From Laetmonice hystrix (lineage: Eukaryota), in contig OZ249445.1 in the NCBI GenBank assembly GCA_965235115.1, positions 5,580,001 through 5,644,000 on the forward strand: 64,000 bases of DNA, written 5' to 3'. Below, piece after piece: positions 1 through 64,000 of this stretch; positions within the stretch are counted from its first letter, which is position 1; the number at the start of each line of letters is the position of its first letter. The notes beneath the pieces were generated by a model. That model did no database searches. It was not told the origin of the DNA and was given only the letters and a program-made list of their open reading frames with translations. The position numbers were made by a program, and so were the translations under genes.

Positions 1-463
1 TCCGGTATATGGGACCTGAATGTAGGTACATTTCCATATTACATGTGGCAACAGTTGACTGGACCAGCCAGTGGGACACGTTCTCCAAAATTAGATCTGA
101 CGCCGAAATTAAATTGGGCGAGTATTTATTAATCACCTTAATAACATTACAACTTTGCGGCAATGTTAACTATCAACCATTATGTTGATTGCAGCCTTGG
201 AGTCAAAAAATTAGCGGAGCCAATATATGATAAACTAGTCCGTGATTTATAAACAATGAATCCTGCTTTCTTTTCAAAAAGTGATGTTGCTAACAAAACG
301 GACAGAGTAGCTTTGTTTATTCTGTGTTATTAGCACTGCAACAAACTTAAGGCCCCCATTCCTCATCAACAGAACTGAGACCAGTCACTCTGTGATCAGC
401 AAACATCGAGGTCAGATTTACCCATACCCCTTCCTTTAGTAGGACCTACCCCATGATGACATT

Positions 464-1819
464 TCACAATGGAGGCTCAGGCTTGTGAGCCAAAAGTCCT
501 GAGTCTGGAGCTTCTTCCCAAATTAATTTCTGAATTCCTTTAAATTTGGGGTGCTTTGCATCACCAACCAAGCCCAGCAACATGCTCTCACTGGTTGTCA
601 GAAAGGTGCCCGCATCCTTTATCCGCTGCAGCGCAAACATTCTGAAATAGCAAGAATGAAACTGAAAGCGGGGAAAGTTTTCTGGCATATATATTATATC
701 ATGACAAAGAAACGGTACTTAAAAACTTTTGATGGGACACTTACTGAAATAATTTTGTAGTTTTCATGTACATGTAGAAAGTTTTGTTAAGGCTGCTAAT
801 GGTTTAACTGGAGCAAATTTATTTGGTCGACATACTCTCCCTGTTCTACATCATTATTGCCCCTTAAACAATCATCTTTACCTGTCTGTCATGCTACGAG
901 ATGAAACTCCATCAGCCAGAACATGAACATCATAATCTCTGTCCAGCAACTCAAGGCTTGTGGCTTGGATGCAGACCTGAGTCTCAATACCACACAGGAT
1001 CACTGATTTGATATCTGTCAATCAAATACTAATGATTATGTTGAGAAAAACTGACAACATTACCAATAGAACTTGGAAAGCTCGTCAGGTTGGAAAATTT
1101 GAGATACACAAGGTATATTGAAATAAGTACATGTATTAGACATTTTCTCCATGTCATAGATTTTTACTACTACGGTACACTTTCTTCAAGGTTTTAACTG
1201 TTCAAAGGAAAATGGTCAGGTGGTATATATATAGGGCCTTAATCCTAAAAAATGTTGAAGAGTTAGAGCTATGTTTACCTGGAAGTTGCTTAAGGTGCTC
1301 CAGCACCTCTGGGACCATCATAGAGAACCTTGTCTTTGCAATAACTGGTAAACCTGACACATCTAGTTCTGTCACGGTTGGCCCCAGACCTTCAACAGGC
1401 AACAACAAAAAGGGGTGCAATTAAATAAAAGCCTAAAACTAAAAAAAGGGGGCGTGGTCAATCCCAGAATCAGATCTGCCCAGTGGCAGTGACCACGACC
1501 CACCCGTGTCCGTGACCTGGCTTGGATCAGTCCATGGGTAGCCTACTTTTAGCTTAGACTTACTTAAGTTATGGCATTAGCTGTAGTCTAGGCTAGTCTA
1601 TATTATATAGCCCTAGCCCGAGGACACGTACGTACCCTTCGGGTACTGCTCGGTGACGATGACGGGCATGCCAAGTTCCCGTGCCCCGGCCAGCATTCGT
1701 CTGGAGACTTCCAAAATCTGGGGATAATACTGGATCGTCTTGCGGAACCCTTCCTGCATGTCACACAGGAACAGAGCCGTCGTATCGCTAGCAATCTTTC
1801 CTAACCTTCGTGACGCCAT
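464..1819 (-). CDS. ISOC2: Isochorismatase domain-containing protein 2 (ISOC2-like), 4 coding exons, 201 aa
   Basis: Exons complement(1636..1819, 1279..1389, 882..1014, 464..641), all GT-AG, phases 1/1/2, total 606 nt. Motifs [51 protein letters not shown] and [17 protein letters not shown] match the ISOC1/ISOC2 isochorismatase family; the short length fits ISOC2. Confidence 0.93.
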
Positions 1820-2000
1820 CCTTACCTCTAGCCGCTACAGCAAGGGCACATTACAGGTACATCTCTTGTCACCGTGGTCCGTGGACCGACCTGTCAAAGT
1901 TCACTTAGCGACTGCTGCCCTCTGGTGGTAAGTAATGAAGTCTCCAATCGGTAACACATGCGCGACTATAAAAGTGAGTCCAAATAAAAATCATTTTGAA
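1820..2000. promoter_or_regulatory. Probable shared promoter region of ISOC2 and H6PD
   Basis: Lies just upstream of the ISOC2 ATG (1819). Contains + strand donor-like sites GTAAGT (1928) and GTGAGT (1974) that could end a non-coding H6PD exon 1, CCAAT (~1945) and a CTCF-consensus match (1913-1928). No transcript evidence. Confidence 0.45.
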
Positions 2001-2932
2001 AAGCTCGAAGGGCTAAAAAAAAAAGATAGATTAAAATATGTGAAACGTAGCTGAATATGAGATATAAGGAGATATATGACGTTCAGATAGGCTATATATT
2101 GTGTCTCCTTTTTTGGTAGATCAGATTTTGCTTCGCAGCTGGAGCCTAAACTTTACTCGTCGCGCGCTTACTTCTGGATTGAATATACGGATCTGGCTAA
2201 AAACCGAAATTGATAGAAATTACAGAAAGAAACTGAAATCTTCCTAATACCAGCACTAATCAGAAGTAAAGATGGTGACTAATATCTATATTGTATCCAT
2301 GATTCTATATTTTTCATGTTTTGACTCTGAAGTATCGGGGAAAAGAAAAATATTGTGTCCGCAGATTTCGGTCCTTTTCGGTACCTTGTTCAATAAGTTT
2401 CAGTGTTGACGCGCACCATGTCGGCGTTCCTTCCGAACAGGTGCGCGCCGCGCCATAGGTAATGCACCCACGTAAAGAAACCTCGTAGTTCCTTTCTACG
2501 TCCCTGATTATATTCCCTTGGGCCCTAAAGTGGGTTGTCATCTCAGTGGTTCAGTATACGGCCGCTGAAGGCTACATTATGACGTTGTATGACAGCGGTC
2601 TGGGCGTGTTTGGTCTGCTATTATATCTAATGTGGTTAGGCCTAACGTTTATGCAGGTGACGTATTTTGGAGGGACAGCAAACCGAGGTTCATAGGCCCT
2701 GGACAATAGAAGCCAATGAACCGTGACCCGACTCCGCCATGCCCATGCACATAACCATGCTGTTTGCCTCCAAATGAGGTCGCTGCATAACCTCTAGGCC
2801 TATAGCTTGCCTAGGTAGCCTCGCCCTCGGTCAGTAGAACCTAAACTAAAGTAAAGTTAAAACTACTCAAGCGTGGCCTCAAGTCAAGGGTCAAATGGGC
2901 CCGCCTATGCCATGGCTATGCTATGCCTATGG

Positions 2933-3712
2933 CAGGCCTCGAATTAGAAGTTAAAAGGGGCACGGCAAAAATTTCCGTCGAGGGCCTTGTTTAAAGGAGG
3001 GCACCACGGCATTTTCAACAAGTTTAGAAGGGCACCACGGCAAATTTACTTCTCCAAAACCAAACCTCGCATGTCTGGCTTAGGCCAAAAAAAAAAAAGT
3101 TTCGTTTCTTGTCCTTTCATATAAAAAAAATGGTGCGGTGACGCGGCTTTTTTTTTTTTTTTGTCTTTCTTTTTTTTTTTGGGATGCAACTAGACAACGG
3201 CCGATTCTTCGAATGCAATTGCTGTTGGGTACATAAATCTTGAAGAAAAGACTAATGCAATGATGTTCAATGTTTTAGAATGTGTAAAACTCACATAAAA
3301 AGCAATAAGACTAACAGAATGGCGCCAACGCCAAAGAACCGTTGCAACGTTCTGTCCCAGCGCTACACTGCCCACCATATGAAGCAGTCGGATTTGAAAA
3401 AAAAGACTTGACGCGGGGGTTTTTAGGTGACGCGCGCGGGGACAAGAAACGAATCTTTTTTTTTTTTTGGCCTTAACAGTAAAACAAGGAATCTTCACAC
3501 TTTAGGTTAGTTGTGTTGGTGATCACTAGGGGATCGATGTCAGGGATGATTCGGGGATGGCTGATTACAGCTGAAGGGCACATGGTAGCAAGGGAAAAGG
3601 GCACCACGGCACTGGACTGCCGTCGATGGTGCAAAAAATAGGAGGGCACCATGGCAAATGGAAGGGGCACGACGGCAATTGCCGTCGATGCCGTCGTGTA
3701 ATTCGAGGCCTG
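2933..3712. mobile_element. Non-autonomous hAT-like DNA transposon (MITE), 780 bp
   Basis: Perfect 14-bp TIR CAGGCCTCGAATTA / TAATTCGAGGCCTG, flanked by direct repeat CTATGG (2927-2932, 3713-3718); about six subterminal AGGGCACCACGGCA-type repeats. Confidence 0.8.
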
Positions 3713-4463
3713 CTATGGTCAGTATCCTGAGCTGAGTAGGGAGTAGGCTAATGCTGGGGCTCATCCAGGATCCAGGAGCAACATAACTCTGGGCCATGCA
3801 GCATTGAAATAGACCAAAAGGGGGCCCAAAATCGCAATAATCACTAAAAAATGATGGCTGAAGACAATCCCCCCCCCCCTAAAAAAAAACTAATTAAAAT
3901 AAATAATAAAAATGTCCGTTCAGATCAAGAAAAAACTGTTAAAATATGTCCAAAACTGCAATTTCACAATTTTCCGGTTAGGGCATCTCCCATAGATGGG
4001 TTTGCTTTGCTTGCCCACTTCCCTCTTTTCCCCGTTCCCTTTTCTCATCTCTGCCCATAATAAATACTTTGTTTAAAAGCCTGTGGTGAGAAATTAAATT
4101 AAATCAATTAAATTTGACCTTTTTTTCAAGTTTCACAAATCCCAGAAACTAGGCCTAACACTAGATCTGAATATTTTATTAGGATGTAAGGGCAAAAGTC
4201 TCCCATCAAACTTTGTATATTAATGTGTCTATAGTGCAGATAGTTCATTCCTGTTTTGAATGAAGCAGAGTCACAAATAATTAATATACCTTGCAACATA
4301 TAACCAAAGTATTATTTGTCTTACCAATATCAGCTATAAGCTAATGGTAGCTGCTGTCTGTCTTTTGTATAAGTTATTTAATATGCATGTACTAGAGGAT
4401 ATGTGTGTATTGACAGGTGCAGAAATGAGAGCTATATTTTGCGTTTCCAGGACAGGTGACGTC

Positions 4464-7400
4464 ATGATCCCAAAACACCTTGCTCTTGGCGTCCTCTGCC
4501 TTGTGGTCTTCAGCTCCTCATCTTCATCATCATCGCCATCATCATCAGGGGAGGAGGAGAGGAGGCCAAGGCTGCCCCCACCAGACCATATCAACATCAT
4601 CCTGGTGGGGGCCACAGGTGACCTTGCAGGAAAGTACCTGTGGAAAGGCCTCTTCTCCTTGTTCAAACACCAGCACCAGAAGGGCAAACTCCACTTCAGC
4701 ATCTACGGCTGTGGCCGCAACGCCCCGGCCGAGGGCAGGCAGACTCTAAGCCGAATGCTTCTACACGCCACCACTTGCTATGATGATGAGTGCCGCAAAA
4801 TTAAGACAGAGTTTGTACAGATTGTCCAGTATCACCAACTGAAGACAGAGAAAGATTATAAGGCATTGGGCAGCAAGATCACAGAAAATACGCTCAACCT
4901 GTATGGGCTGGAGACCAACCAAACCTCATATGAAACTGGGAGGCTATTCTACCTAGCTATCCCTCCATCTGGTCTGAGCAAAGCTGTCCAACATCTACAC
5001 AATCATTTAATGCCTGAGGCTGGCCACCCTTGGGTTCGGCTCGTCATTGAGAAACCATTTGGTCATGACAAGAAGAGTGCCGAGAAGTTGGCAGCCAAAC
5101 TCAATCGGCATTTCAAGGAGGAACAAATATATAGGGTTGACCATTATCTTGGCAAACCTGTTGTTAGATTAATCCTACCATTCAGGTGAGTTCACTTGCT
5201 GTAAAATTACTATGATTGTAATCAATGTTGTATGCAGTATGTACATTTTGTATTTCTAAAGATTTTGTTCAGAAAGTTCTGAAGATAATGAGTCAAGATC
5301 AAGTCAAGATCATGCTGACTATACCTCTCTCAAGCCTTACCTCTTCTGATGTCCAAAAACCTATGGAATAAACCTATAAATTGTATGTGTTATATGTGTA
5401 ACGAAGTTTTGCCCGTAAAATATACGTAATTTGATTCATACGGTTGTTTCGCCTGCCTGTGGAGTTTACAGGGGGCTTGGAACTGAATATTTACTAGTGC
5501 TGCCCCCTGGTGTTTGCAGGTATATAAATCGCGCCACCTATGAGCCACTATGGAACCGTGAGCACGTTGAACGTGTGGAAGTTGTAATGAAGGAAACCTT
5601 AGACTGCACAGGTAAGTCAGCTCATAAATCTTCACAGTTCTATCAGGAAATGAAAACATAAAGAAATAAAACGGTATCTTTTTAAAAATATTTTAAAGGT
5701 GCTGTTTGGTAAACATGACTTTACAAGCCTTCGACTTGGATGGAATCTATGCTACCGGTACTCCTACTGTGTTTAAACATGCGAAAATAGACACTGTGTT
5801 ACAAAGCATCTATCCTCATTAATTAATATTGCATGAATTTCAAGTCATTTAGAGATGTACCGGTATTTAGAATATATATGAGACTGTAACATCTTCCTGA
5901 CACCATGTTACTCTGACTCTACATCACCTTGACTCCTTGAGCTCACCCCCTTGTAACCTCTCCACCAAATTTGACCCAATATGTGACCCAAATCTTCACT
6001 CAAGGTGGTGGTAAGAATTAAATATTTATCAGTATTCTTGACCCAGATTTTCACTCGAGACGCTAACCCGGGTACCCATAGCGCCTTCAGTCCCCAAATA
6101 GCCTCCCCCCCCCCCCCCCCCCCCAAAAAAAATCTCATCCCTGTCTTTCTCCCTGCCCATAACCTAACTCCAATATCGTGGGGATGGTACCCTGGGGAAA
6201 GAACCTCCTCTCAGTTTGATGTATTTCGTCAAGTGATAACCCTTGACATTACATGGATATAATGATCACCTTAAGGTATGTCACCATGACAGCAGTACCG
6301 GAAAAAAAATATTTCAGCCATTCTGACGTCGTGTTCAGCATTTAAGTGGTGTAAGTGGAGTTTTCAGCCTCGTATAGCCTGTGGTACGTGCCGCAGTACT
6401 CGTTGGAATATGAGCACCAAGTTAGGAATTATTGGAATTAAACCGCCAGCTTGCACGGTATATATATTCTGTATGCCTCCCCCATGTTCTATTTCAAGGG
6501 CAAGAGGAAATTGGAGGGTTGAGAGTAGGTAGATGTCGAGTGTATACTGATGTAATTTGTTCAGCAGTCACCGACCAACCTCATGAGGAGACTGGATGTT
6601 AGTGTATGCACACAGACATTTGGTTTCTACTTACACTGCCACTCCTGTCGGAGTGTGCAGAATTTATGGCATATGGCAATCGGATCTCATTCCTGGCGAT
6701 CATTGGGTAAATTTGACTCTCGTTGCATAACGAACGTGCTACAGGAAAGCTTGAATTTCAAATTAAGCTCTGTTTTTTTAATTATAAGGGATTAAAGACG
6801 AGCCCTACCCCCCCTCCACACACACACACACTGGACGCCCTCCTTTATCTGTGACGTCATAGATATAATATGTCTGCATTCATTTTATTGCTAACCGGCT
6901 GAATATCAGATGTCGGTAATATCAAACGTCACAATATTTGAGTGGGGTGTCATAATTCAATCAAGTGTTCAGAAGGCCTGCTCCCCGCCGGCCGACTCTG
7001 GTTTCCGTGAAGCAACATAATACAGGTCAGATTAACGTCATATCAATGTTCATTAGACGAGGTAAGAGAGAAGTAGCTGAAACAGTCACCTAACTCTGTC
7101 ACAGTCATGGACACAATATTTTGTCCCTGTGAAGTAAAACCATTAGCAGCCTGACGCGCGTTTCGTCCCTCAGTTTGGACTCATCAGAGGAACTGGTTTG
7201 TCATAATATCAAACCAACTATTATAAAGCTGGGTATGGAACTGCCTTTTCTTCCAGCACATTTTGTCATCAGGAAATGGAACTCGTGATAAGAGAATTTC
7301 GCACAACGCTTCAGTTTCTTTTTATTATATACTTAAATTTAAATACGGAATTCCAAGACTGTCAGGTTTACTGTCTAAAAAACATATTTTAGTTCTTTAC

Positions 7401-10400
7401 ATCTCTGCGCTACTATTTGTTTTGGGCGGGAGTGTGTGTGTGTGGGGGGGGTGACTCCTCCATCGACAACAGTGTAGTTCTTAACCCTGCCGTTAGGTGC
7501 ATGCCCGCAAGTCCCCAGAAGTCGCCAGCAGAGGGCGTGATAGCCGATATACCAGTCGATATGGCTCTCCATATCGTACTCGACCTTTTCTACAGATCTG
7601 TATTTTAGAGAGGGGGGGAGGCAATATGAGTCCTACGTATGGACTGATCTCCCCACAATAGGACGGTAAAAGTCGATGCTCGTCCTGCCTATACACAAGT
7701 TTTCTGATGTTATCATGCAGGGCCGGGCTGAGGCAAACGGGGTAGCCACCTTCTCTAAGTCTGGGCCAGTAAAATCCGAAAGAAACTTTCTGGGACCATG
7801 CTTATGAACCTCCTTAGAATTGGCAAGTTAGTTCGCCTAGTTGGTGCCTGCTTTGATTGTACGGCCCAGTTAAGTCCTAGTTGATAACTTGGCAAACAAT
7901 TCAAGACTTGATATAAGCCTGGAGGGGCGTTCGGTACAAAGGACTCGGCCAAGAGTATTGTCATACTTAACTCCAGTTAATTCCTGTCTCTGTTTGCAGT
8001 GCTGACATTTGCGCATCTGTTATTTCGGATTTGAGTCTTTGAACGATTTTATCATATTTTCTTCTAGGGCGCTGTCAGATTCTACAGACCATGTTTACCG
8101 CCTAGCGTTTTGTCATAGACGTATCCTCTATCACAGTGACTGCATGTATGAGTGTGTGAGACACAAAGCGAGCTCTAGGCCGCCATAACGAGTCCCCGAA
8201 TCCCCCCCCCCCCCGGCCCCACAACACACACAGACTGCCGTGTGTTAGGCGTACTCCAGACGCCTAATATCATTACGACGTCTGACGGAGGTCACGTATG
8301 GGGGACGCCGGCTTGCTGACGTCAGATGCCACAAACCGCTACGTACCGTGCACATAGACACAATTTCATTACATTTGCTAATGTTTTTCGTAAATTGGAA
8401 AACACGTATGTTCATACTGTTGACAGTCGACTGCGAAACGTGAGACCATTGCTCTGTTCACAATGTGCGAATTTTGTGTCACTCCTTATGACTTGAGATT
8501 AATGCTAATCGATTCCCATTACAATCAAAGGCAGTTAAATAAGCAAATCCCAATGTGACGTCCCACAAATCAACAGTGGCATGAAGCAAACGGTCTAATT
8601 AAATTTTTGACGGCTGTGTGGGGAGGTTATTGGCCTGATGTATGATGGGCGGTGATCAATGGCCCAGCATGCACTGCGCCCACTTCACAGCATCTGACGT
8701 GACGCGTTACCGGGTCGGCCAGCGTCCTGGAGGGTCGCCAGGCTTCCTGTAGTGTTAAAATGGTTGAGTGGGAGGGCGCTTTAGACCCTGGGGAAACTGG
8801 GCCCTTTGTTCAGTTGAGCTAACAGAAGAGGTACGGGCCGCCCGCGAACAAACCCTTTGATCGTCAAACCCACCTGCACCGAGATAATGACGTTTTGAAG
8901 GGTCTCCGAAACGGGGACTGCAATGTTGACCTCATCAGAGGACACTGCTGTCCAGGGCCTGGTTTTCTGAGGTCAAGGCTCCTCATTGGCTGGCCATGTC
9001 TAACCTCAAATCAGAAGCCCGAAACAAAACAAGTGATTCTATCCCCCCAGCCCGATCTACAGTATGTAGTATATGGAAAGAGGCCAAAGTCACACTAAGT
9101 AGTATATGGAAAGAGGCTAAAGTCACACTAAGTATTATATGGAAAGAGGCTAAAGTAACAGTAAGCATTATGGAAAGAGGCCAAAGCCACACTAAGCAGT
9201 ATATGGAAAGAGGCTAAAGTTACAGTAAGTAGTGTATGGAAAGAGGCTGAAGTTACAGTAAGTAGTGTATGGAAAGAGGCTAAAGTTACAGTAAGTAGTA
9301 TATGGAAAGAGGCCAAAGTCACACTAAGTAGTGTATGGAAAGAGGCCAAAGTCACACTAAGTAAGAGGCTAAAGTTACAGTAAGTAGTGTATGGAAAGAG
9401 GCTGAAGTTACAGTAAGTAGTGTATGGAAAAGAGGCCAAAGGGGCAGTATCTATACCCGCTTGGCTCAACTTGAAAATTTTGTGCTTCAACTGGTTGATA
9501 TGAAATACAGGGGAAACTGAGGTTGGACTGCTATTGTTTGACTCGTGGCTGAGTTTTCTCCCTCCACTGCGCCGTTCATTGGTTATGTAGAGTACAGTTA
9601 TAAGTCCTCACAATCGTCAGTTTGTTCTATGCCCCACAAGGAATTATACCCTTCTTTTGACTTCGTTGTGTCTCTTAACCCCACCTGTTGAGTCGGCAGG
9701 GTTGGGCCGGTTTCCCATCCAATCTTCCTCAGCCCGTAGTCCCATCGGACCAGCAGTGGTTGTCATCAACCGGACAAGCCCTGAAAGGTTGCCGCTGTGG
9801 TAGAATGGGCGGCGCTTTTTGCAACCCAGTCCACAGTACCCTAGGGACGCCGCACCGGATCAACCTGTTGTAAGGAGCGAGGTTAAGGGATGAATACGGA
9901 TTGGTAAATTCCCCAAGGAGGATGAACTCCAGAAGCACCAGGAAATCCTCCCGGAACAAAATTGAGCAAGAAGATGTTTGTGGAGGTTTGAGAGGGTGCA
10001 GGAACAACTAATCATACCACGGGAAGGAACCCATGACTCTGTGCCCTGACATTACGGAAGTGGTTTCTTAGCGTTTCCCTTCCTTGCGGTTGGTTCCTTG
10101 ACGTGTGTACCAACAGCGCCCCCTGCCGGTAGAACCAATCACTAGCTGAGGCAGGCATACGAGAATCAGTAGCACATCGTAACTGCCAGTCACGACGAGA
10201 AGTTCCAGAAATAAAAACTGGATGAGGTGGGGGTGGGGGTACGCACGTGCTCTCACCTGGCTCAGCTCTCTAATTGAGTTGAGTTCGGGGACCAGCTGGG
10301 TCCAGAGACACTCCCGCCAGGGGCGCTGCGTACCAGGCGCAGGCGCCGAGACATTAGTATGCCATTAGGTAGTCTAAAAGTCCCACCAGGGGGCAGGCTC

Positions 10401-13400
10401 TTCCTGCCCCGTTCCCGACGCTCTGCAGTGGATCAAGACTTGTCAAACTACATGAATGTCCTGGCAAATGTTTCTCCAATCTTGTTTTTCGGAGAAGCTT
10501 TAGTGAGCTTGCAAGACTACTCTAGGTAACACACATATCTCGGAATCATGTATTTTTTATTCTGACAAATGGTCTGTAAGTGCGCATGAAGTAATATAAA
10601 TGTAGGCTAAACGTGTACTCTCCATACGGCCGTAACGTTCTCCGCACTGGTCCGGCGGCCCCTTTAATAATGAAAGATGTTTCGGTGTTTTTGGGGTCTG
10701 TTTTCTATGTCGTTAATAAATATTTCAAAACGTAAATAGAAACAGTACAACGCAAAGGGGCTGGTCACGCAACCCTTTGCATGCGTTTAGTGACGGGCCG
10801 GGGGGGATGTATTGTTTTCTTCAATGATACAACTTGTAAATGTAATGGATAGGGGATGTCATGAAGATGAGAGGCGTAACTAGAAGTCCGTCCGTTAATG
10901 GTAGGCCTAGGTCTTCTACCATTGTTTTCGTTATTAACGTGGCTTACGGTGATTTCTGGTCAATTGATGTGTTTTGATGCCGCTGCTGCAGCTGACTGAT
11001 AAGAAAATGAACATTAAAATATTTGTAAATTGCTAAAGCTTTATGGATTTCCAGTCTGGCACAATGGTAGAAAGGTAAAGGATAGCTCCCTTGAGGTCGA
11101 GATAATAAAGTTGATGTCATATAGTGTGATAGTGACGCAGGGCCACAAAGAATCATAATGGGCAACTGTGCCGTCATTATGGGCAGTGTGCCGTCAAAAT
11201 GGGAAACGTATCGTCATAATCGTAGATTATGTGTCGTCATAATGAGCAATGTGCCGTCATAGTAGGCAAATATAACAGGGCTGATGTGCTTTGTGCATTG
11301 AAAATTTATATTGAGTCCAAAATCCAGGATGCTTAATTAATTGTGGCATGCACTGCAATAAATAAGAAATTCTATTGAAGATTTGTCAAGAACGTTAGTT
11401 GACTATTGACTGAAATCAGCACAGTCGTATTAATATAGAATTAACTTTGGCCGTTATCTGGACGGCTGACATGTGGTTTGAATGGTGTGTAGATTGATGG
11501 GACAACCACCTGTCAGTTGAGGTGTTTTTGTGCTTTTAGTTCACAACCTGCCCTGATTTACTGCTTACTGGCATCCTCCCGTTAAAAATGAGCCTGGTGG
11601 CGATGATCCAAGCTATCACAAACAGCTAAATATGAGTGGAATATTGGAGTAAGGAGCGAAGTGTTGACTGGAGAATCGTAAATTTACTTTGATGTCGATA
11701 TGAAGATTGTAATGATGTTGTTGAGGTGGATATTGTGATCAGGACCCGTTCCTGTAGGTCTACAGTCCCTGATGACTGCGGCATTCCGTTTGGCCATAGA
11801 CCTAGAGCTTCGACCTCCTCTATATAATAGTATATTTAGGCGCCCATGATTATGCCTATAAGCACTTAGGCCCCTATATGTTTTACTCTAAGGGTCAGAG
11901 AATGGGTGTATCTATTATATAGAAGAGGATCTTAAGTTCCCGTGGGAGACAGTAGATCCCGGCTCGTCTATCGCCTCTCTTTCGGTCGTAAAGGTGGCCT
12001 TATACCGCCACGCGTTAAGCGTGAAGAGATCGACTCGGGGAAGGTGGAGGGGGGGTTGTGGGTTGTGGAGGGGGGGGGGTCACCAAAGTCCATGACCGTT
12101 CTCGGTGTGTGGACCCGTGTATTATGAAAGAACGAATGGCATCAGCGTTTCTCAATTAAAGCTGAAAACGAGGCTATACAGACACAACGGGGCTGAGCCA
12201 TTCATCGCTTACCTTGTCTAATGGGTGCATTGTTCGCCGCATTGTTCGGTGTGAAAATGTTGAAATTTACGGGGAAATACAGGTAAATATACTCATCGCA
12301 ACCATCAGCGGAATACCATAGTAATGCCGCACTGCTGGAGCTGAGTCAACAGATTGTAAGCATTTATTAGAATAGCCGATAGATTTCACACAGTTCAACA
12401 GCTTGATGTAATGGAAGGGTACGTCTGAAAGGTTGGCAGTGTTTGAATGCTGGCTTTAGGAGGCGCTGCCTCCGACTATAATAGGGGCCTCCTAAAGCTA
12501 GGCCAGAGCCAAGACGTCACCCCGCCTAACGATAATGGCAGGCTGATTGGTGCCCATGTTTGAAATACAACGTATTACAAATAGTGCTGTCTGCTTCATA
12601 AACATCCATTCCTGCACGACTGCATGCCCCCCCCCCCCCCCCCCCGCCCAGACAGCGACAGTTGCGTTTCACGCACGTCCTAATTTCGGACCACTTCCTG
12701 AGCGTAAAACCTTCAAAGTATCGAGTCCATCAGGACAGGGAGAAAAACCAGCCCAGATCGGGTTCCGCCCCCCCCCCCCCTGCCGAGGGCTTTGCGGACG
12801 CCGCCAACTCTTACCATGCACGCCGCGATTACCTAAAAACGCTTTTAGTGAGATCATGAATATTTCCTTTTGTTTAAAAGATCCGGAGATAGAAAATAAC
12901 GGAGTGTACTTGTGGGAAACCAAAAAAAAAGGGGGGGGGAGGGGGGTCGCCGACCCGGCGTTTATAGGCGACCTTTACCACGCTTGTATTAGGCGAATAT
13001 AAAAATTTGATCTTTAATGCAGTTCGTTTTATTTACTTTACATTGACTTTGTTTGTGATTCTTTCTCAAAGTCACATTAGTGATTACCCTCCAGATGACC
13101 GCTGAGAATAAGTATGGCCAAGGATGGTGGAAGGATCATTCCACCATTCTTGGTATGACCACCTTGTTCTCGCCGTCCTGAACTCAGGTCTGACAGTATC
13201 CGAGAGGCCGACAGGAGGCCGGGCTATGAATGCCGACAGAACTGTGGGCCACACACATCATCTAAGTGCTAATTAAGATCTATCTTGATATGCCAGACTG
13301 CCCGTGTTCATTAGCGTCCCGTAACAGACAGCCACTGGAAGGAGCAATTCGTACACCTGAACCACGTGAAGATACAGAATGGGAATGGCGGACGTGTGGG

Positions 13401-13907
13401 GGTGGGGGTGGGGGTGGGGGTGGGGGTGACGTCACCCAGTTCCCAGCTCCCCCCACTTGTTGACGCCAACTGAAGTCGCTGAGATAACTCGAGGAAAATA
13501 ACTATGTATAGTCGGTCGATGTGCGTGAAGATTTGATTGTATTTGTGTGTGATTGGTGGCGTGGAATCAGGCTTTCAAGGCGTTTCATGGGGATTGTATT
13601 CATGGTCGATCATCACTGTGGTTGAAATTACACCCGTGTCCTTTATGAGAATATAATTCGTATTGAAAACTCGATCCGAACTCTTGTTTATTAATGCTTC
13701 ACTGACACTCAGATAATCCGTTTATTAACATTAAATTTTGCCTGGAATTGAACTTATTTAGCGACAGGTTTTCAAGGTCATCAAACTTTGAGTCGTTATT
13801 GACGCGTTATTTTTGCCCCAGTCGTCTGTATACTGAAGAATCACAGCCACAGGTTAGGGCCTTGCCATTGATTGTGTTCACTTGTTTTGTGTTGATGTCG
13901 TCGTTGT

Positions 13908-13940
<33 letters not shown>

Positions 13941-15646
13941 GTTTGCTTTGTTATTGACTATGCCAGTTTCTCTTGTGTTCACAACCCCTCACCATGAACT
14001 CTCCTATTGTCTGTCCAGGTCGGTACAAGTTCTACGACAAGGTGGGAGTTCTCCGTGATGTTGTTCAGAACCACCTGATGGAACTGACGGCTTTGGTTGC
14101 CATGGACCTCCCGCACAACTCGGGAAATATCTCCGAGATTCTCGCCAAGAAACTGGAGTTGCTCCGCCAGGTGGCGCCCCTGGGCCCAGAGAGCACGCTG
14201 GTTGGTCAGTACGCAGGATACACGGATGGTCTCCAGCAGGAGTTGGAGGACCTCGACCGCTCCAGTAACACTCCAACATTCTCAGCCTCTGTGTTGTATA
14301 TCAACAATGCGCGCTGGAGAAACGTCCCCTTCATCTTGGTGAGTGGCAAGAAACTGGATGAAAAATCGAGTTACGTCCGCCTTGTATTCAAGGACAGTTT
14401 GTTTTGTATGGATAAACTCGGCAAAGAATGTCACAAACAGAAGCAGATTGTGTTTGACATCAGTAACGATGATTTATACCGACCCTCGCTAATCCTGACG
14501 TCGCCCAGCCTCCCCCAGCCTGGAGATTACCAGGGCTGGCAGAGAGAAGATCTCCGCCTGAACGTGTCTGTACACGGTGAGAACATGGCCCAGATGACAC
14601 AGCTCCTGGCCGTGTCCGAGCACGAGGCGTACGATGTGATCATCTCCGGGGTGGTGAGTGGAGAGAGACATCTGTTTACTCCCATGGATGGTCTCATGGC
14701 CGCCTGGAACCTGTGGACGCCCGTACTGGAGGACGCTGTACGCCGCCAACCACGGCTCTATCAGGGCAGGGACGTGGACCCCTCATGGCTGTCCTTCCAG
14801 GTGAAGGGTCGTACGCTGGAGTACGTCCACGCCGACCTGGATGAGGAGTTGACGGCGGGGGCGGCCGGGGCTGTGCCAAGGGTGGCCCAGGTGCCAGGAG
14901 TCCTCCTGGGCCGGCCGCTGGTATCGGGCGATGTCCAGGAGGTTGTGTCCCGCCTGGCTGAGGATATGTACCGGGCCGCCCTGGAGGCGGTGGCTGAGAG
15001 GGGAGCCTTTCACGTGGCCTTCTCCGGGGGACACGGTCCGGGGGAGCTGTTCAAGCACCTCACTCAATCCTATCAAACCTTGTTTCCATGGCAACACACG
15101 CACGTCTGGCAGGTCGACGAACGGTGTGTGAACGCCGACAGCGTCCATTCAAACTTCGGCGTCCTGGAGCGTGACCTGCTGGAGCACGTACACCTCGCGC
15201 ACTCCCACGTACACCCCATGCCGGTCCTCCTACAGGGCGAACCCTGCCAGCAGGAGGACGATGGTGCTGCCATCTATGAGTGGAGTATCCGGAGGGGTGT
15301 AGCAGGAGGGCGGCTGGATTTCACCCTGCTGGGGGTAGGTATGGATGGTCACACGGCCTCACTGTTTGCAGGCCAGCCCAGCCTCCACGAACGGGAGAGA
15401 CTGGTGGTGTATACCGACGGGGGACCTCCAACCACTGCCACCCGGAGAATAACTCTCACCTGGCCGGCCATCAACACCTCCAGGCGGGTCGGGGTCCTCG
15501 TCCTGGGCCGTGGGAAACACGACATCCTCTCCAAGGTCACCTCGGACAGTGGTCACACCCTGGACGAGTACCCCATCCTGGGCGTGGCGCCCTCCAACGG
15601 GACGCTCACGTTCTACGTGGACCATAACGCCCTGATCGGGGACTAG
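4464..15646 (+). CDS. H6PD: Hexose-6-phosphate dehydrogenase / GDH-6PGL endoplasmic bifunctional protein, 3 coding exons, 813 aa
   Basis: Exons 4464..5185, 5520..5611, 14019..15646 (GT-AG, phases 2/1, 2442 nt). N-terminal signal peptide, NADP-binding GATGDLA, G6PD active-site RVDHYLGK, RDVVQNHL, and a C-terminal 6-phosphogluconolactonase domain (FSGG, WQVDERCV, LLGVGMDGHTASLF). Acceptor at 4450 implies an upstream non-coding exon. Confidence 0.96.
7147..7195 (-). ncRNA. Minimal type I hammerhead ribozyme motif (Penelope-like element type)
   Basis: Minus strand reads CAGTTCCT-CTGATGA-GTCC-AAACTGAG-GGAC-GAAA-CGCGCG-TC-AGGCTG: both conserved cores, 4-bp stem II, palindromic stem III (ACGCGCGT), GUC cleavage triplet, stem I CCT/AGG. 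Confidence 0.75.
9065..9440. repeat. ~33-bp minisatellite, about 11 copies, in H6PD intron
   Basis: Unit approximately AGTAGTATATGGAAAGAGGC(C/T)AAAGT(C/T)ACA(C/G)TA; explains spurious ORFs 8983-9490. Confidence 0.9.
13398..13427 (+). repeat. (GGGGGT)5 tract, potential G-quadruplex
   Basis: Five G5 runs separated by single T on the H6PD sense strand, in the intron. Confidence 0.8.
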
Positions 15647-15860
15647 CGCGACGTGATCTAACTACAGCGAACCAGGGGTTCATGGGAAGCTTATGTCAGG
15701 GTCATGCCATCATTCCAGTGATGTCCGGGCATGTGTCATTCCAGGGCCATGCTCTGAGCTGTTTCATTCTAGGACCATGTCCCATTGTCAACCATTCCAG
15801 CATTTTGCCGCAGTGTGTATTATTCTGCAATCAGTCATATAAACTGTGAATCTTTTGTAA

Positions 15861-15866
15861 AATAAA
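15861..15866 (+). terminator. Probable H6PD polyadenylation signal
   Basis: AATAAA ~215 nt after the H6PD stop, followed by a T/GT-rich stretch. Confidence 0.6.
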
Positions 15867-18664
15867 ATCGCGTTTTCATTAAGATGTTGAGTGTGAATTT
15901 TATTTTTATATCAGTGGTGCACACACAATGTGGGATTATAGTGAAGGTAAAAACTGACAATAAATTCTATAGATACTGCGACCTGTGCAATGTTTCAGTC
16001 ATTGCCCCCTTGCATGTCTTGGTACGGTCAGGGGGAGCCAAACAAAAGCCAGAACAATAGAACTTCTAACAATGACGTGGACATGGTACTAACACCCTAA
16101 TTTGCATATTAATTAATCCCCCCCCCCCCCCCCCGCAGGATGGGCAATCCTACAAGGTGGACATTTTGCTCGAGAGGGTCGCTGATCTCGCTTGGAACTT
16201 TGCTGTGTGGTTTTCATGATTACTGTTTTATTTACACTTATTTAAAACATTAAAACAAAAACTACTTCAGTGCTTTCGATTTCAAGGGGACTTTGTTTAT
16301 ATCTTAGAAAAATACAGTGAGCAAGACACATCCTTGCGGGCCCAACAACTGTCCTGTAGTGTGCACGTGTCAGTCTTTAATGGGGAATCGGGAAAAATAG
16401 CAACTGTCGCGTCATAGCAAGTCGTGTAGTGTGCACCGGGCATAACTCTATTTTCGCTGTGAAGATGGCCTTAGATGCCGACACGGCGTAAACCACCATT
16501 ACCACACATACTTCCTACACCAGCATTAGGAATAGATAACAAATCATTTATATCGTGAAGTTGGTGTCACCTGTCAAATGGAAATCGTACTGGGAATCGT
16601 CCCGGGTAGATCATTGAGCCCCTTTACGAATCACTGGCACCGTTTGGCCTGTCAGTGTATGAACAGAACTCGCGCCGGGTAGATCATAGAGATCCCTCGC
16701 TCGAGCCGATGTCCCATCTAATACCTACGTCTATGATAATGCATTGAAGACCTTTCGAAAGCCTTGACGGCTGTGGGCCATGCAAGGAACTTTTTTTTTA
16801 TTCAAACAATGTATGTATTTTAAGATATTGTCAAGGGAAAAGGCCTACTACAAAGTTCAGGCAATGGGGGGGGGGGGGGGGCGTGAGCCGTTCTAGCGGG
16901 TGGGGCCCTCCCCTGGGAAAAAAATAATTTGGAAGGCAAAAAACGCTATTTCCCGGCATTTGGAGATTAATTTTCTGATGGACATTAAAAGCTGGGCCAC
17001 TTTTGATGGGTCACCTTTTCTGGGGTTTCACAGTGAGAGGGGGAGCTACCCCCTGCCCACCCCCCTAGCTACGGCCCTGTCAAGACAAAGATTTGTTGCA
17101 AGAATTTTAATTTCTTTATTAAAGAATTAAAATAAAACTTTTAATTTACTAGTATGGTCGGGTTACTGTGATTGGAATCAGGTCGCGGTTCCTAGAACGT
17201 TAAAAAAGGGGGCTCAAGGGGGGGGGGGGGTAGGTATTAGATGCGACACCGGCCCATATGTACACGCCTCGAGTGGAGAGAAAAGAAGCGACCGCCTCCA
17301 TTGTGGATCTCATCATGATCAGTAAACGGTTATTTTTGTACGGCCGTCATTTTCTGTATTTGAGTCTTCACCTTAGAATGATGAAAGCGTGGATAATGGA
17401 ATCGACTATATGCTTGTTACTTCTAAAATACTTCCAACCTTTTTATCTTGACTTTGTAGAACATGATGCATCTAATATTTTATATGCGATTAGCTATAAC
17501 GTGATTATATACCATCTTTGTGTTTTTCAGCAACATCGAAAGAATGGGCTGCAACAATGATTCCTTAATTACAAGATGAAAGAAAACGTTAGACATCATC
17601 GGAGAAGAAAGTTTTTATTCCACTCTTTGATTTACGACCTAGGTAAGGTTTGTTAACACTAAGTATATATACACTGAAGGGAACGGGATTGCCCATAGCA
17701 GGATCCCTGGCATATTATCAGAATACTTTATGAAGTAAAGTGAATCTTGAGAAAAACTGTTAAATCGGAGAATGCCAACCGCCAGAGGTGAAGGCAGTGA
17801 AATATTGACACCCTGCACACTAACTGATCACAGCATGTCGATCCATCATGTACATTGGTGTCGCTATAACATGTTCTATATCTGTCATGTTCATTAGAGT
17901 GACTCGAACATCATGTAACTTTGCACCTAGAGCAAACATTTGAAGCATCTCCATCTACTTTTCCCCCTCTTTCTCTTTGATTGCATTTTCCCCCCATTTT
18001 CCTCTCTGATCTTCCCATATTAGAGGTAGGTAGACCTCTACCTTCGCCCAAGTTGCCATGTTCGCTTTTCCATAAGTCATTTTCCCGTTTTCCCATTTTG
18101 ACCCTGGTTATTATGATATATGTTATTAGTGTTCCGAAAGTACCTTTTTTGGCTCCCGTCGCTGAGACGGTGTGTGGATCTCCCGTGTACAAATCGATGG
18201 TGTAGCTACCTACTGTCTGTTGTATAATTGGCCGAGAGGCTTATTTTCATTGTGTGCTTGTATTTTACCTACATATACAGGAAAGCAGTTTTTACTATCC
18301 ATCAAGACAAATTGTTGTTAGGAGTTGCGGTAAATTAGACAGTGAACTTTGTCGCGTGCCGTCGGGGCGGTTTTCTTCTTGTCTGTAGGAGCCTTCATTA
18401 TCGAGAATCTCTATCGTAGAGGTGGTAACCTTTTCAATTGTTTCATCGGATTCCGACTTCAAGCCAGATAGCTGTGTTAGAATTTTCTAGTTGGATCCAG
18501 TAGTGAGATATACGCATCCCTTTGTTCATGGCCGCTACTGTCACAGAACTACGCCCAGCCTACGCCTGTTATCATAGAACTACGCCCAGCCTACGCCTGT
18601 TGTTTTAAAACTATATAATCGTACGGCGAACTTTGGACGGAGACAGTCGGGGGCGCGGTCATTC

Positions 18665-19038
18665 TGTCGGGCCGTGGGTGTGTCGGGCAGTGGGTGTGTC
18701 GGGCCGTGGGTGTGTCGGGCCGTGGGTGTGTCGGGCCGTGGGTGTGTCGGGCCGTGGGTGTGTCGGGCAGTGGGTGTGTCGGCCCGAGTTTATCCATACA
18801 AAACAAACTGTCCTTGAATACAAGGCGGACGTAACTCGATTTTTCATCCAGTTTCTTGCCACTCACCAAGATGAAGGGGACGTTTCTCCAGCGCGCATTG
18901 TTGATATACAACACAGAGTCTGTCGGTCTGCCGGGCAGTCGGTCTGCCGGACAGTCGGTCTGCCGGGCAGTCGGTCTGCCGGACAGTCGGTCTGCCGGAC
19001 AGTGAGTCTGCCGGACAGTGAGTCTGCCGGGCTGTGGG
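18665..19038. repeat. 16-bp minisatellite split into two diverged half-arrays by an H6PD fragment
   Basis: Left (18665-18783) unit GTGGGTGTGTCGGGC(C/A); right (18919-19038) unit GTCGGTCTGCCGG(G/A)CA; the two consensus units differ at 3 of 16 positions; about 7 copies each. Confidence 0.85.
18784..18918 (-). pseudogene. Inverted 135-bp exact copy of H6PD last-exon coding sequence (14287..14421)
   Basis: Base-by-base comparison shows identity with the reverse complement of 14287-14421 (VLYINNARWRNVPFILVSGKKLDEKSSYVRLVFKDSLFCMDKLG); no start codon or splice sites. Confidence 0.92.
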
Positions 19039-19098
19039 TCGTTCGCACCGTCTGTATAGGGATTAAGATTGTGACGTCCATGAGTTAATGGAGATCAG

Positions 19099-19267
19099 GG
19101 GTGCGTTTCTGTAAGGAAAGATATCTTTGCGCAAAGAGTCTTTCAAAAGAGTCTTTTCGAAACCAGTGTTAAAGAATAGAGTGTTATAGAAACACCACGT
19201 CGCCGCAAAGACTATTTGGGTTCACCGAGGGTCTCAAAGAGTCTTTGAGCTTTATAGAAACGCACCC
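19099..19267. mobile_element. PIF/Harbinger-type MITE, 169 bp
   Basis: TIR GGGTGCGTTTCT(G/A)TAA, 3-bp target duplication CAG (19096-19098, 19268-19270). Confidence 0.7.
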
Positions 19268-20869
19268 CAGGATTCTAACCTTATGCGACCCTGATGGGAG
19301 TGTATGGGGGAATGTGTAGTCTATCAATAAAATCATGAACTAACTGTAAACAAATAACAGAGCCACGGAAGCACGGAGGAAATTAGATCTGGATACAAAA
19401 TGTATCAGTAATACAATTATTATGTAAAAGATACATTTCTAAATACGATTGTCGGAACGTCTGAGAGCGTATTCCAAAAACTAATGAATCATACTACCAT
19501 CAAGGTGATGTAATGTAACGATTGCTGGCCTGACAAAGTGGCATGAGTTGTTAATCTTTAATTGCATTCATATTACTTTACATACGTAATGTTTGTTCAT
19601 TCATTTGTCCATCTTATCTCATTTAGAAACATGAGTCCGAAGTGAAAACCTTGATTGTATATTAACGGCCGAGTACGCACAGATAAGGGGACAGACCGCC
19701 ATGCAGTGTCCTCCCCCCCCCCCCTCTCTATACACCGAGCTAAGTGACAACCACCTAAAGGGACGTGGAGTCTCCCTCGACCCCGGGGTCATGATAGTTC
19801 AGAAATCATGCCATAAAATACGATTTCGCTTCAATCGGAGTGCTGGCAGGGTTCGTGGTAGACATTTTGTAGGCCGTAGATCAGGCGCCGAGGGGCTGCG
19901 GCCTCTCTGACCAAACAGTGGACGTCACTGTCCGTCGTCCTGAGTTAAAGGGCCCCCTGGCGGAGTGTGGTGGAACTAGAGACGTCTGGGAGGCCAAGGG
20001 TTTCGGTTGTCATGGTAGCATTCACACCGAATTGTAATAGAGGTATATTTTCAGGACATTTAGGTCGATATCAGCCGTCTGGAAGACAATTTAGCGACTT
20101 TTACTATTCCTTTTTACATATTACCCATGAAATACTTGTATAGAAAGATGGGCGAGCTGTGGAGGATATCTAAGAAGCGCAATTTAATGTAAAAGGCCAC
20201 GTCTATTTTAAAAAGTCGCGAGACCATGGCTTCAAAGTAACAAACTAATGATTGTGTACGCTACCGACGCCTTCAAAGTATTGCCAGGTGTTTGAAACTT
20301 AAGCTGAGCCGACACCCGTTCATTAGCCTTGTTTATACTTGTATTTCACCCACCAGAGGCCAGGCAGTGGTTCCTGGTGCGTTTCCGTCCAAGCAGGGAA
20401 ACTACCCCAGCATTAAACTATTAGTAAATCCTGAAAAAGTGTATGGTGTACACAATTCACATGTTCCCCTTTGAACCTGTCTCGAATATCCTTCACCTCA
20501 CTTTGCGCCGTCTTGGGTTGGCATTGATCATAGTGAGTGCTCTTTGCAGCCACTTGCCGTGAGTGGGTCGCCTTTGAAGGCGCACTCCTCCTCTTGGTGG
20601 CAAGTGAATGTGGCGCCTGTGCGTCACAAAGTTGGCTCCCGCGCATGCGTGTCCACTCAGAGCGAGGCTCTGGTGACGCTGAAGTTGTAAGTGGATCATG
20701 TCGCCATCTCAGGAGTACACGGCCTTGATCAATTTTTAAATTACAGGGGGCGTTCTTGGACTTTCGTAAAGAGTACCAAGTCAACGTACTTATTAAAAAG
20801 CAGATTTTAGAATATAGACCTAAGTATATCACCTAAATAAACTTTATTTAAATTCCATGTGTCATGTTT

Positions 20870-21056
20870 ATGAAGCAACGAGAGACATACAGAGACACAG
20901 AGAGAGGGAGGCAGAGAGATAGAGACATACAGAGAGAGACAGATAGACAGACAGACAGACAAACAGGGCGAGAAAAGGCCAGACAGACAGACATACAGGC
21001 AGAGACAGAGACAGAAAGAGAAAGAAACAGAGAAAGAGAGAGTTAAACAGAGAGAG
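20870..21056. repeat. Compound (AG)n/(AGAC)n microsatellite
   Basis: Directly visible; similar tracts at ~34470-34550 and ~39925-40075. Confidence 0.9.
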
Positions 21057-22976
21057 GCGGAGAGTTGGTGTTTTGTGCTATGGGTGTTGTGTTAATGCCT
21101 GGCCAGAGGCCGGTCAGTTTGTAAACGTGTAATGTGTGGCGATTAGCCTGACCTCAGCGCCAAGATCTACGCCGTATTAAATAAAACTCTTGAACCCATC
21201 TGGGTACACGTGTCGCCCACAATGTTGGGACTTATCGGGCTGTTAAAATATTTACTGATAATTTACAGCGATAGGTGGGGCCTTGAACGCAGTGAAGAAG
21301 TGGTCAGACGTGCAGTTGAGGAGAAGCGATTGTTGCCAGATCCAAGGGGAAATAAGTTAGACTGATCTTGAAATAAATAGGCCATTCTAATAGACATGTT
21401 GTTTTTCGTACACATGCGCGTGTCATCTAGAAATGTACCAGTAAAATGGGGGGGGGGGGATTTACAATTTTATAACATCGTGTTCTTATAAGGTGGGTCC
21501 GCTATATGTGTACCAAAAATAAATAAATAAAAAAAAATAAAAAAAAGAACGTCAAATGTAAAAAGCGACGTCCATGTGAACAATTTCGACGTCATATCTA
21601 ACAAATCTGTTCCGTCATTTGTAAATATTGACGGTGCAACAGTATACATTGCGTCTGACACTTCCTTAAAATGAGGAAAGGATACATTTTAATGACACCG
21701 TATTCATATAAGGCGAAGCGCAATAGATTACGTCTGACGTACACTTCCTTGAAATGACGAATGTTTACATTTTTATGACACATTGTTCATACATTGCATC
21801 TGACACCCTGTATTGAGAAGAAGGAGTTGTTTCCTCCCAGACCTCGTACCAGCCCCCCCCCCCCCCGGGTCGGCCTGGAAAATGTTATTGTGTCAGATGA
21901 TATTCGTCCCCTCACCGCCCGCCATGATCGCAACACCAATATCACGTGACAGGGCCCTATTTAGGACATATCACGTGATCCGAGCCGCCCTATCCCAGCT
22001 GCCCGCGTTACGCTCGAGGTGTCGCTCTCCCTCCCGTCAAGTTTGTCCTTCATGTGTCCTTCATTACGCTGCTGTCTCCTGCGGCGTCTTCACTTCCCGG
22101 CTGTTCCCACGGACTCCCCGCAGAGATTGTCATTAGAATTAGCTCTCCCGATATGTACCGGGAAGTGACAAATTTCCCTCTATAAGATCAGATCATGGCC
22201 TGCTCGGGTGACACAAGTGATCGAGAAGGCGGCAGAAAGTAGTCCCTAACCGAGTAAACAGCGGCTAGATCAGGAATATAGATAGACAGGCAGCGTGGGT
22301 ACATTTCCCACACTCCTAGAAACTCGAAGGAACTCTTTTTTGGGGGGCGGGGGGCAAATGATAAGTTAACATACATGTACAGATTATTGAAGAAAATTAG
22401 TTTTTCCAAAATAGAGAATTTCAGATATAGGCCTCTAAGATGCCTACCGCTACCGTCATCCTACCGCTTTAGGCCTATAACATGTTGGTCGTAAAGAGCT
22501 CTTGAGAATGTGATATTGGGTCGGAAAAACCCCGAGCCATGGAGGAGGTACGTGAAGTACAGAAACACAGGGGCACGATTGACTTGAGGTGACGATGTAA
22601 TTAAAGTGGGTGTGTGTGCCTGAGCTATAGCAATTGTATTATGTATTAACTCCGGCTTGTTTGCTAACCCGTCTTGGATCAGATTCCACTGTAATTACAG
22701 CATCACTGTCTTACGTACGTCGGCAGCCACCTAAAAGTAATCAGCGAGTATCTCTCATTTCAATGACTCCAAATTGCAGACATCGGTTGTTAGGTTAGAT
22801 AAGGACCTAGATAAGCTACTCGCTGATTGCTCGGGGCGTCATGAGATACGATGACTAATCTTTCCCGACGTTATTATGGATAATAGAACATAGATCATGT
22901 GATCTGGTTCTTCGAACATTCCGGCAGACGTTTCGTGGCCAGGGTGGCGAGTTTGTCGATGGTAGACAGGCAGGAA

Positions 22977-23244
22977 CAGGGCCCGTTTTTTTTGTTTACT
23001 TTTCCACCGTGAGCAAGGGTGAGCTGAGCTGAGCAAGGGTGAGCATGAACTCATTCTCAGCGTTTTCGTGCTTTTTGGGTTGCTTTTTTCCATGAGGCGT
23101 GCTCATGGTGAGCAAGCTCGCGGAAAAACACCCGAAAAAACGAAAACAGTGAGCAAAACGGTGAGGATGAGCTTCTGCTCACCCTTGCTCAGCTCAGCTC
23201 ACCCTTGCTGACGGTGGAAAAGTAAACAAAAAAAACGGGCTCTG
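22977..23244. mobile_element. Palindromic MITE-like element with hAT-like CAG...CTG ends
   Basis: Long near-perfect inverted arms starting CAG(G/A)GCCCGTTTTTTTTGTTTACTTTTCCACCGT and including repeated GAGCAAGGGTGAGC; no target duplication seen. Confidence 0.7.
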
Positions 23245-23739
23245 GTCCACCAAGTTCAAGGTCACTCCTTTCAAACGATCAGTTTCGTCGTGATGGGCGT
23301 GATGGCGGGGGGTTGTACCGTGTCGGCAAAACTTCAGCATTCCGGCATAATAATTATAACTCAAATTTCATTAGCTAACAATATAGGTACGCCTTATCAA
23401 AGAGACAGTTGTATTAAGCGGCTACAATGAAAGCAGGGCGCAATATCTTTTATGAGGGAACTTGAAATGTGACACTTCGCTGTTCCTCACACAACCTCTA
23501 GGTCACACAGTCCACCTTGAATGTATGGGTAGGCTTTCCGTCACTCAGTGCTTGCCGTAATAAAAACATAAAGAAAGAGAGAGAAAATAGACACAAAAGA
23601 CTCTCGTGTAACCTGAGACCGGTTGGTATATATGGAAGATAAAATCAATTTCTTTATGTTACATGTTGCTTTGTTGAGGGTTGTACCTTTAGAAGTGTCG
23701 CTTGGCGAGGTTTTCAGCCGTTTAATTATTGTACCCCTA

Positions 23740-23972
23740 TGTTAAAGTGTAGTTGCTATTTTATACTAAACTCTATGCAACTTTCATTTTAAATCTGTAC
23801 CTGTCATACAGTTACTCTAAGCCCCACCCTCATTGTTGATTGGCTAGACCAGTCCCGACCGTCACTTCACGGTCGGCTGGTCTAGCCAATCAACAATGAG
23901 GGCGGGGCTTAGGTGTAACTGGCTGACAGGTTGCAATGAGTTTAGTATAAAAATAGCAACTACACTTTAACA
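23740..23972. mobile_element. Foldback element / long hairpin
   Basis: Arms of ~100 bp (TGTTAAAGTGTAGTTGCTATTTT...) around a 6-nt loop CACTTC at 23863-23868; one ~20-nt insertion in the left arm. Confidence 0.8.
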
Positions 23973-24479
23973 CCTACCCCTCCCAGTGGGGGTATTATTC
24001 GGCACCCACGCCCAAAGTTAACTTCTATTTAGACTTTTGTCGTTCGTCTTTTTAATTGGGTCCTCGATGACTGAGTTGACCCCCGGGGGTAGGACCGAAT
24101 TACCTTGTGATGATATAGTACTGTGGTAGTCTATTCACAGACAGCCTGCTCTGTGTATCATTAACAACTTGGTGTTGAGACCGTATGCTATGTGAATGGT
24201 TGCAGTAATCCGGGGCCGGGGTCGACTTCAGTACGGTGCTGTAAATCTTTTACTTTCGGGACATTCTTAAAGTTACGATGGTATCCGTGCGCAGTGGAAA
24301 CAGAGTCCTTTATCTATAGTTGATAAAAAATAATTTCCTCTACTGGTGGACATGTAGAAAGATCATCAATCTGTACAGAAGGGTGTCCGTGATGTTGAAT
24401 ATAGATATTGGTATACGCGTCACGTTAAAGGGGCCTGAGTTCGTTGGCCAGGTGATGCCACTACTCATCACCTCCCATC

Positions 24480-24900
24480 TTACACCCCAAGCCCTCTCAA
24501 CACACCAGGCCTGTCAACACCCCAACCCGCTCAACACACCAGCCCTCTCAACCCGCTCAACCCACCCAACCTTCTCAACACCCCAACCCTCTCAACACAC
24601 CCAGCCATCTCAACACCTCTACCCGCTCAACACACCCAACCTTCTCAACACCCCAACCCTCTCAACACACCCAGCCATCTCAACACACACAACCTTCTCA
24701 ACACCCCAACCCTCTCAACACACCCAGCCATCTCAACACACCCAGCCATCTCAACACCCGAACCTTTTCAACACCCCAACCCTCTCAACACACCCAGCCA
24801 TCCCAACACAGGCCTCAACACCCCAGCCATCTCAACACACCAAACCCTCTCACCACCCGAACCCTCTCACCCCCAGGCCAAGCCCTCTCAACACCCTAAC
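24480..24900. repeat. Degenerate C/A-rich minisatellite
   Basis: Repeats of CTCAACAC(A)CCC(C)A(A/G)CC; explains ORF 24320-24946. Confidence 0.85.
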
Positions 24901-27900
24901 GTCGCCCACGTCGTGGTGCTCCCGGTCATCAGACGTCATCAGTTAGCCAGAAGTTGCGGCCGTGACGGCTGGTTGCTGGCTGGCCCCAGGCCGCAGTGCC
25001 GGGGTGGGGGTGAAGTATAGTGGGGTGAGCGGGAGTGGGGCCCTCTAAACGTGCCCTGTCTGAGTGCTGACCGGATGTGGTCGAGCCGGGCTCCTTCTCA
25101 CCGGAACCGGTAGGAGCACGCACTCGGGTCACGTGACTCGGGAGTGTGGTTGTGCGAGGACATGGAGACCGCTGGGTCGTCCCTATTTCACAGTCGGATC
25201 ACGTGACAGTTGATTTGAAGGAGAGCTAGAAATAACAAACGATGACAAGTTATTGTGGGTCGCGACCCGGGGGAGAGCTTGACCAACAGTCTTTTTTAAC
25301 GAACCTTACACAAAGTTAGTTTGTATGTCAGAAAACCAAATACATGGGAACACGTTTCTATGAGAAGTCCTTGGTTAGACGCTGACTATCACGTGTCGAT
25401 TGGAGGTCATTGATCTCACGAGCACAAACTTTCTTATGTGATTCATACCTCCCAAATCACCAGGAGTTGGGTTACGAGACGTACTTGGTGATCATTTATA
25501 GCCCTGATGATCGCCGTCCTCAGGAGAGCGTGGAGGGGAGGGTAGAGGATAACATTGTCTTCATCTACCAGCTCACTCTACTCTCTGCCACCCGCCGTGG
25601 GCCCCATTCACCGGGCTGAGGACTTCATCAGACGGAGGGTTTACACCCACACGGACACCCATCCTCACACCCAACAACCCCCCCCCCCCCCCACACACAC
25701 ACACCCCACACCCACGCACAACACCCCCACACACGTGCGCGACAAGCTGACCAGCACGCGACGAATGTCGAGCGACATATCGAATATCGTCAATATTGGT
25801 TCTAACTTTAGAGGCGCCGATTACACAGTATTTTGCCCAGAATTTATTCAGAAAGGTCATGAACATTTTAACGAACACTGCAACGTTCGTATCAGGTTTC
25901 ATATTCTCCTTTAGTTATTGCTTTCTGGTGACCTGCCGCTCTCTCTTACAGGTTCTTTACATGAACGTGTGAGTGTCGCAATGCTGGCGAAGATTACTTC
26001 ACGTTTCATTTTGTTATCATGTTGAATCTGCTCGCATACGTAGACGTAATGTAATCTTGACAGCGGAGAACACGCTGTGGACCAACACCTGCAACTAGAC
26101 TGATTGTAATGGCGCTGGGTTACCGTCCAGGCAATGCTAGTATATTTAAAGAAGTTGAATTGTTTATACTGAGCGACTCGTTACCTTGTCTGCAAACACT
26201 CCGTCATTGTTTGACGGATCATGTTGTAATGGACACCGTCCAAATTATCAGGTCGGAGAGGGAAGTCGGTTCATCTCTGTCTCTGACCACAGGGGCGGAT
26301 CCAGGTTGGTACAGAAAAACCTTCCACCGAGAGTGGAAGCAACCTCCCTACCCCTCTGGATCCGCGCCTGCACTCAATGGCACCGATATTGCTTTTAGAA
26401 ACATGAACTTGGATCCAATAATCTAGGTGGTCGCTGTGGCAGGTGTCCACCGGTAAATGGGACGAATGTCTAACTATAAGGAGTCAGTCCCGCTGTGGAC
26501 TAACAACCTCAGATATACTGAAAAAAGGCTGCCGGAATCAAGTCGATTTTACACTGATGTCGTATTGGACATTGCACGTTTACGTACGAGTTTTTATACA
26601 CAAAACAGTCCAAGTGATTTTCCACAGTTTCTGTTGGCACAAAACATCTTTTCCCTTTTCCTTGATTCTGCTTATGTTTCGGTTGTTCCGCATCACACAG
26701 AAACACCTCCCCCCTGGAAGGTGGGTTGAAAGCTGTGAATATTGGTGCACCCACGCAGGTGGGTGCGCCTATATATGTGAATATTGGTGCACCCACGCAG
26801 GTGGGTGCGCCTATATGTGAATATTGGTTTTCACGATGGAAATTAGAAAGTGCCCCGGATATAGGCGCTATCCGGGTATAGGCGCATGCTCACTTATAGG
26901 CGCATGCGCCTAAAAGTGCGTCAATACTGTAGGTGTGTGTGTGAACCTGACTTTAAATAAATAACCATATTATCTTCTTTTACAGTTTGAGGAACGTTTA
27001 AATTCATTAGATCTATAGATACCATGTTTAGTTCTTCCAATCAAATTGAGATGTAACCACGGGGAGGAGGGTGTGCCCCTGAGAACACCCCCCCCCCCGG
27101 CCCCGACCACACTGGAAGGGTATTTCCGTAACATGGCCTCCCGACAGGGGGGGCTATACCTTGATGGTTGACGTCAGTCGAGCGGTCGCAGGGCTCAAGT
27201 CGCCAGATGGCCGTGACGTCATAAAATAAACGACAAAAAATACCAACTCGAACCCTAGACCTTACTTTATTTAGTTCCAACAGAATCTGATGTACATACA
27301 CCAGGTGGTGTTCGGTTGAGCTCATTATAGGTATTACAATGTCATCATTGTTATGGATGAGACATGTGCATCTATAATAATTGGTCAATGCATGTTTACG
27401 AAGAGTTGTCCCAGTATTTGGTTTCACTAGACTGCTGCTATAGGATACGTTTAGTATAACAGTCTAAGTGCACTGTACAGGGGTGTCGGAAGCTATCGAT
27501 AGTTGAGGGGACCTGAAGTCAGGAGCCGTCCATCTCTGCCCTATGCGTTGAAAGGGGCGGGTCTAGTATGGGGGTGGGGGCATGCACCCCTGACCCCCCT
27601 TTCCAACAGCCCTACTGTAGACTATATCTATCAATCATCGAGGAAATACAATCTTTCAATTATTGTTGCCGCGATGTGCAGGAATCGGCAGAATTATATT
27701 TTGTTGATACTAGCATTCGTGAAAAACAGATCCCCTCTTCTTTCAGCCTGTTTGAAAAGGTAAATGTTAACAAAAAAGTCAATGCTGGAGGTCTATTTCT
27801 GGATATATATATACTCGTCATGAGAGTTGTTTTTGAAAACGCGTCACATACTAGTAACAAATCATTTGAGATTCTGCCAGGCAGCAGCGTACGTGTATAC

Positions 27901-28412
27901 CATGGAGGCTGTCGGGGGCCTTTACTGGCGAGGTGGCAGTTTACTTAAAGTCCTCCCCGTATGCACTCGTTCAACACTGTCGCTGTAAAGATACCTTTTG
28001 AAAGACCTCTTTCCTTTTCTTTGCTTTAGTAAAGCGTATATCCCTGTCGTATTATGTAGCCGTATGGTAGTGACGAACGTAAATACCTTAATCCTCTACT
28101 TATCTGTCCTATTCCCGAAGTGGCCGAAAATTGTCTAAGTCTGAAAAGGTACTCCATTGGTCGGGGGTAACAACCGATAACAGAACAGCCCTATCAAAAA
28201 ACCAGGTTGTGTATCTCTCACATTTTGAATGGGACATGCTGAGCTGTTTGAAATTTGAAATTTTATGCGCTAGGGAATAGGACATGTAAGTGGGGGATTA
28301 AGGTAGTTGGTATTCTCACTGTACCACCCGTGTGCTGGGTTGTGTGACTTGACATTGTGGTCACATACCAATGTATTCACGTCCGTACGCAGGCGGTAAC
28401 GGAGCATTCACC

Positions 28413-28772
28413 CATGGTAACTTCCCCACAAAATTTTTGGGCAGGGGTTCGGGTTGAGGTCAGGGATAGGGATAGGGATATAGGATAGGGATATGTTTTG
28501 TGAGATGTGGAGACCGGGGTTAGGGGTTAGGGATAAGGTCAGGGCTATGGATGTACCCGGTGAAACTGTTTACGAATGACCAGCGCTCGGTCTGCCATGG
28601 TAACTTCCAGAAACTCTGGGAGGAGGAAGTATTTAAATATTTATATTATCTCACCATTCCAGCCCTAAACTTAATGCTAACGCCTACCGCCAGTCCCCAG
28701 ACCCCCTCTCAAACTTAGCCCTACCCCTTACCCTAACCCCTACACCCTCAGTATCGTGGCAATGTTACCATG
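28413..28772. repeat. Degenerate inverted-repeat element with telomere-like interior
   Basis: CATGGTAAC (28413) ... GTTACCATG (28772); left half rich in GGG(T/A)TA-like units, right half in CCCT(A)A-like units. Confidence 0.45.
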
Positions 28773-28785
28773 CATGGTTATAGAT

Positions 28786-29393
28786 GTGATCCACTTGCGT
28801 TGCGATGGCTTCCGCGCGTCTACGACTTTTTCTCTCTCGGAAGCTTCGGAAGTAGATAAAAGTGTTTGTAAGGCCGCGTTAGGAATCGTAGGCTTGCGTA
28901 ACCCGCGTAAGCACTCGTGAGAAAATCGAAAAGAATAATCCACTTGTAGGGTCTTAAGAGCTCTTCCGATTGTCAGAGGACATCAAAATGGAGCCCGAGG
29001 AGGTCGCACTAACTGCCCTCACCTTCGCCTTTTTGGCCGAAGGTGAGGAACAAGAAATAGAAGTTTTTGGGTTCGCTTTAGACCAGCCGTGCTCTTCCGC
29101 GTGCTTACGAACTCTTTATGCATCTCCCGATATCTTACGCGAGGCCACGCAAACTATTCACTCTTCCGATAATATATCCAACATTTTTGATCTGCTCGTA
29201 AGGAGGTCCCGAGAGCGCTCTGGCACCCGTAAGACGTCTGAAGCCCTCGGAACACCCGTGAACTCTCGTAATGCGTGATTCACTTAAAATGCTTGCGTGT
29301 ATTTCCGATTTGGAATTTTTTCCTCGGAAGAACTCGTAAGACCGCGTAGAGTGTAAGGGGTGAATCGGAAGCACCGCAACGCAAGTGGATCAC
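28786..29393. mobile_element. Non-autonomous TIR element, 608 bp, with remnant ORF start
   Basis: 19-bp perfect TIR GTGATCCACTTGCGTTGCG / CGCAACGCAAGTGGATCAC; many internal CGTAAG/CTTACG/CGGAAG motifs; ATG at 28988 (MEPEEVALTALTFAFLAEGEEQE). No clear TSD; superfamily uncertain. Confidence 0.65.
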
Positions 29394-29663
29394 GCCCATT
29401 ACCCTACAGCCAGCACTGTGACAGATTTGCGGATAGCATTTCAAATTCTTTGTGAAAAAGATCTGTAAAGGAAAAGACATCAATCGACGTTCTTTGGTCT
29501 CATATTGCATGTCCTACAAGTGTTGAGATACATAGCCAGGTATAGTCGTTGTCATCCTTTGCTCCTACACATGCGGGGTATGAGAGGAACAAAGAATTGA
29601 TTTTTAGGGGGCTATGGTTTATTACTACACATAAAGGAGGGGCATCACTTTGTGGTAGACGTA

Positions 29664-30020
29664 CACTCATTGGCCAAAAGTATTGCAACGTGCTAAAAAT
29701 CGCACTGAACAGTAACAGGAGAGAGGTCCTTAGTTCATTCCGATGTCATCGACCGTGTAAACTCCAACACTTGCTTATGCTCTCCATAAAGAGAAAGGGT
29801 CACCAGATCAGACAACAAAATGGTTTTGATGTTGCTACTACCATGTCGAAGGTAGGAGAAGTGACAAATGCTGAACGTTATGTACTCATGTCCCTGAGAG
29901 AGGAAGGTGTTTCGGTGCAGGACATTGCCAGACGTCTGCTGCCGTCAAACGGTGTACAGAGTATGGAAGAGGTACCAACAAACTGGTGACCATGAACGAT
30001 TAAACAGAAGTGGCATCTCC
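29664..30020 (+). mobile_element. 5' remnant of a Tc1/mariner transposon with frameshifted transposase N-terminus
   Basis: TA followed by Tc1-like end CACTCATTGGCCAAAAGTATTGCAAC; ATG 29843 gives MSKVGEVTNAERYVLMSLREEGVSVQDIARRL, then after a frameshift CRQTVYRVWKRYQQTGDHERLNRSG, matching the Tc1 paired-like HTH. No DDE domain or right TIR. Confidence 0.8.
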
Positions 30021-31324
30021 GGCGGATTGTCAGATTGTTATGACCGATTGGCAATTCGTGTCTTTACTGTCGTTATTACGACTTTTTAAAAAGTTTTTTT
30101 TTTTTGGTATAGGATTTGGTGTATAGTTTGTGTCTCTCTTGAGATCATGCTTCCAGTGTATGAGAATAACGGGTGGAGATTTGTGTGTGGGTGGGTGGGG
30201 GGGGGGGGGCTCTGTAGGTGTGAGCAAGTGCCCACTGCCTGGGGACGTGGGACTTTAAGGTGGGGTATTCAGGGGTGGAGAATGAAATACTAGAAATAAA
30301 GTGCACGAATCTCTGGCCGGAAGCAGGTGGTACCGAACAGATGGCCGTGAGATGGGGTAGTTCACCATTAGCGCCCGGCGGGGCACGGTACCGTCTGAAA
30401 GCCTTTCTCTGGGATCTTGGAGCGGATGGAATTTGTAACGGGCATATGGACGGGAGATAATTCTTGTCATTGTTGGCCAGCTGGTGGTCGACAAGCGGCC
30501 ATTTCCTGTGGCGGGAAACAATTGGCGACTTTTGTTACTCGCAGCGCCACATCGGTTCCGGTAGATGAAGGTGGTTAATGTTTCAGGGGCGGCGGTAGAT
30601 GTCAAAGGTAGTACAGCTCGGTATCATACCTGGACTGTAGAGGTCAGTCTCCGGGTCGGACCACTCGACGGCAGCCAAACACTAATGGATCCATGCCGTG
30701 GTTTAAGAACAATGTCTACAGAGACATCTGCCTTGTCAACAATGCAGACAATTCTCACCTGGCCGAGTCAGCCATTTTAAGAACGGGAGTGGATGGGAAC
30801 CCCGCAAACTCCGAACAATTCTACACTTTATATACATAGATTATCAAAGTTATCGTTTTATAGTGTGCAGATTTACATCGATTATAGAAATACGACGTCC
30901 AAAATAGATAAATGTGTAGCCAGAAATTAATAGACATTTTTCCTCTCTGAAAGTGGGTTTAGAACATGTAAAAGTAACGGTATAACTGCAAGTCCCTCCC
31001 CTTATCCACCCCCTCCACCTTCACGTCCCATTCCACTGCCAAAGACACGTTGAGACGACTGTCAGTCCGAGCTTGGCCAGGACTCGGCCGCCTCGGGTTC
31101 TTCCAGCCGCCATCGGTAACTGTCGTCTCGAATTATAGAGGTCGGGCGTTATAAATGTACATGGGTCTGGAGAAACGGCCGGACCAATATAAATACCTAC
31201 AGTATGGGGTTTCCTCACGTCAGCCCAGGATGGTGACACAGCACAACCAACAACTTTATCATCCACACTACAGTCTATACAACCCAACCCCGACCCATCC
31301 CTACACTGGTCATCCAACACCGAC

Positions 31325-32516
31325 CTCCCAACCCTGACCACCCAACCCTGGCCACCCAACCCTGACTACCCAACCCTCTCCACCCAACCTTCAACCATCC
31401 AACCCTGACCATCCAACCCTTACCACCCAACCCTTACCACCCAACCCTCACCACCCAACCCTCACCACCCAACCTTCACCATCCAACCCTCACCATCCAA
31501 CCCTCACCATCCAACCCTCACCAGCCAACCCTCACTATCCAACCCTCACTATCCAACCCTCACCACCCAACCCCCACTATCCAACCTTCACCACCCAACC
31601 CTCACCAACCAACCCTGACCACCCAACCCTGACTACCCAACCCTCACCACCCAACCTTCAACCATCCAACCCTGACCATCCAACCCTTACCACCCAACCC
31701 TCACCACCCAACCCTGACTACCCAACCCTCACCACCCAACCTTCAACCATCCAACCCTCACCATCCAACACTTACCACCCAACCCTCACCACCCAACCCT
31801 GACTACCCAACCCTCACCACCCAACCTTCACCATCCAACCCTCACCATCCAACCCTCACCACCCAACCCTCACCACCCAACCTTCACCATCCAACCCTCA
31901 CCATCCAACCCTCACCAGCCAACCCTCACCACCCAACCTTCACCATCTAACCCTCACCATCCAACCCTCACCAGCCAACCCTCACTATCCAACCCTCACT
32001 ATCCAACCCTCACCACCCAACCCTCACCAACCAACCCTTACCACCCAACCCTTACTATCCAACCCTCACTATCCAACCCTCACCACCCAACCTTTACCAT
32101 CCAACCCTCACCATCCAACCCTCACAGCCCAACCCTCACCACCCAACCCTCACTATCCAACCCTCACCACCCAACCCTTACTATCCAACCCTCACCATCC
32201 AACCCTCACTATCCAACCCTCACCACCCAACCCTTACTATCCAACCCTCACCATCCAACCCTCACCAGCCAACCCTTACCACCCAACCCTTACTATCCAA
32301 CCCTCACTATCCAACCCTCACCACCCAACCCTCACTATCCAACCCTCACCACCCAACCTTTACCATCCAACCCTCACCATCCAACCCTCACAGCCCAACC
32401 CTCACTATCCAACCCTCACTATCAAACCTTCACCACCCAATCCCCACTATCCAACCTTCACCACCCAACCCTCACCAACCAACCCTTACCACCCAACCTT
32501 CATCGTCCAACCCTGA
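31325..32516. repeat. 14-bp minisatellite (CCAACCCTCACCAC and variants), ~85 copies
   Basis: Directly visible 14-nt periodicity over ~1.2 kb; bracketed by a 44-bp direct repeat. Confidence 0.92.
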
Positions 32517-32916
32517 CCCATCCCTATATTGGTCATCCAACACCGACCTCCCAACCCTCACCACCCCCTGACCAGCCCCCACATGTATCTGGCGTACCCC
32601 CACCCCCCACCGACCCGCACCAACCACCCGGTACTGTGTAATGTGGTCCCCATTGCACCGCCTACCCTCGGTCTGTCTCCCGACACGGTCCCCGGTCTAG
32701 CCCGCTGGGACTGTGTCCACATAACCGGACCTGCCAGGGCACGGTCGCTGTGGCCATGTGGTCGCGCCAAGCCTCCCATGTCGCTGTCCGGCGGGGGCGG
32801 TGTGTCTTCACTCAGCCTTTCAAAGCGACCTTTAAATATTGCCTGTGCACGTATGTGTGTTATTCAATTTTGAAAGATCTTGTAGAATGGTAAAAACAGC
32901 GAAGCTGCGGGGATCT

Positions 32917-33409
32917 TTATAGTGTGACTCGGACGATGCCACTGCCGAGTACGTACAGCGAGTACGTACAGCGAGTCAGTTGTGAGGTGTTTATAGCGTG
33001 ACTCGGGCGGTGTCACTGCCGAGTACGTACAGCGAGTCAATGGTGAGGTGTTTATAGCGTGACTCGGGCGGTGTCACTGTCGAGTACGTACAGCGAGCCG
33101 ATGGTGAGGTGTTTATAGCGTGACTCGGGCGGTGTCACTGCCGCGGACGTACAGCGAGCCGATGGTGAGGTGTTTATAGCGTAACTCGGGCGGTGTCACT
33201 GCCGACTACGTACAGCGAGTCAATGGTGTTTATAGCGTGACTCGGGCGGTGCCACTGCTGAGTACGTACAGCGAGCGGATGGTGAGGTGTTTATAGCGTG
33301 ACTCGGGCGGTGTCACTGCTGAGTACGTACAGCGAGTCGATGGTGAGGTGTTTATAGCGTGACTCGGGCAGTCACTGCCGACTACGTACAGCGAGCCGAT
33401 GGTGAGGTG
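32917..33409. repeat. 61-bp minisatellite, 8 copies
   Basis: TTTATAGCGT starts at 32990, 33051, 33112, 33173, 33229, 33290, 33351 (61-nt period, one 56). Confidence 0.92.
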
Positions 33410-33742
33410 GTTCACAGAGCAGATGGCCCCTCATATCGTCCCCGGCGGGTCACGGATGGGCCAGGCATGGGAAACCATGAATTTAAGTACCGGTCTATAA
33501 CTACGGGGACACCGAGGTCATTAATAACGCTACACAACATGATAATCCATGGTTTACGGGAACTTTCCTACCCTCCGTCGTCATCAGCCAGATATTGCCT
33601 TATCTCTTCCCGCTAGATTGAAGGCATGAAAGTTATCCCGGTGGGGTTGGACCATTATCATGTCGGCCAACATGTAATCAAATACTAAATAGCCCGATCA
33701 TGTGGGCCATTCTCGTATACTACTCACAGTAAGTAGTACATG

Positions 33743-34151
33743 TAGACCCAGTCAAATTCCGTGATCCTTGCCAGGAAATTCCGTTTTGAACTTTTAAAAT
33801 TCCGTTTTTTTTCCGTTTTAGTATTTTCTCAGTATACAGGGTGTCCCAAAAAATGCACAACCGTATCTGCACACCTGTCACATTTGCGAGTCCAGTCTGT
33901 TTGCTCTAAGAAGAGCTCAAGCATATTCATGACCCTCCCACCCCACTCCTCTAGCGGGTCCAGCCAGGCCAACTCAGGTCCTAGCTACGCTGTATACGGT
34001 CGGCTGGGGAATTACCAGTAGTAAAAAAGACGTTTTCCGTTATTTTCCGTTTTACACTGGAAATTCCGTTTCAGATAGTAAATTCCGTTTCAAATAGTAA
34101 ATTCCGCGATTCCGTCCGCGATTCCGCGATCGCGGAAATTGACTGGCTCTA
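33743..34151. mobile_element. Non-autonomous hAT-like element, 409 bp
   Basis: 24-bp TIR TAGA(C/G)CCAGTCAA(A/T)TTCCG(T/C)GATC with 3 mismatches; direct repeat TACATG (33737-33742, 34152-34157); subterminal AAATTCCG repeats. Confidence 0.75.
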
Positions 34152-35345
34152 TACATGGAAATGGGGATATTAGTCAGGCCATACGCCAACACTGTTATGG
34201 CAACCATTTGTTGAGAACATCGCGTTCCGTAGCTAGGGACGCACCTAGATAACCCCGACAGCACTGTACAGCCCCACCCCACCCACCCACACAACCACCC
34301 CACCCATACATACACACCCCATCCCACCCACACATACACAGCACCGCGGCGAGTTGGCATGGACGTTGATGTCTTATGCTATGGTAAATGGTGGAGTAAT
34401 CGTAGAGCCGGGGTTCGGATGCAGCAGGGTGTTATACTGGATGACGCCGGATACCCGTGTGCAGTGGACAGAGAGAAATAGAGAGAGAGACAGAGAGACA
34501 GAGAGAGACAGGGAGTGATAGAGAGATAGAGATAGAGAGAGACAGAGTGAGAGCACGTGCATATTGAATATTCACCAATATTTTCTTTACACTTCTTTTG
34601 TAGAAACCATTTGAGATATTGCAAACATATCATACCTAAGTATACCTATACCTGGCAGTGATACAGGCCAATTGATCCGAGTGATTACAGTAGGGTCATG
34701 TTATTGAGACTAGGGAGAGTCTCAGCATTACCTCTCAGTGATTCTCACTTTCGTCATTACGCTAAGAGCATAACGGTGGATGATGCGCGATTATTTTTCG
34801 GGAGATGGTTACAATAGGCGGTGTTGATCTGTTGAGAGACCCACATCAGCTCAATCACATTCGTCTTACACATTCGTCTGCACCGTTTCATGCATATTCA
34901 TGAATTGGTGTTTATATTTATTGGTGTTTATCTTAATTACCTATTGGGGGTGTTTAACGGGAAGCAGTGTGCGTCCAGGTGCAATCGACACGGAAAATTA
35001 CAGCAATCTCATTCAATTAGCGGAGGCTGCGCTCAACGGGATTGTCCCCGGGACGGGTTGAACCCGGGGATTTGTGGGCTCGGAGGGACGGTGTTAATCT
35101 TATCGTCAACAAACCACGGCTCAAGGTCAGACTACTGACCTTGACCTCTGTGAAAGACATGACGTCAGGTGACCTTCATCTTTAAACGTTATGGCATGAT
35201 TCCAGAGGATGGGGGCGGTGTTAACTATTCCATTGTCACACCGATATGGAACAGGACACCAACATGACGTGTCTGGTCACATTACCGTAATGTTCACTGT
35301 ATCACCGTCTAGCACGTCACTGATAAATAGAATGTGTCTTCCCTG

Positions 35346-36128
35346 TTGTAGGCCAGGTGTGCGGTCACACGCCGACTGTTGTAGGCCAGGTGTGCGGTGA
35401 CACGCCGACTGTTGTGGGCCAGGTGTGCGGTCACACGCCGACTGTTGTAGGCCAGGTGTGCATGCGGTGACACGCCGACTGTTGTAGGCCAGGTGTGCAT
35501 GTGGTCACACGCCGACTGTTGTAGGCCAGGTGTGCATGCGGTCACACGCCGACTGTTGTAGGCCAGGTGTGCATGCGGTCACACGCCGACTGTTGTAGGC
35601 CAGGTGTGCGGTGACACGCCGACTGTTGTAGGCCAGGTGTGCAGTCACACGCCGACTGTTGTAGGCCAGGTGTGCGGTCACACGCCGACTGTTGTAGGCC
35701 AGGTGTGCATGCGGTGACACGCCGACTGTTGTAGGCCAGGTGTGCGGTCACACGCCGACTGTTGTAGGCCAGGTGTGCATGCGGTGACACGCCGACTGTT
35801 GTAGGCCAGGTGTGCAGTCACACGCCGACTGTTGTAGGCCAGGTGTGCGGTCACACGCCGACTGTTGTAGGCCAGGTGTGCATGCGGTGACACGCCGACT
35901 GTTGTAGGCCAGGTGTGCGGTCACACGCCGACTGTTGTAGGCCAGGTGTGCGGTCACACGCCGACTGTTGTAGGCCAGGTGTGCGGTCACACGCCGACTG
36001 TTGTAGGCCAGGTGTGCGGTCACACGCCGACTGTTGTAGGCCAGGTGTGCGGTGACACGCCGACTGTTGTGGGCCAGGTGTGCAGTCACACGCCGACTGT
36101 TGTAGGCCAGGTGTGCCGACACGCCGAC
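35346..36128. repeat. 33/37-bp minisatellite, ~22 copies
   Basis: Unit CACGCCGACTGTTGTAGGCCAGGTGTG(CATG)CGGTCA; explains all ORFs 35209-36350. Confidence 0.93.
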
Positions 36129-37440
36129 TTTTGTAGTCAACCCGTCTACATGTCTCGCTTAGCAAGACTTCTACTTCTTCATCTTCTTCGTGATCTACGT
36201 CATCATCGTCGGCATAATCTCCTTCTTCTATTCCCCTTTCTTCTATTTATACGTATGTATGTATGTATGTATGTATGTATGTATGTATGCATCCATTGTG
36301 TCGTACGTGTGCTACGTTTGTATAGAGTGGCCCTACTCAGTGCGTGTTAGTAAATACACGTACACATGTATTAACTTTGTATTAAAGAGGAATTTCGGGA
36401 TAAAGTAAAAAAAACAATTTCTTTTGCTGTTCTTGTTAAGTGGTCTTTCATTGAAATTGATTGATAAACAAAGGACACAAGATTATCGCCAGAAATAAGC
36501 ATTTCTGAACAAGCCCCATTAGACTCAGAATCGTACTTTCTTGTCGTCATCACGTCATAGGCATGTTGTTCTGACCGTGTGTTTTCTATTTAATATGCTG
36601 GTGTGCAGTCGTCTGTTACCCCATTTGTCAAGGTAAACATTTATATTTAGGGTCGCTTTACAATTGTCGGATAGGAGAAAAGCCAATCTGTGTTCCGTGA
36701 AGTATAAAGTTCGTGTGGGTCCCGTTTTTATCATGGACCGTCTCTGTTTGTTGGATGATCTGACTCACCCACATGATTCGCAATCAATTCCAGTCAGATG
36801 GCTCAATCCAGGGGCGGATCCAAGATTATGGAAATGGGAGGGGGAGAAGGAGGGGTGTTAGATCATGAATGGAGGGGTGGGCATACCTTCTAAGGTACGC
36901 TGCGATTTGGGGGACATTTCTCTCAAATTCAGCACGTCATCTGGGGGTCGTGGCCGGGGATAAACGATCCACCAAAGCAATCCGTAAGGATAACCTCGAT
37001 TTTAACAATGCCAACTTGAACCAGGACGACGGTTAGCGCAGTAACGGACGCCATGCGGCAAGGCTGGCTTACTTTATTCACTGTTTGAAAGGGCATCCCG
37101 AGAGACTGTACAATTCTACTATCAGTCTTCCTCAAAAACTCACTACTGTGAAATAGTGGTTGTCAGCCTGTCTACTGATCTGTAGCCATGATTCGTTTTG
37201 ACGGTTTTCCCGGGAGGGGAATGATTTAAACTAGGAGTGTTAGTCCAGGGACCTCAACCTCCGGGTTATACGGTAGATCGGAATGCTGGCTATAGCCATG
37301 ACTTGTCAGACTGCCCCCTCCAGGGTCCACGAGTCATGACCGTAGTAGTGGGCTGTAGTTAGGGAATGGCGTCGGGGTAGTTGACTGGGGGCGGAGGGCA
37401 AACACCAAAAGACAAGGTGATCGCATTTAAGTAAAAGAAC

Positions 37441-37446
37441 TTTATT
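37441..37446 (-). terminator. Probable polyadenylation signal of the secreted-peptide gene
   Basis: AATAAA on the minus strand ~575 nt after the stop at 38021. Confidence 0.5.
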
Positions 37447-38020
37447 TGGCTTGGTCTCTGTCTGCGCAGTCAAGGCACCAGGTGGCGCCCCAGGGGTGTG
37501 GCCGACGACACGGGGAGGCCGGGGCCGCCTTATCTGGGTGGAGCACTCCTAGCTCGGTCCAACGGAAACGGATGGCGGCAGCGACGGTGGTGGCGATAAC
37601 GTCAATGGAGGGACACCGTCATAGACTGACGTCACTGGCTGACGTCACAAGTCACGTGATTGGCGGTGGCGGAATGTGATAACAAAGGCCACGGCACCGT
37701 GCCCCAGGCTCAACAATATAACTTTGACATGAAATGGCAGGTTCGCCAGGGACTGTTTTACTGGTAGAGGCAGTTGGTGGTGAACAGCAGGCTCCTTCAG
37801 GTATTGAAATGTGAGGGTGGGAAGGTATTCACCTCGGTAGGGTTAGGGATAACATCGAGAAAGTCTCCTCCGAATACAGTGAACGGATTGGGTAACGTAC
37901 GAGAACTTCCGGTGTCTGCGGTCACGTGGCGGTCACGTGATAAACATGTGATCACAGGTTCTCCGACGGTCAGCGTTTGTCGTTTGTGAGGAACGCCCGC
38001 TCGTACCGTGAGGGACGCTC

Positions 38021-41000
38021 TCACTTCCAGCCGTGTTTACTCATAACGTTTTCGGCAAATTGAAGGAAGTGAAGGGCACACTGTTTGCGTCGTGAGCCCA
38101 TATCCTGGAGACACTCGTACTCCGCATCTGGTGAGACGCTGCCGCAGTAACCACACACGACGGCCGTGAACTCAGTGTCAGTCGTCGAGGGCGATCTCTT
38201 GTGAGCCGGCAGGTCGCTCCTCCTGCAAACAGTCACGTGACATCCGGTTAACACTTAACCAAGGGCAAGAGGAGTGGGTATTGTGTCACGGCAGGGCATG
38301 GGGCCAGAGCAAGCGTGGAATTACAAATGTAGCTCAGTCCTCTCTGTATATTACATGACATTTAGCCTAGGTTACCTAGATACTGTCAAGAACATTCGTC
38401 CCTGTATTCATTAGATGTAGCATTATGCATATAAAAATATATTATCATTTCGCGGAATACTTCATGGTAAGCAAACAAGAATACATAATGGAGACATTAA
38501 CTTTCAACTAATTAGAGGAGTTTTGGACATGGTTATGAAGTTAAATATCATCATGAACTGGTATGATAAAATGCCTTCTAAGGTGAAGGGAGGGGGGATG
38601 TGAGGACTATAATATATACATGCATACGGTATCACGTGCATTCACAATCATGCATATCAAAATGTAACAACACACAATTTTATATCTTTAGAGAACAATC
38701 ACGCCTGGGCCTAGTTCGTGCTTAAGCTTAACGCTTCTGATTGGCTGGTCCAAGCAGATCAGTCAATCAGAAGTCTTAAGCTTAAGCTTAGTAACATTTT
38801 AAGTTTTTTAGGAACTAGGCCCTGCAGTCAGATTTGCCGTATACTCTGATCATGTATTTGGCAGTATGGATTATGGGTGACGTGAAGGGCAGCCCGGGGG
38901 CGTACAACTGACCCAGTTACACCCTAGTGGCCCACAGGTGCTGGTTTTTCAAATTTCACGAACGCGCTAAGATATTTTGAGACTCGATATTTTGGCTGGT
39001 TACTACAGAGACCCGGGAGGATTGAGAGTAGAAGACAAGTATGTCTGTCGTGTCCCTGGACCGGTTATGTTGGTGACGGGTTGCGAAGGTCACCTTGGTT
39101 TACTCATTCAAGTCGGACTTGTGTGTCCCACTGAACTAGTGATGAATAATAATAAAGATCATGGTTTATTTATAAACATGGGTCCGGGCTGGCGAATGGA
39201 CTAGCGATCACTGGTGCTGGACGCGAGTCAAAGGCCTGTGTCCACTTGAGCGGTATGCCGCGCGTCTTAACGCCGCGTGATACGCACAGTGAAACACGCG
39301 GCGGAATACGCGGCGGCGATGCGTGTCCACTTTGGCGTGAAATTGCGGGCGCATACGGTCACTGATCATCATATCTTATCATATAAGCTTGGGTTTTCTC
39401 CACCTCTGTGATCAGATGCTCAGTTGTTCGGTCGTCCGCCTTTCGAGACATCTTGGTGAATGGCCAGGTGCAATTCAGTGCCAACTCTTCACAAAACACG
39501 CGGCGTGATCCGCGCAATAAATAGATTTTCTTTACCGAGCGTATCACGCGGCGGTGGGAGTGCGTGTTTTTTTGCCGCCACGCTTAGACTCCTGCATTGG
39601 AATCTGTTGTTCTTTTACTAGGCGTTTTACCGCCGCGTATCACGCGGCGTTATGACGCGCGGCACACCGCTCAAGTGGACACAGGCCTTTAAAAGCCCAG
39701 GTGGTCAGGCGTGACCTTGAAACCCTCACCCCTGTGCTTACATCGGGGACCGCTGTAATGAGGGGGGACATTATCACGTCTGTTTGAGTGAGGATATAGG
39801 TGGACGTACTTGTCATCCAGAGTATTATATAATAGATACAGTTGAGACTAACGTCATGTTATATAGAAGATAATTAACAATTAAATGAAATGAGAGGGAT
39901 TAGACCTACGGATTGAGTCACCGAAAGAGAGAGAGAGAGAGAGAGAGATTCAGAGAGAGAGAGCCAGATAGAGAGCCAGAGTTAGAGCCAGAGAGAGGCA
40001 TAGGAGAGAGAGCCAGAGAGATAAAGAGAGAGAGAAAGAGAGAGAGAGACGGAGAGAGAGACACAGAGACAGAGAGTGGGTGGATGTGTTGGGGAAGGTT
40101 GTCCGTACACTCGAGTAATCATTGCGGATTGTATCGTCCGTCCTCCCCGTACCTGATTAACTCCGATAATCAGACAATAAGTTTCTCCTGCTGAGATTGT
40201 CACGTCATTTAGAACATGGGTCATCCCCCCCCCCCCCCCCCCCCGTAGGATGGAGTACATACGGTTCTAATATCATCGAAAGGATCGCAATCAGTTTCAA
40301 AGTTTCTCGCATAATTCCGCAAGTCTGATAATAATCTAGTTGTGCTTAAGTCAAGAGGAATCTTTTCATCGACCCAGGGATACTACCACCCGCCACTCGA
40401 ACCTCCTTGTCGGAGTCCCCTATAGACCAGTGGAGCAAGGCGACTTGTATAATCTAGGGGGCGTCTCTACTGATGGAATTGTATTAAAACATAACAATTA
40501 CATTAATGAAAAAACTATTGGTGCTAGAACGCGTCAACGACGCTTGTGAATCTAAACATTAAGTGGGTGAAAATGATGGAACAGGTTTGTTTGGTGAATA
40601 CGGGGTGGGTTCCACGTGTATGTCCAGATGTTATAAAGGATATGAGGATGAAGGATAACGGTAAGATAGGTGTCGTCACAGGATGATGCACGTGTGAGCA
40701 GGTCGTAATGGATGACTGTTCAGAAAGCCAGGGTGTGGAGTTGTTCAACAATCTATGCTACAGATCTGAAGGGGGAGAGTGGGGGTGGGTGGTTCCGTGG
40801 AGAGTTCGGCAGACCGAGAGGTTGTTAGCGTGGCCAGCAGTCAGCTCGCCGTTACGGCCAGCATGACGGCTCGCCGTCCCGGTCGGTTCAGGTGGTAGGA
40901 AATCGGTGGTAGGCGGAACAAGGCGTGTTGAGGACGGTGGTCACACATGGGTGGATGGATGTCTAGGGTGTGACGGGGTGGGAGGCTGACCTGGCCCTGA

Positions 41001-41543
41001 CATTCACACACAGCCCGGCAGACTGGCCCCGGGGCCTGGGGAGAGGAACTCGGCAGGGTATATCACACCGACTGATCTCTATGTCAGCGGGGGAACAATA
41101 AAACAATTTTGAAATCCGAGTCTGCTCAGGTGGATACCACACAGGATCGACACGGAGCTACACGTCAAGTCTGATCGATCATGTCAAAAGTTGTTAAATC
41201 GAAAAGATGATTTAGTATACGACGCGAGGGAATGAGGCAATCGGCGAATATACCCTTACAGTGGCGCCCCCTATAGGCCGGGAGGGGGCGCAGTCAGCCG
41301 GGGCTGTGGCTGCGGTCCGGGCCATTTTGTTACGACGTACATTTGCTGCCTTTTTACGTTCCTCCTGCCTAAATATGGCAGCCACCAACCAGAACTGCGC
41401 TGTGGCATCTGTCTACGGGCGGCTGGAGCTTGAAGACGGAGTACTAACCCATTTCTGAAGAAATCTGGTGGGAGGGAAGACGCTGTACGCAGTAGAGCCA
41501 GGAGGACCACCGTCAAAACGCTCAGTATAATTCCACGATGCAT
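38021..41543 (-). CDS. Putative neuropeptide precursor, 98 aa, 2 coding exons, family unassigned
   Basis: Exons complement(41449..41543, 38021..38222). Strong acceptor TTTTATCTTTCAG directly before the ATG; donor GTTAGT; acceptor CTGTTTGCAG; phase 2+1 joins in frame. Product MHRGIILSVLTVVLLALLRTASS-LPPDFFRN-G-R-SDLPAH-KR-SPSTTDTEFTAVVCGYCGSVSPDAEYECLQDMGSRRKQCALHFLQFAENVMSKHGWK. Confidence 0.8.
38708..38821. mobile_element. Small PIF/Harbinger-type MITE, 114 bp, in the peptide-gene intron
   Basis: TIR GGCCTAGTTC / GAACTAGGCC, 3-bp duplication CTG (38705-38707, 38822-38824); internal inverted CTTCTGATTG arms. Confidence 0.65.
39231..39689. mobile_element. Internally deleted Harbinger-type element with MADF (Myb/SANT-like) remnant
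   Basis: ~55-bp TIR AAGGCCTGTGTCCACTTGAGCGGT...GATACGC (2 mismatches), flanks TCA/TAA; minus-strand ATG 39451 encodes MSRKADDRTTEHLITEVEK and, with a 1-nt frameshift, NPSLYDK. Confidence 0.7.
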
Positions 41544-44500
41544 CTGAAAGATAAAACCACCAGGCTTGTGTGAATGATTCAGTAGTTATCAGAGGCAGGC
41601 CCCTTAATGTAATTGCACTGACATGATTTCGGAGAGCTGTTTTATTCTGGTCTTTGAGGGAGAATTTGTAAAGAATGCATTAATAGTTATTATGGTGCTC
41701 TTCCCCTTGTGAACAGCACAGAAACACCAATTGAATAGCGAGCAGGTATTAGGTTTTCAGTCTCTAAAAAGGTTATTCAAAACAACAAATTCTACTCCCT
41801 TTGTTGAATCAAATAACACAATCATATTGGAAATAATTTACTAATAAATCTCCTGTTCACATCAAGGAAGAGTTTCATGGTTAGGTTATAGAGAATTGCG
41901 CGACACGTTGAACATGTGCCCCGGATACACAATATAGAGTGAAGCGTAGGCCTTAAAGGTGCTATTCGTCTCGCACAGAATGGCATTTCTCCTATCATAC
42001 ATTGTGCACATAGTACTAGAAACAATTCCTACCGATACCATTGGCCTGATAAACCTTCTATTAGTTTGTGTGCAGCATTTGAAACCTATCTCGGTGCGCA
42101 CCGAGATAGAGCCATTTCCTATGGTGGGGCGTGTCAGGGTCTCTACAGGCCTTCTGAGAGAGCCCCATTTGTGCCGTTATCCATGAAAAATTTTGATTTC
42201 CTTTGTTGTGAATCTATTTCCATGATAGGTGGGATCACATAAACGTCAACAAAATTAAAAATAAAAAAATTGAATTTTTGTTCACGAATAGTACCTTTAA
42301 GATGTGCGGTTTTTGTGTCGACAGAATGTTTATCTGAAACACTTTCTGATCGCAATTGTCCTCTCCTTGTGGGCCACGCCTCGTTCTGGGAGCCAGAGCC
42401 CGCTTTGATCCCATTGTTTGGGTTTCCCCGGCCTGGAACCTGAGGGGGATACATTAATTTGCCCTCTCAGACACAAGGTAGCAATAGCTTTAAGTTGTCA
42501 GATCCAGTTATCTGATGAGCTAGGTTCACCTCGTACCAGCACTGCATGAAAGGCGGGGCGCCCTTGAGTGCTGAAGGTGCGAGGCGAACATACGCGGGGT
42601 GGCTTGGGGCCTCTCCCCCAGAAAAAAATTGAATTTAGAAAAAACGCTTTTTCTCGGCATCTGGAGATGGAGATTGTGAAGTTTATCAAAGCATTTAAGC
42701 CTAGCCTACCAATAACTTTTGTCACTTGCAGAATCCACCTGCGTGCATGGCAGTAGAGAGATATTTGGATCCACTACCATTTTTCTCGCTGGCTCTCCCC
42801 AGTGTTCGGCAATGGGTCATCAAAGGCTGTGATATGTTCAACTGTGTGTCACAAAGCAGGCCCGTACCCGGGGGGGGGGGGGGGGGTCCAGGGGTTTCGG
42901 AACCCCCCCCCCCCCCCGGGAGGGAGGGGGCCTCGCACCTGAGGGTACCCAGGCTCAGGCTGCGGCTGTAGGCCCCACGAACTGAATACAAAAGATGGAC
43001 CCCCCCTAAGGCCAATCCTGGGTACGGGCCTGCAAAGTATATAAAAAAGAAACGTGTCATTTTTATCCTAAGCTTCCCCCCCGGGGGGGGGGGGGGCTCG
43101 GTGGTACAATAGGTACAATGATTGAATAAGCTTGAAGACGTTCATGGCAAAAGCTTAATCTTCTCTCATGTCAAACTCTGTGCTATTTTGTACTCCTAAA
43201 ACGCCATCATATTTAGCACTTCTCAGGCGAAATCTCCCTGTACACTTCTCAACGAGTCTTCTCGTCTTGGTGTGCAGTACATGTATTATAATGCGGTTCA
43301 ACTCCGAGCGTTGGAGGATGTCTTGGACCAGGAAAGTTGTAGGTTCTTTGTCTCTCTATATGTCTCTACATATTATGACATCATAAAACACGCACAGAAT
43401 GCACCAACTGACGCATACATCCACATACTCGCTAAAGTAAGTTCCATGGAATGCAAATATTAATGTGCATTATAGGCAGAATAGACTAATCTTATTACAA
43501 AGGCTGTACATCTTAAAACATTGACATACACATCTTACGGTTCCTTTACATATTTCTGTACACACTTTCATTGTATTGTGGACAGACTTCATCTCCGCGA
43601 ACAGCTAAGGCTTTGTTCCTGATAATTATTTTTGCAGAAGAATACAGATATAATATTATTGTAACCGATAGCTTATAGAAAACTGCAGAATCGTAAACAC
43701 CCGTGGACATTTTTTGGAGTCGATCTTTCTGTATTTTAAGAGTCGAATCATCTTTCTTTTTCCCACATAGAACTTTCTGAATTGACCATGCTGAAACACC
43801 TCGACGTTCATACTATCTGGTACAATCTTCAAGTTGATATCTCAGATAGTCCTTATATGAGACCAAAATTGAAATTTTGTCTCAAAATTGGTGTTCCAGA
43901 CTTAGTTGTAATAACAGGTGGTCAATTAGACACCCTTTTAGTTTTGATCTCATACCTTCTCGGAAGATTGAGACGTAGGGGCTTTAAAAATATTTTACGT
44001 TAAAACTCTTTTTTTTTATGGCCACCCTATATATACACTTGTACTTTACAAAAAAGAATTTTAAGGAAAAGGTATAAAGATAGTTGTGATAAGTGTTCCG
44101 AGATGTTGCTTAGTGATTATTAAATGGTGGTTATACATGTCGAGCACCAGGTAAGCCACTCTCCATGTGTGTAATTTAGCCAAAGTAATTTAGCTGTAGG
44201 CCTAAGCAGAGCCCGCAATTGGATCTGCTTATGGCTTTGCATGAGGAGGTTTGGAGGAATGAACGCCTGCTCACAGACGCGTCGTCTGCTCTGCGAGGTC
44301 ACGTGATCCGTGCGACTCACGTGACGGGCCGAGATGTCCGACGTGATCGGTGTCGGAAGATGACGTTTGTTTCTACAGCAGGGGAACGTAAACTTTCAGA
44401 CCTGACCTGGCAACTCTCTGCTAATGGATATCCTTTCAATCAGCGCCGAGTCTATTCATGGCAGCGTCTGACAGCGGCTGTCAATATATGCTTGGCTTAT

Positions 44501-47500
44501 TATTTCAAGAGTTGTTGCAAAAATGCAAAATGAGCAGTAAAATTCCGCCTCCTAAGCTGTGTCCTAGCCGATATGTCGAATAACCGCCTCATGTCGTGTT
44601 TGAACTCCCTCTCATTCATTACTGGCGCCACTCGGTTTTGTTTGACGCTTTAGCAGACAGAACTCTTTCAGTAACGGGACGCGTGGTATCTTAGGGCGTT
44701 TAGCGAGGCTGACATTACTATTATTATTTCTACTACATGTATGTTAATCACAATATTAAAGTCACGCGGACACAGAATCCTATTACGTCCCGACTATACG
44801 TCCGCTTAACGTCTCAGAGTGTGTGTAAATGTCATGTCTCTGGCATGTCATTAATTTCTCTCAAGTTGAAAATGGCGGAAAGCAAGCATATTGAATGTCA
44901 TAATTGGTATTCTTGAATAACGTTTTCCACTTCCACGGCAGACAAAGGTTTCTCCCCGCTTTGTTCTGCACTTCCACTCTTCTTCATGCTACTAACAAAG
45001 TCGTGGTTCATTTGTATTCTGGACGTCTGTTTCCATCTTATCTTCGGGAAGATGATTAAATATTGTATTACAATCGTAACTGGCAATGACAAGATAGGCG
45101 TATCTTGGTGGCTCTCATCTCAACTTTCTGGGCATGAGCCACACCGCTGAAGACATAATACATTTGGATGTACATTTGTCTCGGGACACATTGTGGCTCA
45201 TCTCAAATTTATACAGGCATCTGGTTAATGAGATTGAGCAAATTGTTGAATTCCATTACTATTCTAGGTACATACGTATAAAGGCGGTGGCTAGTTATCT
45301 ATAGTATATAATATAGATGCGTGTATATTATATATTCCAGAAAACAGATTTTGTCGCCTACTTGTAAACAGAATTTGCAGTCTAGCGGTAAGTAGATTTT
45401 TATACTCTGGGCAGTTTTCATTGGTTGTAGTAGAATCACGTGGTCAGATCGGCCATGTTTATGTGGTTGGAGAGAGTCGACCGTATTCTGTGCTCTCGGC
45501 GGCCGGCACGACGTCTCTCAATGCCAGCCACGAGTGACTCGAAACGGCTCATGGCAACATTCAATTATAGCTACGCATGCCAATTAAACACATCCTCTTA
45601 CTGTGTATTCTAAGCACTATTGAATTAACAAAACGTGCCATCCTTTTAAAGATATTACACATCGTAATTAGTTGAGGCTGGAAAGACTGGTTAAAGTTTT
45701 GGACTTATTCCCTGATTTTATCCCAGTGTGAGCATGCGCGACATCACGCGCTTCCCGCTGTCCACGTTACCTAGGTAATGACGTCATCGTGACGCCTGTC
45801 TAATCAATTGTACCCACCACATCCAGTCCTGTGATGTCAAGGCTACTGACCAGTATAAATTTACCTGGTCGTTCTCGTGTACGCTTTTCAAGCGCTTTAG
45901 GTTCATATTAAAGGGACGATTCGTGAAGCAAACAAAAGCCAAGGATTGCTTCACCTCATGGGGTTGAGCTGAGTCGTATGGTGTAATATCAGATGTCTCG
46001 CCGGCTCCATGGAGACAAAGGAAAAACTGAGATGCCAACGGAAGTAAACTGATCTCACCTTTGCTAAAGGTTAGACACATCGTGGCATACAAAAGCTATT
46101 AAAAACTAATTGCTAGGTACGATCCGCCATTGACTGCGTGGATAGGTTATGAAAACTCCCACCTGGCTATATAACTGATCTGCCGTTCTTGCTGTGTTAC
46201 AAGACAGCATACTCAAGCTGTACAGATGACTGTATACCCTCCTATACGTATAAAATATATAAATATAACCTGTAACAGCTAGCAATGGTAATAGTTTGGG
46301 TAGGATATGTTCTGCTGAATGAATTAAATATGGTCGGAATTTGTGGAAGAAGGTTCCAGGATTCCATTATTTTATATAAGATAAAGTAACTTTCAGGGAA
46401 TAGAGCCATGAATAACACAGGCAGGTTATTGTCCATCGGTCGACTGCCGTCCAGCGATGAAGGTCAAAGATCATGAAGGTCAAAATTCAAAAATGATCAC
46501 AGCTTGGCAACGACTGTCGTTTGTGGTCGGAGTGTCGGGCGACGGTTGGTCGAACAAATCAACAATTAGTACCGCGTGGTTTCCAATTATTGTACTCTCC
46601 CTGTATAGAGATTCTGGTTGCTCTGGAACTCTACGAACGACTCCGTACAAGACGTGTCAACATCTGTAGCGAACGTTTTAAGATAAACATGTAGGCCTAT
46701 ATAGATTCTATTTGTAGTGCTAAGGTAACTAAGACGAAACAACTGCCGGCATTGCGGAAACGTGTAGAGTTAAGAATTGCTTTTAAAACTGTCAGTTAAT
46801 GGACATAAAATCTCACATAAAATCTCACGCGCTGTCTCGGCAGGCGCGAGACTTGCACATATGGTGTGGCCGGAAATAATGACTCGCTGCTGACTGCGCC
46901 TAAAGCTGGTCCCGCTCGCTAATGGACGAATGAAGAGCTCTTTTAATGGCGCCTGGTTTCCACGTTTTTAGTGAAATAGACCATTTGCCGGAACACCTAA
47001 TGATAAAAAGACGATGTAAGATGTCTTTAAATGACCCCATCAGGGGGGGGGGGGGCAGGAGGTTAAATGTAATCACACCTGTATAGATAAGGTCAGATGA
47101 CTTCATTAATAGGTGTACTGGCCCCCCAACGCCTCTCCGCGTCAGTTTGGGTCTGACTTAACACAGATACATTGTGATCAAAGGGGAACTCTTCCTTCTT
47201 ACGCAGAGAGCAAATCTTTGTTCACACAACCGTTCACAATACGGTACAAACGATAGACGTCCTTTGCGAAGAACTGCTGTGAACCAACTGTAGAATCAGT
47301 ATTCACAGTAGCTTACCATGCGCATCATAAATTTCGATTCTTGTTACACTACAAAGAATAGAGTGCCGTTGTATCCACATTATAGAAGCAAAACAAAGTA
47401 ACTTTCTCGAGTATGGCCGGGGTAGTGGCATTTTAACCGTCATAATGCGCTTCGATCGAAACCAAAGCGAAACAAATTCCAGAATTCACCTCGGTGTGCG

Positions 47501-48863
47501 AATTCTAGCATTCGCTTTGCATGGAATCGCGCCCAGTTTGTGATGTCTAGAATATGCACCAATGCGCTTTCTGAGGTCAGAGGATATAAAAGAACCTAGA
47601 GTTGTAATGCCCGGGTCGCCTAATGTTGCAGGACCTCCACAAGATAAACGTGTTTGGGTGCGGCATCGCTCTCATTGACCAGTTTGGTAGGTTATACGCC
47701 CGGGCTATGATACCTGCTGGGATGTGATCCCAGAGCGAGGTTCACCACGTGACCAATCGATCTCGTGAATGTCAGAGTGACACCTCATAAAGACTAGAAT
47801 GCTTGTCACGTGATGCGCCTAATAATTCGACAAACCTTCACCGCGCTCGGTTTGCTGTTTTGTGACATCGAATTAAACGCCCTGCTCAGCATTGAAAAAT
47901 ATCGGTACAAAACACAAGACATCAATTATAATGAATTGTTTTATGTGCAAAGTTTTCGTAAACTACTCGTCCTAGATCCGTGACATATTACGTAACGAGT
48001 ATCTGTATGTAGACTGATTGAGAGCATTTAAATTACCATAACCAGATATGTGGAAACTTATTCGGCCTCCAAGATGTGTACATGATGTTTGTATACCCGT
48101 CTAAAGTTGCTTCAGCTAGGCAGCAATTGCGCGACAGAACACATGCATGGTGGCCATAATCAATCGTTCTTGTTCTAGAAGAAAATATCTTGCTGATTTG
48201 TCAGAATCCTTTGATTATCAGAATGTGAAGCATTTGAAGATTTTAATAAGAACTACAGTGCATGGTTGCGGACTCATTACGGGAGATGTGTGTAGTGCGA
48301 CGGTCGGCGTGCGGCGGTGTACCTTGATGATGACGGGGAGAGTATAACTGAGGTGTCCATATACTAATGAGGTGAGCATAGGGCAGATACCAGGTCCGGG
48401 TAACATGATCGGCAGCCACGGGCAATGAGGAGGAGGAGGGGGAGGAGGGGGGAGGAGGGGGAGGAGGCCGAGGAAGGAGGAGGCCGAGGGAGGAGGAGGG
48501 TGAGGAAGGAGCAGGTGGAGCAGAAGGAAGAGGATTTTACGGTCCATGCCTAGTTTTTCCTCCTGTATAGAATGGCGTGACTTTCAGCTCCCATGTAACT
48601 AGAAAACCAATCACGTCTTCTCGATTGTTGCCGGTGACGTGATAGGAAGAGGAAGGATGACAAAAATCACTGGCTGATTGTGTCTGAGATGGCATCACCT
48701 GTTCACGGTTTCATGACGATCTGAATCTGAAAACTATTGCCGATCCTGACGCCTACAGAACGAATGGGGACGGGGAAAGATTGGTGCTGACCCTTCCCAT
48801 TTCTAGATCATATCTCGACACTCTCTCTCAACTGAGCTGCGGTATTCTTAAAATTCATCTTAA

Positions 48864-49080
48864 AGGGACACAATTGGAACGGCTTTTGGATCTTTAGTGA
48901 GGCATTCTATAGTTAAATGCAAAACATAAATATATTGGGTGAAAACCGTTGTCTTGACCGAGAAATGGCATGCCAATGACATGCCAATCAACGTTTTTTT
49001 CAGGGTAGGAATACTTATTTCGGACCTCTTTACGCTATCATATAAGAAAAACGGAAAGTCAGTCGAAAAATTGTACCCCT
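48864..49080. mobile_element. Possible Kolobok-type non-autonomous element
   Basis: TTAA-AGGGACAC ... GTACCCCT-TTAA; TIR short and imperfect. Confidence 0.35.
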
Positions 49081-50480
49081 TTAACCCTGATGTAATCTAA
49101 AAACGCCGGCGATGGGATTTCCATAAATCCGGGTGTCTTATATATTCTCTAAACGCCGGCAATTGGCTTTCCATAACAGCGCGTCTCTTATATATTCTCT
49201 ATATTCTCTAAACGCCGCAGCACATGGAGTGTACTTCATGATTGGTTTCGGCGACCTGAGAAAGGTCACTTTATGACCATCACTTCATGACCATTTCTAG
49301 TTCCACCATATATTTCGCCGTGAAAGTGTCCTTGGATGCCCATACAGTGTGATACTTATCAATGTTACACCCCTCTGAAAGCACTGCTTGCTTTTCGGCC
49401 ATCTTTTGGGCGTCAGTCATGTGTACCGCATGCTGGTATAGCGTCCGTGTTTGACGTCAACGTGACAGTCACAGTTCTGACGTTATCCACGGTCGCGTTT
49501 CACAAGCGTCGTTAGTCTGTCGTGCGTGGAAGTGTCCGTTTAAAATACAGGTTGGGTGGTTCTAGCGACGAGTAAGCTAATGACAAGTTGTGAACCGAAA
49601 CTTTGATACCAATTATTGTCTAACATGACGCCACATGGCATTTGGCGGGAGCCGCTAGTCACAGACAGTCAACAAGATAAAACCCCTACCCACAGCCCCC
49701 GCATCCAGACCCGACCTATAGCACTTCTTACACATTGATATACGCACACACCCCTACACGCATACATGTATACAACAAACAGGGAAAGAGATAGCTTTAC
49801 CGCTTGCTGTATAAGTATGTATGTGTGTGTATGTATTCGATAGGAGTAACAGTATCCCGAACTCATTTAGAGACTTGCAGTCAGTGAGGAATTTCAATTT
49901 GCATGAAGAGATGGTTCCCCTGAAAAGAAGAGGACAACCCCCCAGGAAGAGATGCTTACCTCAAGTTGTTGCGATGCAGACAGAGACTAAGACAACGGTT
50001 CAATCAGGCTGGCCCGTCCTAGGTTTGCAAATCACACTTTATCGCACTCCAGGTACTCTACAGCGTTATCTAAGTTCCTCCTGCAGTCCTGTGTACTAGA
50101 AATGGTCGAGCCCTGCCCCGGTGAACGCTTATATTGGCGCCACTAATCAATGATCACGGACGCTACGTCACGGCCGCGAGCATGCGCGGTGCGTAACTTT
50201 TTGCCATTTCCTGAAGTTGAAAATGTCAAAAATAAGTAAACTTGATAGCCTACGGACGAGCAGGGTGGGGTGGGGGGTGGGGGTCGGGGGGTCGGGCAGG
50301 GAAGGAGTGGGCGACAGGGGCTGGAGTAAAAACTTTGTAAATGACATGAAGGACTGAGTTCCATATTGACACTGGTTGCAGGAGCCGTGTTCTATAATTC
50401 CCAGCGGTTATGGCAGACCGACCGCCATAAGTGATTCTTTGTAATTTTGAGAAAAATAAATGAGGGGGGGGGGGGACTGT

Positions 50481-50906
50481 CAGGGTTCCCAGCCAGCCTG
50501 GAAATCAGGGAAAATCTGGAAAATGACTCCCTCTTTTTCCAGTCAGGAAAAAGTAAGGGAATTTAAGAAAAGTCCCTCAAATCAGGGACAACTGAGGGAA
50601 TTTTGTTTGTCCAGTGGTCAGACTTTTCTTCTGCAAGCTTAGCTAACTAAATGACAATAACAAGTATATCCTAACAATTATTCTCTCTATTTAATAAGTG
50701 AGGAAAGGATGGCTGTGAGGGGAGAAGGGAGGCCATGGTGTTAAAATTACATAAATATAATACATGTTTATGTTCTAGGGGTTGAAATTACTATTTATTG
50801 AAGATCTTTCAAGCAAGAAATAGGTCAGAATGATGATCCTGGAATTTCAGGGAAAAATCAGGGAAAAGTCAGGGAATTTTGTTCCCATGAAATGTTGGGA
50901 ACCCTG
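50481..50906. mobile_element. Non-autonomous hAT-like element, 426 bp, 5-bp TSD
   Basis: 11-bp TIR CAGGGTTCCCA / TGGGAACCCTG, direct repeat ACTGT (50476-50480, 50907-50911), subterminal (T)CAGGGAA repeats. Confidence 0.8.
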
Positions 50907-52994
50907 ACTGTCTGATGTTATTAAATAAGTACTTTCTACCTCGTATCTACGCCCCCCCCCCCAAAAAAAAAATCCCATTCAAAATTGGGGTTAGAAGTCC
51001 CCCAATCCACCAGTCTCTTCAAAGTGTCGTATGTTTTATAGCCTTTGTTCTCTTCCTTGTTAACTTCAGGCGGTTCAGGCTTGCCCCAATAGTAAATAGA
51101 TACTGAGCCAGAGTGGGGCCACAAATACATGCACTTGACACTTTCACTGTCGAAATCATTGTAAAGTATCGATGTGTTTCATCTCGATTCTATATTTTGA
51201 ACGAGCTGGTATTAGTGTAGGACCTTGTTGATGTTGTGTCAAGCAGCGAGGTTGTTTTTGTGGTTGTGTCTCAGGTGTGTGGGGGTGAGAGTCGTCCACC
51301 CCCATAGCCCGTGGTCGTCATCACTGGGGGATCTTGTTTTTGTGGTTGTGTCTCAGGTCCCACAGTATGGGAGTCAGTCAGTCCACTATTTGCACCCGTT
51401 AGCCAGCTGCTAATTTCGATCCATGTGTATCAACCGGACCGGCCGACGGCTGAGACCACTGGCGACATTGTCATCGCTGCTTACATAGCGAGAACCTGGA
51501 ATTGCAAGCGACGTGCGAAAATGGAAAGTTTCTATAAATGTAGCTTCTATATAAACACCGCCGGCATTGTTGGAGTGTTAGGTAGAACGTGGGGGAGCGA
51601 GAGAATCTAATCTCACACTCGTTTCTATTCTGTCCTCTCGTCATACATTCGCTTGATAGGCCTATTTGTCCCCTAAAGGTGACGTCGTGCATGGGGACTC
51701 CCTCTTTACTGTTTGGTATATAATGCTGCCCAGCGGAAGTCACTCGTCGCCTTGCCATGGGGAGAGAATATTAATTTCCGAGTGCATTATGTCTAGATCT
51801 GAACACTCCAAACGCACTCTCCGCTTTTCTGGTGATATTTTGGGTTACTTGCCCCAGTTGGGTGTTTTTATCGGACACTCCGGTGTCCTTCAACAGTAAA
51901 TCAGACGACCTCGATATGTCGCTACTTGCTGCAGATGTGTATAACCGTAATTCAAATCATCAGGCTGTTCCACCTCCCAGGGTGACCAGGGAAACCCCTT
52001 TCACCCTTTCACCCACCCCTCTAGGCTGCCGGGAGTAAGGTAATACGTTGAACTGACCAAGCTGACCCCCTAAAGCAAATTCTTCCCTTAGCCCCATTAC
52101 CAAACTCCTGGATCCGCCCCGCCACCCCCAGGCTGCTAGGAGTAAGATACCCACCCCTAGTCCTGGATTGAATGTGACGAATGTGAAGTGTCTGTTTAGT
52201 ATTCTCCCATCTTCTCCTGTCGAAGGTCACGGAGGAGGTGATTCCCACGGACTTTTTCCTGAATGACGTTGCTCTGCTGGAATAATATGTGTAGGAGAGG
52301 TACAAAATGACATAGGTATATCAAACCATCAAGTACGTGTAATTGCATCAGCAGAAAGCAACAACCTTAAGGTAAAAAAAAAAAAAACTTTGGAAACTGA
52401 GCTGAAGCCATCAGATGAAAACATCAGATGAAGCCATCAGATGCCTCCTCACCTCTGACCTATTACGGGGTGTCTGAGCTGAACGTTGCAGTGACATCCT
52501 GACTTATACTGGACAATATTAGTTCATCAGTATTGAGTAAAGATCAGTATAAATACAATTATATTATGGAATATGGACCTGTTGACCTCAGTCGGGAAGT
52601 ATTAATACCGGCTGTGGTGGGGAAGGGGTTCGTGGGTGGCTGAATGGACAATTTGTCCTCGGTCAAAACGGTCGCCTGTGTTATTTCACTCCTAGTTTAT
52701 GATATATGTGTGGTGTGCCAATATATTCGATCAGGTTCATTTTGCGGAGGATTCGACAATGATTTGACATATTACATGTATTCACTTTGAACTTATAATT
52801 GAGCCAGAAAGAGTTGACTACATATATATGGAAAAGGGTTGTGTCATCTAGTTAAAACATCGTTTTGCCGCAGTCTGCGCAGCTCTGATTAAAGGGACAC
52901 TGGCGTCCGTGATCGCCAAGCGATAAGAGCTAGGTCCAGCCAACATAGGACCTTCTTAGTTTGACAATACGACATCAGGTGGCTGCGATCTTAT

Positions 52995-52999
52995 TTCTC

Positions 53000-53064
<65 letters not shown>

Positions 53065-53201
53065 GTCTCTGTCTGTCTCTCTCTGCCTCTCTCTGTGTCT
53101 GTGCCTCTCACTGGGGGCATATAATGGAGTAACATATAATATGACTATACCACATCAGGTCTCTGTCTCTGTCTCTGACTGTCTCTGTCTGTCTCTGTCT
53201 C

Positions 53202-53241
<40 letters not shown>

Positions 53242-53495
53242 CACTGGGGGCATATAATGGAGTAACATATAATATGACTATACCATANNNNNNNNNNNNN
53301 NNNNNNNNNNNNNNNNNNNNNNNNNNNNNNNNNNNNNNNNNNNNNNNNNNNNNNNNNNNNNNNNNNNNNNNNNNNNNNNNNNNNNNNNNNNNNNNNNNNN
53401 NNNNNNNNNNNNNNNNNNNNNNNNGAGTAACATATAATATGACTATACCATATCAGGTCTCTGCCTCTGTCTCTGTCTGTCTCTGTCTCTCTGTC

Positions 53496-53543
<48 letters not shown>

Positions 53544-53594
53544 CTGGGGGCATATAATGGAGTAACATATAATATGACTATACCATATCAGGTC
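52995..53594. repeat. Composite tandem repeat (CT/CTGT microsatellite plus ~54-bp unique unit) spanning an assembly gap
   Basis: Unit CCACTGGGGGCATATAATGGAGTAACATATAATATGACTATACCATATCAGGTC recurs on both sides of 136 N (53288-53423). Confidence 0.85.
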
Positions 53595-56581
53595 ATACAC
53601 AACGCCTTCTTCTGGCTATCGTCTTAACTTGTTATAACAGGAACTTTTCTACGTGGTAAAAAAAGTAGGCGTAAATAGAAGACAATCTCTAATGGGTGGA
53701 AGGTTTTGTTCTGAATGCTAGAATATGATCCTGACCAAAATGATTCAGAAAATGAGTTAAAATGTGTTCGTGCGGTGTACGGCCAGCTTAAGAGAGTATG
53801 AATAGGCCGCATTCTAAGAAGACGACTATAACTAGGTGTGGCGATAGGTAGCTGTCTATATATAACACTCTATAACAACAGTCTATTCAACACATACATT
53901 GAAGAGTAAGACGGTAACAAAACCACGTCATATTTTACAGATTGTCGATGCGACAATAAGGCCGCAGTCCTGAATTACAGATCAGCTGTAATTTACCTTC
54001 TTATAGACCTAATTAAGTCGCTCACATATGGCGCACACAGATTGGCACTTATCTAATGGATTTATGTATACCTGCCGGAGAGGATTAGGCTTAAGCTTAT
54101 CGAATAAGGGTCGGATCCACATTATGTATAAATCCTTTGGGTATTGTGTTATAAACTCGGATGGCCGGAAATGTGGAGTTGAATAGGCAAACAATGCGAA
54201 GTGTGGCGGGCCGGTGATTGCAGCCAGGACCCGTCGTGACCGCAGGGCCAGTGAGGGACGGTTCCATAGACCCGTCATGACCCGTCATGGAACATCCCCG
54301 GAGGTATCGGCTTGGCCAGGAATCTAATGTCCGGTGTATTATTGTAGGGGCGTAGAAAGGACAGGCACTCCCCCTTGTAATCAAAGGATACCCCCAAGAT
54401 TGGCTATACCGTGATCTGCTTTAAAAATCGCATAGAAGAGCGATCAGGCCAGAAATTTAAAGGGGTTTGGTGGGATGGGGATGCTCTATTATGATGGGCT
54501 GCAATTTACCTCCCAATGACTACCCAATAAACAAACCTTGGGATGCATGGGGGAAGACTCGGGCCCCTAGAGCTAGTTCTAAGGCAGCCAGGATTTGGAT
54601 TTGGAAGTTTGGTTTACGTGTTGGCATCCACCAAGCCCCCCCCCCCCCCAGCAGTAATCCCCCCGGTGTCAACCCAGAACAGGGGCGTAGAAAAGGGGGG
54701 CAGGGGCCCCCGCTTTGAAATAAGGGGGGCAGAGTCCGTTTTGCCCGCCCCCTTTGACTCAGAAAAGCATGTTGCTGTAGACCTCTACGTTCAAAGTCCA
54801 AGGAATCTAATAACGCAGAGAACTGATAAATATGGTCAGAATTATATCTCCAAATGACGGGAATTTTATCTCCAAATGATGTTTTTTCAATCTTAAAATC
54901 TTCCTGGAGAGGCCCCCGGGGGAGGCCCCCAGACCCCCGCTGTCTAAACGGCTGCCGAAGGACAGCGGTGGCGTTATAATGGCACTAAGCATCAGACGCC
55001 ACGTGCTTACAGTGGATCCCCCTGGTGCCAAGCACGAGAATCATAGGCCTAACTACTACCGCCACCTATCGGATAGTGGTTGATATGTTCACCGGCGATG
55101 ACGTCACTGACGAGTGGCTTCTCATGCTGATGACATCACTGAAAGGCGGAGCCACCAGTCCTGTCAGATTGTGGTTGATATGTTCACGGGCGACGGCGTC
55201 CCGTGCCGATAACGTCACTGAAAGGCAGCGACACCTGTCTGAAGGGGCCAGTCTGTACTGTAGACATGCGAGAAATAGACTATACTTTTGCTGTTGTGAC
55301 ACCTAGCAAGTCGCTAGGTGACACGAATACGGACATAATAAGACGTCAGCCATACCAAAGAGCCATGTATTGTTATAATGTTTGGTCATACCGTGCTGTT
55401 ACTAACGCCATCTATCGGGGTGTTCCCCAGCAGTGATGATAAGAATAAGGTACATATAAAAATCATCGTAGACAACTGCTAAAAATCACAATTTGTGATT
55501 ACATGGCGTAGTCAAGAACTGACTGATATTACAGACGGTAAAAAATACAAAGCCTGACGATTTTCTTTTCCATATTTATTACGTTTTATTGATTCCTAAA
55601 ATTAGTAAGGTTCCGTAAGGTGTGATTTCAGTTTTCAGTTTTCAAGACCTTGATGACCGAATAACCTGGGAACTTTAGTTACAGCTTTATAACCTGATTG
55701 CAATAGGCCTACCAACCTTTTTGTAAATGTATAAAACCTCCGTCGACCCGTTCTATTATAACTTTATATATGAATGAAAACCCCCTTATCCACAATCACA
55801 ATCACTTCTCTCCTCCATAATCTCTGTGCGTGAAAACCTTACATTTAACCCTTATGTTTCATCAACCTCTGCAGTTACCAAGACTCATTGTACCCTAAAA
55901 CATATTGCACTTTGTGAGTAGGCTTGACACTTTGGAAAGATAATGCTAACATTTGGCAAAGTCTCTCTTATAATGCATGAAATCATTTTTAATTAACTAG
56001 TATTGAAATTTCCTGGGCTTCATAAATTCATTTAGTGGTTTGTGCAGTAATACATGCTGCCACGTCGTGCTACACAACATACACGTCTAGATTGCACAAT
56101 AAATCCTGATGTCATAAATTAACTATTTTATCTAAATTATGTTGTGTGCAAATCTCCGTCAGCTGTGACGTGGTCGCGGACGCCGTGACGTGAGCACCCA
56201 GTTTCCATGGTGATAAGGCCTCCTATGGTGAGGCGGCGGTCAGGACACCTCGCCCGCTCCGCCCACAGCGCTCTCTGTGGCCTCCACGGGGCAGTCTCGT
56301 GTGGGCGCCCTCTGGTGACAGAACCGTTCATAGTCCTCCCCAGCCCGTCTGAGAACTTTGAGAGCTACACTGCCTGCAACAAATATTACACTGTAGGCCA
56401 TGATTTTCCCTTTACTTGTACAGAACTCTGGTGATTTATATTTCTGATACTTGTAATAAATCAATATAACAGGAGCAAATTTGACCCTGAGGTGTTCGAA
56501 TCATTTAAACTTGGCATCATGTCTGGGAAAAGATTTTGTTCCTTCCTCCAGCCTTTGAAAAACAGAATCTTTGAAGAGAAT

Positions 56582-59500
56582 TTATAATTTAGAGGGATAC
56601 ATACTTGGCATCAAAGATTCTTCATCTGCAGACTGGTCGCCGATGAGGCCAAGTTTATGGAGCTGTTGTCGGTCAGGGCTGGACAGTGGCTGCCATGGCG
56701 ACTTCTCACTGCAACAACCAGACTGAGGTGCTGCCACCTGGTAGTTATCACACGAAGTACTGTCACCAGTCGTTGCAGGGGTATCCTTCATGAGAACTGC
56801 CTTTGCCCGTCTGACGACTAGACTCTCTTCCAACTTCTCAGGTGATGTTGACCCAGAGTTGGCCCTGCAAGTGGTTTTACATGAGCCATATAAATTGTAT
56901 TCACCATTTTCATGAAACCCTGAGGTAACCGTTTCATGCCTAACGCCATCCTTATAATCAACTCTAGTGGCGAATACATTGGTTTGAATGACAGGTTGTG
57001 AGGTGTCACTCATGTCTCCGTCCACACTGTTGTCACGGTAACCAGACATGGGCAGCAGGTTCCCAAACTGATTGGTTAGGTTGGTATTCAACCAGGCATC
57101 CGGATTGGTCATTTGGAGGCTGTTTGTGTTGTATCCTGTATCCTGATTGGTCAGCTGGAGACTGGTTGTGTTATACCCTGTATCCTGATTGGTCAGCTGG
57201 AGACCCGTGGTGTTATATCCTGTGTCCTGATTGGTCAGTTGGAGGCTGGCCGTATTGTAACCGGCATCCTCTGGATAGATGACCTGTGTACTGTGAGCCA
57301 GGTGATGGGCAGAATCTGGCGGCTCACAGCTGTCCTCTATCTCAGAGTCAGTCAGATTGGAGAGACTGAACCCATCAATATGGCTGCCATTGTTGTCACC
57401 CATGCCTGCCCCACTCCTGCTGCCGAGCAGGAAACTCATACTCCGATCAGTCTCCATGTCTTTCTGAACGATGACTGGATCTAAGTCGAATGCTTTGGGT
57501 GATTCACACGCGCTGAGCTCAGGAGGGGCTGGCAACTTGAATGGTGTTGGTTTGGACCGGCGAGTTCTCCTGCTGTAGGATGCTGCAAGAAAAACAATGC
57601 TTTCGTTTCAGTCCTCCCATGAAATACTAGCCAGGCTGTATGTCTACATCTGTTATTGAAGCCACAACCCCGATTCTGGAGTTATCCACCCAGAAAAACA
57701 TGAGCTCAACAGTCTGAGCTTCATATCTCAGAGAACTCGGAACGGTTTTATTAGAGAAAAATTCACCTACAGAACAGAACAATGAAATATGATAATCATG
57801 AAGAGGCAGTGTCAAATTAAACCTCGAAATTTATCAGCTCTATGTTGCCGATCATGTTTTCCCCTAATTTCTAGCCTAGGCCAGTATTCTAAATGAGGAA
57901 GACTATCAGATTTACCTGAGGTACACTGGTCGAGGGGACTGAGGTCGAGACGTATGGGTGACACTCCGGGACTGTTGAATGGCAGGCTAGGATGACCAGA
58001 AGAAGGCGTTGCTTGGAGAGGCAGACATAACGGAGTTGTGTCACTACTACTCTTGGTGTCTGGGAAGAAAGTAGACGAAATCCATACTGTTTACATTCCC
58101 GTACATGCATGGTAACATGATAGAATAATTTCTGGATGTTTATCCAATCTGGAATTTAGCAAACTAAAATAAGCAATGCCGCAGTAGCCTAAGGATGCCT
58201 GGCCAACAGCCAAAGATCCCAGCATGAGATGTACCTCTATGACTGGAACTGTTGGTAACACAGGGGGTTTTGGCTGTTGTGATGGGGGAGAGTTCTGGCG
58301 AGGCCATCAGTTCTGGGCCTGTAGAACACCGTCTGAGGCTTGGGGTAGCAGCACCGTGAGCACTGCCCGAGTTGATCGGGCTAGAGGAGAACAACTGACC
58401 ACGGAGGGTAAAACTATCAACAGTCTGAACTTCACATCTCACAAAAACAAAGTCCCAGTAAAGGCAGCTATCTGTAAATGTTACCTATATTTTGTTTCTA
58501 CAGAATAATGAGATATGATAGTCATGAATTTCACTACAGAACAGCAAAAGACTCTGAACGGTATTATTAGAGAGAAAAGTTGGTTTTGAACTCACAGAAC
58601 TGGGCGTGTGATGTTGTGACTGAGTTGTCAGTTCTGGTGTGACACAGCGACTCACTGTCCTCGGCTCACCGACTGCCATAGATGACTTCTTCCTACTCAT
58701 GCCACAACTGGGATGTAGAGAAAAAACACTTGCACACTGCATCCAGATATATCCACCTGACAATTTTTCTAAGTTTCCTTCAGAATATCTCAATAACTTT
58801 GAACTGGAGCCATTCTCAGTCCAGGCAAGCAAGTAATTACTCGCCTAAACTTCAATTTGTACCTTTAGGCAACCATTTTTCTGAAGACCTGCAGAGAGTT
58901 TTAATACTTGCCAATAAGTCAACCAATAAGGTGAGGTTCATTGTTGTAAGCCAGCATGGATTTGATTGGACGTACCTCTGTACTCATTAATTAGTTCCCG
59001 ACCACCAGAAACACAAGCCAAGGGAACCAGCTGGTAGGTGGTCAGTGAGCAAATTGAACTGGCCTCGAGAGAAGGGGGTAACTCCAGAGGAAGTCAGTTA
59101 GGCGTGCAAATTATTAACAAATCTTATTGGTAGGGGTGCAGTCTTTTGCATGCCTTGGCACAATTTTAGGTGCGCTATGGCACGCAAGTGCAGTTGCGCA
59201 CCACAAAAAAAGAGCCCTGCATTCTCATTGCTTTGAGAATTTGTTCCAATAGTCAGTGTTTAGTATTGTCAACTTACTGCACTGGGCTTGGAGGCGAGTC
59301 ATCTTCCCCATGAAAGAATAACTTGCGGCGTAGAGAAGAGGTGCTTAAAATATCTGTGCTTCCATCATCTTTGGTTGAGTGTGTGTAATACTGACCTATA
59401 ACGGGCAGCATCAAATTTACTCACACTTTTTGTTGTCATCAAACTCACTCAGTGAACCTTTTTTTAAACAAGTAACTGTTCCTTTGTACTTTCTATAGCT

Positions 59501-61491
59501 CAATTAAAGCATTTATTACCATTTTAGAATATATTTTCTTCAAAACACAAGACTCATTACACAAGACAAATGGTGCGCTCACTTAGAATCTTGTAGAGGT
59601 CAAAGGTTACTGGCAAGGTCAGGGTCGTCTGACATCCCACTGGTAATGTGAACACAAAGATACGAATGACAACAACCAACAGTGAAACCCTGCCAAGAGA
59701 ATATTAGGCATGGACTCTCAGCAACAATAAACTTACAAACCGACTTATGTTAGGAGACAAATTTATAACAATTACTAGTGTGAGATACTATAAGTTCATG
59801 TATCACTGTTGTAATACTGTAAGCTCCATTTGTAGTCCACTGCAAAAACTGCTGACTGATTTCTTATTCTTTTCCATATCCTCAACTTATAACGATTTAC
59901 GAACAGAATATTAAATTTGGTGCACCTTAAAATTAGCTTCTTTACATGTTTGCCTCAAATCCACAGGCCATACTTCTCAATGTAAATAATATTATCATGT
60001 CCTCACCATCTTTTTTACCCTCCTCTGACTCACGGTCACTGCTGGAACTCTCTTCCTCCTTTGGCACAACTGTCCGATAATCTAGATGGTAACAAGTATT
60101 CAATAACAACTACTGCACTCAAATCAAACTCCACGATTAAATGTCTCTCTATAAACCGATACCCCAGGTCTCTAAACCCCAGATCTTGACACAGCCACTT
60201 AAAGCTGGGGGAGGGTGAAAAATTTAATTGTATGTGGTTGACACTGTGAGTAGTGTGATGGTGCCTCACCTGTCATGGAGGGTGTCGAGGGAGGGCACAG
60301 AACCCGCTTTGGTTTACCCTCCTCGGACCATGGAGACATGCCAACAAGATTCTTGGAGAAGAATTCATCAATTGCTCTCTGGGCTCGCTCTTCGATCTCT
60401 TTGTCTCTGTAATTGGAAATGGAAGCAAGATCAGTTAATGCAAAAACCTGGTCTCTGAACTCTGCATAAATTGATGAATCGTGCCTGTTATTTCCTCTGT
60501 AACCCATTCTCAGTAGATACCAATAGAAATTTAACCTTTCTGGCTGATACAATCTGTATGACTTACCTGTTGACACCAACTGGTTGACTTGGCATTTCAT
60601 CAATGTCAGCAGGTTTCATCATTGCTATGTGATCAATGGACCAGAATGGACTGCCAGCCTGAACAACCATGAACAATAGGTGAGAAATATACCACAATCT
60701 GTCTTCATACATACTGTGCTTTCAACAAATCCTCACATGATTTGTCACTTTATGCGAGAATAGATTTACAAATATGAATGCTGTATGGTGGCCTGGCCTG
60801 GCAGGACTCCAAAACATATCTACCACCTTCACTTGCCCCTTGGGCAAGCAGCAGCCACAAGCCACTTGCCTGACAGTATTTCACTTGCCACAAAATACTC
60901 GTCCAAAGACATATTTTAGTTATGATTTCAGATGATCGGAAAGTGTTTTTTTTAGCCCTGCTCTGCATAGATCTGTCTTGATGCGGACTGATATAAAATC
61001 AAACAAAGCATCAGATAACTCACGTGGTCCTTTTGAACTGGATGCCTGCCACTGAACACTCCAGGACTGAATACACAGCCCGTCATTGCCTCAGGCTCCA
61101 ACTCAAAAGGGTTGTATAGGGCGCCCCGTGGAGTTCGAAATGCTGAACCCCTCGGAGTCCAACTTGCATCACTGCGAACTCCACATGATCCCCCATTGCC
61201 AGGGGTGGCTGGACTCTGACCATGTGCAGTACCACGGGGCGTGACCCCCTGACCTCCAACCAGTCTTCGGTGAGGAGAAATCTGCATCATGTGAGGGCTC
61301 TGTAAGTTCTTGTTCACCAACTGGAGATGTTGTGGTCGAGATCTGGGTGTGTGATGGAGCTGGCTGTTAAAGTGGAGATTTCTCGCTGGCATATCGTTGA
61401 AATTGTCCCCTCCAGACGGTGGCGAAGGGATCGTCTCCATCGTCAGGCGACTCCTTGCGCTTTCCTCACTTTCTGGTGTCAACATTATCAT
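56582..61491 (-). CDS. BORA: Protein aurora borealis, 10 coding exons, ~787 aa
   Basis: Exons complement(61024..61491, 60567..60658, 60270..60406, 60007..60081, 59583..59639, 59278..59395, 58596..58707, 58235..58394, 57916..58059, 56582..57582), all GT-AG and phase-consistent (2364 nt). Bora motifs: NPFE, FWSIDHIAMMKPADID, RAQRAIDEFFSK..SPW, GCQTTLTLPVTFDL, SSLRRKLF, FSSSPI, D(T/A)GYNT. The exact start codon and two splice sites are uncertain. Confidence 0.9.
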
Positions 61492-62083
61492 TCCTTGCTT
61501 AATTCAACACCCACCTCTGAAGAAACAATAGTGTACGGTACAAATATTTGTGAAAAATGGCCTGACCCAGTTTTAAAAATATTTCTTATTTGAAAAAAAC
61601 TCCAAAAATGCAAGATTCATTTCTATGTAAATAACAAATAAAAAAAACCACCTCGAACCCCCTTCCCTGATTTTGCTGTGCAGGGTTTCTTGCAGGCCCT
61701 TTTTTTGGGGGGGGACTCCCCCCCCCCCATTATTTAGCTACTCCCCCCCCCCACACACACAAAAATTCCAGGGGGAAATATTTTGCATTACTCTCCGAGT
61801 CTGCCCCCCCCCCCCCCCCAAAAAAAAAAACTCGCAGCATCCCCCCCCCCCCCTCCCTCCCTCCAGGAAAGCCTGCTGCGGAAAAATTATTAATTTTTAT
61901 ATAATAAAGGATTATAAAGCTAATTTAGTGGGTCTGGTGTACTGTGCCCAGTGTGGGGCAGGCGGCCCGATCGCGGCCTGGCACCCAGACGGTCGCCCGC
62001 CCGACCGACCCGCGGCCGACCGGGACCGACCCGGGCTCGGTCCGTCGGTTTAGTAGCGGGGCCAGGCCGCGAGGGATGCTCAC

Positions 62084-62507
62084 CCGTCCATCCTCTACAT
62101 TACGCTGTTTATTGGGCATATATATTAAACTTTATTCTACAGTGGACGAAATCAAACATCCGTGGTAACGTGTCTCACCTTCTACGTTCGTAAATCTTCT
62201 GGCATCGCTTGTACTTTAGCACAATCAACTAGTAAAACACTGATAATGTTCGTGTCCGGGCATGCAAACCTGCCGTGTTGCCCGGTTCAAATTTACCTCC
62301 TTTTCAAATGGACCTATGGAGGGACCGCAGAAACCCCACTCTGTTTAAAACTCTTTTACGTCCTTATTAACATGCAACAAAATACTGTTTTAGGTCTAAA
62401 TGCCTCAAGTATTATCTTAGATCACGAAATTATGATATATGTTAATTAATAACCATTATTATAAAGATTTGATTTTCGCGCAACTTTTGGTGCAGTACTT
62501 TTTCAAA
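62084..62507. promoter_or_regulatory. Bidirectional promoter region of BORA and MZT1
   Basis: Between a BORA exon-1 donor candidate (GTGAGC, exon end 62084) and the MZT1 ATG (62508); E2F-like TTTTCGCGC at 62473-62481 and CHR-like TTCAAA/TTTGAA at 62286, 62303 and 62502 (short motifs, could be chance). Confidence 0.6.
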
Positions 62508-63732
62508 ATGGGCGACAATAACAGTGGGAAAACCTCGACGGCGAGAGAAACTATGGAGGGTGAGTAAAGTCAAGCTCAGTTTGAGTGTATATTTGCGGTC
62601 CTGTTAGTAAATACCTTCTTATATGTATGGTGTTAATTTCAAGGTCCTACATTTAAAGCTAGTTTCACAAATCGCCACTGACTACTCGTGATGAGGAATG
62701 GCTGGGCGATAATACAGTGTTTTACGGGCGGGCCACTGTCACTGGGTGTCAAGAAGAATACTAGTGCCGTAGTGGGTTCCCTACTACATCATTAAAAGGA
62801 AGTAATGAGTTTGATTTGGGAAGTAGTGTTACAGGTAACAAGGTGCTGAAATGCTGGATGTCTGCCCACGGCTATGTTTGTGTCGGGCTGTTGGCATCCA
62901 AGAACACATATTTAGTAAAAAATGCTAGTAATAATGGTTGCATAGTGATGGGATTGTTCTTAATTAATAAATCTTTCAGGGGGCAGAACCATGTAAAGTG
63001 AATGGTACATACTGACTGGGACAATGGTTCATTCTGACCTGGACAGTGGTTCATTCCGACGTACATTTTGACAGCGGTACACTCTGACCATAATTCTGAC
63101 TAATTACTGTACGGTATCCCAACAAACTGCTTAAGTTGGGGTTAAGCCTAGGGTCAGTTTTAACTTTTATTTAAGTATCAAATTGGGTGTTAATTGGATA
63201 GTAGCATTATCCAATAGGATTGAAATTTAATGGTCACATGAACCTGCCAAATGTTCACTAAACATACACTACCGGTACCTTATCATTCAGCCTTGGTCGA
63301 GATCTCCAAGTTATTGAACACTGGCCTGGATGCTGAGACACTGGCGGTATGTGTGCGGCTTTGTGAGAATGGTGTCAACCCTGAGGCATTGGCCCTAGTA
63401 ATTCAGGAACTGAGGCGGGAAACTGCTGCCTTGCAGGTAAACGGTTTGACAGCAAACAATGCTGTGGATACTCAAGCTACTGTACAGCTCTGCCTAGTTT
63501 CCATTTTCTTCATCCTTTGATTCTTAACGGTGGCATTCAATCATTTGAAACATGATTTAATGAGGTCTGAATGCATTTTTTTTTTTTGACAATTAAAAAA
63601 TCCAGTAAATGTTGAGAGAAGTACGATCTACACATTGAACTGATGCATGGTACTACCCTTAAGACATTTTTAACTAACAAATTTTCTCTCTTTGATTTGC
63701 AGGCTGTGGAGAATGAAGATGAGAAGGCATGA
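62508..63732 (+). CDS. MZT1: Mitotic-spindle organizing protein 1 (MOZART1), 3 exons, 75 aa
   Basis: Exons 62508..62559, 63291..63436, 63703..63732 (GT-AG, phases 1/0). Product [75 protein letters not shown] matches the MOZART1 family signature. Confidence 0.95.
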
Positions 63733-64000
63733 TTGGACATTGACAAAATAATCTTTGGACTTCCATGAACATTGAACTTTTACCTCCTCTTATAAATGTT
63801 TGATGCCAGCTTTGAATTCCCAGGAGAAAACGAAGTTGCCTATTGTCTCATACAAAAATTCATACCATTGTGTCCTGGAGGTTTTGGGCAGTGTATGCTA
63901 CCTGCTGTACTTAGTGAAGTGTATAAAGTAGTTATGGAGAAAAAACCCTGAATACATGATGTGGGAGTGATGTGCGTGTTGATCGATGGAGGACTGATAC

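What the first reader, a model, noticed from the sequence alone, without database searches (positions are those of the whole stretch)
38021..41543. Hidden two-exon neuropeptide-like precursor predicted to yield LPPDFFRN-amide plus a 4-cysteine peptide
Seen: two separate ORF fragments splice (GG|G, canonical GT-AG, 3.2-kb intron) into a 98-aa protein with a hydrophobic signal (predicted A-S-S cleavage), then LPPDFFRN, Gly, Arg, a spacer SDLPAH, KR, and a domain with C-x2-C-x10-C-x10-C; an AATAAA follows at 37441. Established: peptide directly after the signal peptide, G+basic amidation/cleavage site, an intron at that site and a Cys-containing C-terminal associated peptide are typical of bilaterian neuropeptide precursors; X-Pro N-termini resist aminopeptidases; RN-amide ends are known from the sea anemone Antho-RNamide. 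Inference: an amidated octapeptide hormone of a family I cannot name, possibly undescribed. It is the only gene I found in ~40 kb between two housekeeping gene pairs.
Basis: partly seen in the sequence, partly recalled or inferred. Interest (0 to 1): 0.85.

Follow-up and report, generated by a model that had tools for sequence, protein, structure and literature searches.

The report
Annelid sCAP neuropeptide precursor gene
This is a real, spliced and expressed gene for a small neuropeptide precursor, but not a new one: it is the annelid 'small cardioactive peptide' (sCAP, pyrokinin/neuromedin-U-type) precursor, and its product LPPDFFRN-amide was already detected by mass spectrometry in the worm Platynereis dumerilii in 2013.

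Summary
On the minus strand, 41543-41449 and 38222-38021 join through a GT-AG intron of 3,226 nt into a 98-aa ORF. It has a signal peptide, then LPPDFFRN-G-R, SDLPAH-KR, and a tail with C-x2-C-x10-C-x10-C. One transcriptome-like public run of the same sample covers only the exons and holds a contig across exactly this junction.

The mitochondrial gene order shows the genome is an annelid. An HMMER search found a small unnamed family with the same architecture and an invariant S|[LV]PPDFFR.

The family is already described. Conzelmann et al. 2013 (PMC3890597) list a Platynereis dumerilii proneuropeptide 'sCAP' with the same layout. They detected LPPDFFRN-amide by LC-MS/MS at 1003.524 Da; I calculate 1003.5239. 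They place it in the pyrokinin / small cardioactive peptide / neuromedin-U group.

The suggestion of an undescribed family is not.

Residual interest:
- The 4-Cys tail is predicted to be a helical domain.
- That tail is duplicated in tandem between dibasic sites in one relative.
- The gene lies tail-to-tail about 22 kb from H6PD in two distant genomes.

Interest is low. The scan had no earlier finding of this on other DNA.

The parts
41449..41543 (-). First coding exon (95 nt): Met1 to Asn31 plus the first two bases of the Gly32 codon. Donor GG|GTTAGT.
   Evidence: An X4 contig lies on 41448-41545 and joins to 38221/38222.
41475..41543 (-). Signal peptide, residues 1-23 (MHRG + IILSVLTVVLLALL + RTASS); cleavage after A-S-S.
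   Evidence: Kyte-Doolittle 11-residue mean peaks at 3.2 over residues 5-15. Ser at -1 and the following [LV]PPDFFR are invariant in the family. The MS-detected Platynereis peptide starts at the same Leu.
41451..41474 (-). Mature peptide LPPDFFRN (residues 24-31). It is amidated through Gly32 (41450-41449 + 38222) after cleavage at Arg33 (38219-38221; RNGR = R-x-x-R).
   Evidence: Identical to 'LPPDFFRNam', 1003.524 Da, found by LC-MS/MS in P. dumerilii. The calculated monoisotopic mass of the amide is 1003.5239.
38223..41448 (-). Intron, 3,226 nt, GT-AG, phase 2 inside the Gly codon. It contains high-copy repeats at about 38576-38903 and 39232-39723.
   Evidence: An intron in the same phase at the same Gly is seen in L008 (TTCTTCAG|A CGA GGC = (G)RGIPFPPFKRS); L010/L011 have a phase-2 acceptor at the corresponding place, though the split residue is not known to be Gly there.
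38021..38222 (-). Second coding exon, CDS part (202 nt). In order: last base of Gly32, Arg33, spacer SDLPAH (38201-38218), Lys-Arg (38195-38200), the 57-aa C-terminal domain (38024-38194), and the TGA stop (38021-38023).
   Evidence: phmmer E = 3.1e-08 to P0001 against 1.84 billion proteins.
38024..38194 (-). C-terminal 4-Cys domain, SPSTTDTEFTAVV-C-GY-C-G..(x10)..C..(x10)..C..KHGWK. It is predicted as three helices.
   Evidence: The four Cys are invariant in 9 aligned domains. AlphaFold2 gives mean pLDDT 83.3, above 88 over the core, with helices at 13-29, 31-38 and 41-62 of the exon-2 protein. No fold match in Swiss-Prot AFDB or PDB. No Pfam family.
37441..38020 (-). 3' UTR, ending near the AATAAA at 37446-37441.
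   Evidence: The X4 contig covers 37489-38157. AATAAA was located.
41544..41556 (-). Probable splice acceptor (ttttatctttcag) directly before the ATG. This implies an unlocated non-coding 5' exon upstream, at higher window coordinates.
   Evidence: Sequence. The X4 contig has 6 letters beyond 41545 that do not lie on the genome (table 8, record 26). This is inferred, not shown.

Best explanation
The locus is the single-copy gene for the annelid sCAP (small cardioactive peptide-type) proneuropeptide, in an annelid other than Platynereis dumerilii.

Inferred processing, by analogy with the Platynereis mass spectrometry:
1. The 98-aa preproprotein enters the secretory pathway and the signal peptide is removed after Ser23.
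2. A prohormone convertase cuts after Arg33 (R-N-G-R) and after Lys40-Arg41.
3. A carboxypeptidase removes the Arg.
4. Peptidylglycine alpha-amidating monooxygenase converts Gly32 into the C-terminal amide, releasing LPPDFFRN-NH2.

The peptide is expected to act on a G-protein-coupled receptor of the pyrokinin / neuromedin-U type. That step is inferred from the literature's family assignment and has not been shown for any annelid that I could find.

The remaining 57-aa disulfide-bearing helical domain is a conserved precursor-associated peptide of unknown role.
For: - Gene structure and in-frame splice.
- Exon-only coverage and a junction-spanning contig in run X4.
- Single copy.
- Annelid host. 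The 16,826-bp mitochondrial contig has all genes on one strand, in the order nad1-I-K-nad3-S-nad2-cox1-N-cox2-D-(atp8)-Y-cox3-Q-nad6-cob-W-atp6-R-H-nad5-F-E-P-T-nad4L-nad4-C-G-M-rrnS-V-rrnL-L. From my own knowledge of annelid mitogenomes, this is the conserved annelid order. The genome has no MHC_I or ACTH domain.
- Homologues P0001, P0006, P0008 and P0009 are full length and show the same architecture, with invariant S|[LV]PPDFFR, then x-G-R-G, a basic pair, and the 4-Cys domain.
- Literature. PMC3890597 Additional files 7/8 give the P. dumerilii 'sCAP' precursor: signal peptide, LPPDFFRNGRAGDLPGAKR, then ..ACRYCG..C..C... Additional file 9 reports LPPDFFRNam at 1003.524 Da by MS; the calculated mass is 1003.5239. 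The main text assigns it to pyrokinin/sCAP with neuromedin U.
- Mollusc sCAP precursors in PMC8557429 share the layout: signal peptide, peptide, G-R-S, then a Cys-rich tail. Compare YLAFPRM-GRS with PPDFFRN-GRS.
Against: - The strict PRXamide motif is not met: FFRN-amide has Phe where the family has Pro.
- The amidated residue varies among homologues (N, A, T), which is unusual for a receptor-binding C-terminus.
- The mollusc sCAP tail has 6 Cys with CC pairs, not this 4-Cys pattern.
- The published family assignment rests on short motifs (MEME), not on a receptor.
- No mass spectrometry or receptor data exist for this species.
- Run X4 is labelled '?' rather than RNA. Its RNA nature is inferred from its coverage pattern.
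Confidence: 0.9

Rival explanations
1. The gene is the orthologue of the Platynereis 'sCAP' gene, but that label is wrong at depth. On this view the LPPDFFRx-amide family is an annelid (or spiralian) lineage of its own, or is related to another family, and does not signal through pyrokinin/NMU-type receptors.
For: - There is no Pro in the 'PRX' position, and the C-terminal residue varies (N/A/T).
- The tail differs from mollusc sCAP tails: 4 Cys against 6.
- The published assignment is motif-based only.
- Mollusc sCAPs were still without functional receptor data in 2020 (PMC7749107).
- FFRNGRG also resembles the SFRNGVG start of neuropeptide S, and the C-x10-C recalls luqin precursors. Both resemblances come from my memory only.
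Against: - The layout is shared with mollusc sCAP: peptide directly after the signal peptide, F-x-R-x-G-R-S, and a Cys tail.
- The RN-amide end is the same as in neuromedin U (FLFRPRN-amide).
- The MS-detected form ends at N-amide, so the 'NG' is an amidation site and not part of an NPS-like core.
Confidence: 0.15
2. One reading: an amidated octapeptide hormone of an undescribed family.
For: - No Pfam family.
- No named protein among the database homologues.
- No hit for the peptide string in the main text of any paper.
Against: The identical peptide and its precursor are in the supplementary files of PMC3890597 (2013) under the name sCAP, and again in PMC8557429.
Confidence: 0.02
3. It is a chance ORF pair, or a non-coding transcript whose ORF is not translated.
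For: The ORF is short (98 aa). Depth at the junction contig is only 3.9.
Against: - Homologues at E = 3e-08 against 1.84 billion proteins.
- Invariant Cys and PPDFFR columns.
- Conserved intron phase and position.
- The orthologue's peptide has been seen by mass spectrometry.
Confidence: 0.01

Closest known systems
Platynereis dumerilii sCAP proneuropeptide (Conzelmann et al. 2013, BMC Genomics 14:906, PMC3890597)
   Same: - Similar length (97 against 98 aa).
- The signal peptide ends in Ser.
- Identical LPPDFFRNGR.
- A 'DLP' spacer ending in KR.
- Tail of the form A/V-C-x-Y-C-G-x10-C-x10-C, with R-R/K before the last Cys.
- The mature LPPDFFRN-amide was verified by MS.
   Different: Outside the peptide the two proteins differ at most positions (by-eye reading), so this is another species. 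The Platynereis tail ends ..EKHNLK and the window's ends ..SKHGWK.
Molluscan small cardioactive peptides (SCPA/SCPB; sCAP1/2, e.g. MNYLAFPRM-amide)
   Same: The first peptide follows the signal peptide directly. It has an aromatic-x-R-x-amide end and a G-R-S processing site, followed by a Cys-containing C-terminal domain. In slugs it is expressed in the CNS.
   Different: Molluscs have two peptide copies ending in PRM-amide. Their tail has 6 Cys including two CC pairs, with no detectable sequence similarity to the annelid tail.
Neuromedin U / insect pyrokinin-capa (PRXamide family)
   Same: The C-terminal -R-N-amide is the same as in NMU (..FLFRPRN-amide). The literature places annelid sCAP in this family.
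   Different: NMU lies in the C-terminal part of a longer precursor. The Pro of PRX is absent here. Receptor pairing has not been tested.
Antho-RNamide preprohormones of sea anemones (Koch & Grimmelikhuijzen 2020, PMC7523074)
   Same: A single copy lies directly after the signal peptide, reading F-[LF]-R-N-G-R.
   Different: - There is no LPPD extension.
- The N-terminal Phe becomes phenyllactyl.
- There is no Cys domain, and the rest of the precursor is unrelated.
- The phylum is different.
I treat this as convergence in a tetrapeptide.
Luqin/RYamide precursors
   Same: The peptide follows the signal peptide, and the tail has two Cys separated by 10 residues. The luqin spacing is from my memory only and was not checked here.
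   Different: Luqins end in RF/RY/RW-amide. Platynereis has a separate luqin precursor listed beside sCAP, so this gene is not the luqin gene.

Membership tests
Annelid sCAP proneuropeptide (sensu Conzelmann 2013) | Mature peptide LPPDFFRx directly after the signal peptide, followed by Gly + Arg | tested here: met
   Window residues 24-33 read LPPDFFRNGR, identical to the published P. dumerilii sequence. The motif is invariant in 4 further homologues.
Annelid sCAP proneuropeptide (sensu Conzelmann 2013) | Short spacer ending in a dibasic site, then a tail with C-x2-C-G ... C-x10-C | tested here: met
   SDLPAH-KR followed by C-GY-C-G-x10-C-x10-C. The four Cys are invariant in 9 aligned domains. 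The published sequence shows ACRYCG..C..C.
Annelid sCAP proneuropeptide (sensu Conzelmann 2013) | Host is an annelid | tested here: met
   Mitochondrial gene order and single-strand coding, read against the conserved annelid order from my own knowledge.
Annelid sCAP proneuropeptide (sensu Conzelmann 2013) | Peptide produced and amidated in vivo | not testable with these tools
   Shown by MS only for P. dumerilii. Here there is only the transcript with the predicted splice.
PRXamide superfamily (sCAP / pyrokinin / capa / neuromedin U) | C-terminal -P-R-X-amide | tested here: not met
   The end is F-F-R-N-amide, with Phe in place of Pro. Only the R-X-amide part is kept, and it matches the RN-amide of NMU.
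PRXamide superfamily (sCAP / pyrokinin / capa / neuromedin U) | Detectable sequence homology of the precursor to mollusc sCAP or NMU precursors | tested here: inconclusive
   HMMER single-sequence and profile searches returned only the annelid-type family. There is no Pfam hit. The similarity to mollusc sCAP is in layout and in the F-x-R-x-G-R-S motif only.
PRXamide superfamily (sCAP / pyrokinin / capa / neuromedin U) | Activates a pyrokinin/NMU-type GPCR | not testable with these tools
   I found no receptor data for annelid sCAP. Mollusc sCAPs were also untested in 2020.
Antho-RNamide (Cnidaria) | F-L-R-N-G immediately after the signal peptide, in short Cys-free precursors of Actiniaria/Ceriantharia | tested here: not met
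   Here four residues (LPPD) precede FFRN and are retained in the MS-detected peptide. A Cys domain is present, and the host is an annelid.

The most novel reading that the evidence does not exclude
The conserved 57-aa C-terminal domain may be more than a spacer. On this reading it is a second secreted, disulfide-stabilised helical peptide hormone, co-released with LPPDFFRN-amide.

What speaks for it:
- It is under at least as much constraint as the octapeptide's last residue.
- It folds with high predicted confidence.
- It has no known fold relative.
- In one distant relative (P0007, L010/L011) it occurs as two tandem copies, each bracketed by KR/KRK sites, with no recognisable LPPDFFR exon within 6 kb upstream.

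A linked possibility is that the 'sCAP' label hides a family that is not PRXamide-type at all.
Probability: 0.2. Interest if true: 0.45.

Novelty: already known. Interest (0 to 1): 0.15.

Why it matters
The main value is as a validation. A reader working from raw sequence alone recovered a 98-aa, intron-split neuropeptide gene and predicted its mature amidated product exactly. Gene callers often miss genes of this kind, and none of the homologues in the protein collections carries a name.

Biologically, it adds one more annelid orthologue of a peptide known since 2013.

Three things remain open and modestly useful:
- The receptor of annelid sCAP. Finding it would test whether FFRN-amide peptides really belong with neuromedin U and pyrokinin.
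- The role of the conserved 4-Cys helical domain.
- The tail-to-tail linkage with H6PD, which could serve as a positional marker for finding diverged orthologues in other spiralians.

Tried and rejected
- **Word-indexed protein search with exon 2:** no candidates. The exhaustive HMMER search was needed.
- **Full-text searches for the peptide strings** (FFRNamide, PDFFRN, PPDFF and others): only noise. The sequence occurs only in supplementary files.
- **A 'luqin (RNamide)' mention in PMC10511097:** only an abbreviation-list entry with no sequence or data behind it (I suspect a slip for RWamide, from memory), so I did not pursue it.
- **Antho-RNamide homology:** rejected after reading the precursors.
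- **Vertebrate (teleost) origin:** I considered this because of the large last H6PD exon and the BORA-MZT1 pair. I rejected it because there is no MHC_I or ACTH domain and the mitochondrial order is annelid.
- **Accession look-ups** (GCA_013332715, SRR26183964, ERZ numbers) in the paper library: nothing found.
- **NPS / NG-peptide reading (FRNG):** rejected because the MS-detected peptide ends at N-amide.
- **Luqin reading (C-x10-C):** rejected because Platynereis has a separate luqin gene.
- **Pfam:** only sub-threshold zinc-ribbon and NDUFS5 noise.
- **Foldseek against Swiss-Prot AFDB and PDB:** no significant match.
- **Search for an upstream LPPDFFR-like exon** in L008, L010 and L011: none within about 6 kb.
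- **Not done:** I did not align the published Platynereis or mollusc sequences with a tool. They have no reference id and I would not type long sequences, so those comparisons are by eye.
- **Exhausted cap:** Read laying allowed one call, so the 5' exon could not be traced.
Full report
**Observation.** I read the minus strand at the given coordinates and rebuilt the ORF in a script.
- ATG at 41543. The first coding exon runs to 41449 and ends ...TTC AGA AAT GG followed by GTTAGT.
- The acceptor TGTTTGCAG is followed by G AGG AGC... at 38222. The stop TGA is at 38023-38021.
- In order it has: MHRG + 14 hydrophobic residues + RTASS; LPPDFFRN; G; R; SDLPAH; KR; and a 57-aa tail with C-x2-C-x10-C-x10-C.
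- AATAAA lies at 37446-37441.

**Expression and splicing.** Four public runs of one sample hold the 3' exon. Laid on 37100-42000, X1-X3 cover exons and intron alike at depth 40-63, so they behave as DNA. X4 covers only 37489-38157 (one 669-nt contig, depth 26.7), 41448-41545, and repeats. A 151-nt X4 contig joins 41448/9 to 38221/2, skipping 3,226 nt whose ends read CT..AC on the plus strand, which is GT..AG for the gene. The tool labels X4's kind as '?'. Its exon-only coverage is my reason to call it transcriptome-like.

That contig carries six more letters beyond 41545 that do not fit the genome, and the ATG is preceded by ttttatctttcag. A non-coding 5' exon further upstream is therefore likely (inference). 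Both coding exons are unique in the 627-Mb assembly.

**What organism.** Flanking genes:
- An isochorismatase-domain gene (467-1834, minus).
- H6PD (4281-15643, plus). Its last exon hits G6PD_C + Glucosamine_iso proteins named GDH/6PGL, at only 36-40% identity to echinoderm, brachiopod, hemichordate, mollusc, coral and vertebrate sequences.
- BORA (56585-61503, minus) and MZT1 (63242-63517, plus).

The genome has no MHC class I or ACTH domain. Contig C35 is a 16,826-bp mitochondrial genome with TGA read as Trp. All genes lie on one strand, in the order nad1-I-K-nad3-S-nad2-cox1-N-cox2-D-(atp8)-Y-cox3-Q-nad6-cob-W-atp6-R-H-nad5-F-E-P-T-nad4L-nad4-C-G-M-rrnS-V-rrnL-L. From my own knowledge of annelid mitogenomes (Lumbricus, Platynereis and most Pleistoannelida), this is the conserved annelid arrangement. 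I conclude the window comes from an annelid.

**Relatives.** The word-indexed search found nothing. phmmer against 1.84 billion representatives found eight proteins, and a profile search added one.
- Full-length members are P0001 (marine metatranscriptome mRNAs, L002-L005), P0006, P0008 and P0009.
- All read: signal peptide ending in Ser, [LV]PPDFFR, a variable residue (N/A/T), G-R-G, a short Pro-rich spacer, a basic pair, an acidic stretch, then A-C-x-[YF]-C-[GA]-x10-C-x10-C.
- In the genomic copy L008 the intron sits in the same Gly codon in the same phase. L010/L011 have a phase-2 acceptor at the corresponding place, though the split residue is not known to be Gly there.
- None has a Pfam domain or a name.

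**Identification.** Knowing the phylum, I searched the supplementary files of the Platynereis neuropeptidome paper (Conzelmann et al. 2013, PMC3890597).
- Additional files 7 and 8 list a proneuropeptide 'sCAP': signal peptide ...TVTS, LPPDFFRNGRAGDLPGAKR, then ...EEAACRYCGMYNPTLGFSCRSDIGDSRRICLGDF...
- Additional file 9 lists the peptide 'LPPDFFRNam', 1003.524 Da, identified by LC-MS/MS. I calculate 1003.5239 Da for the amide.
- Additional file 10 holds an alignment with mollusc sCAP, pleurin, insect pyrokinins and neuromedin U. Additional file 11 shows stage-specific expression.
- The same sequence is reused beside mollusc sCAPs in Thiel et al. 2021 (PMC8557429).
- Those mollusc precursors share the plan: signal peptide, xYLAFPRM-G-R-S, a second copy, then a Cys-rich tail.

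The window's protein has the identical decapeptide LPPDFFRNGR and the same tail pattern, but differs elsewhere. It is therefore the orthologue in another annelid.

**Mechanism.**
- Shown here: the spliced transcript, the conserved architecture, and single-copy status.
- Shown in the literature for the orthologue: signal cleavage before Leu, cleavage at G-R, and amidation.
- Inferred: the same processing in this species, and action on a pyrokinin/NMU-type GPCR.

I found no receptor data for annelid sCAP. Mollusc sCAPs were still functionally untested in 2020 (PMC7749107). The strict PRXamide motif is not met (FFRN, not xPRx), and the amidated residue varies among homologues. I therefore keep a 15% rival in which the deep family label is wrong. 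The RN-amide end does match neuromedin U (FLFRPRN-amide).

**The tail.** AlphaFold2 with the 9-row alignment gives mean pLDDT 83.3, above 88 in the core, with three helices. Foldseek finds nothing significant in Swiss-Prot AFDB or PDB. In P0007 (L010/L011, a low-GC genome inside a 'metagenome' assembly) the domain occurs twice in tandem, each copy bracketed by KR/KRK. That would fit release of the domain as a peptide in its own right. This is the basis of the novel case, at low probability.

**Synteny, noticed in passing.** On contig ctg6672l of ERZ24900295 the H6PD last exon (P0096) lies at 114,470-116,035 (minus) and P0007 at 91,731-92,123 (plus). The two genes are tail to tail, 22.3 kb apart. 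In the window H6PD ends at 15,643 (plus) and the sCAP gene ends at 38,021 (minus), also tail to tail, 22.4 kb apart. The two H6PD exons are only 38% identical, so the linkage is old.

**Verdict.** The 'undescribed family' reading is not supported, because the peptide has been known and MS-verified in annelids since 2013. Interest is low.

Noticed in passing
window 15643 and 38021; L011 6001-6393 and L013 10001-11566 (ERZ24900295 ctg6672l): H6PD and the sCAP-type gene lie tail to tail about 22.3-22.4 kb apart, both in the window and on a contig of a distant genome whose H6PD exon is only 38% identical. This looks like old microsynteny and could help find diverged orthologues.
   Followed up: partly
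L010 and L011, 6001-6393: P0007 carries two tandem copies of the 4-Cys domain, each flanked by KR/KRK. It starts at a phase-2 acceptor (TTTTCAG|A CTC GAG). No LPPDFFR-like exon was found within 6 kb upstream. Two near-identical contigs carry it, probably haplotypes.
   Followed up: partly
window 38576-38903, 39232-39723, 41856-42000: These are high-copy interspersed repeats, inside the intron and just upstream of the gene. Summed contig depth runs from several thousand to about 200,000, against about 45-60 for unique sequence.
   Followed up: no
window 61503-63242: BORA (minus) and MZT1 (plus) lie head to head. From my memory the same neighbours occur in human 13q21-22, so this may be a conserved bidirectional pair.
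   Followed up: no
window 24320-25017: All three plus-strand frames stay open for 150-208 aa over a Pro/Ser/Thr/Gln/His-rich repeat (..PSQHTQPSQH.., ..LNTPTLSTHPAIST..). It looks like a minisatellite rather than a gene.
   Followed up: no
G000 contig C35 (L015 1-2100): The mitochondrial control region holds about four tandem copies of a ~512-bp unit; identical ORF fragments start at 151, 663, 1175 and 1686.
   Followed up: no
L008 6001-6258 / P0003: The database protein P0003 reads through a TGA (..STEQQ*RHGD..), apparently because a non-standard code was used for that gene call. The real protein ends at ..WHSTEQQ, like P0006. The called Met is internal, and the true exon begins at (G)RGIPFPPFKRS.
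   Followed up: partly
window 467-1834 (minus): Exons of an isochorismatase-domain (ISOC-like) gene lie upstream of H6PD (..[25 protein letters not shown].., ..[25 protein letters not shown]..).
   Followed up: no

What the first reader, a model, noticed from the sequence alone, without database searches (positions are those of the whole stretch)
57083..57268. BORA carries four tandem copies of its beta-TrCP-type phosphodegron
Seen: a 42-bp (14-aa) in-frame repeat gives DAGYNT-ASLQLTNQ, DTGYNT-TGLQLTNQ, DTGYNT-TSLQLTNQ, DTGYNT-NSLQMTNP and a decayed DAWLNT. Established: human Bora has a single DSGYNT degron that is phosphorylated by Plk1 and bound by SCF-beta-TrCP to destroy Bora in mitosis. 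Inference: the repeat unit is centred on this degron, creating a multivalent destruction signal (three copies with phosphorylatable Thr in place of Ser, one with Ala) that could change the rate or switch-like behaviour of Bora turnover and so Aurora A/Plk1 timing; copy number may be polymorphic.
Basis: partly seen in the sequence, partly recalled or inferred. Interest (0 to 1): 0.75.

Follow-up and report, generated by a model that had tools for sequence, protein, structure and literature searches.

The report
Bora degron motif amplified fourfold
In this worm genome, the cell-cycle gene BORA carries four old, selectively maintained tandem copies of the short motif that in human Bora triggers its destruction in mitosis, which makes it a natural test of what extra degron copies do, although none of this has been tested at the bench.

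Summary
A 42-bp in-frame tandem repeat lies on the minus strand at 57268-57101, with a fifth diverged unit to 57059. It sits in the penultimate coding exon of the single-copy BORA orthologue of a lophotrochozoan, called an annelid in earlier notes.

It is not an assembly artefact. No exact repeat in the array exceeds 28 nt. Contigs from four runs of one sample match it exactly, and one run also holds a spliced contig.

The motif is positionally homologous to the validated human degron 496-DSGYNT-501.
- Thr for Ser (DTGY[QN]T) was the form in all 43 motif-bearing non-DSG (protostome-type) Bora sequences, so it is not special here.
- The "decayed" DAWLNT unit is the orthologue of an ancient second half-unit (DTGLHT-NLTNQFGSLPF).
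- Only three units keep both phospho-acceptors.

The copies are old and constrained: pS 0.59 and pN 0.095 between units, and a relative only 51% identical has the same 4+1 layout. A bivalve-like lineage expanded from 1 to 4 units independently.

Binding to beta-TrCP and multivalent action remain inference. I class this as a new variant of a known kind, of moderate interest. The scan had noted this same stretch once before (s1-310979).

The parts
57227..57268 (-). Repeat unit 1, DAGYNT-ASLQLTNQ. Ala sits at the first phospho-acceptor position, so this copy cannot be a canonical degron.
57185..57226 (-). Repeat unit 2, DTGYNT-TGLQLTNQ. Both phospho-acceptor positions are kept.
57143..57184 (-). 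Repeat unit 3, DTGYNT-TSLQLTNQ. It is identical to unit 3 of the relative P0001.
57101..57142 (-). Repeat unit 4, DTGYNT-NSLQMTNP. In the full-length alignment this unit falls in the columns of the vertebrate DSGYNT degron.
57059..57100 (-). DAWLNT-NLTNQFGN. This is the orthologue of the ancient second half-unit (DTGLHT-NLTNQFGSLPF of molluscs and annelids), here without D-T-G.
56605..57582 (-). Array-bearing exon, the penultimate coding exon of BORA. The acceptor AG is at 57584-57583 and the inferred donor GTATGT starts at 56604.
   Evidence: The read-through 'PS[KM]' ends of ORF-called relatives fit a conserved donor.
57583..57915 (-). GT-AG intron. A contig of run X4 joins 57585 to 57919 and so lacks it; the 3-nt CAG ambiguity is consistent with these intron boundaries.
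57916..58059 (-). Upstream coding exon (...LPLQATPSSGHPSLPFNSPGVSPIRLDLSPLDQCTS). The 5' boundary is approximate.
56240..56373 (-). Inferred final coding exon (SSVALKVLRRAGEDYERFC...stop). It matches the C-terminus of Lingula Bora.
60280..60423 (-). BORA_N exon (DKEIEERAQRAIDEFFSKNLVGMSPW).
61051..61491 (-). First coding exon, with a long N-terminal extension and the NPFE motif. The boundaries are approximate.

Best explanation
This is a lineage-specific, old tandem amplification, from 1 to 4 units of 42 bp (14 aa), of the Bora phosphodegron module. It is expressed and has been kept by purifying selection.

The ancestral protostome module is Q-DTGY[QN]T-xSLQxTNQ followed by a degenerate second half-unit, DTGLHT-NLTNQFGSLPF. 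Its D-[ST]-G-Y-x-T core is the positional homologue of the vertebrate DSGYNT that Plk1 phosphorylates and SCF-beta-TrCP binds.

Most likely mechanism (inferred): Plk1-type phosphorylation of both Thr residues in units 2-4 creates up to three adjacent binding sites for beta-TrCP/Slimb. That would raise the chance or avidity of capture (an allovalent array) and so tune how fast, or how sharply, Bora is destroyed at mitotic entry. Unit 1 (Ala) and the DAW half-unit cannot act this way.

Shown: the array itself, its homology to the degron, its age, its constraint, splicing of the exon, and presence of a beta-TrCP gene. Inferred: phosphorylation, beta-TrCP binding, and any effect of valency.
For: Sequence and frame are confirmed.

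Gene identity is BORA and the gene is single-copy.

Positional homology: in a full-length MAFFT alignment of 26 sequences, vertebrate Q-x-DSGYNT and protostome Q-DTGYQT share the same columns.

The human degron is validated experimentally. S497 and T501 are required, Plk1/Plx1 phosphorylates the motif, and beta-TrCP binding depends on it (PMC2287288).

The array holds the only D[STA]Gxx[ST] motifs in any minus-strand frame of the gene.

Constraint between units 1-4 (Nei-Gojobori): pS 0.59 against pN 0.095, ratio 0.16. Over the hexapeptide codons alone, pS is about 0.96 and pN 0.036.

The relative P0001 is 51% identical over the exon and has the same 4+1 layout. Identity is 83% in the array against 45% in the rest of the exon, Fisher p = 4.5e-8.

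A more distant relative, P0002, has 1+1 units between the same flanks, so the expansion postdates that split.

The same unit amplified independently in other lineages. P0143 has 4 units where its roughly 90%-identical relative P0146 has 1, and P0003 has 2.

A contig of run X4 lacks the GT-AG intron directly upstream of this exon, so the exon is transcribed and spliced.

The genome encodes beta-TrCP, with a D-domain hit of 88 bits and a typical F-box exon.
Against: No unit has the canonical Ser of D-S-G. I found no evidence, in the literature searched or from my own knowledge, that beta-TrCP accepts phospho-Thr at that position. No paper in the library mentions DTGYQT or DTGYNT.

The conserved module is longer than a degron (SLQxTNQ and LHTNLTNQFGSLPF), so it may serve another partner.

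The pS/pN values rest on 42-nt units and non-independent pairs. Gene conversion, or the similarity of units to one another, can inflate identity in the array.

The read evidence comes from one sample, which may be the assembly's own source.

No phosphorylation, binding or turnover data exist for any protostome Bora.
Confidence: 0.6

Rival explanations
1. The array is a tolerated minisatellite expansion in a disordered tail. One copy at most does the degron's work, and the extra copies are functionally neutral passengers.
For: Earlier notes on this genome describe many coding and non-coding minisatellites of about 40-55 bp that appear tolerated (s1-301079, s1-353729). Unit 1 has already lost its phospho-acceptor. 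Copy number jumps from 1 to 4 between two bivalve-like sequences that are about 90% identical, as a slippage-prone repeat would.
Against: Synonymous divergence between units is high (pS 0.59) while amino-acid change is low (pN 0.095, and 0.036 over the hexapeptide), which is not the pattern of neutral decay. The same 4+1 layout is kept in a relative whose exon is otherwise only 45% identical.
Confidence: 0.2
2. In protostomes the conserved module (QDTGYxT-SLQxTNQ-DTGLHT-NLTNQFGSLPF) is a short linear motif for a partner other than beta-TrCP, for example a kinase, phosphatase or spindle-protein docking site. On this reading the amplification multiplies that interaction, not degradation.
For: The module is conserved over about 35 aa, well beyond the six-residue degron, and most of it is absent from vertebrates. 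The canonical D-S-G is not met in any protostome sequence.
Against: The D-[ST]-G-Y-x-T core aligns with the validated vertebrate degron. Both phospho-acceptor positions are S or T in essentially all orthologues. No other degron-like motif exists in the gene. Beta-TrCP is present in the genome.
Confidence: 0.18
3. The array is an assembly artefact, and the true gene has one copy.
For: All read support comes from one sample, which may be the assembly's own source.
Against: The units differ at 5-12 of 42 nt and no exact repeat exceeds 28 nt, so 31-mer contigs resolve them. Separately assembled contigs of runs X1-X3 cover the whole stretch laid and agree exactly, as does the X4 contig over 56700-57320. 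An independent species, P0001, has the same layout.
Confidence: 0.02

Closest known systems
Human/vertebrate Bora DSGxxT phosphodegron (496-DSGYNT-501; Seki et al. 2008, PMC2287288)
   Same: It is in the same protein and at the same aligned position near the C-terminus. The core pattern is the same, Q-(x)-D-[ST]-G-Y-[NQ]-T, with two phosphorylatable residues four positions apart.
   Different: Vertebrates have exactly one copy, with Ser. Here there are four tandem copies plus an ancient half-unit, with Thr in three copies and Ala in one. Function in protostomes has not been tested.
Single-unit protostome Bora module (molluscs, Lingula, Tachypleus, most annelid-like sequences): DTGYQT-xSLQxTNQ-DTGLHT-NLTNQFGSLPF
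   Same: The sequence module, the Thr form and the 14-aa spacing between the two D-T-G motifs are the same.
   Different: Those species have one full unit. The window and P0001 have four, and the second half-unit has lost D-T-G here (DAW).
Multi-degron substrates of WD40 F-box ligases: Sic1-Cdc4 multiple suboptimal phosphodegrons; Fbw7-dimer substrates with two weak degrons (PMC3861666); Ci/Gli with several Slimb/beta-TrCP sites. The Sic1 and Ci/Gli cases are cited from general knowledge.
   Same: Several closely spaced phospho-dependent sites for one substrate receptor could give avidity or a threshold response to kinase activity.
   Different: Those sites are dispersed and differ in sequence. 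Here they are near-identical tandem copies made by DNA repeat expansion, and neither binding nor cooperativity has been shown.

Membership tests
Bora (protein aurora borealis) orthologue | BORA_N domain (Pfam PF15280) | tested here: met
   The exon at 60199-60603 (-) scores 29.8 bits, E 5.8e-07, against a cut-off of 27.
Bora (protein aurora borealis) orthologue | Collinear exon-by-exon homology to named Bora proteins, as a single-copy gene | tested here: met
   tblastn with Ridgeia, Lingula, Liolophura and P0006 Bora hits 7-8 collinear exons between 61371 and 56318. The own genome holds only one full match.
Canonical beta-TrCP phosphodegron (D-S-G-x-x-[ST]; ELM DEG_SCF_TRCP1_1, pattern from memory) | Literal D-S-G-x(2,3)-[ST] sequence | tested here: not met
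   The units read DAGYNT, DTGYNT, DTGYNT and DTGYNT, and none has Ser at position 2. I therefore do not file it as a canonical member. It is a Thr variant that is homologous to one.
Canonical beta-TrCP phosphodegron (D-S-G-x-x-[ST]; ELM DEG_SCF_TRCP1_1, pattern from memory) | Positional homology to an experimentally validated degron | tested here: met
   The full-length alignment puts the unit in the columns of vertebrate DSGYNT, and that degron is validated in PMC2287288.
Canonical beta-TrCP phosphodegron (D-S-G-x-x-[ST]; ELM DEG_SCF_TRCP1_1, pattern from memory) | Two phosphorylatable residues at positions 2 and 6, with Asp1 and Gly3 kept | tested here: met
   This is met in units 2-4. It is not met in unit 1 (Ala2) or in the DAWLNT half-unit.
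Canonical beta-TrCP phosphodegron (D-S-G-x-x-[ST]; ELM DEG_SCF_TRCP1_1, pattern from memory) | Phosphorylation by Plk1 and phospho-dependent binding to the beta-TrCP WD40 domain | not testable with these tools
   This needs kinase and binding assays.
Canonical beta-TrCP phosphodegron (D-S-G-x-x-[ST]; ELM DEG_SCF_TRCP1_1, pattern from memory) | The cognate receptor is present in the organism | tested here: met
   A Beta-TrCP_D domain hit of 88 bits lies at G000:C5:14099491, and a typical beta-TrCP F-box exon lies about 6.5 kb downstream.

The most novel reading that the evidence does not exclude
Degron copy number may be an evolvable dial for Bora turnover. On this reading, tandem amplification of the Plk1/beta-TrCP phosphodegron arose independently in an annelid lineage (1 to 4 units, old and conserved) and in a bivalve-like lineage (1 to 4 units, recent). 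It would be selectively kept because an allovalent array makes Bora destruction faster or more switch-like, perhaps suiting rapid embryonic cleavage cycles. If so, it would be a natural example of a multivalent beta-TrCP degron built by repeat expansion.
Probability: 0.3. Interest if true: 0.7.

Novelty: new variant of a known kind. Interest (0 to 1): 0.5.

Why it matters
[quoted passage not shown] How the number of degrons shapes degradation kinetics has mostly been studied with engineered or heterogeneous sites.

Here nature supplies an allelic series of the same 14-aa module: 1, 2 and 4 copies, including an Ala variant. The series occurs in orthologues of one protein, with evidence that the copies are under selection. 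That makes the valency question directly testable with peptides and reporter constructs.

The finding also shows that the Bora degron is bilaterian-wide, with a clean split between Ser in deuterostomes and Thr in protostomes. I found no paper in the library that mentions the Thr form. It raises the question of whether beta-TrCP/Slimb reads phospho-Thr at position 2.

Tried and rejected
PDB sequence search of the exon product returned only chance hits, E about 1.

The Pfam hit of the array to DUF1720 is below its cut-off (21.1 against 21.4 bits). It reflects Q/T/N-rich low complexity, so I disregarded it.

A DNA search of the own genome found a second locus 71-73% identical to the array (G000:C13, about 15.31 Mb; L002 and L003). 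It is not a BORA paralogue. It is another open frame with roughly 30 tandem NQDTGTSD-PS units that shares a word of about 20 nt.

A protein search of the own genome gave only weak low-complexity hits besides BORA itself.

Literature searches for DTGYQT, DTGYNT, DTGxxT and DTGxxS found nothing. Searches combining Bora, Slimb and degron gave no work on an invertebrate Bora degron. No paper on phospho-Thr at degron position 2 turned up either.

I did not run complex prediction. Binding depends on phosphorylation, the tool cannot use a human reference, and the worm's beta-TrCP WD40 domain is split over several exons with long introns, so no unaltered contiguous sequence was available.

DNA for P0001 could not be fetched because the sample file was too large. 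I therefore could not do a codon-level comparison between the two 4-unit species.

Copy-number polymorphism could not be assessed, because only one sample holds the sequence.

Full report
**1. What is in the sequence**

On the minus strand, 57268-57101 holds four head-to-tail 42-bp units. Tandem Repeats Finder reports period 42, 85% matches and no indels. The units are in frame and read DAGYNT-ASLQLTNQ, DTGYNT-TGLQLTNQ, DTGYNT-TSLQLTNQ and DTGYNT-NSLQMTNP. They are followed at 57100-57059 by DAWLNT-NLTNQFGN.

**2. The gene**

- The array lies in an exon running from 57582 down to 56605 on the minus strand.
- An upstream exon at 60199-60603 matches Pfam BORA_N at 29.8 bits, above the cut-off of 27.
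- tblastn with named Bora proteins (Ridgeia, Lingula, Liolophura) and with P0006 finds collinear exons from about 61371 to 56318.
- MZT1 (MOZART1 domain, E 3e-23) lies head-to-head with it at 63251-63520.
- A search of the window's whole genome finds only this one BORA.
- The array exon is the penultimate coding exon. It has an acceptor AG at 57584-57583 and a consensus donor (A|GTATGT) at 56605/56604. A short last exon at 56373-56240 encodes VALKVLRRAGEDYERFC, which matches the Lingula C-terminus.
- The 'PS[KM]' ends of ORF-called relatives are read-through of this same conserved donor.
- Earlier notes on this genome call it an annelid. I did not test that myself beyond finding that its Bora is lophotrochozoan-like.

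**3. Not an artefact, and expressed**

- The units differ from one another at 5-12 of 42 nt.
- The longest exact repeat in 57040-57300 is 28 nt, so 31-mer based contigs resolve the copy number.
- Separately assembled contigs from runs X1-X3 cover 56700-57600 with zero differences. A contig of X4 covers 56700-57320 with zero differences.
- Another X4 contig runs from 57518 to 57585 and then continues with sequence that maps exactly to 57919-57948. This joint removes a GT-AG intron at 57583-57915, with a 3-nt CAG ambiguity at the joint. The junction keeps the reading frame (G + CA = Ala). X4 therefore holds mRNA-like spliced sequence of this gene.
- Caveat: all four runs belong to one sample, which may be the assembly's source, and their library type is not on record.

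**4. Homology to the known degron**

Seki et al. 2008 (PMC2287288, read) showed the following for human Bora. It has 496-DSGYNT-501. S497 and T501 are needed for ubiquitination and for beta-TrCP binding. Plk1/Plx1 phosphorylates the motif. A non-degradable mutant delays anaphase.

I pooled the HMMER search and two of the three word-index searches and scanned 142 relatives.
- 88 carry exactly one DSG[YF]x[ST]. These are all the vertebrates, as DSGYNT or, in frogs, DSGYTT, plus the starfish Patiria.
- 43 carry DTG[YF]x[ST] and never the DSG form. The named ones are molluscs, Lingula, Tachypleus and Ridgeia.
- The remaining 11 have no strict motif. They include amphioxus and Ptychodera, which show degenerate DSGxN forms at the aligned position.
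- A third search with an alignment added 35 sequences, each with at least one DTG-type motif and 32 of them with exactly one.

A full-length MAFFT alignment of 26 sequences places vertebrate Q-x-DSGYNT and protostome Q-DTGYQT in the same columns. The repeat unit is therefore centred on the positional homologue of the validated degron. The Thr is the ancestral protostome state, not a novelty of this array.

**5. The ancestral module and what changed here**

Most molluscs and annelid-like sequences read (N/S)Q-DTGYQT-xSLQxTNQ-DTGLHT-NLTNQFGSLPF. That is one full unit plus a second D-T-G exactly 14 residues later, inside a conserved tail.

In the window, DAWLNT-NLTNQFGNLLP aligns to that second half-unit. 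It is an old element that has lost D-T-G, not a decayed fifth copy of the recent repeat. The new feature is three extra copies of the first unit.

No other D[STA]Gxx[ST] motif exists in any minus-strand frame across the gene. The array is therefore the protein's only candidate degron. Three of its units (2-4) keep both phospho-acceptors.

**6. Age and selection**

Nei-Gojobori counts between units 1-4:

| Codons compared | pS | pN | Ratio |
|---|---|---|---|
| All 14 codons | 0.59 | 0.095 | 0.16 |
| Six DxGYNT codons | about 0.96 | 0.036 | 0.04 |
| Eight linker codons | 0.32 | 0.14 | 0.44 |

By my own parsimony count on the unit codons listed, the hexapeptide codons show about 8-9 synonymous changes against one amino-acid change, the Ala of unit 1. 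With about 22% synonymous sites, that has a binomial probability of roughly 4e-5. This is hand arithmetic on the printed codons, not a tool result.

The relative P0001 (ENA assembly ERZ26222911, with a BORA_N ORF upstream) is 51% identical over the exon and has the same layout: DTGC-TS, DTGYNT, DTGYNT, DTGYIT, then DAGFHT-NLTNQFGSLLP. Identity is 58/70 (83%) in the array against 84/185 (45%) elsewhere, Fisher p = 4.5e-8.

A more distant relative, P0002, has 1+1 units between the same flanks (HPAHST...). This dates the expansion to after that split and before the split between the window's species and P0001's.

Caveats: the units are short, the pairs are not independent, units can align to one another, and gene conversion cannot be excluded.

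**7. Recurrence elsewhere**

- P0143 (JGI sample 3300045951, Pinctada-like) has four DTGYQT-TSLQSTNQ units, with pS 0.21 and pN 0.036.
- Its relative P0146, about 90% identical outside the repeat, has one unit. The two differ by an indel matching three units.
- P0003 has two units, with pS 0.81 and pN 0.03.
- The Ridgeia group has a rearranged set of 2-3 motifs.
- Among the 43 DTG-type sequences of the first scan, 35 have one strict motif, six have two, one has three and one has four.

Amplification of this module is rare but has happened more than once.

**8. Mechanism**

Shown:
- A real, transcribed and constrained array of degron-homologous units.
- A beta-TrCP gene in the same genome, with a D-domain hit of 88 bits and a typical F-box exon.

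Inferred:
- A Plk1-type kinase phosphorylates both Thr residues of units 2-4. The Gln at -2 of the first Thr fits the [D/E/N/Q]-x-[S/T] preference I recall for Plk1.
- Each doubly phosphorylated unit can dock in the beta-TrCP/Slimb WD40 pocket.
- Three adjacent sites raise capture probability or avidity, as proposed for multi-degron substrates of Cdc4/Fbw7 (general knowledge; Fbw7 dimer paper PMC3861666, listed).

Against:
- The canonical Ser is absent.
- I found no evidence that beta-TrCP accepts phospho-Thr at that position.
- The conserved module is longer than a degron, so another partner is possible.

I put about 0.6 on the degron-array reading, 0.2 on neutral passenger copies, about 0.18 on a different partner, and 0.02 on artefact.

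**9. Verdict**

This is a new variant of a known kind, a validated short linear degron multiplied by in-frame repeat expansion and then conserved. It is moderately interesting as a natural valency series, but it lacks any functional test.

Noticed in passing
L002 (G000:C13:15308743-15311873), about L002:1100-2300: A long open frame with roughly 30 tandem 13/16-aa units, (L/A)NQDTGTSD(T/A/S)PS(SSI), with DNA periods of 39 and 48 bp. It shares the word CTGACCAATCAGGACACAGG and the peptide LTNQDTG with the BORA array. It is not a BORA paralogue, and the gene is unidentified.
   Followed up: partly
window 63251-63520 (+): An MZT1 (MOZART1) exon lies head-to-head with BORA, whose first exon ends near 61491. 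From memory, the same two genes are neighbours in human, so this looks like conserved microsynteny.
   Followed up: partly
L006 (P0143) compared with P0146: Two bivalve-like Bora sequences about 90% identical outside the repeat differ by an indel matching three degron units (4 copies against 1). This is a recent copy-number change in another phylum.
   Followed up: partly
Bora orthologues in general: There is a clean phyletic split at degron position 2. Ser is found in all vertebrates and in Patiria, amphioxus and Ptychodera. Thr is found in all motif-bearing non-DSG sequences recovered. Amphioxus and Ptychodera have DSG(I/V)N variants that lack the Tyr.
   Followed up: partly
window 60952-61491 (-): The first BORA exon encodes a long N-terminal extension of more than 100 aa, rich in Pro, Arg and Ser, before the conserved NPFE motif. 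Ridgeia Bora has a similar extension, and vertebrate Bora does not.
   Followed up: no
window 52950-53630: A CT/GA-rich microsatellite block (reading SLSLSL / DRQTDRQT) flanks a run of N at about 53290-53430.
   Followed up: no
window 57295-57330 (-), peptide LTDSEIEDSCEPPDS: An acidic Ser cluster (SDSE[IV]xD) just upstream of the array is conserved in P0001 and P0003. It could be a CK2-type or priming phosphorylation site.
   Followed up: no
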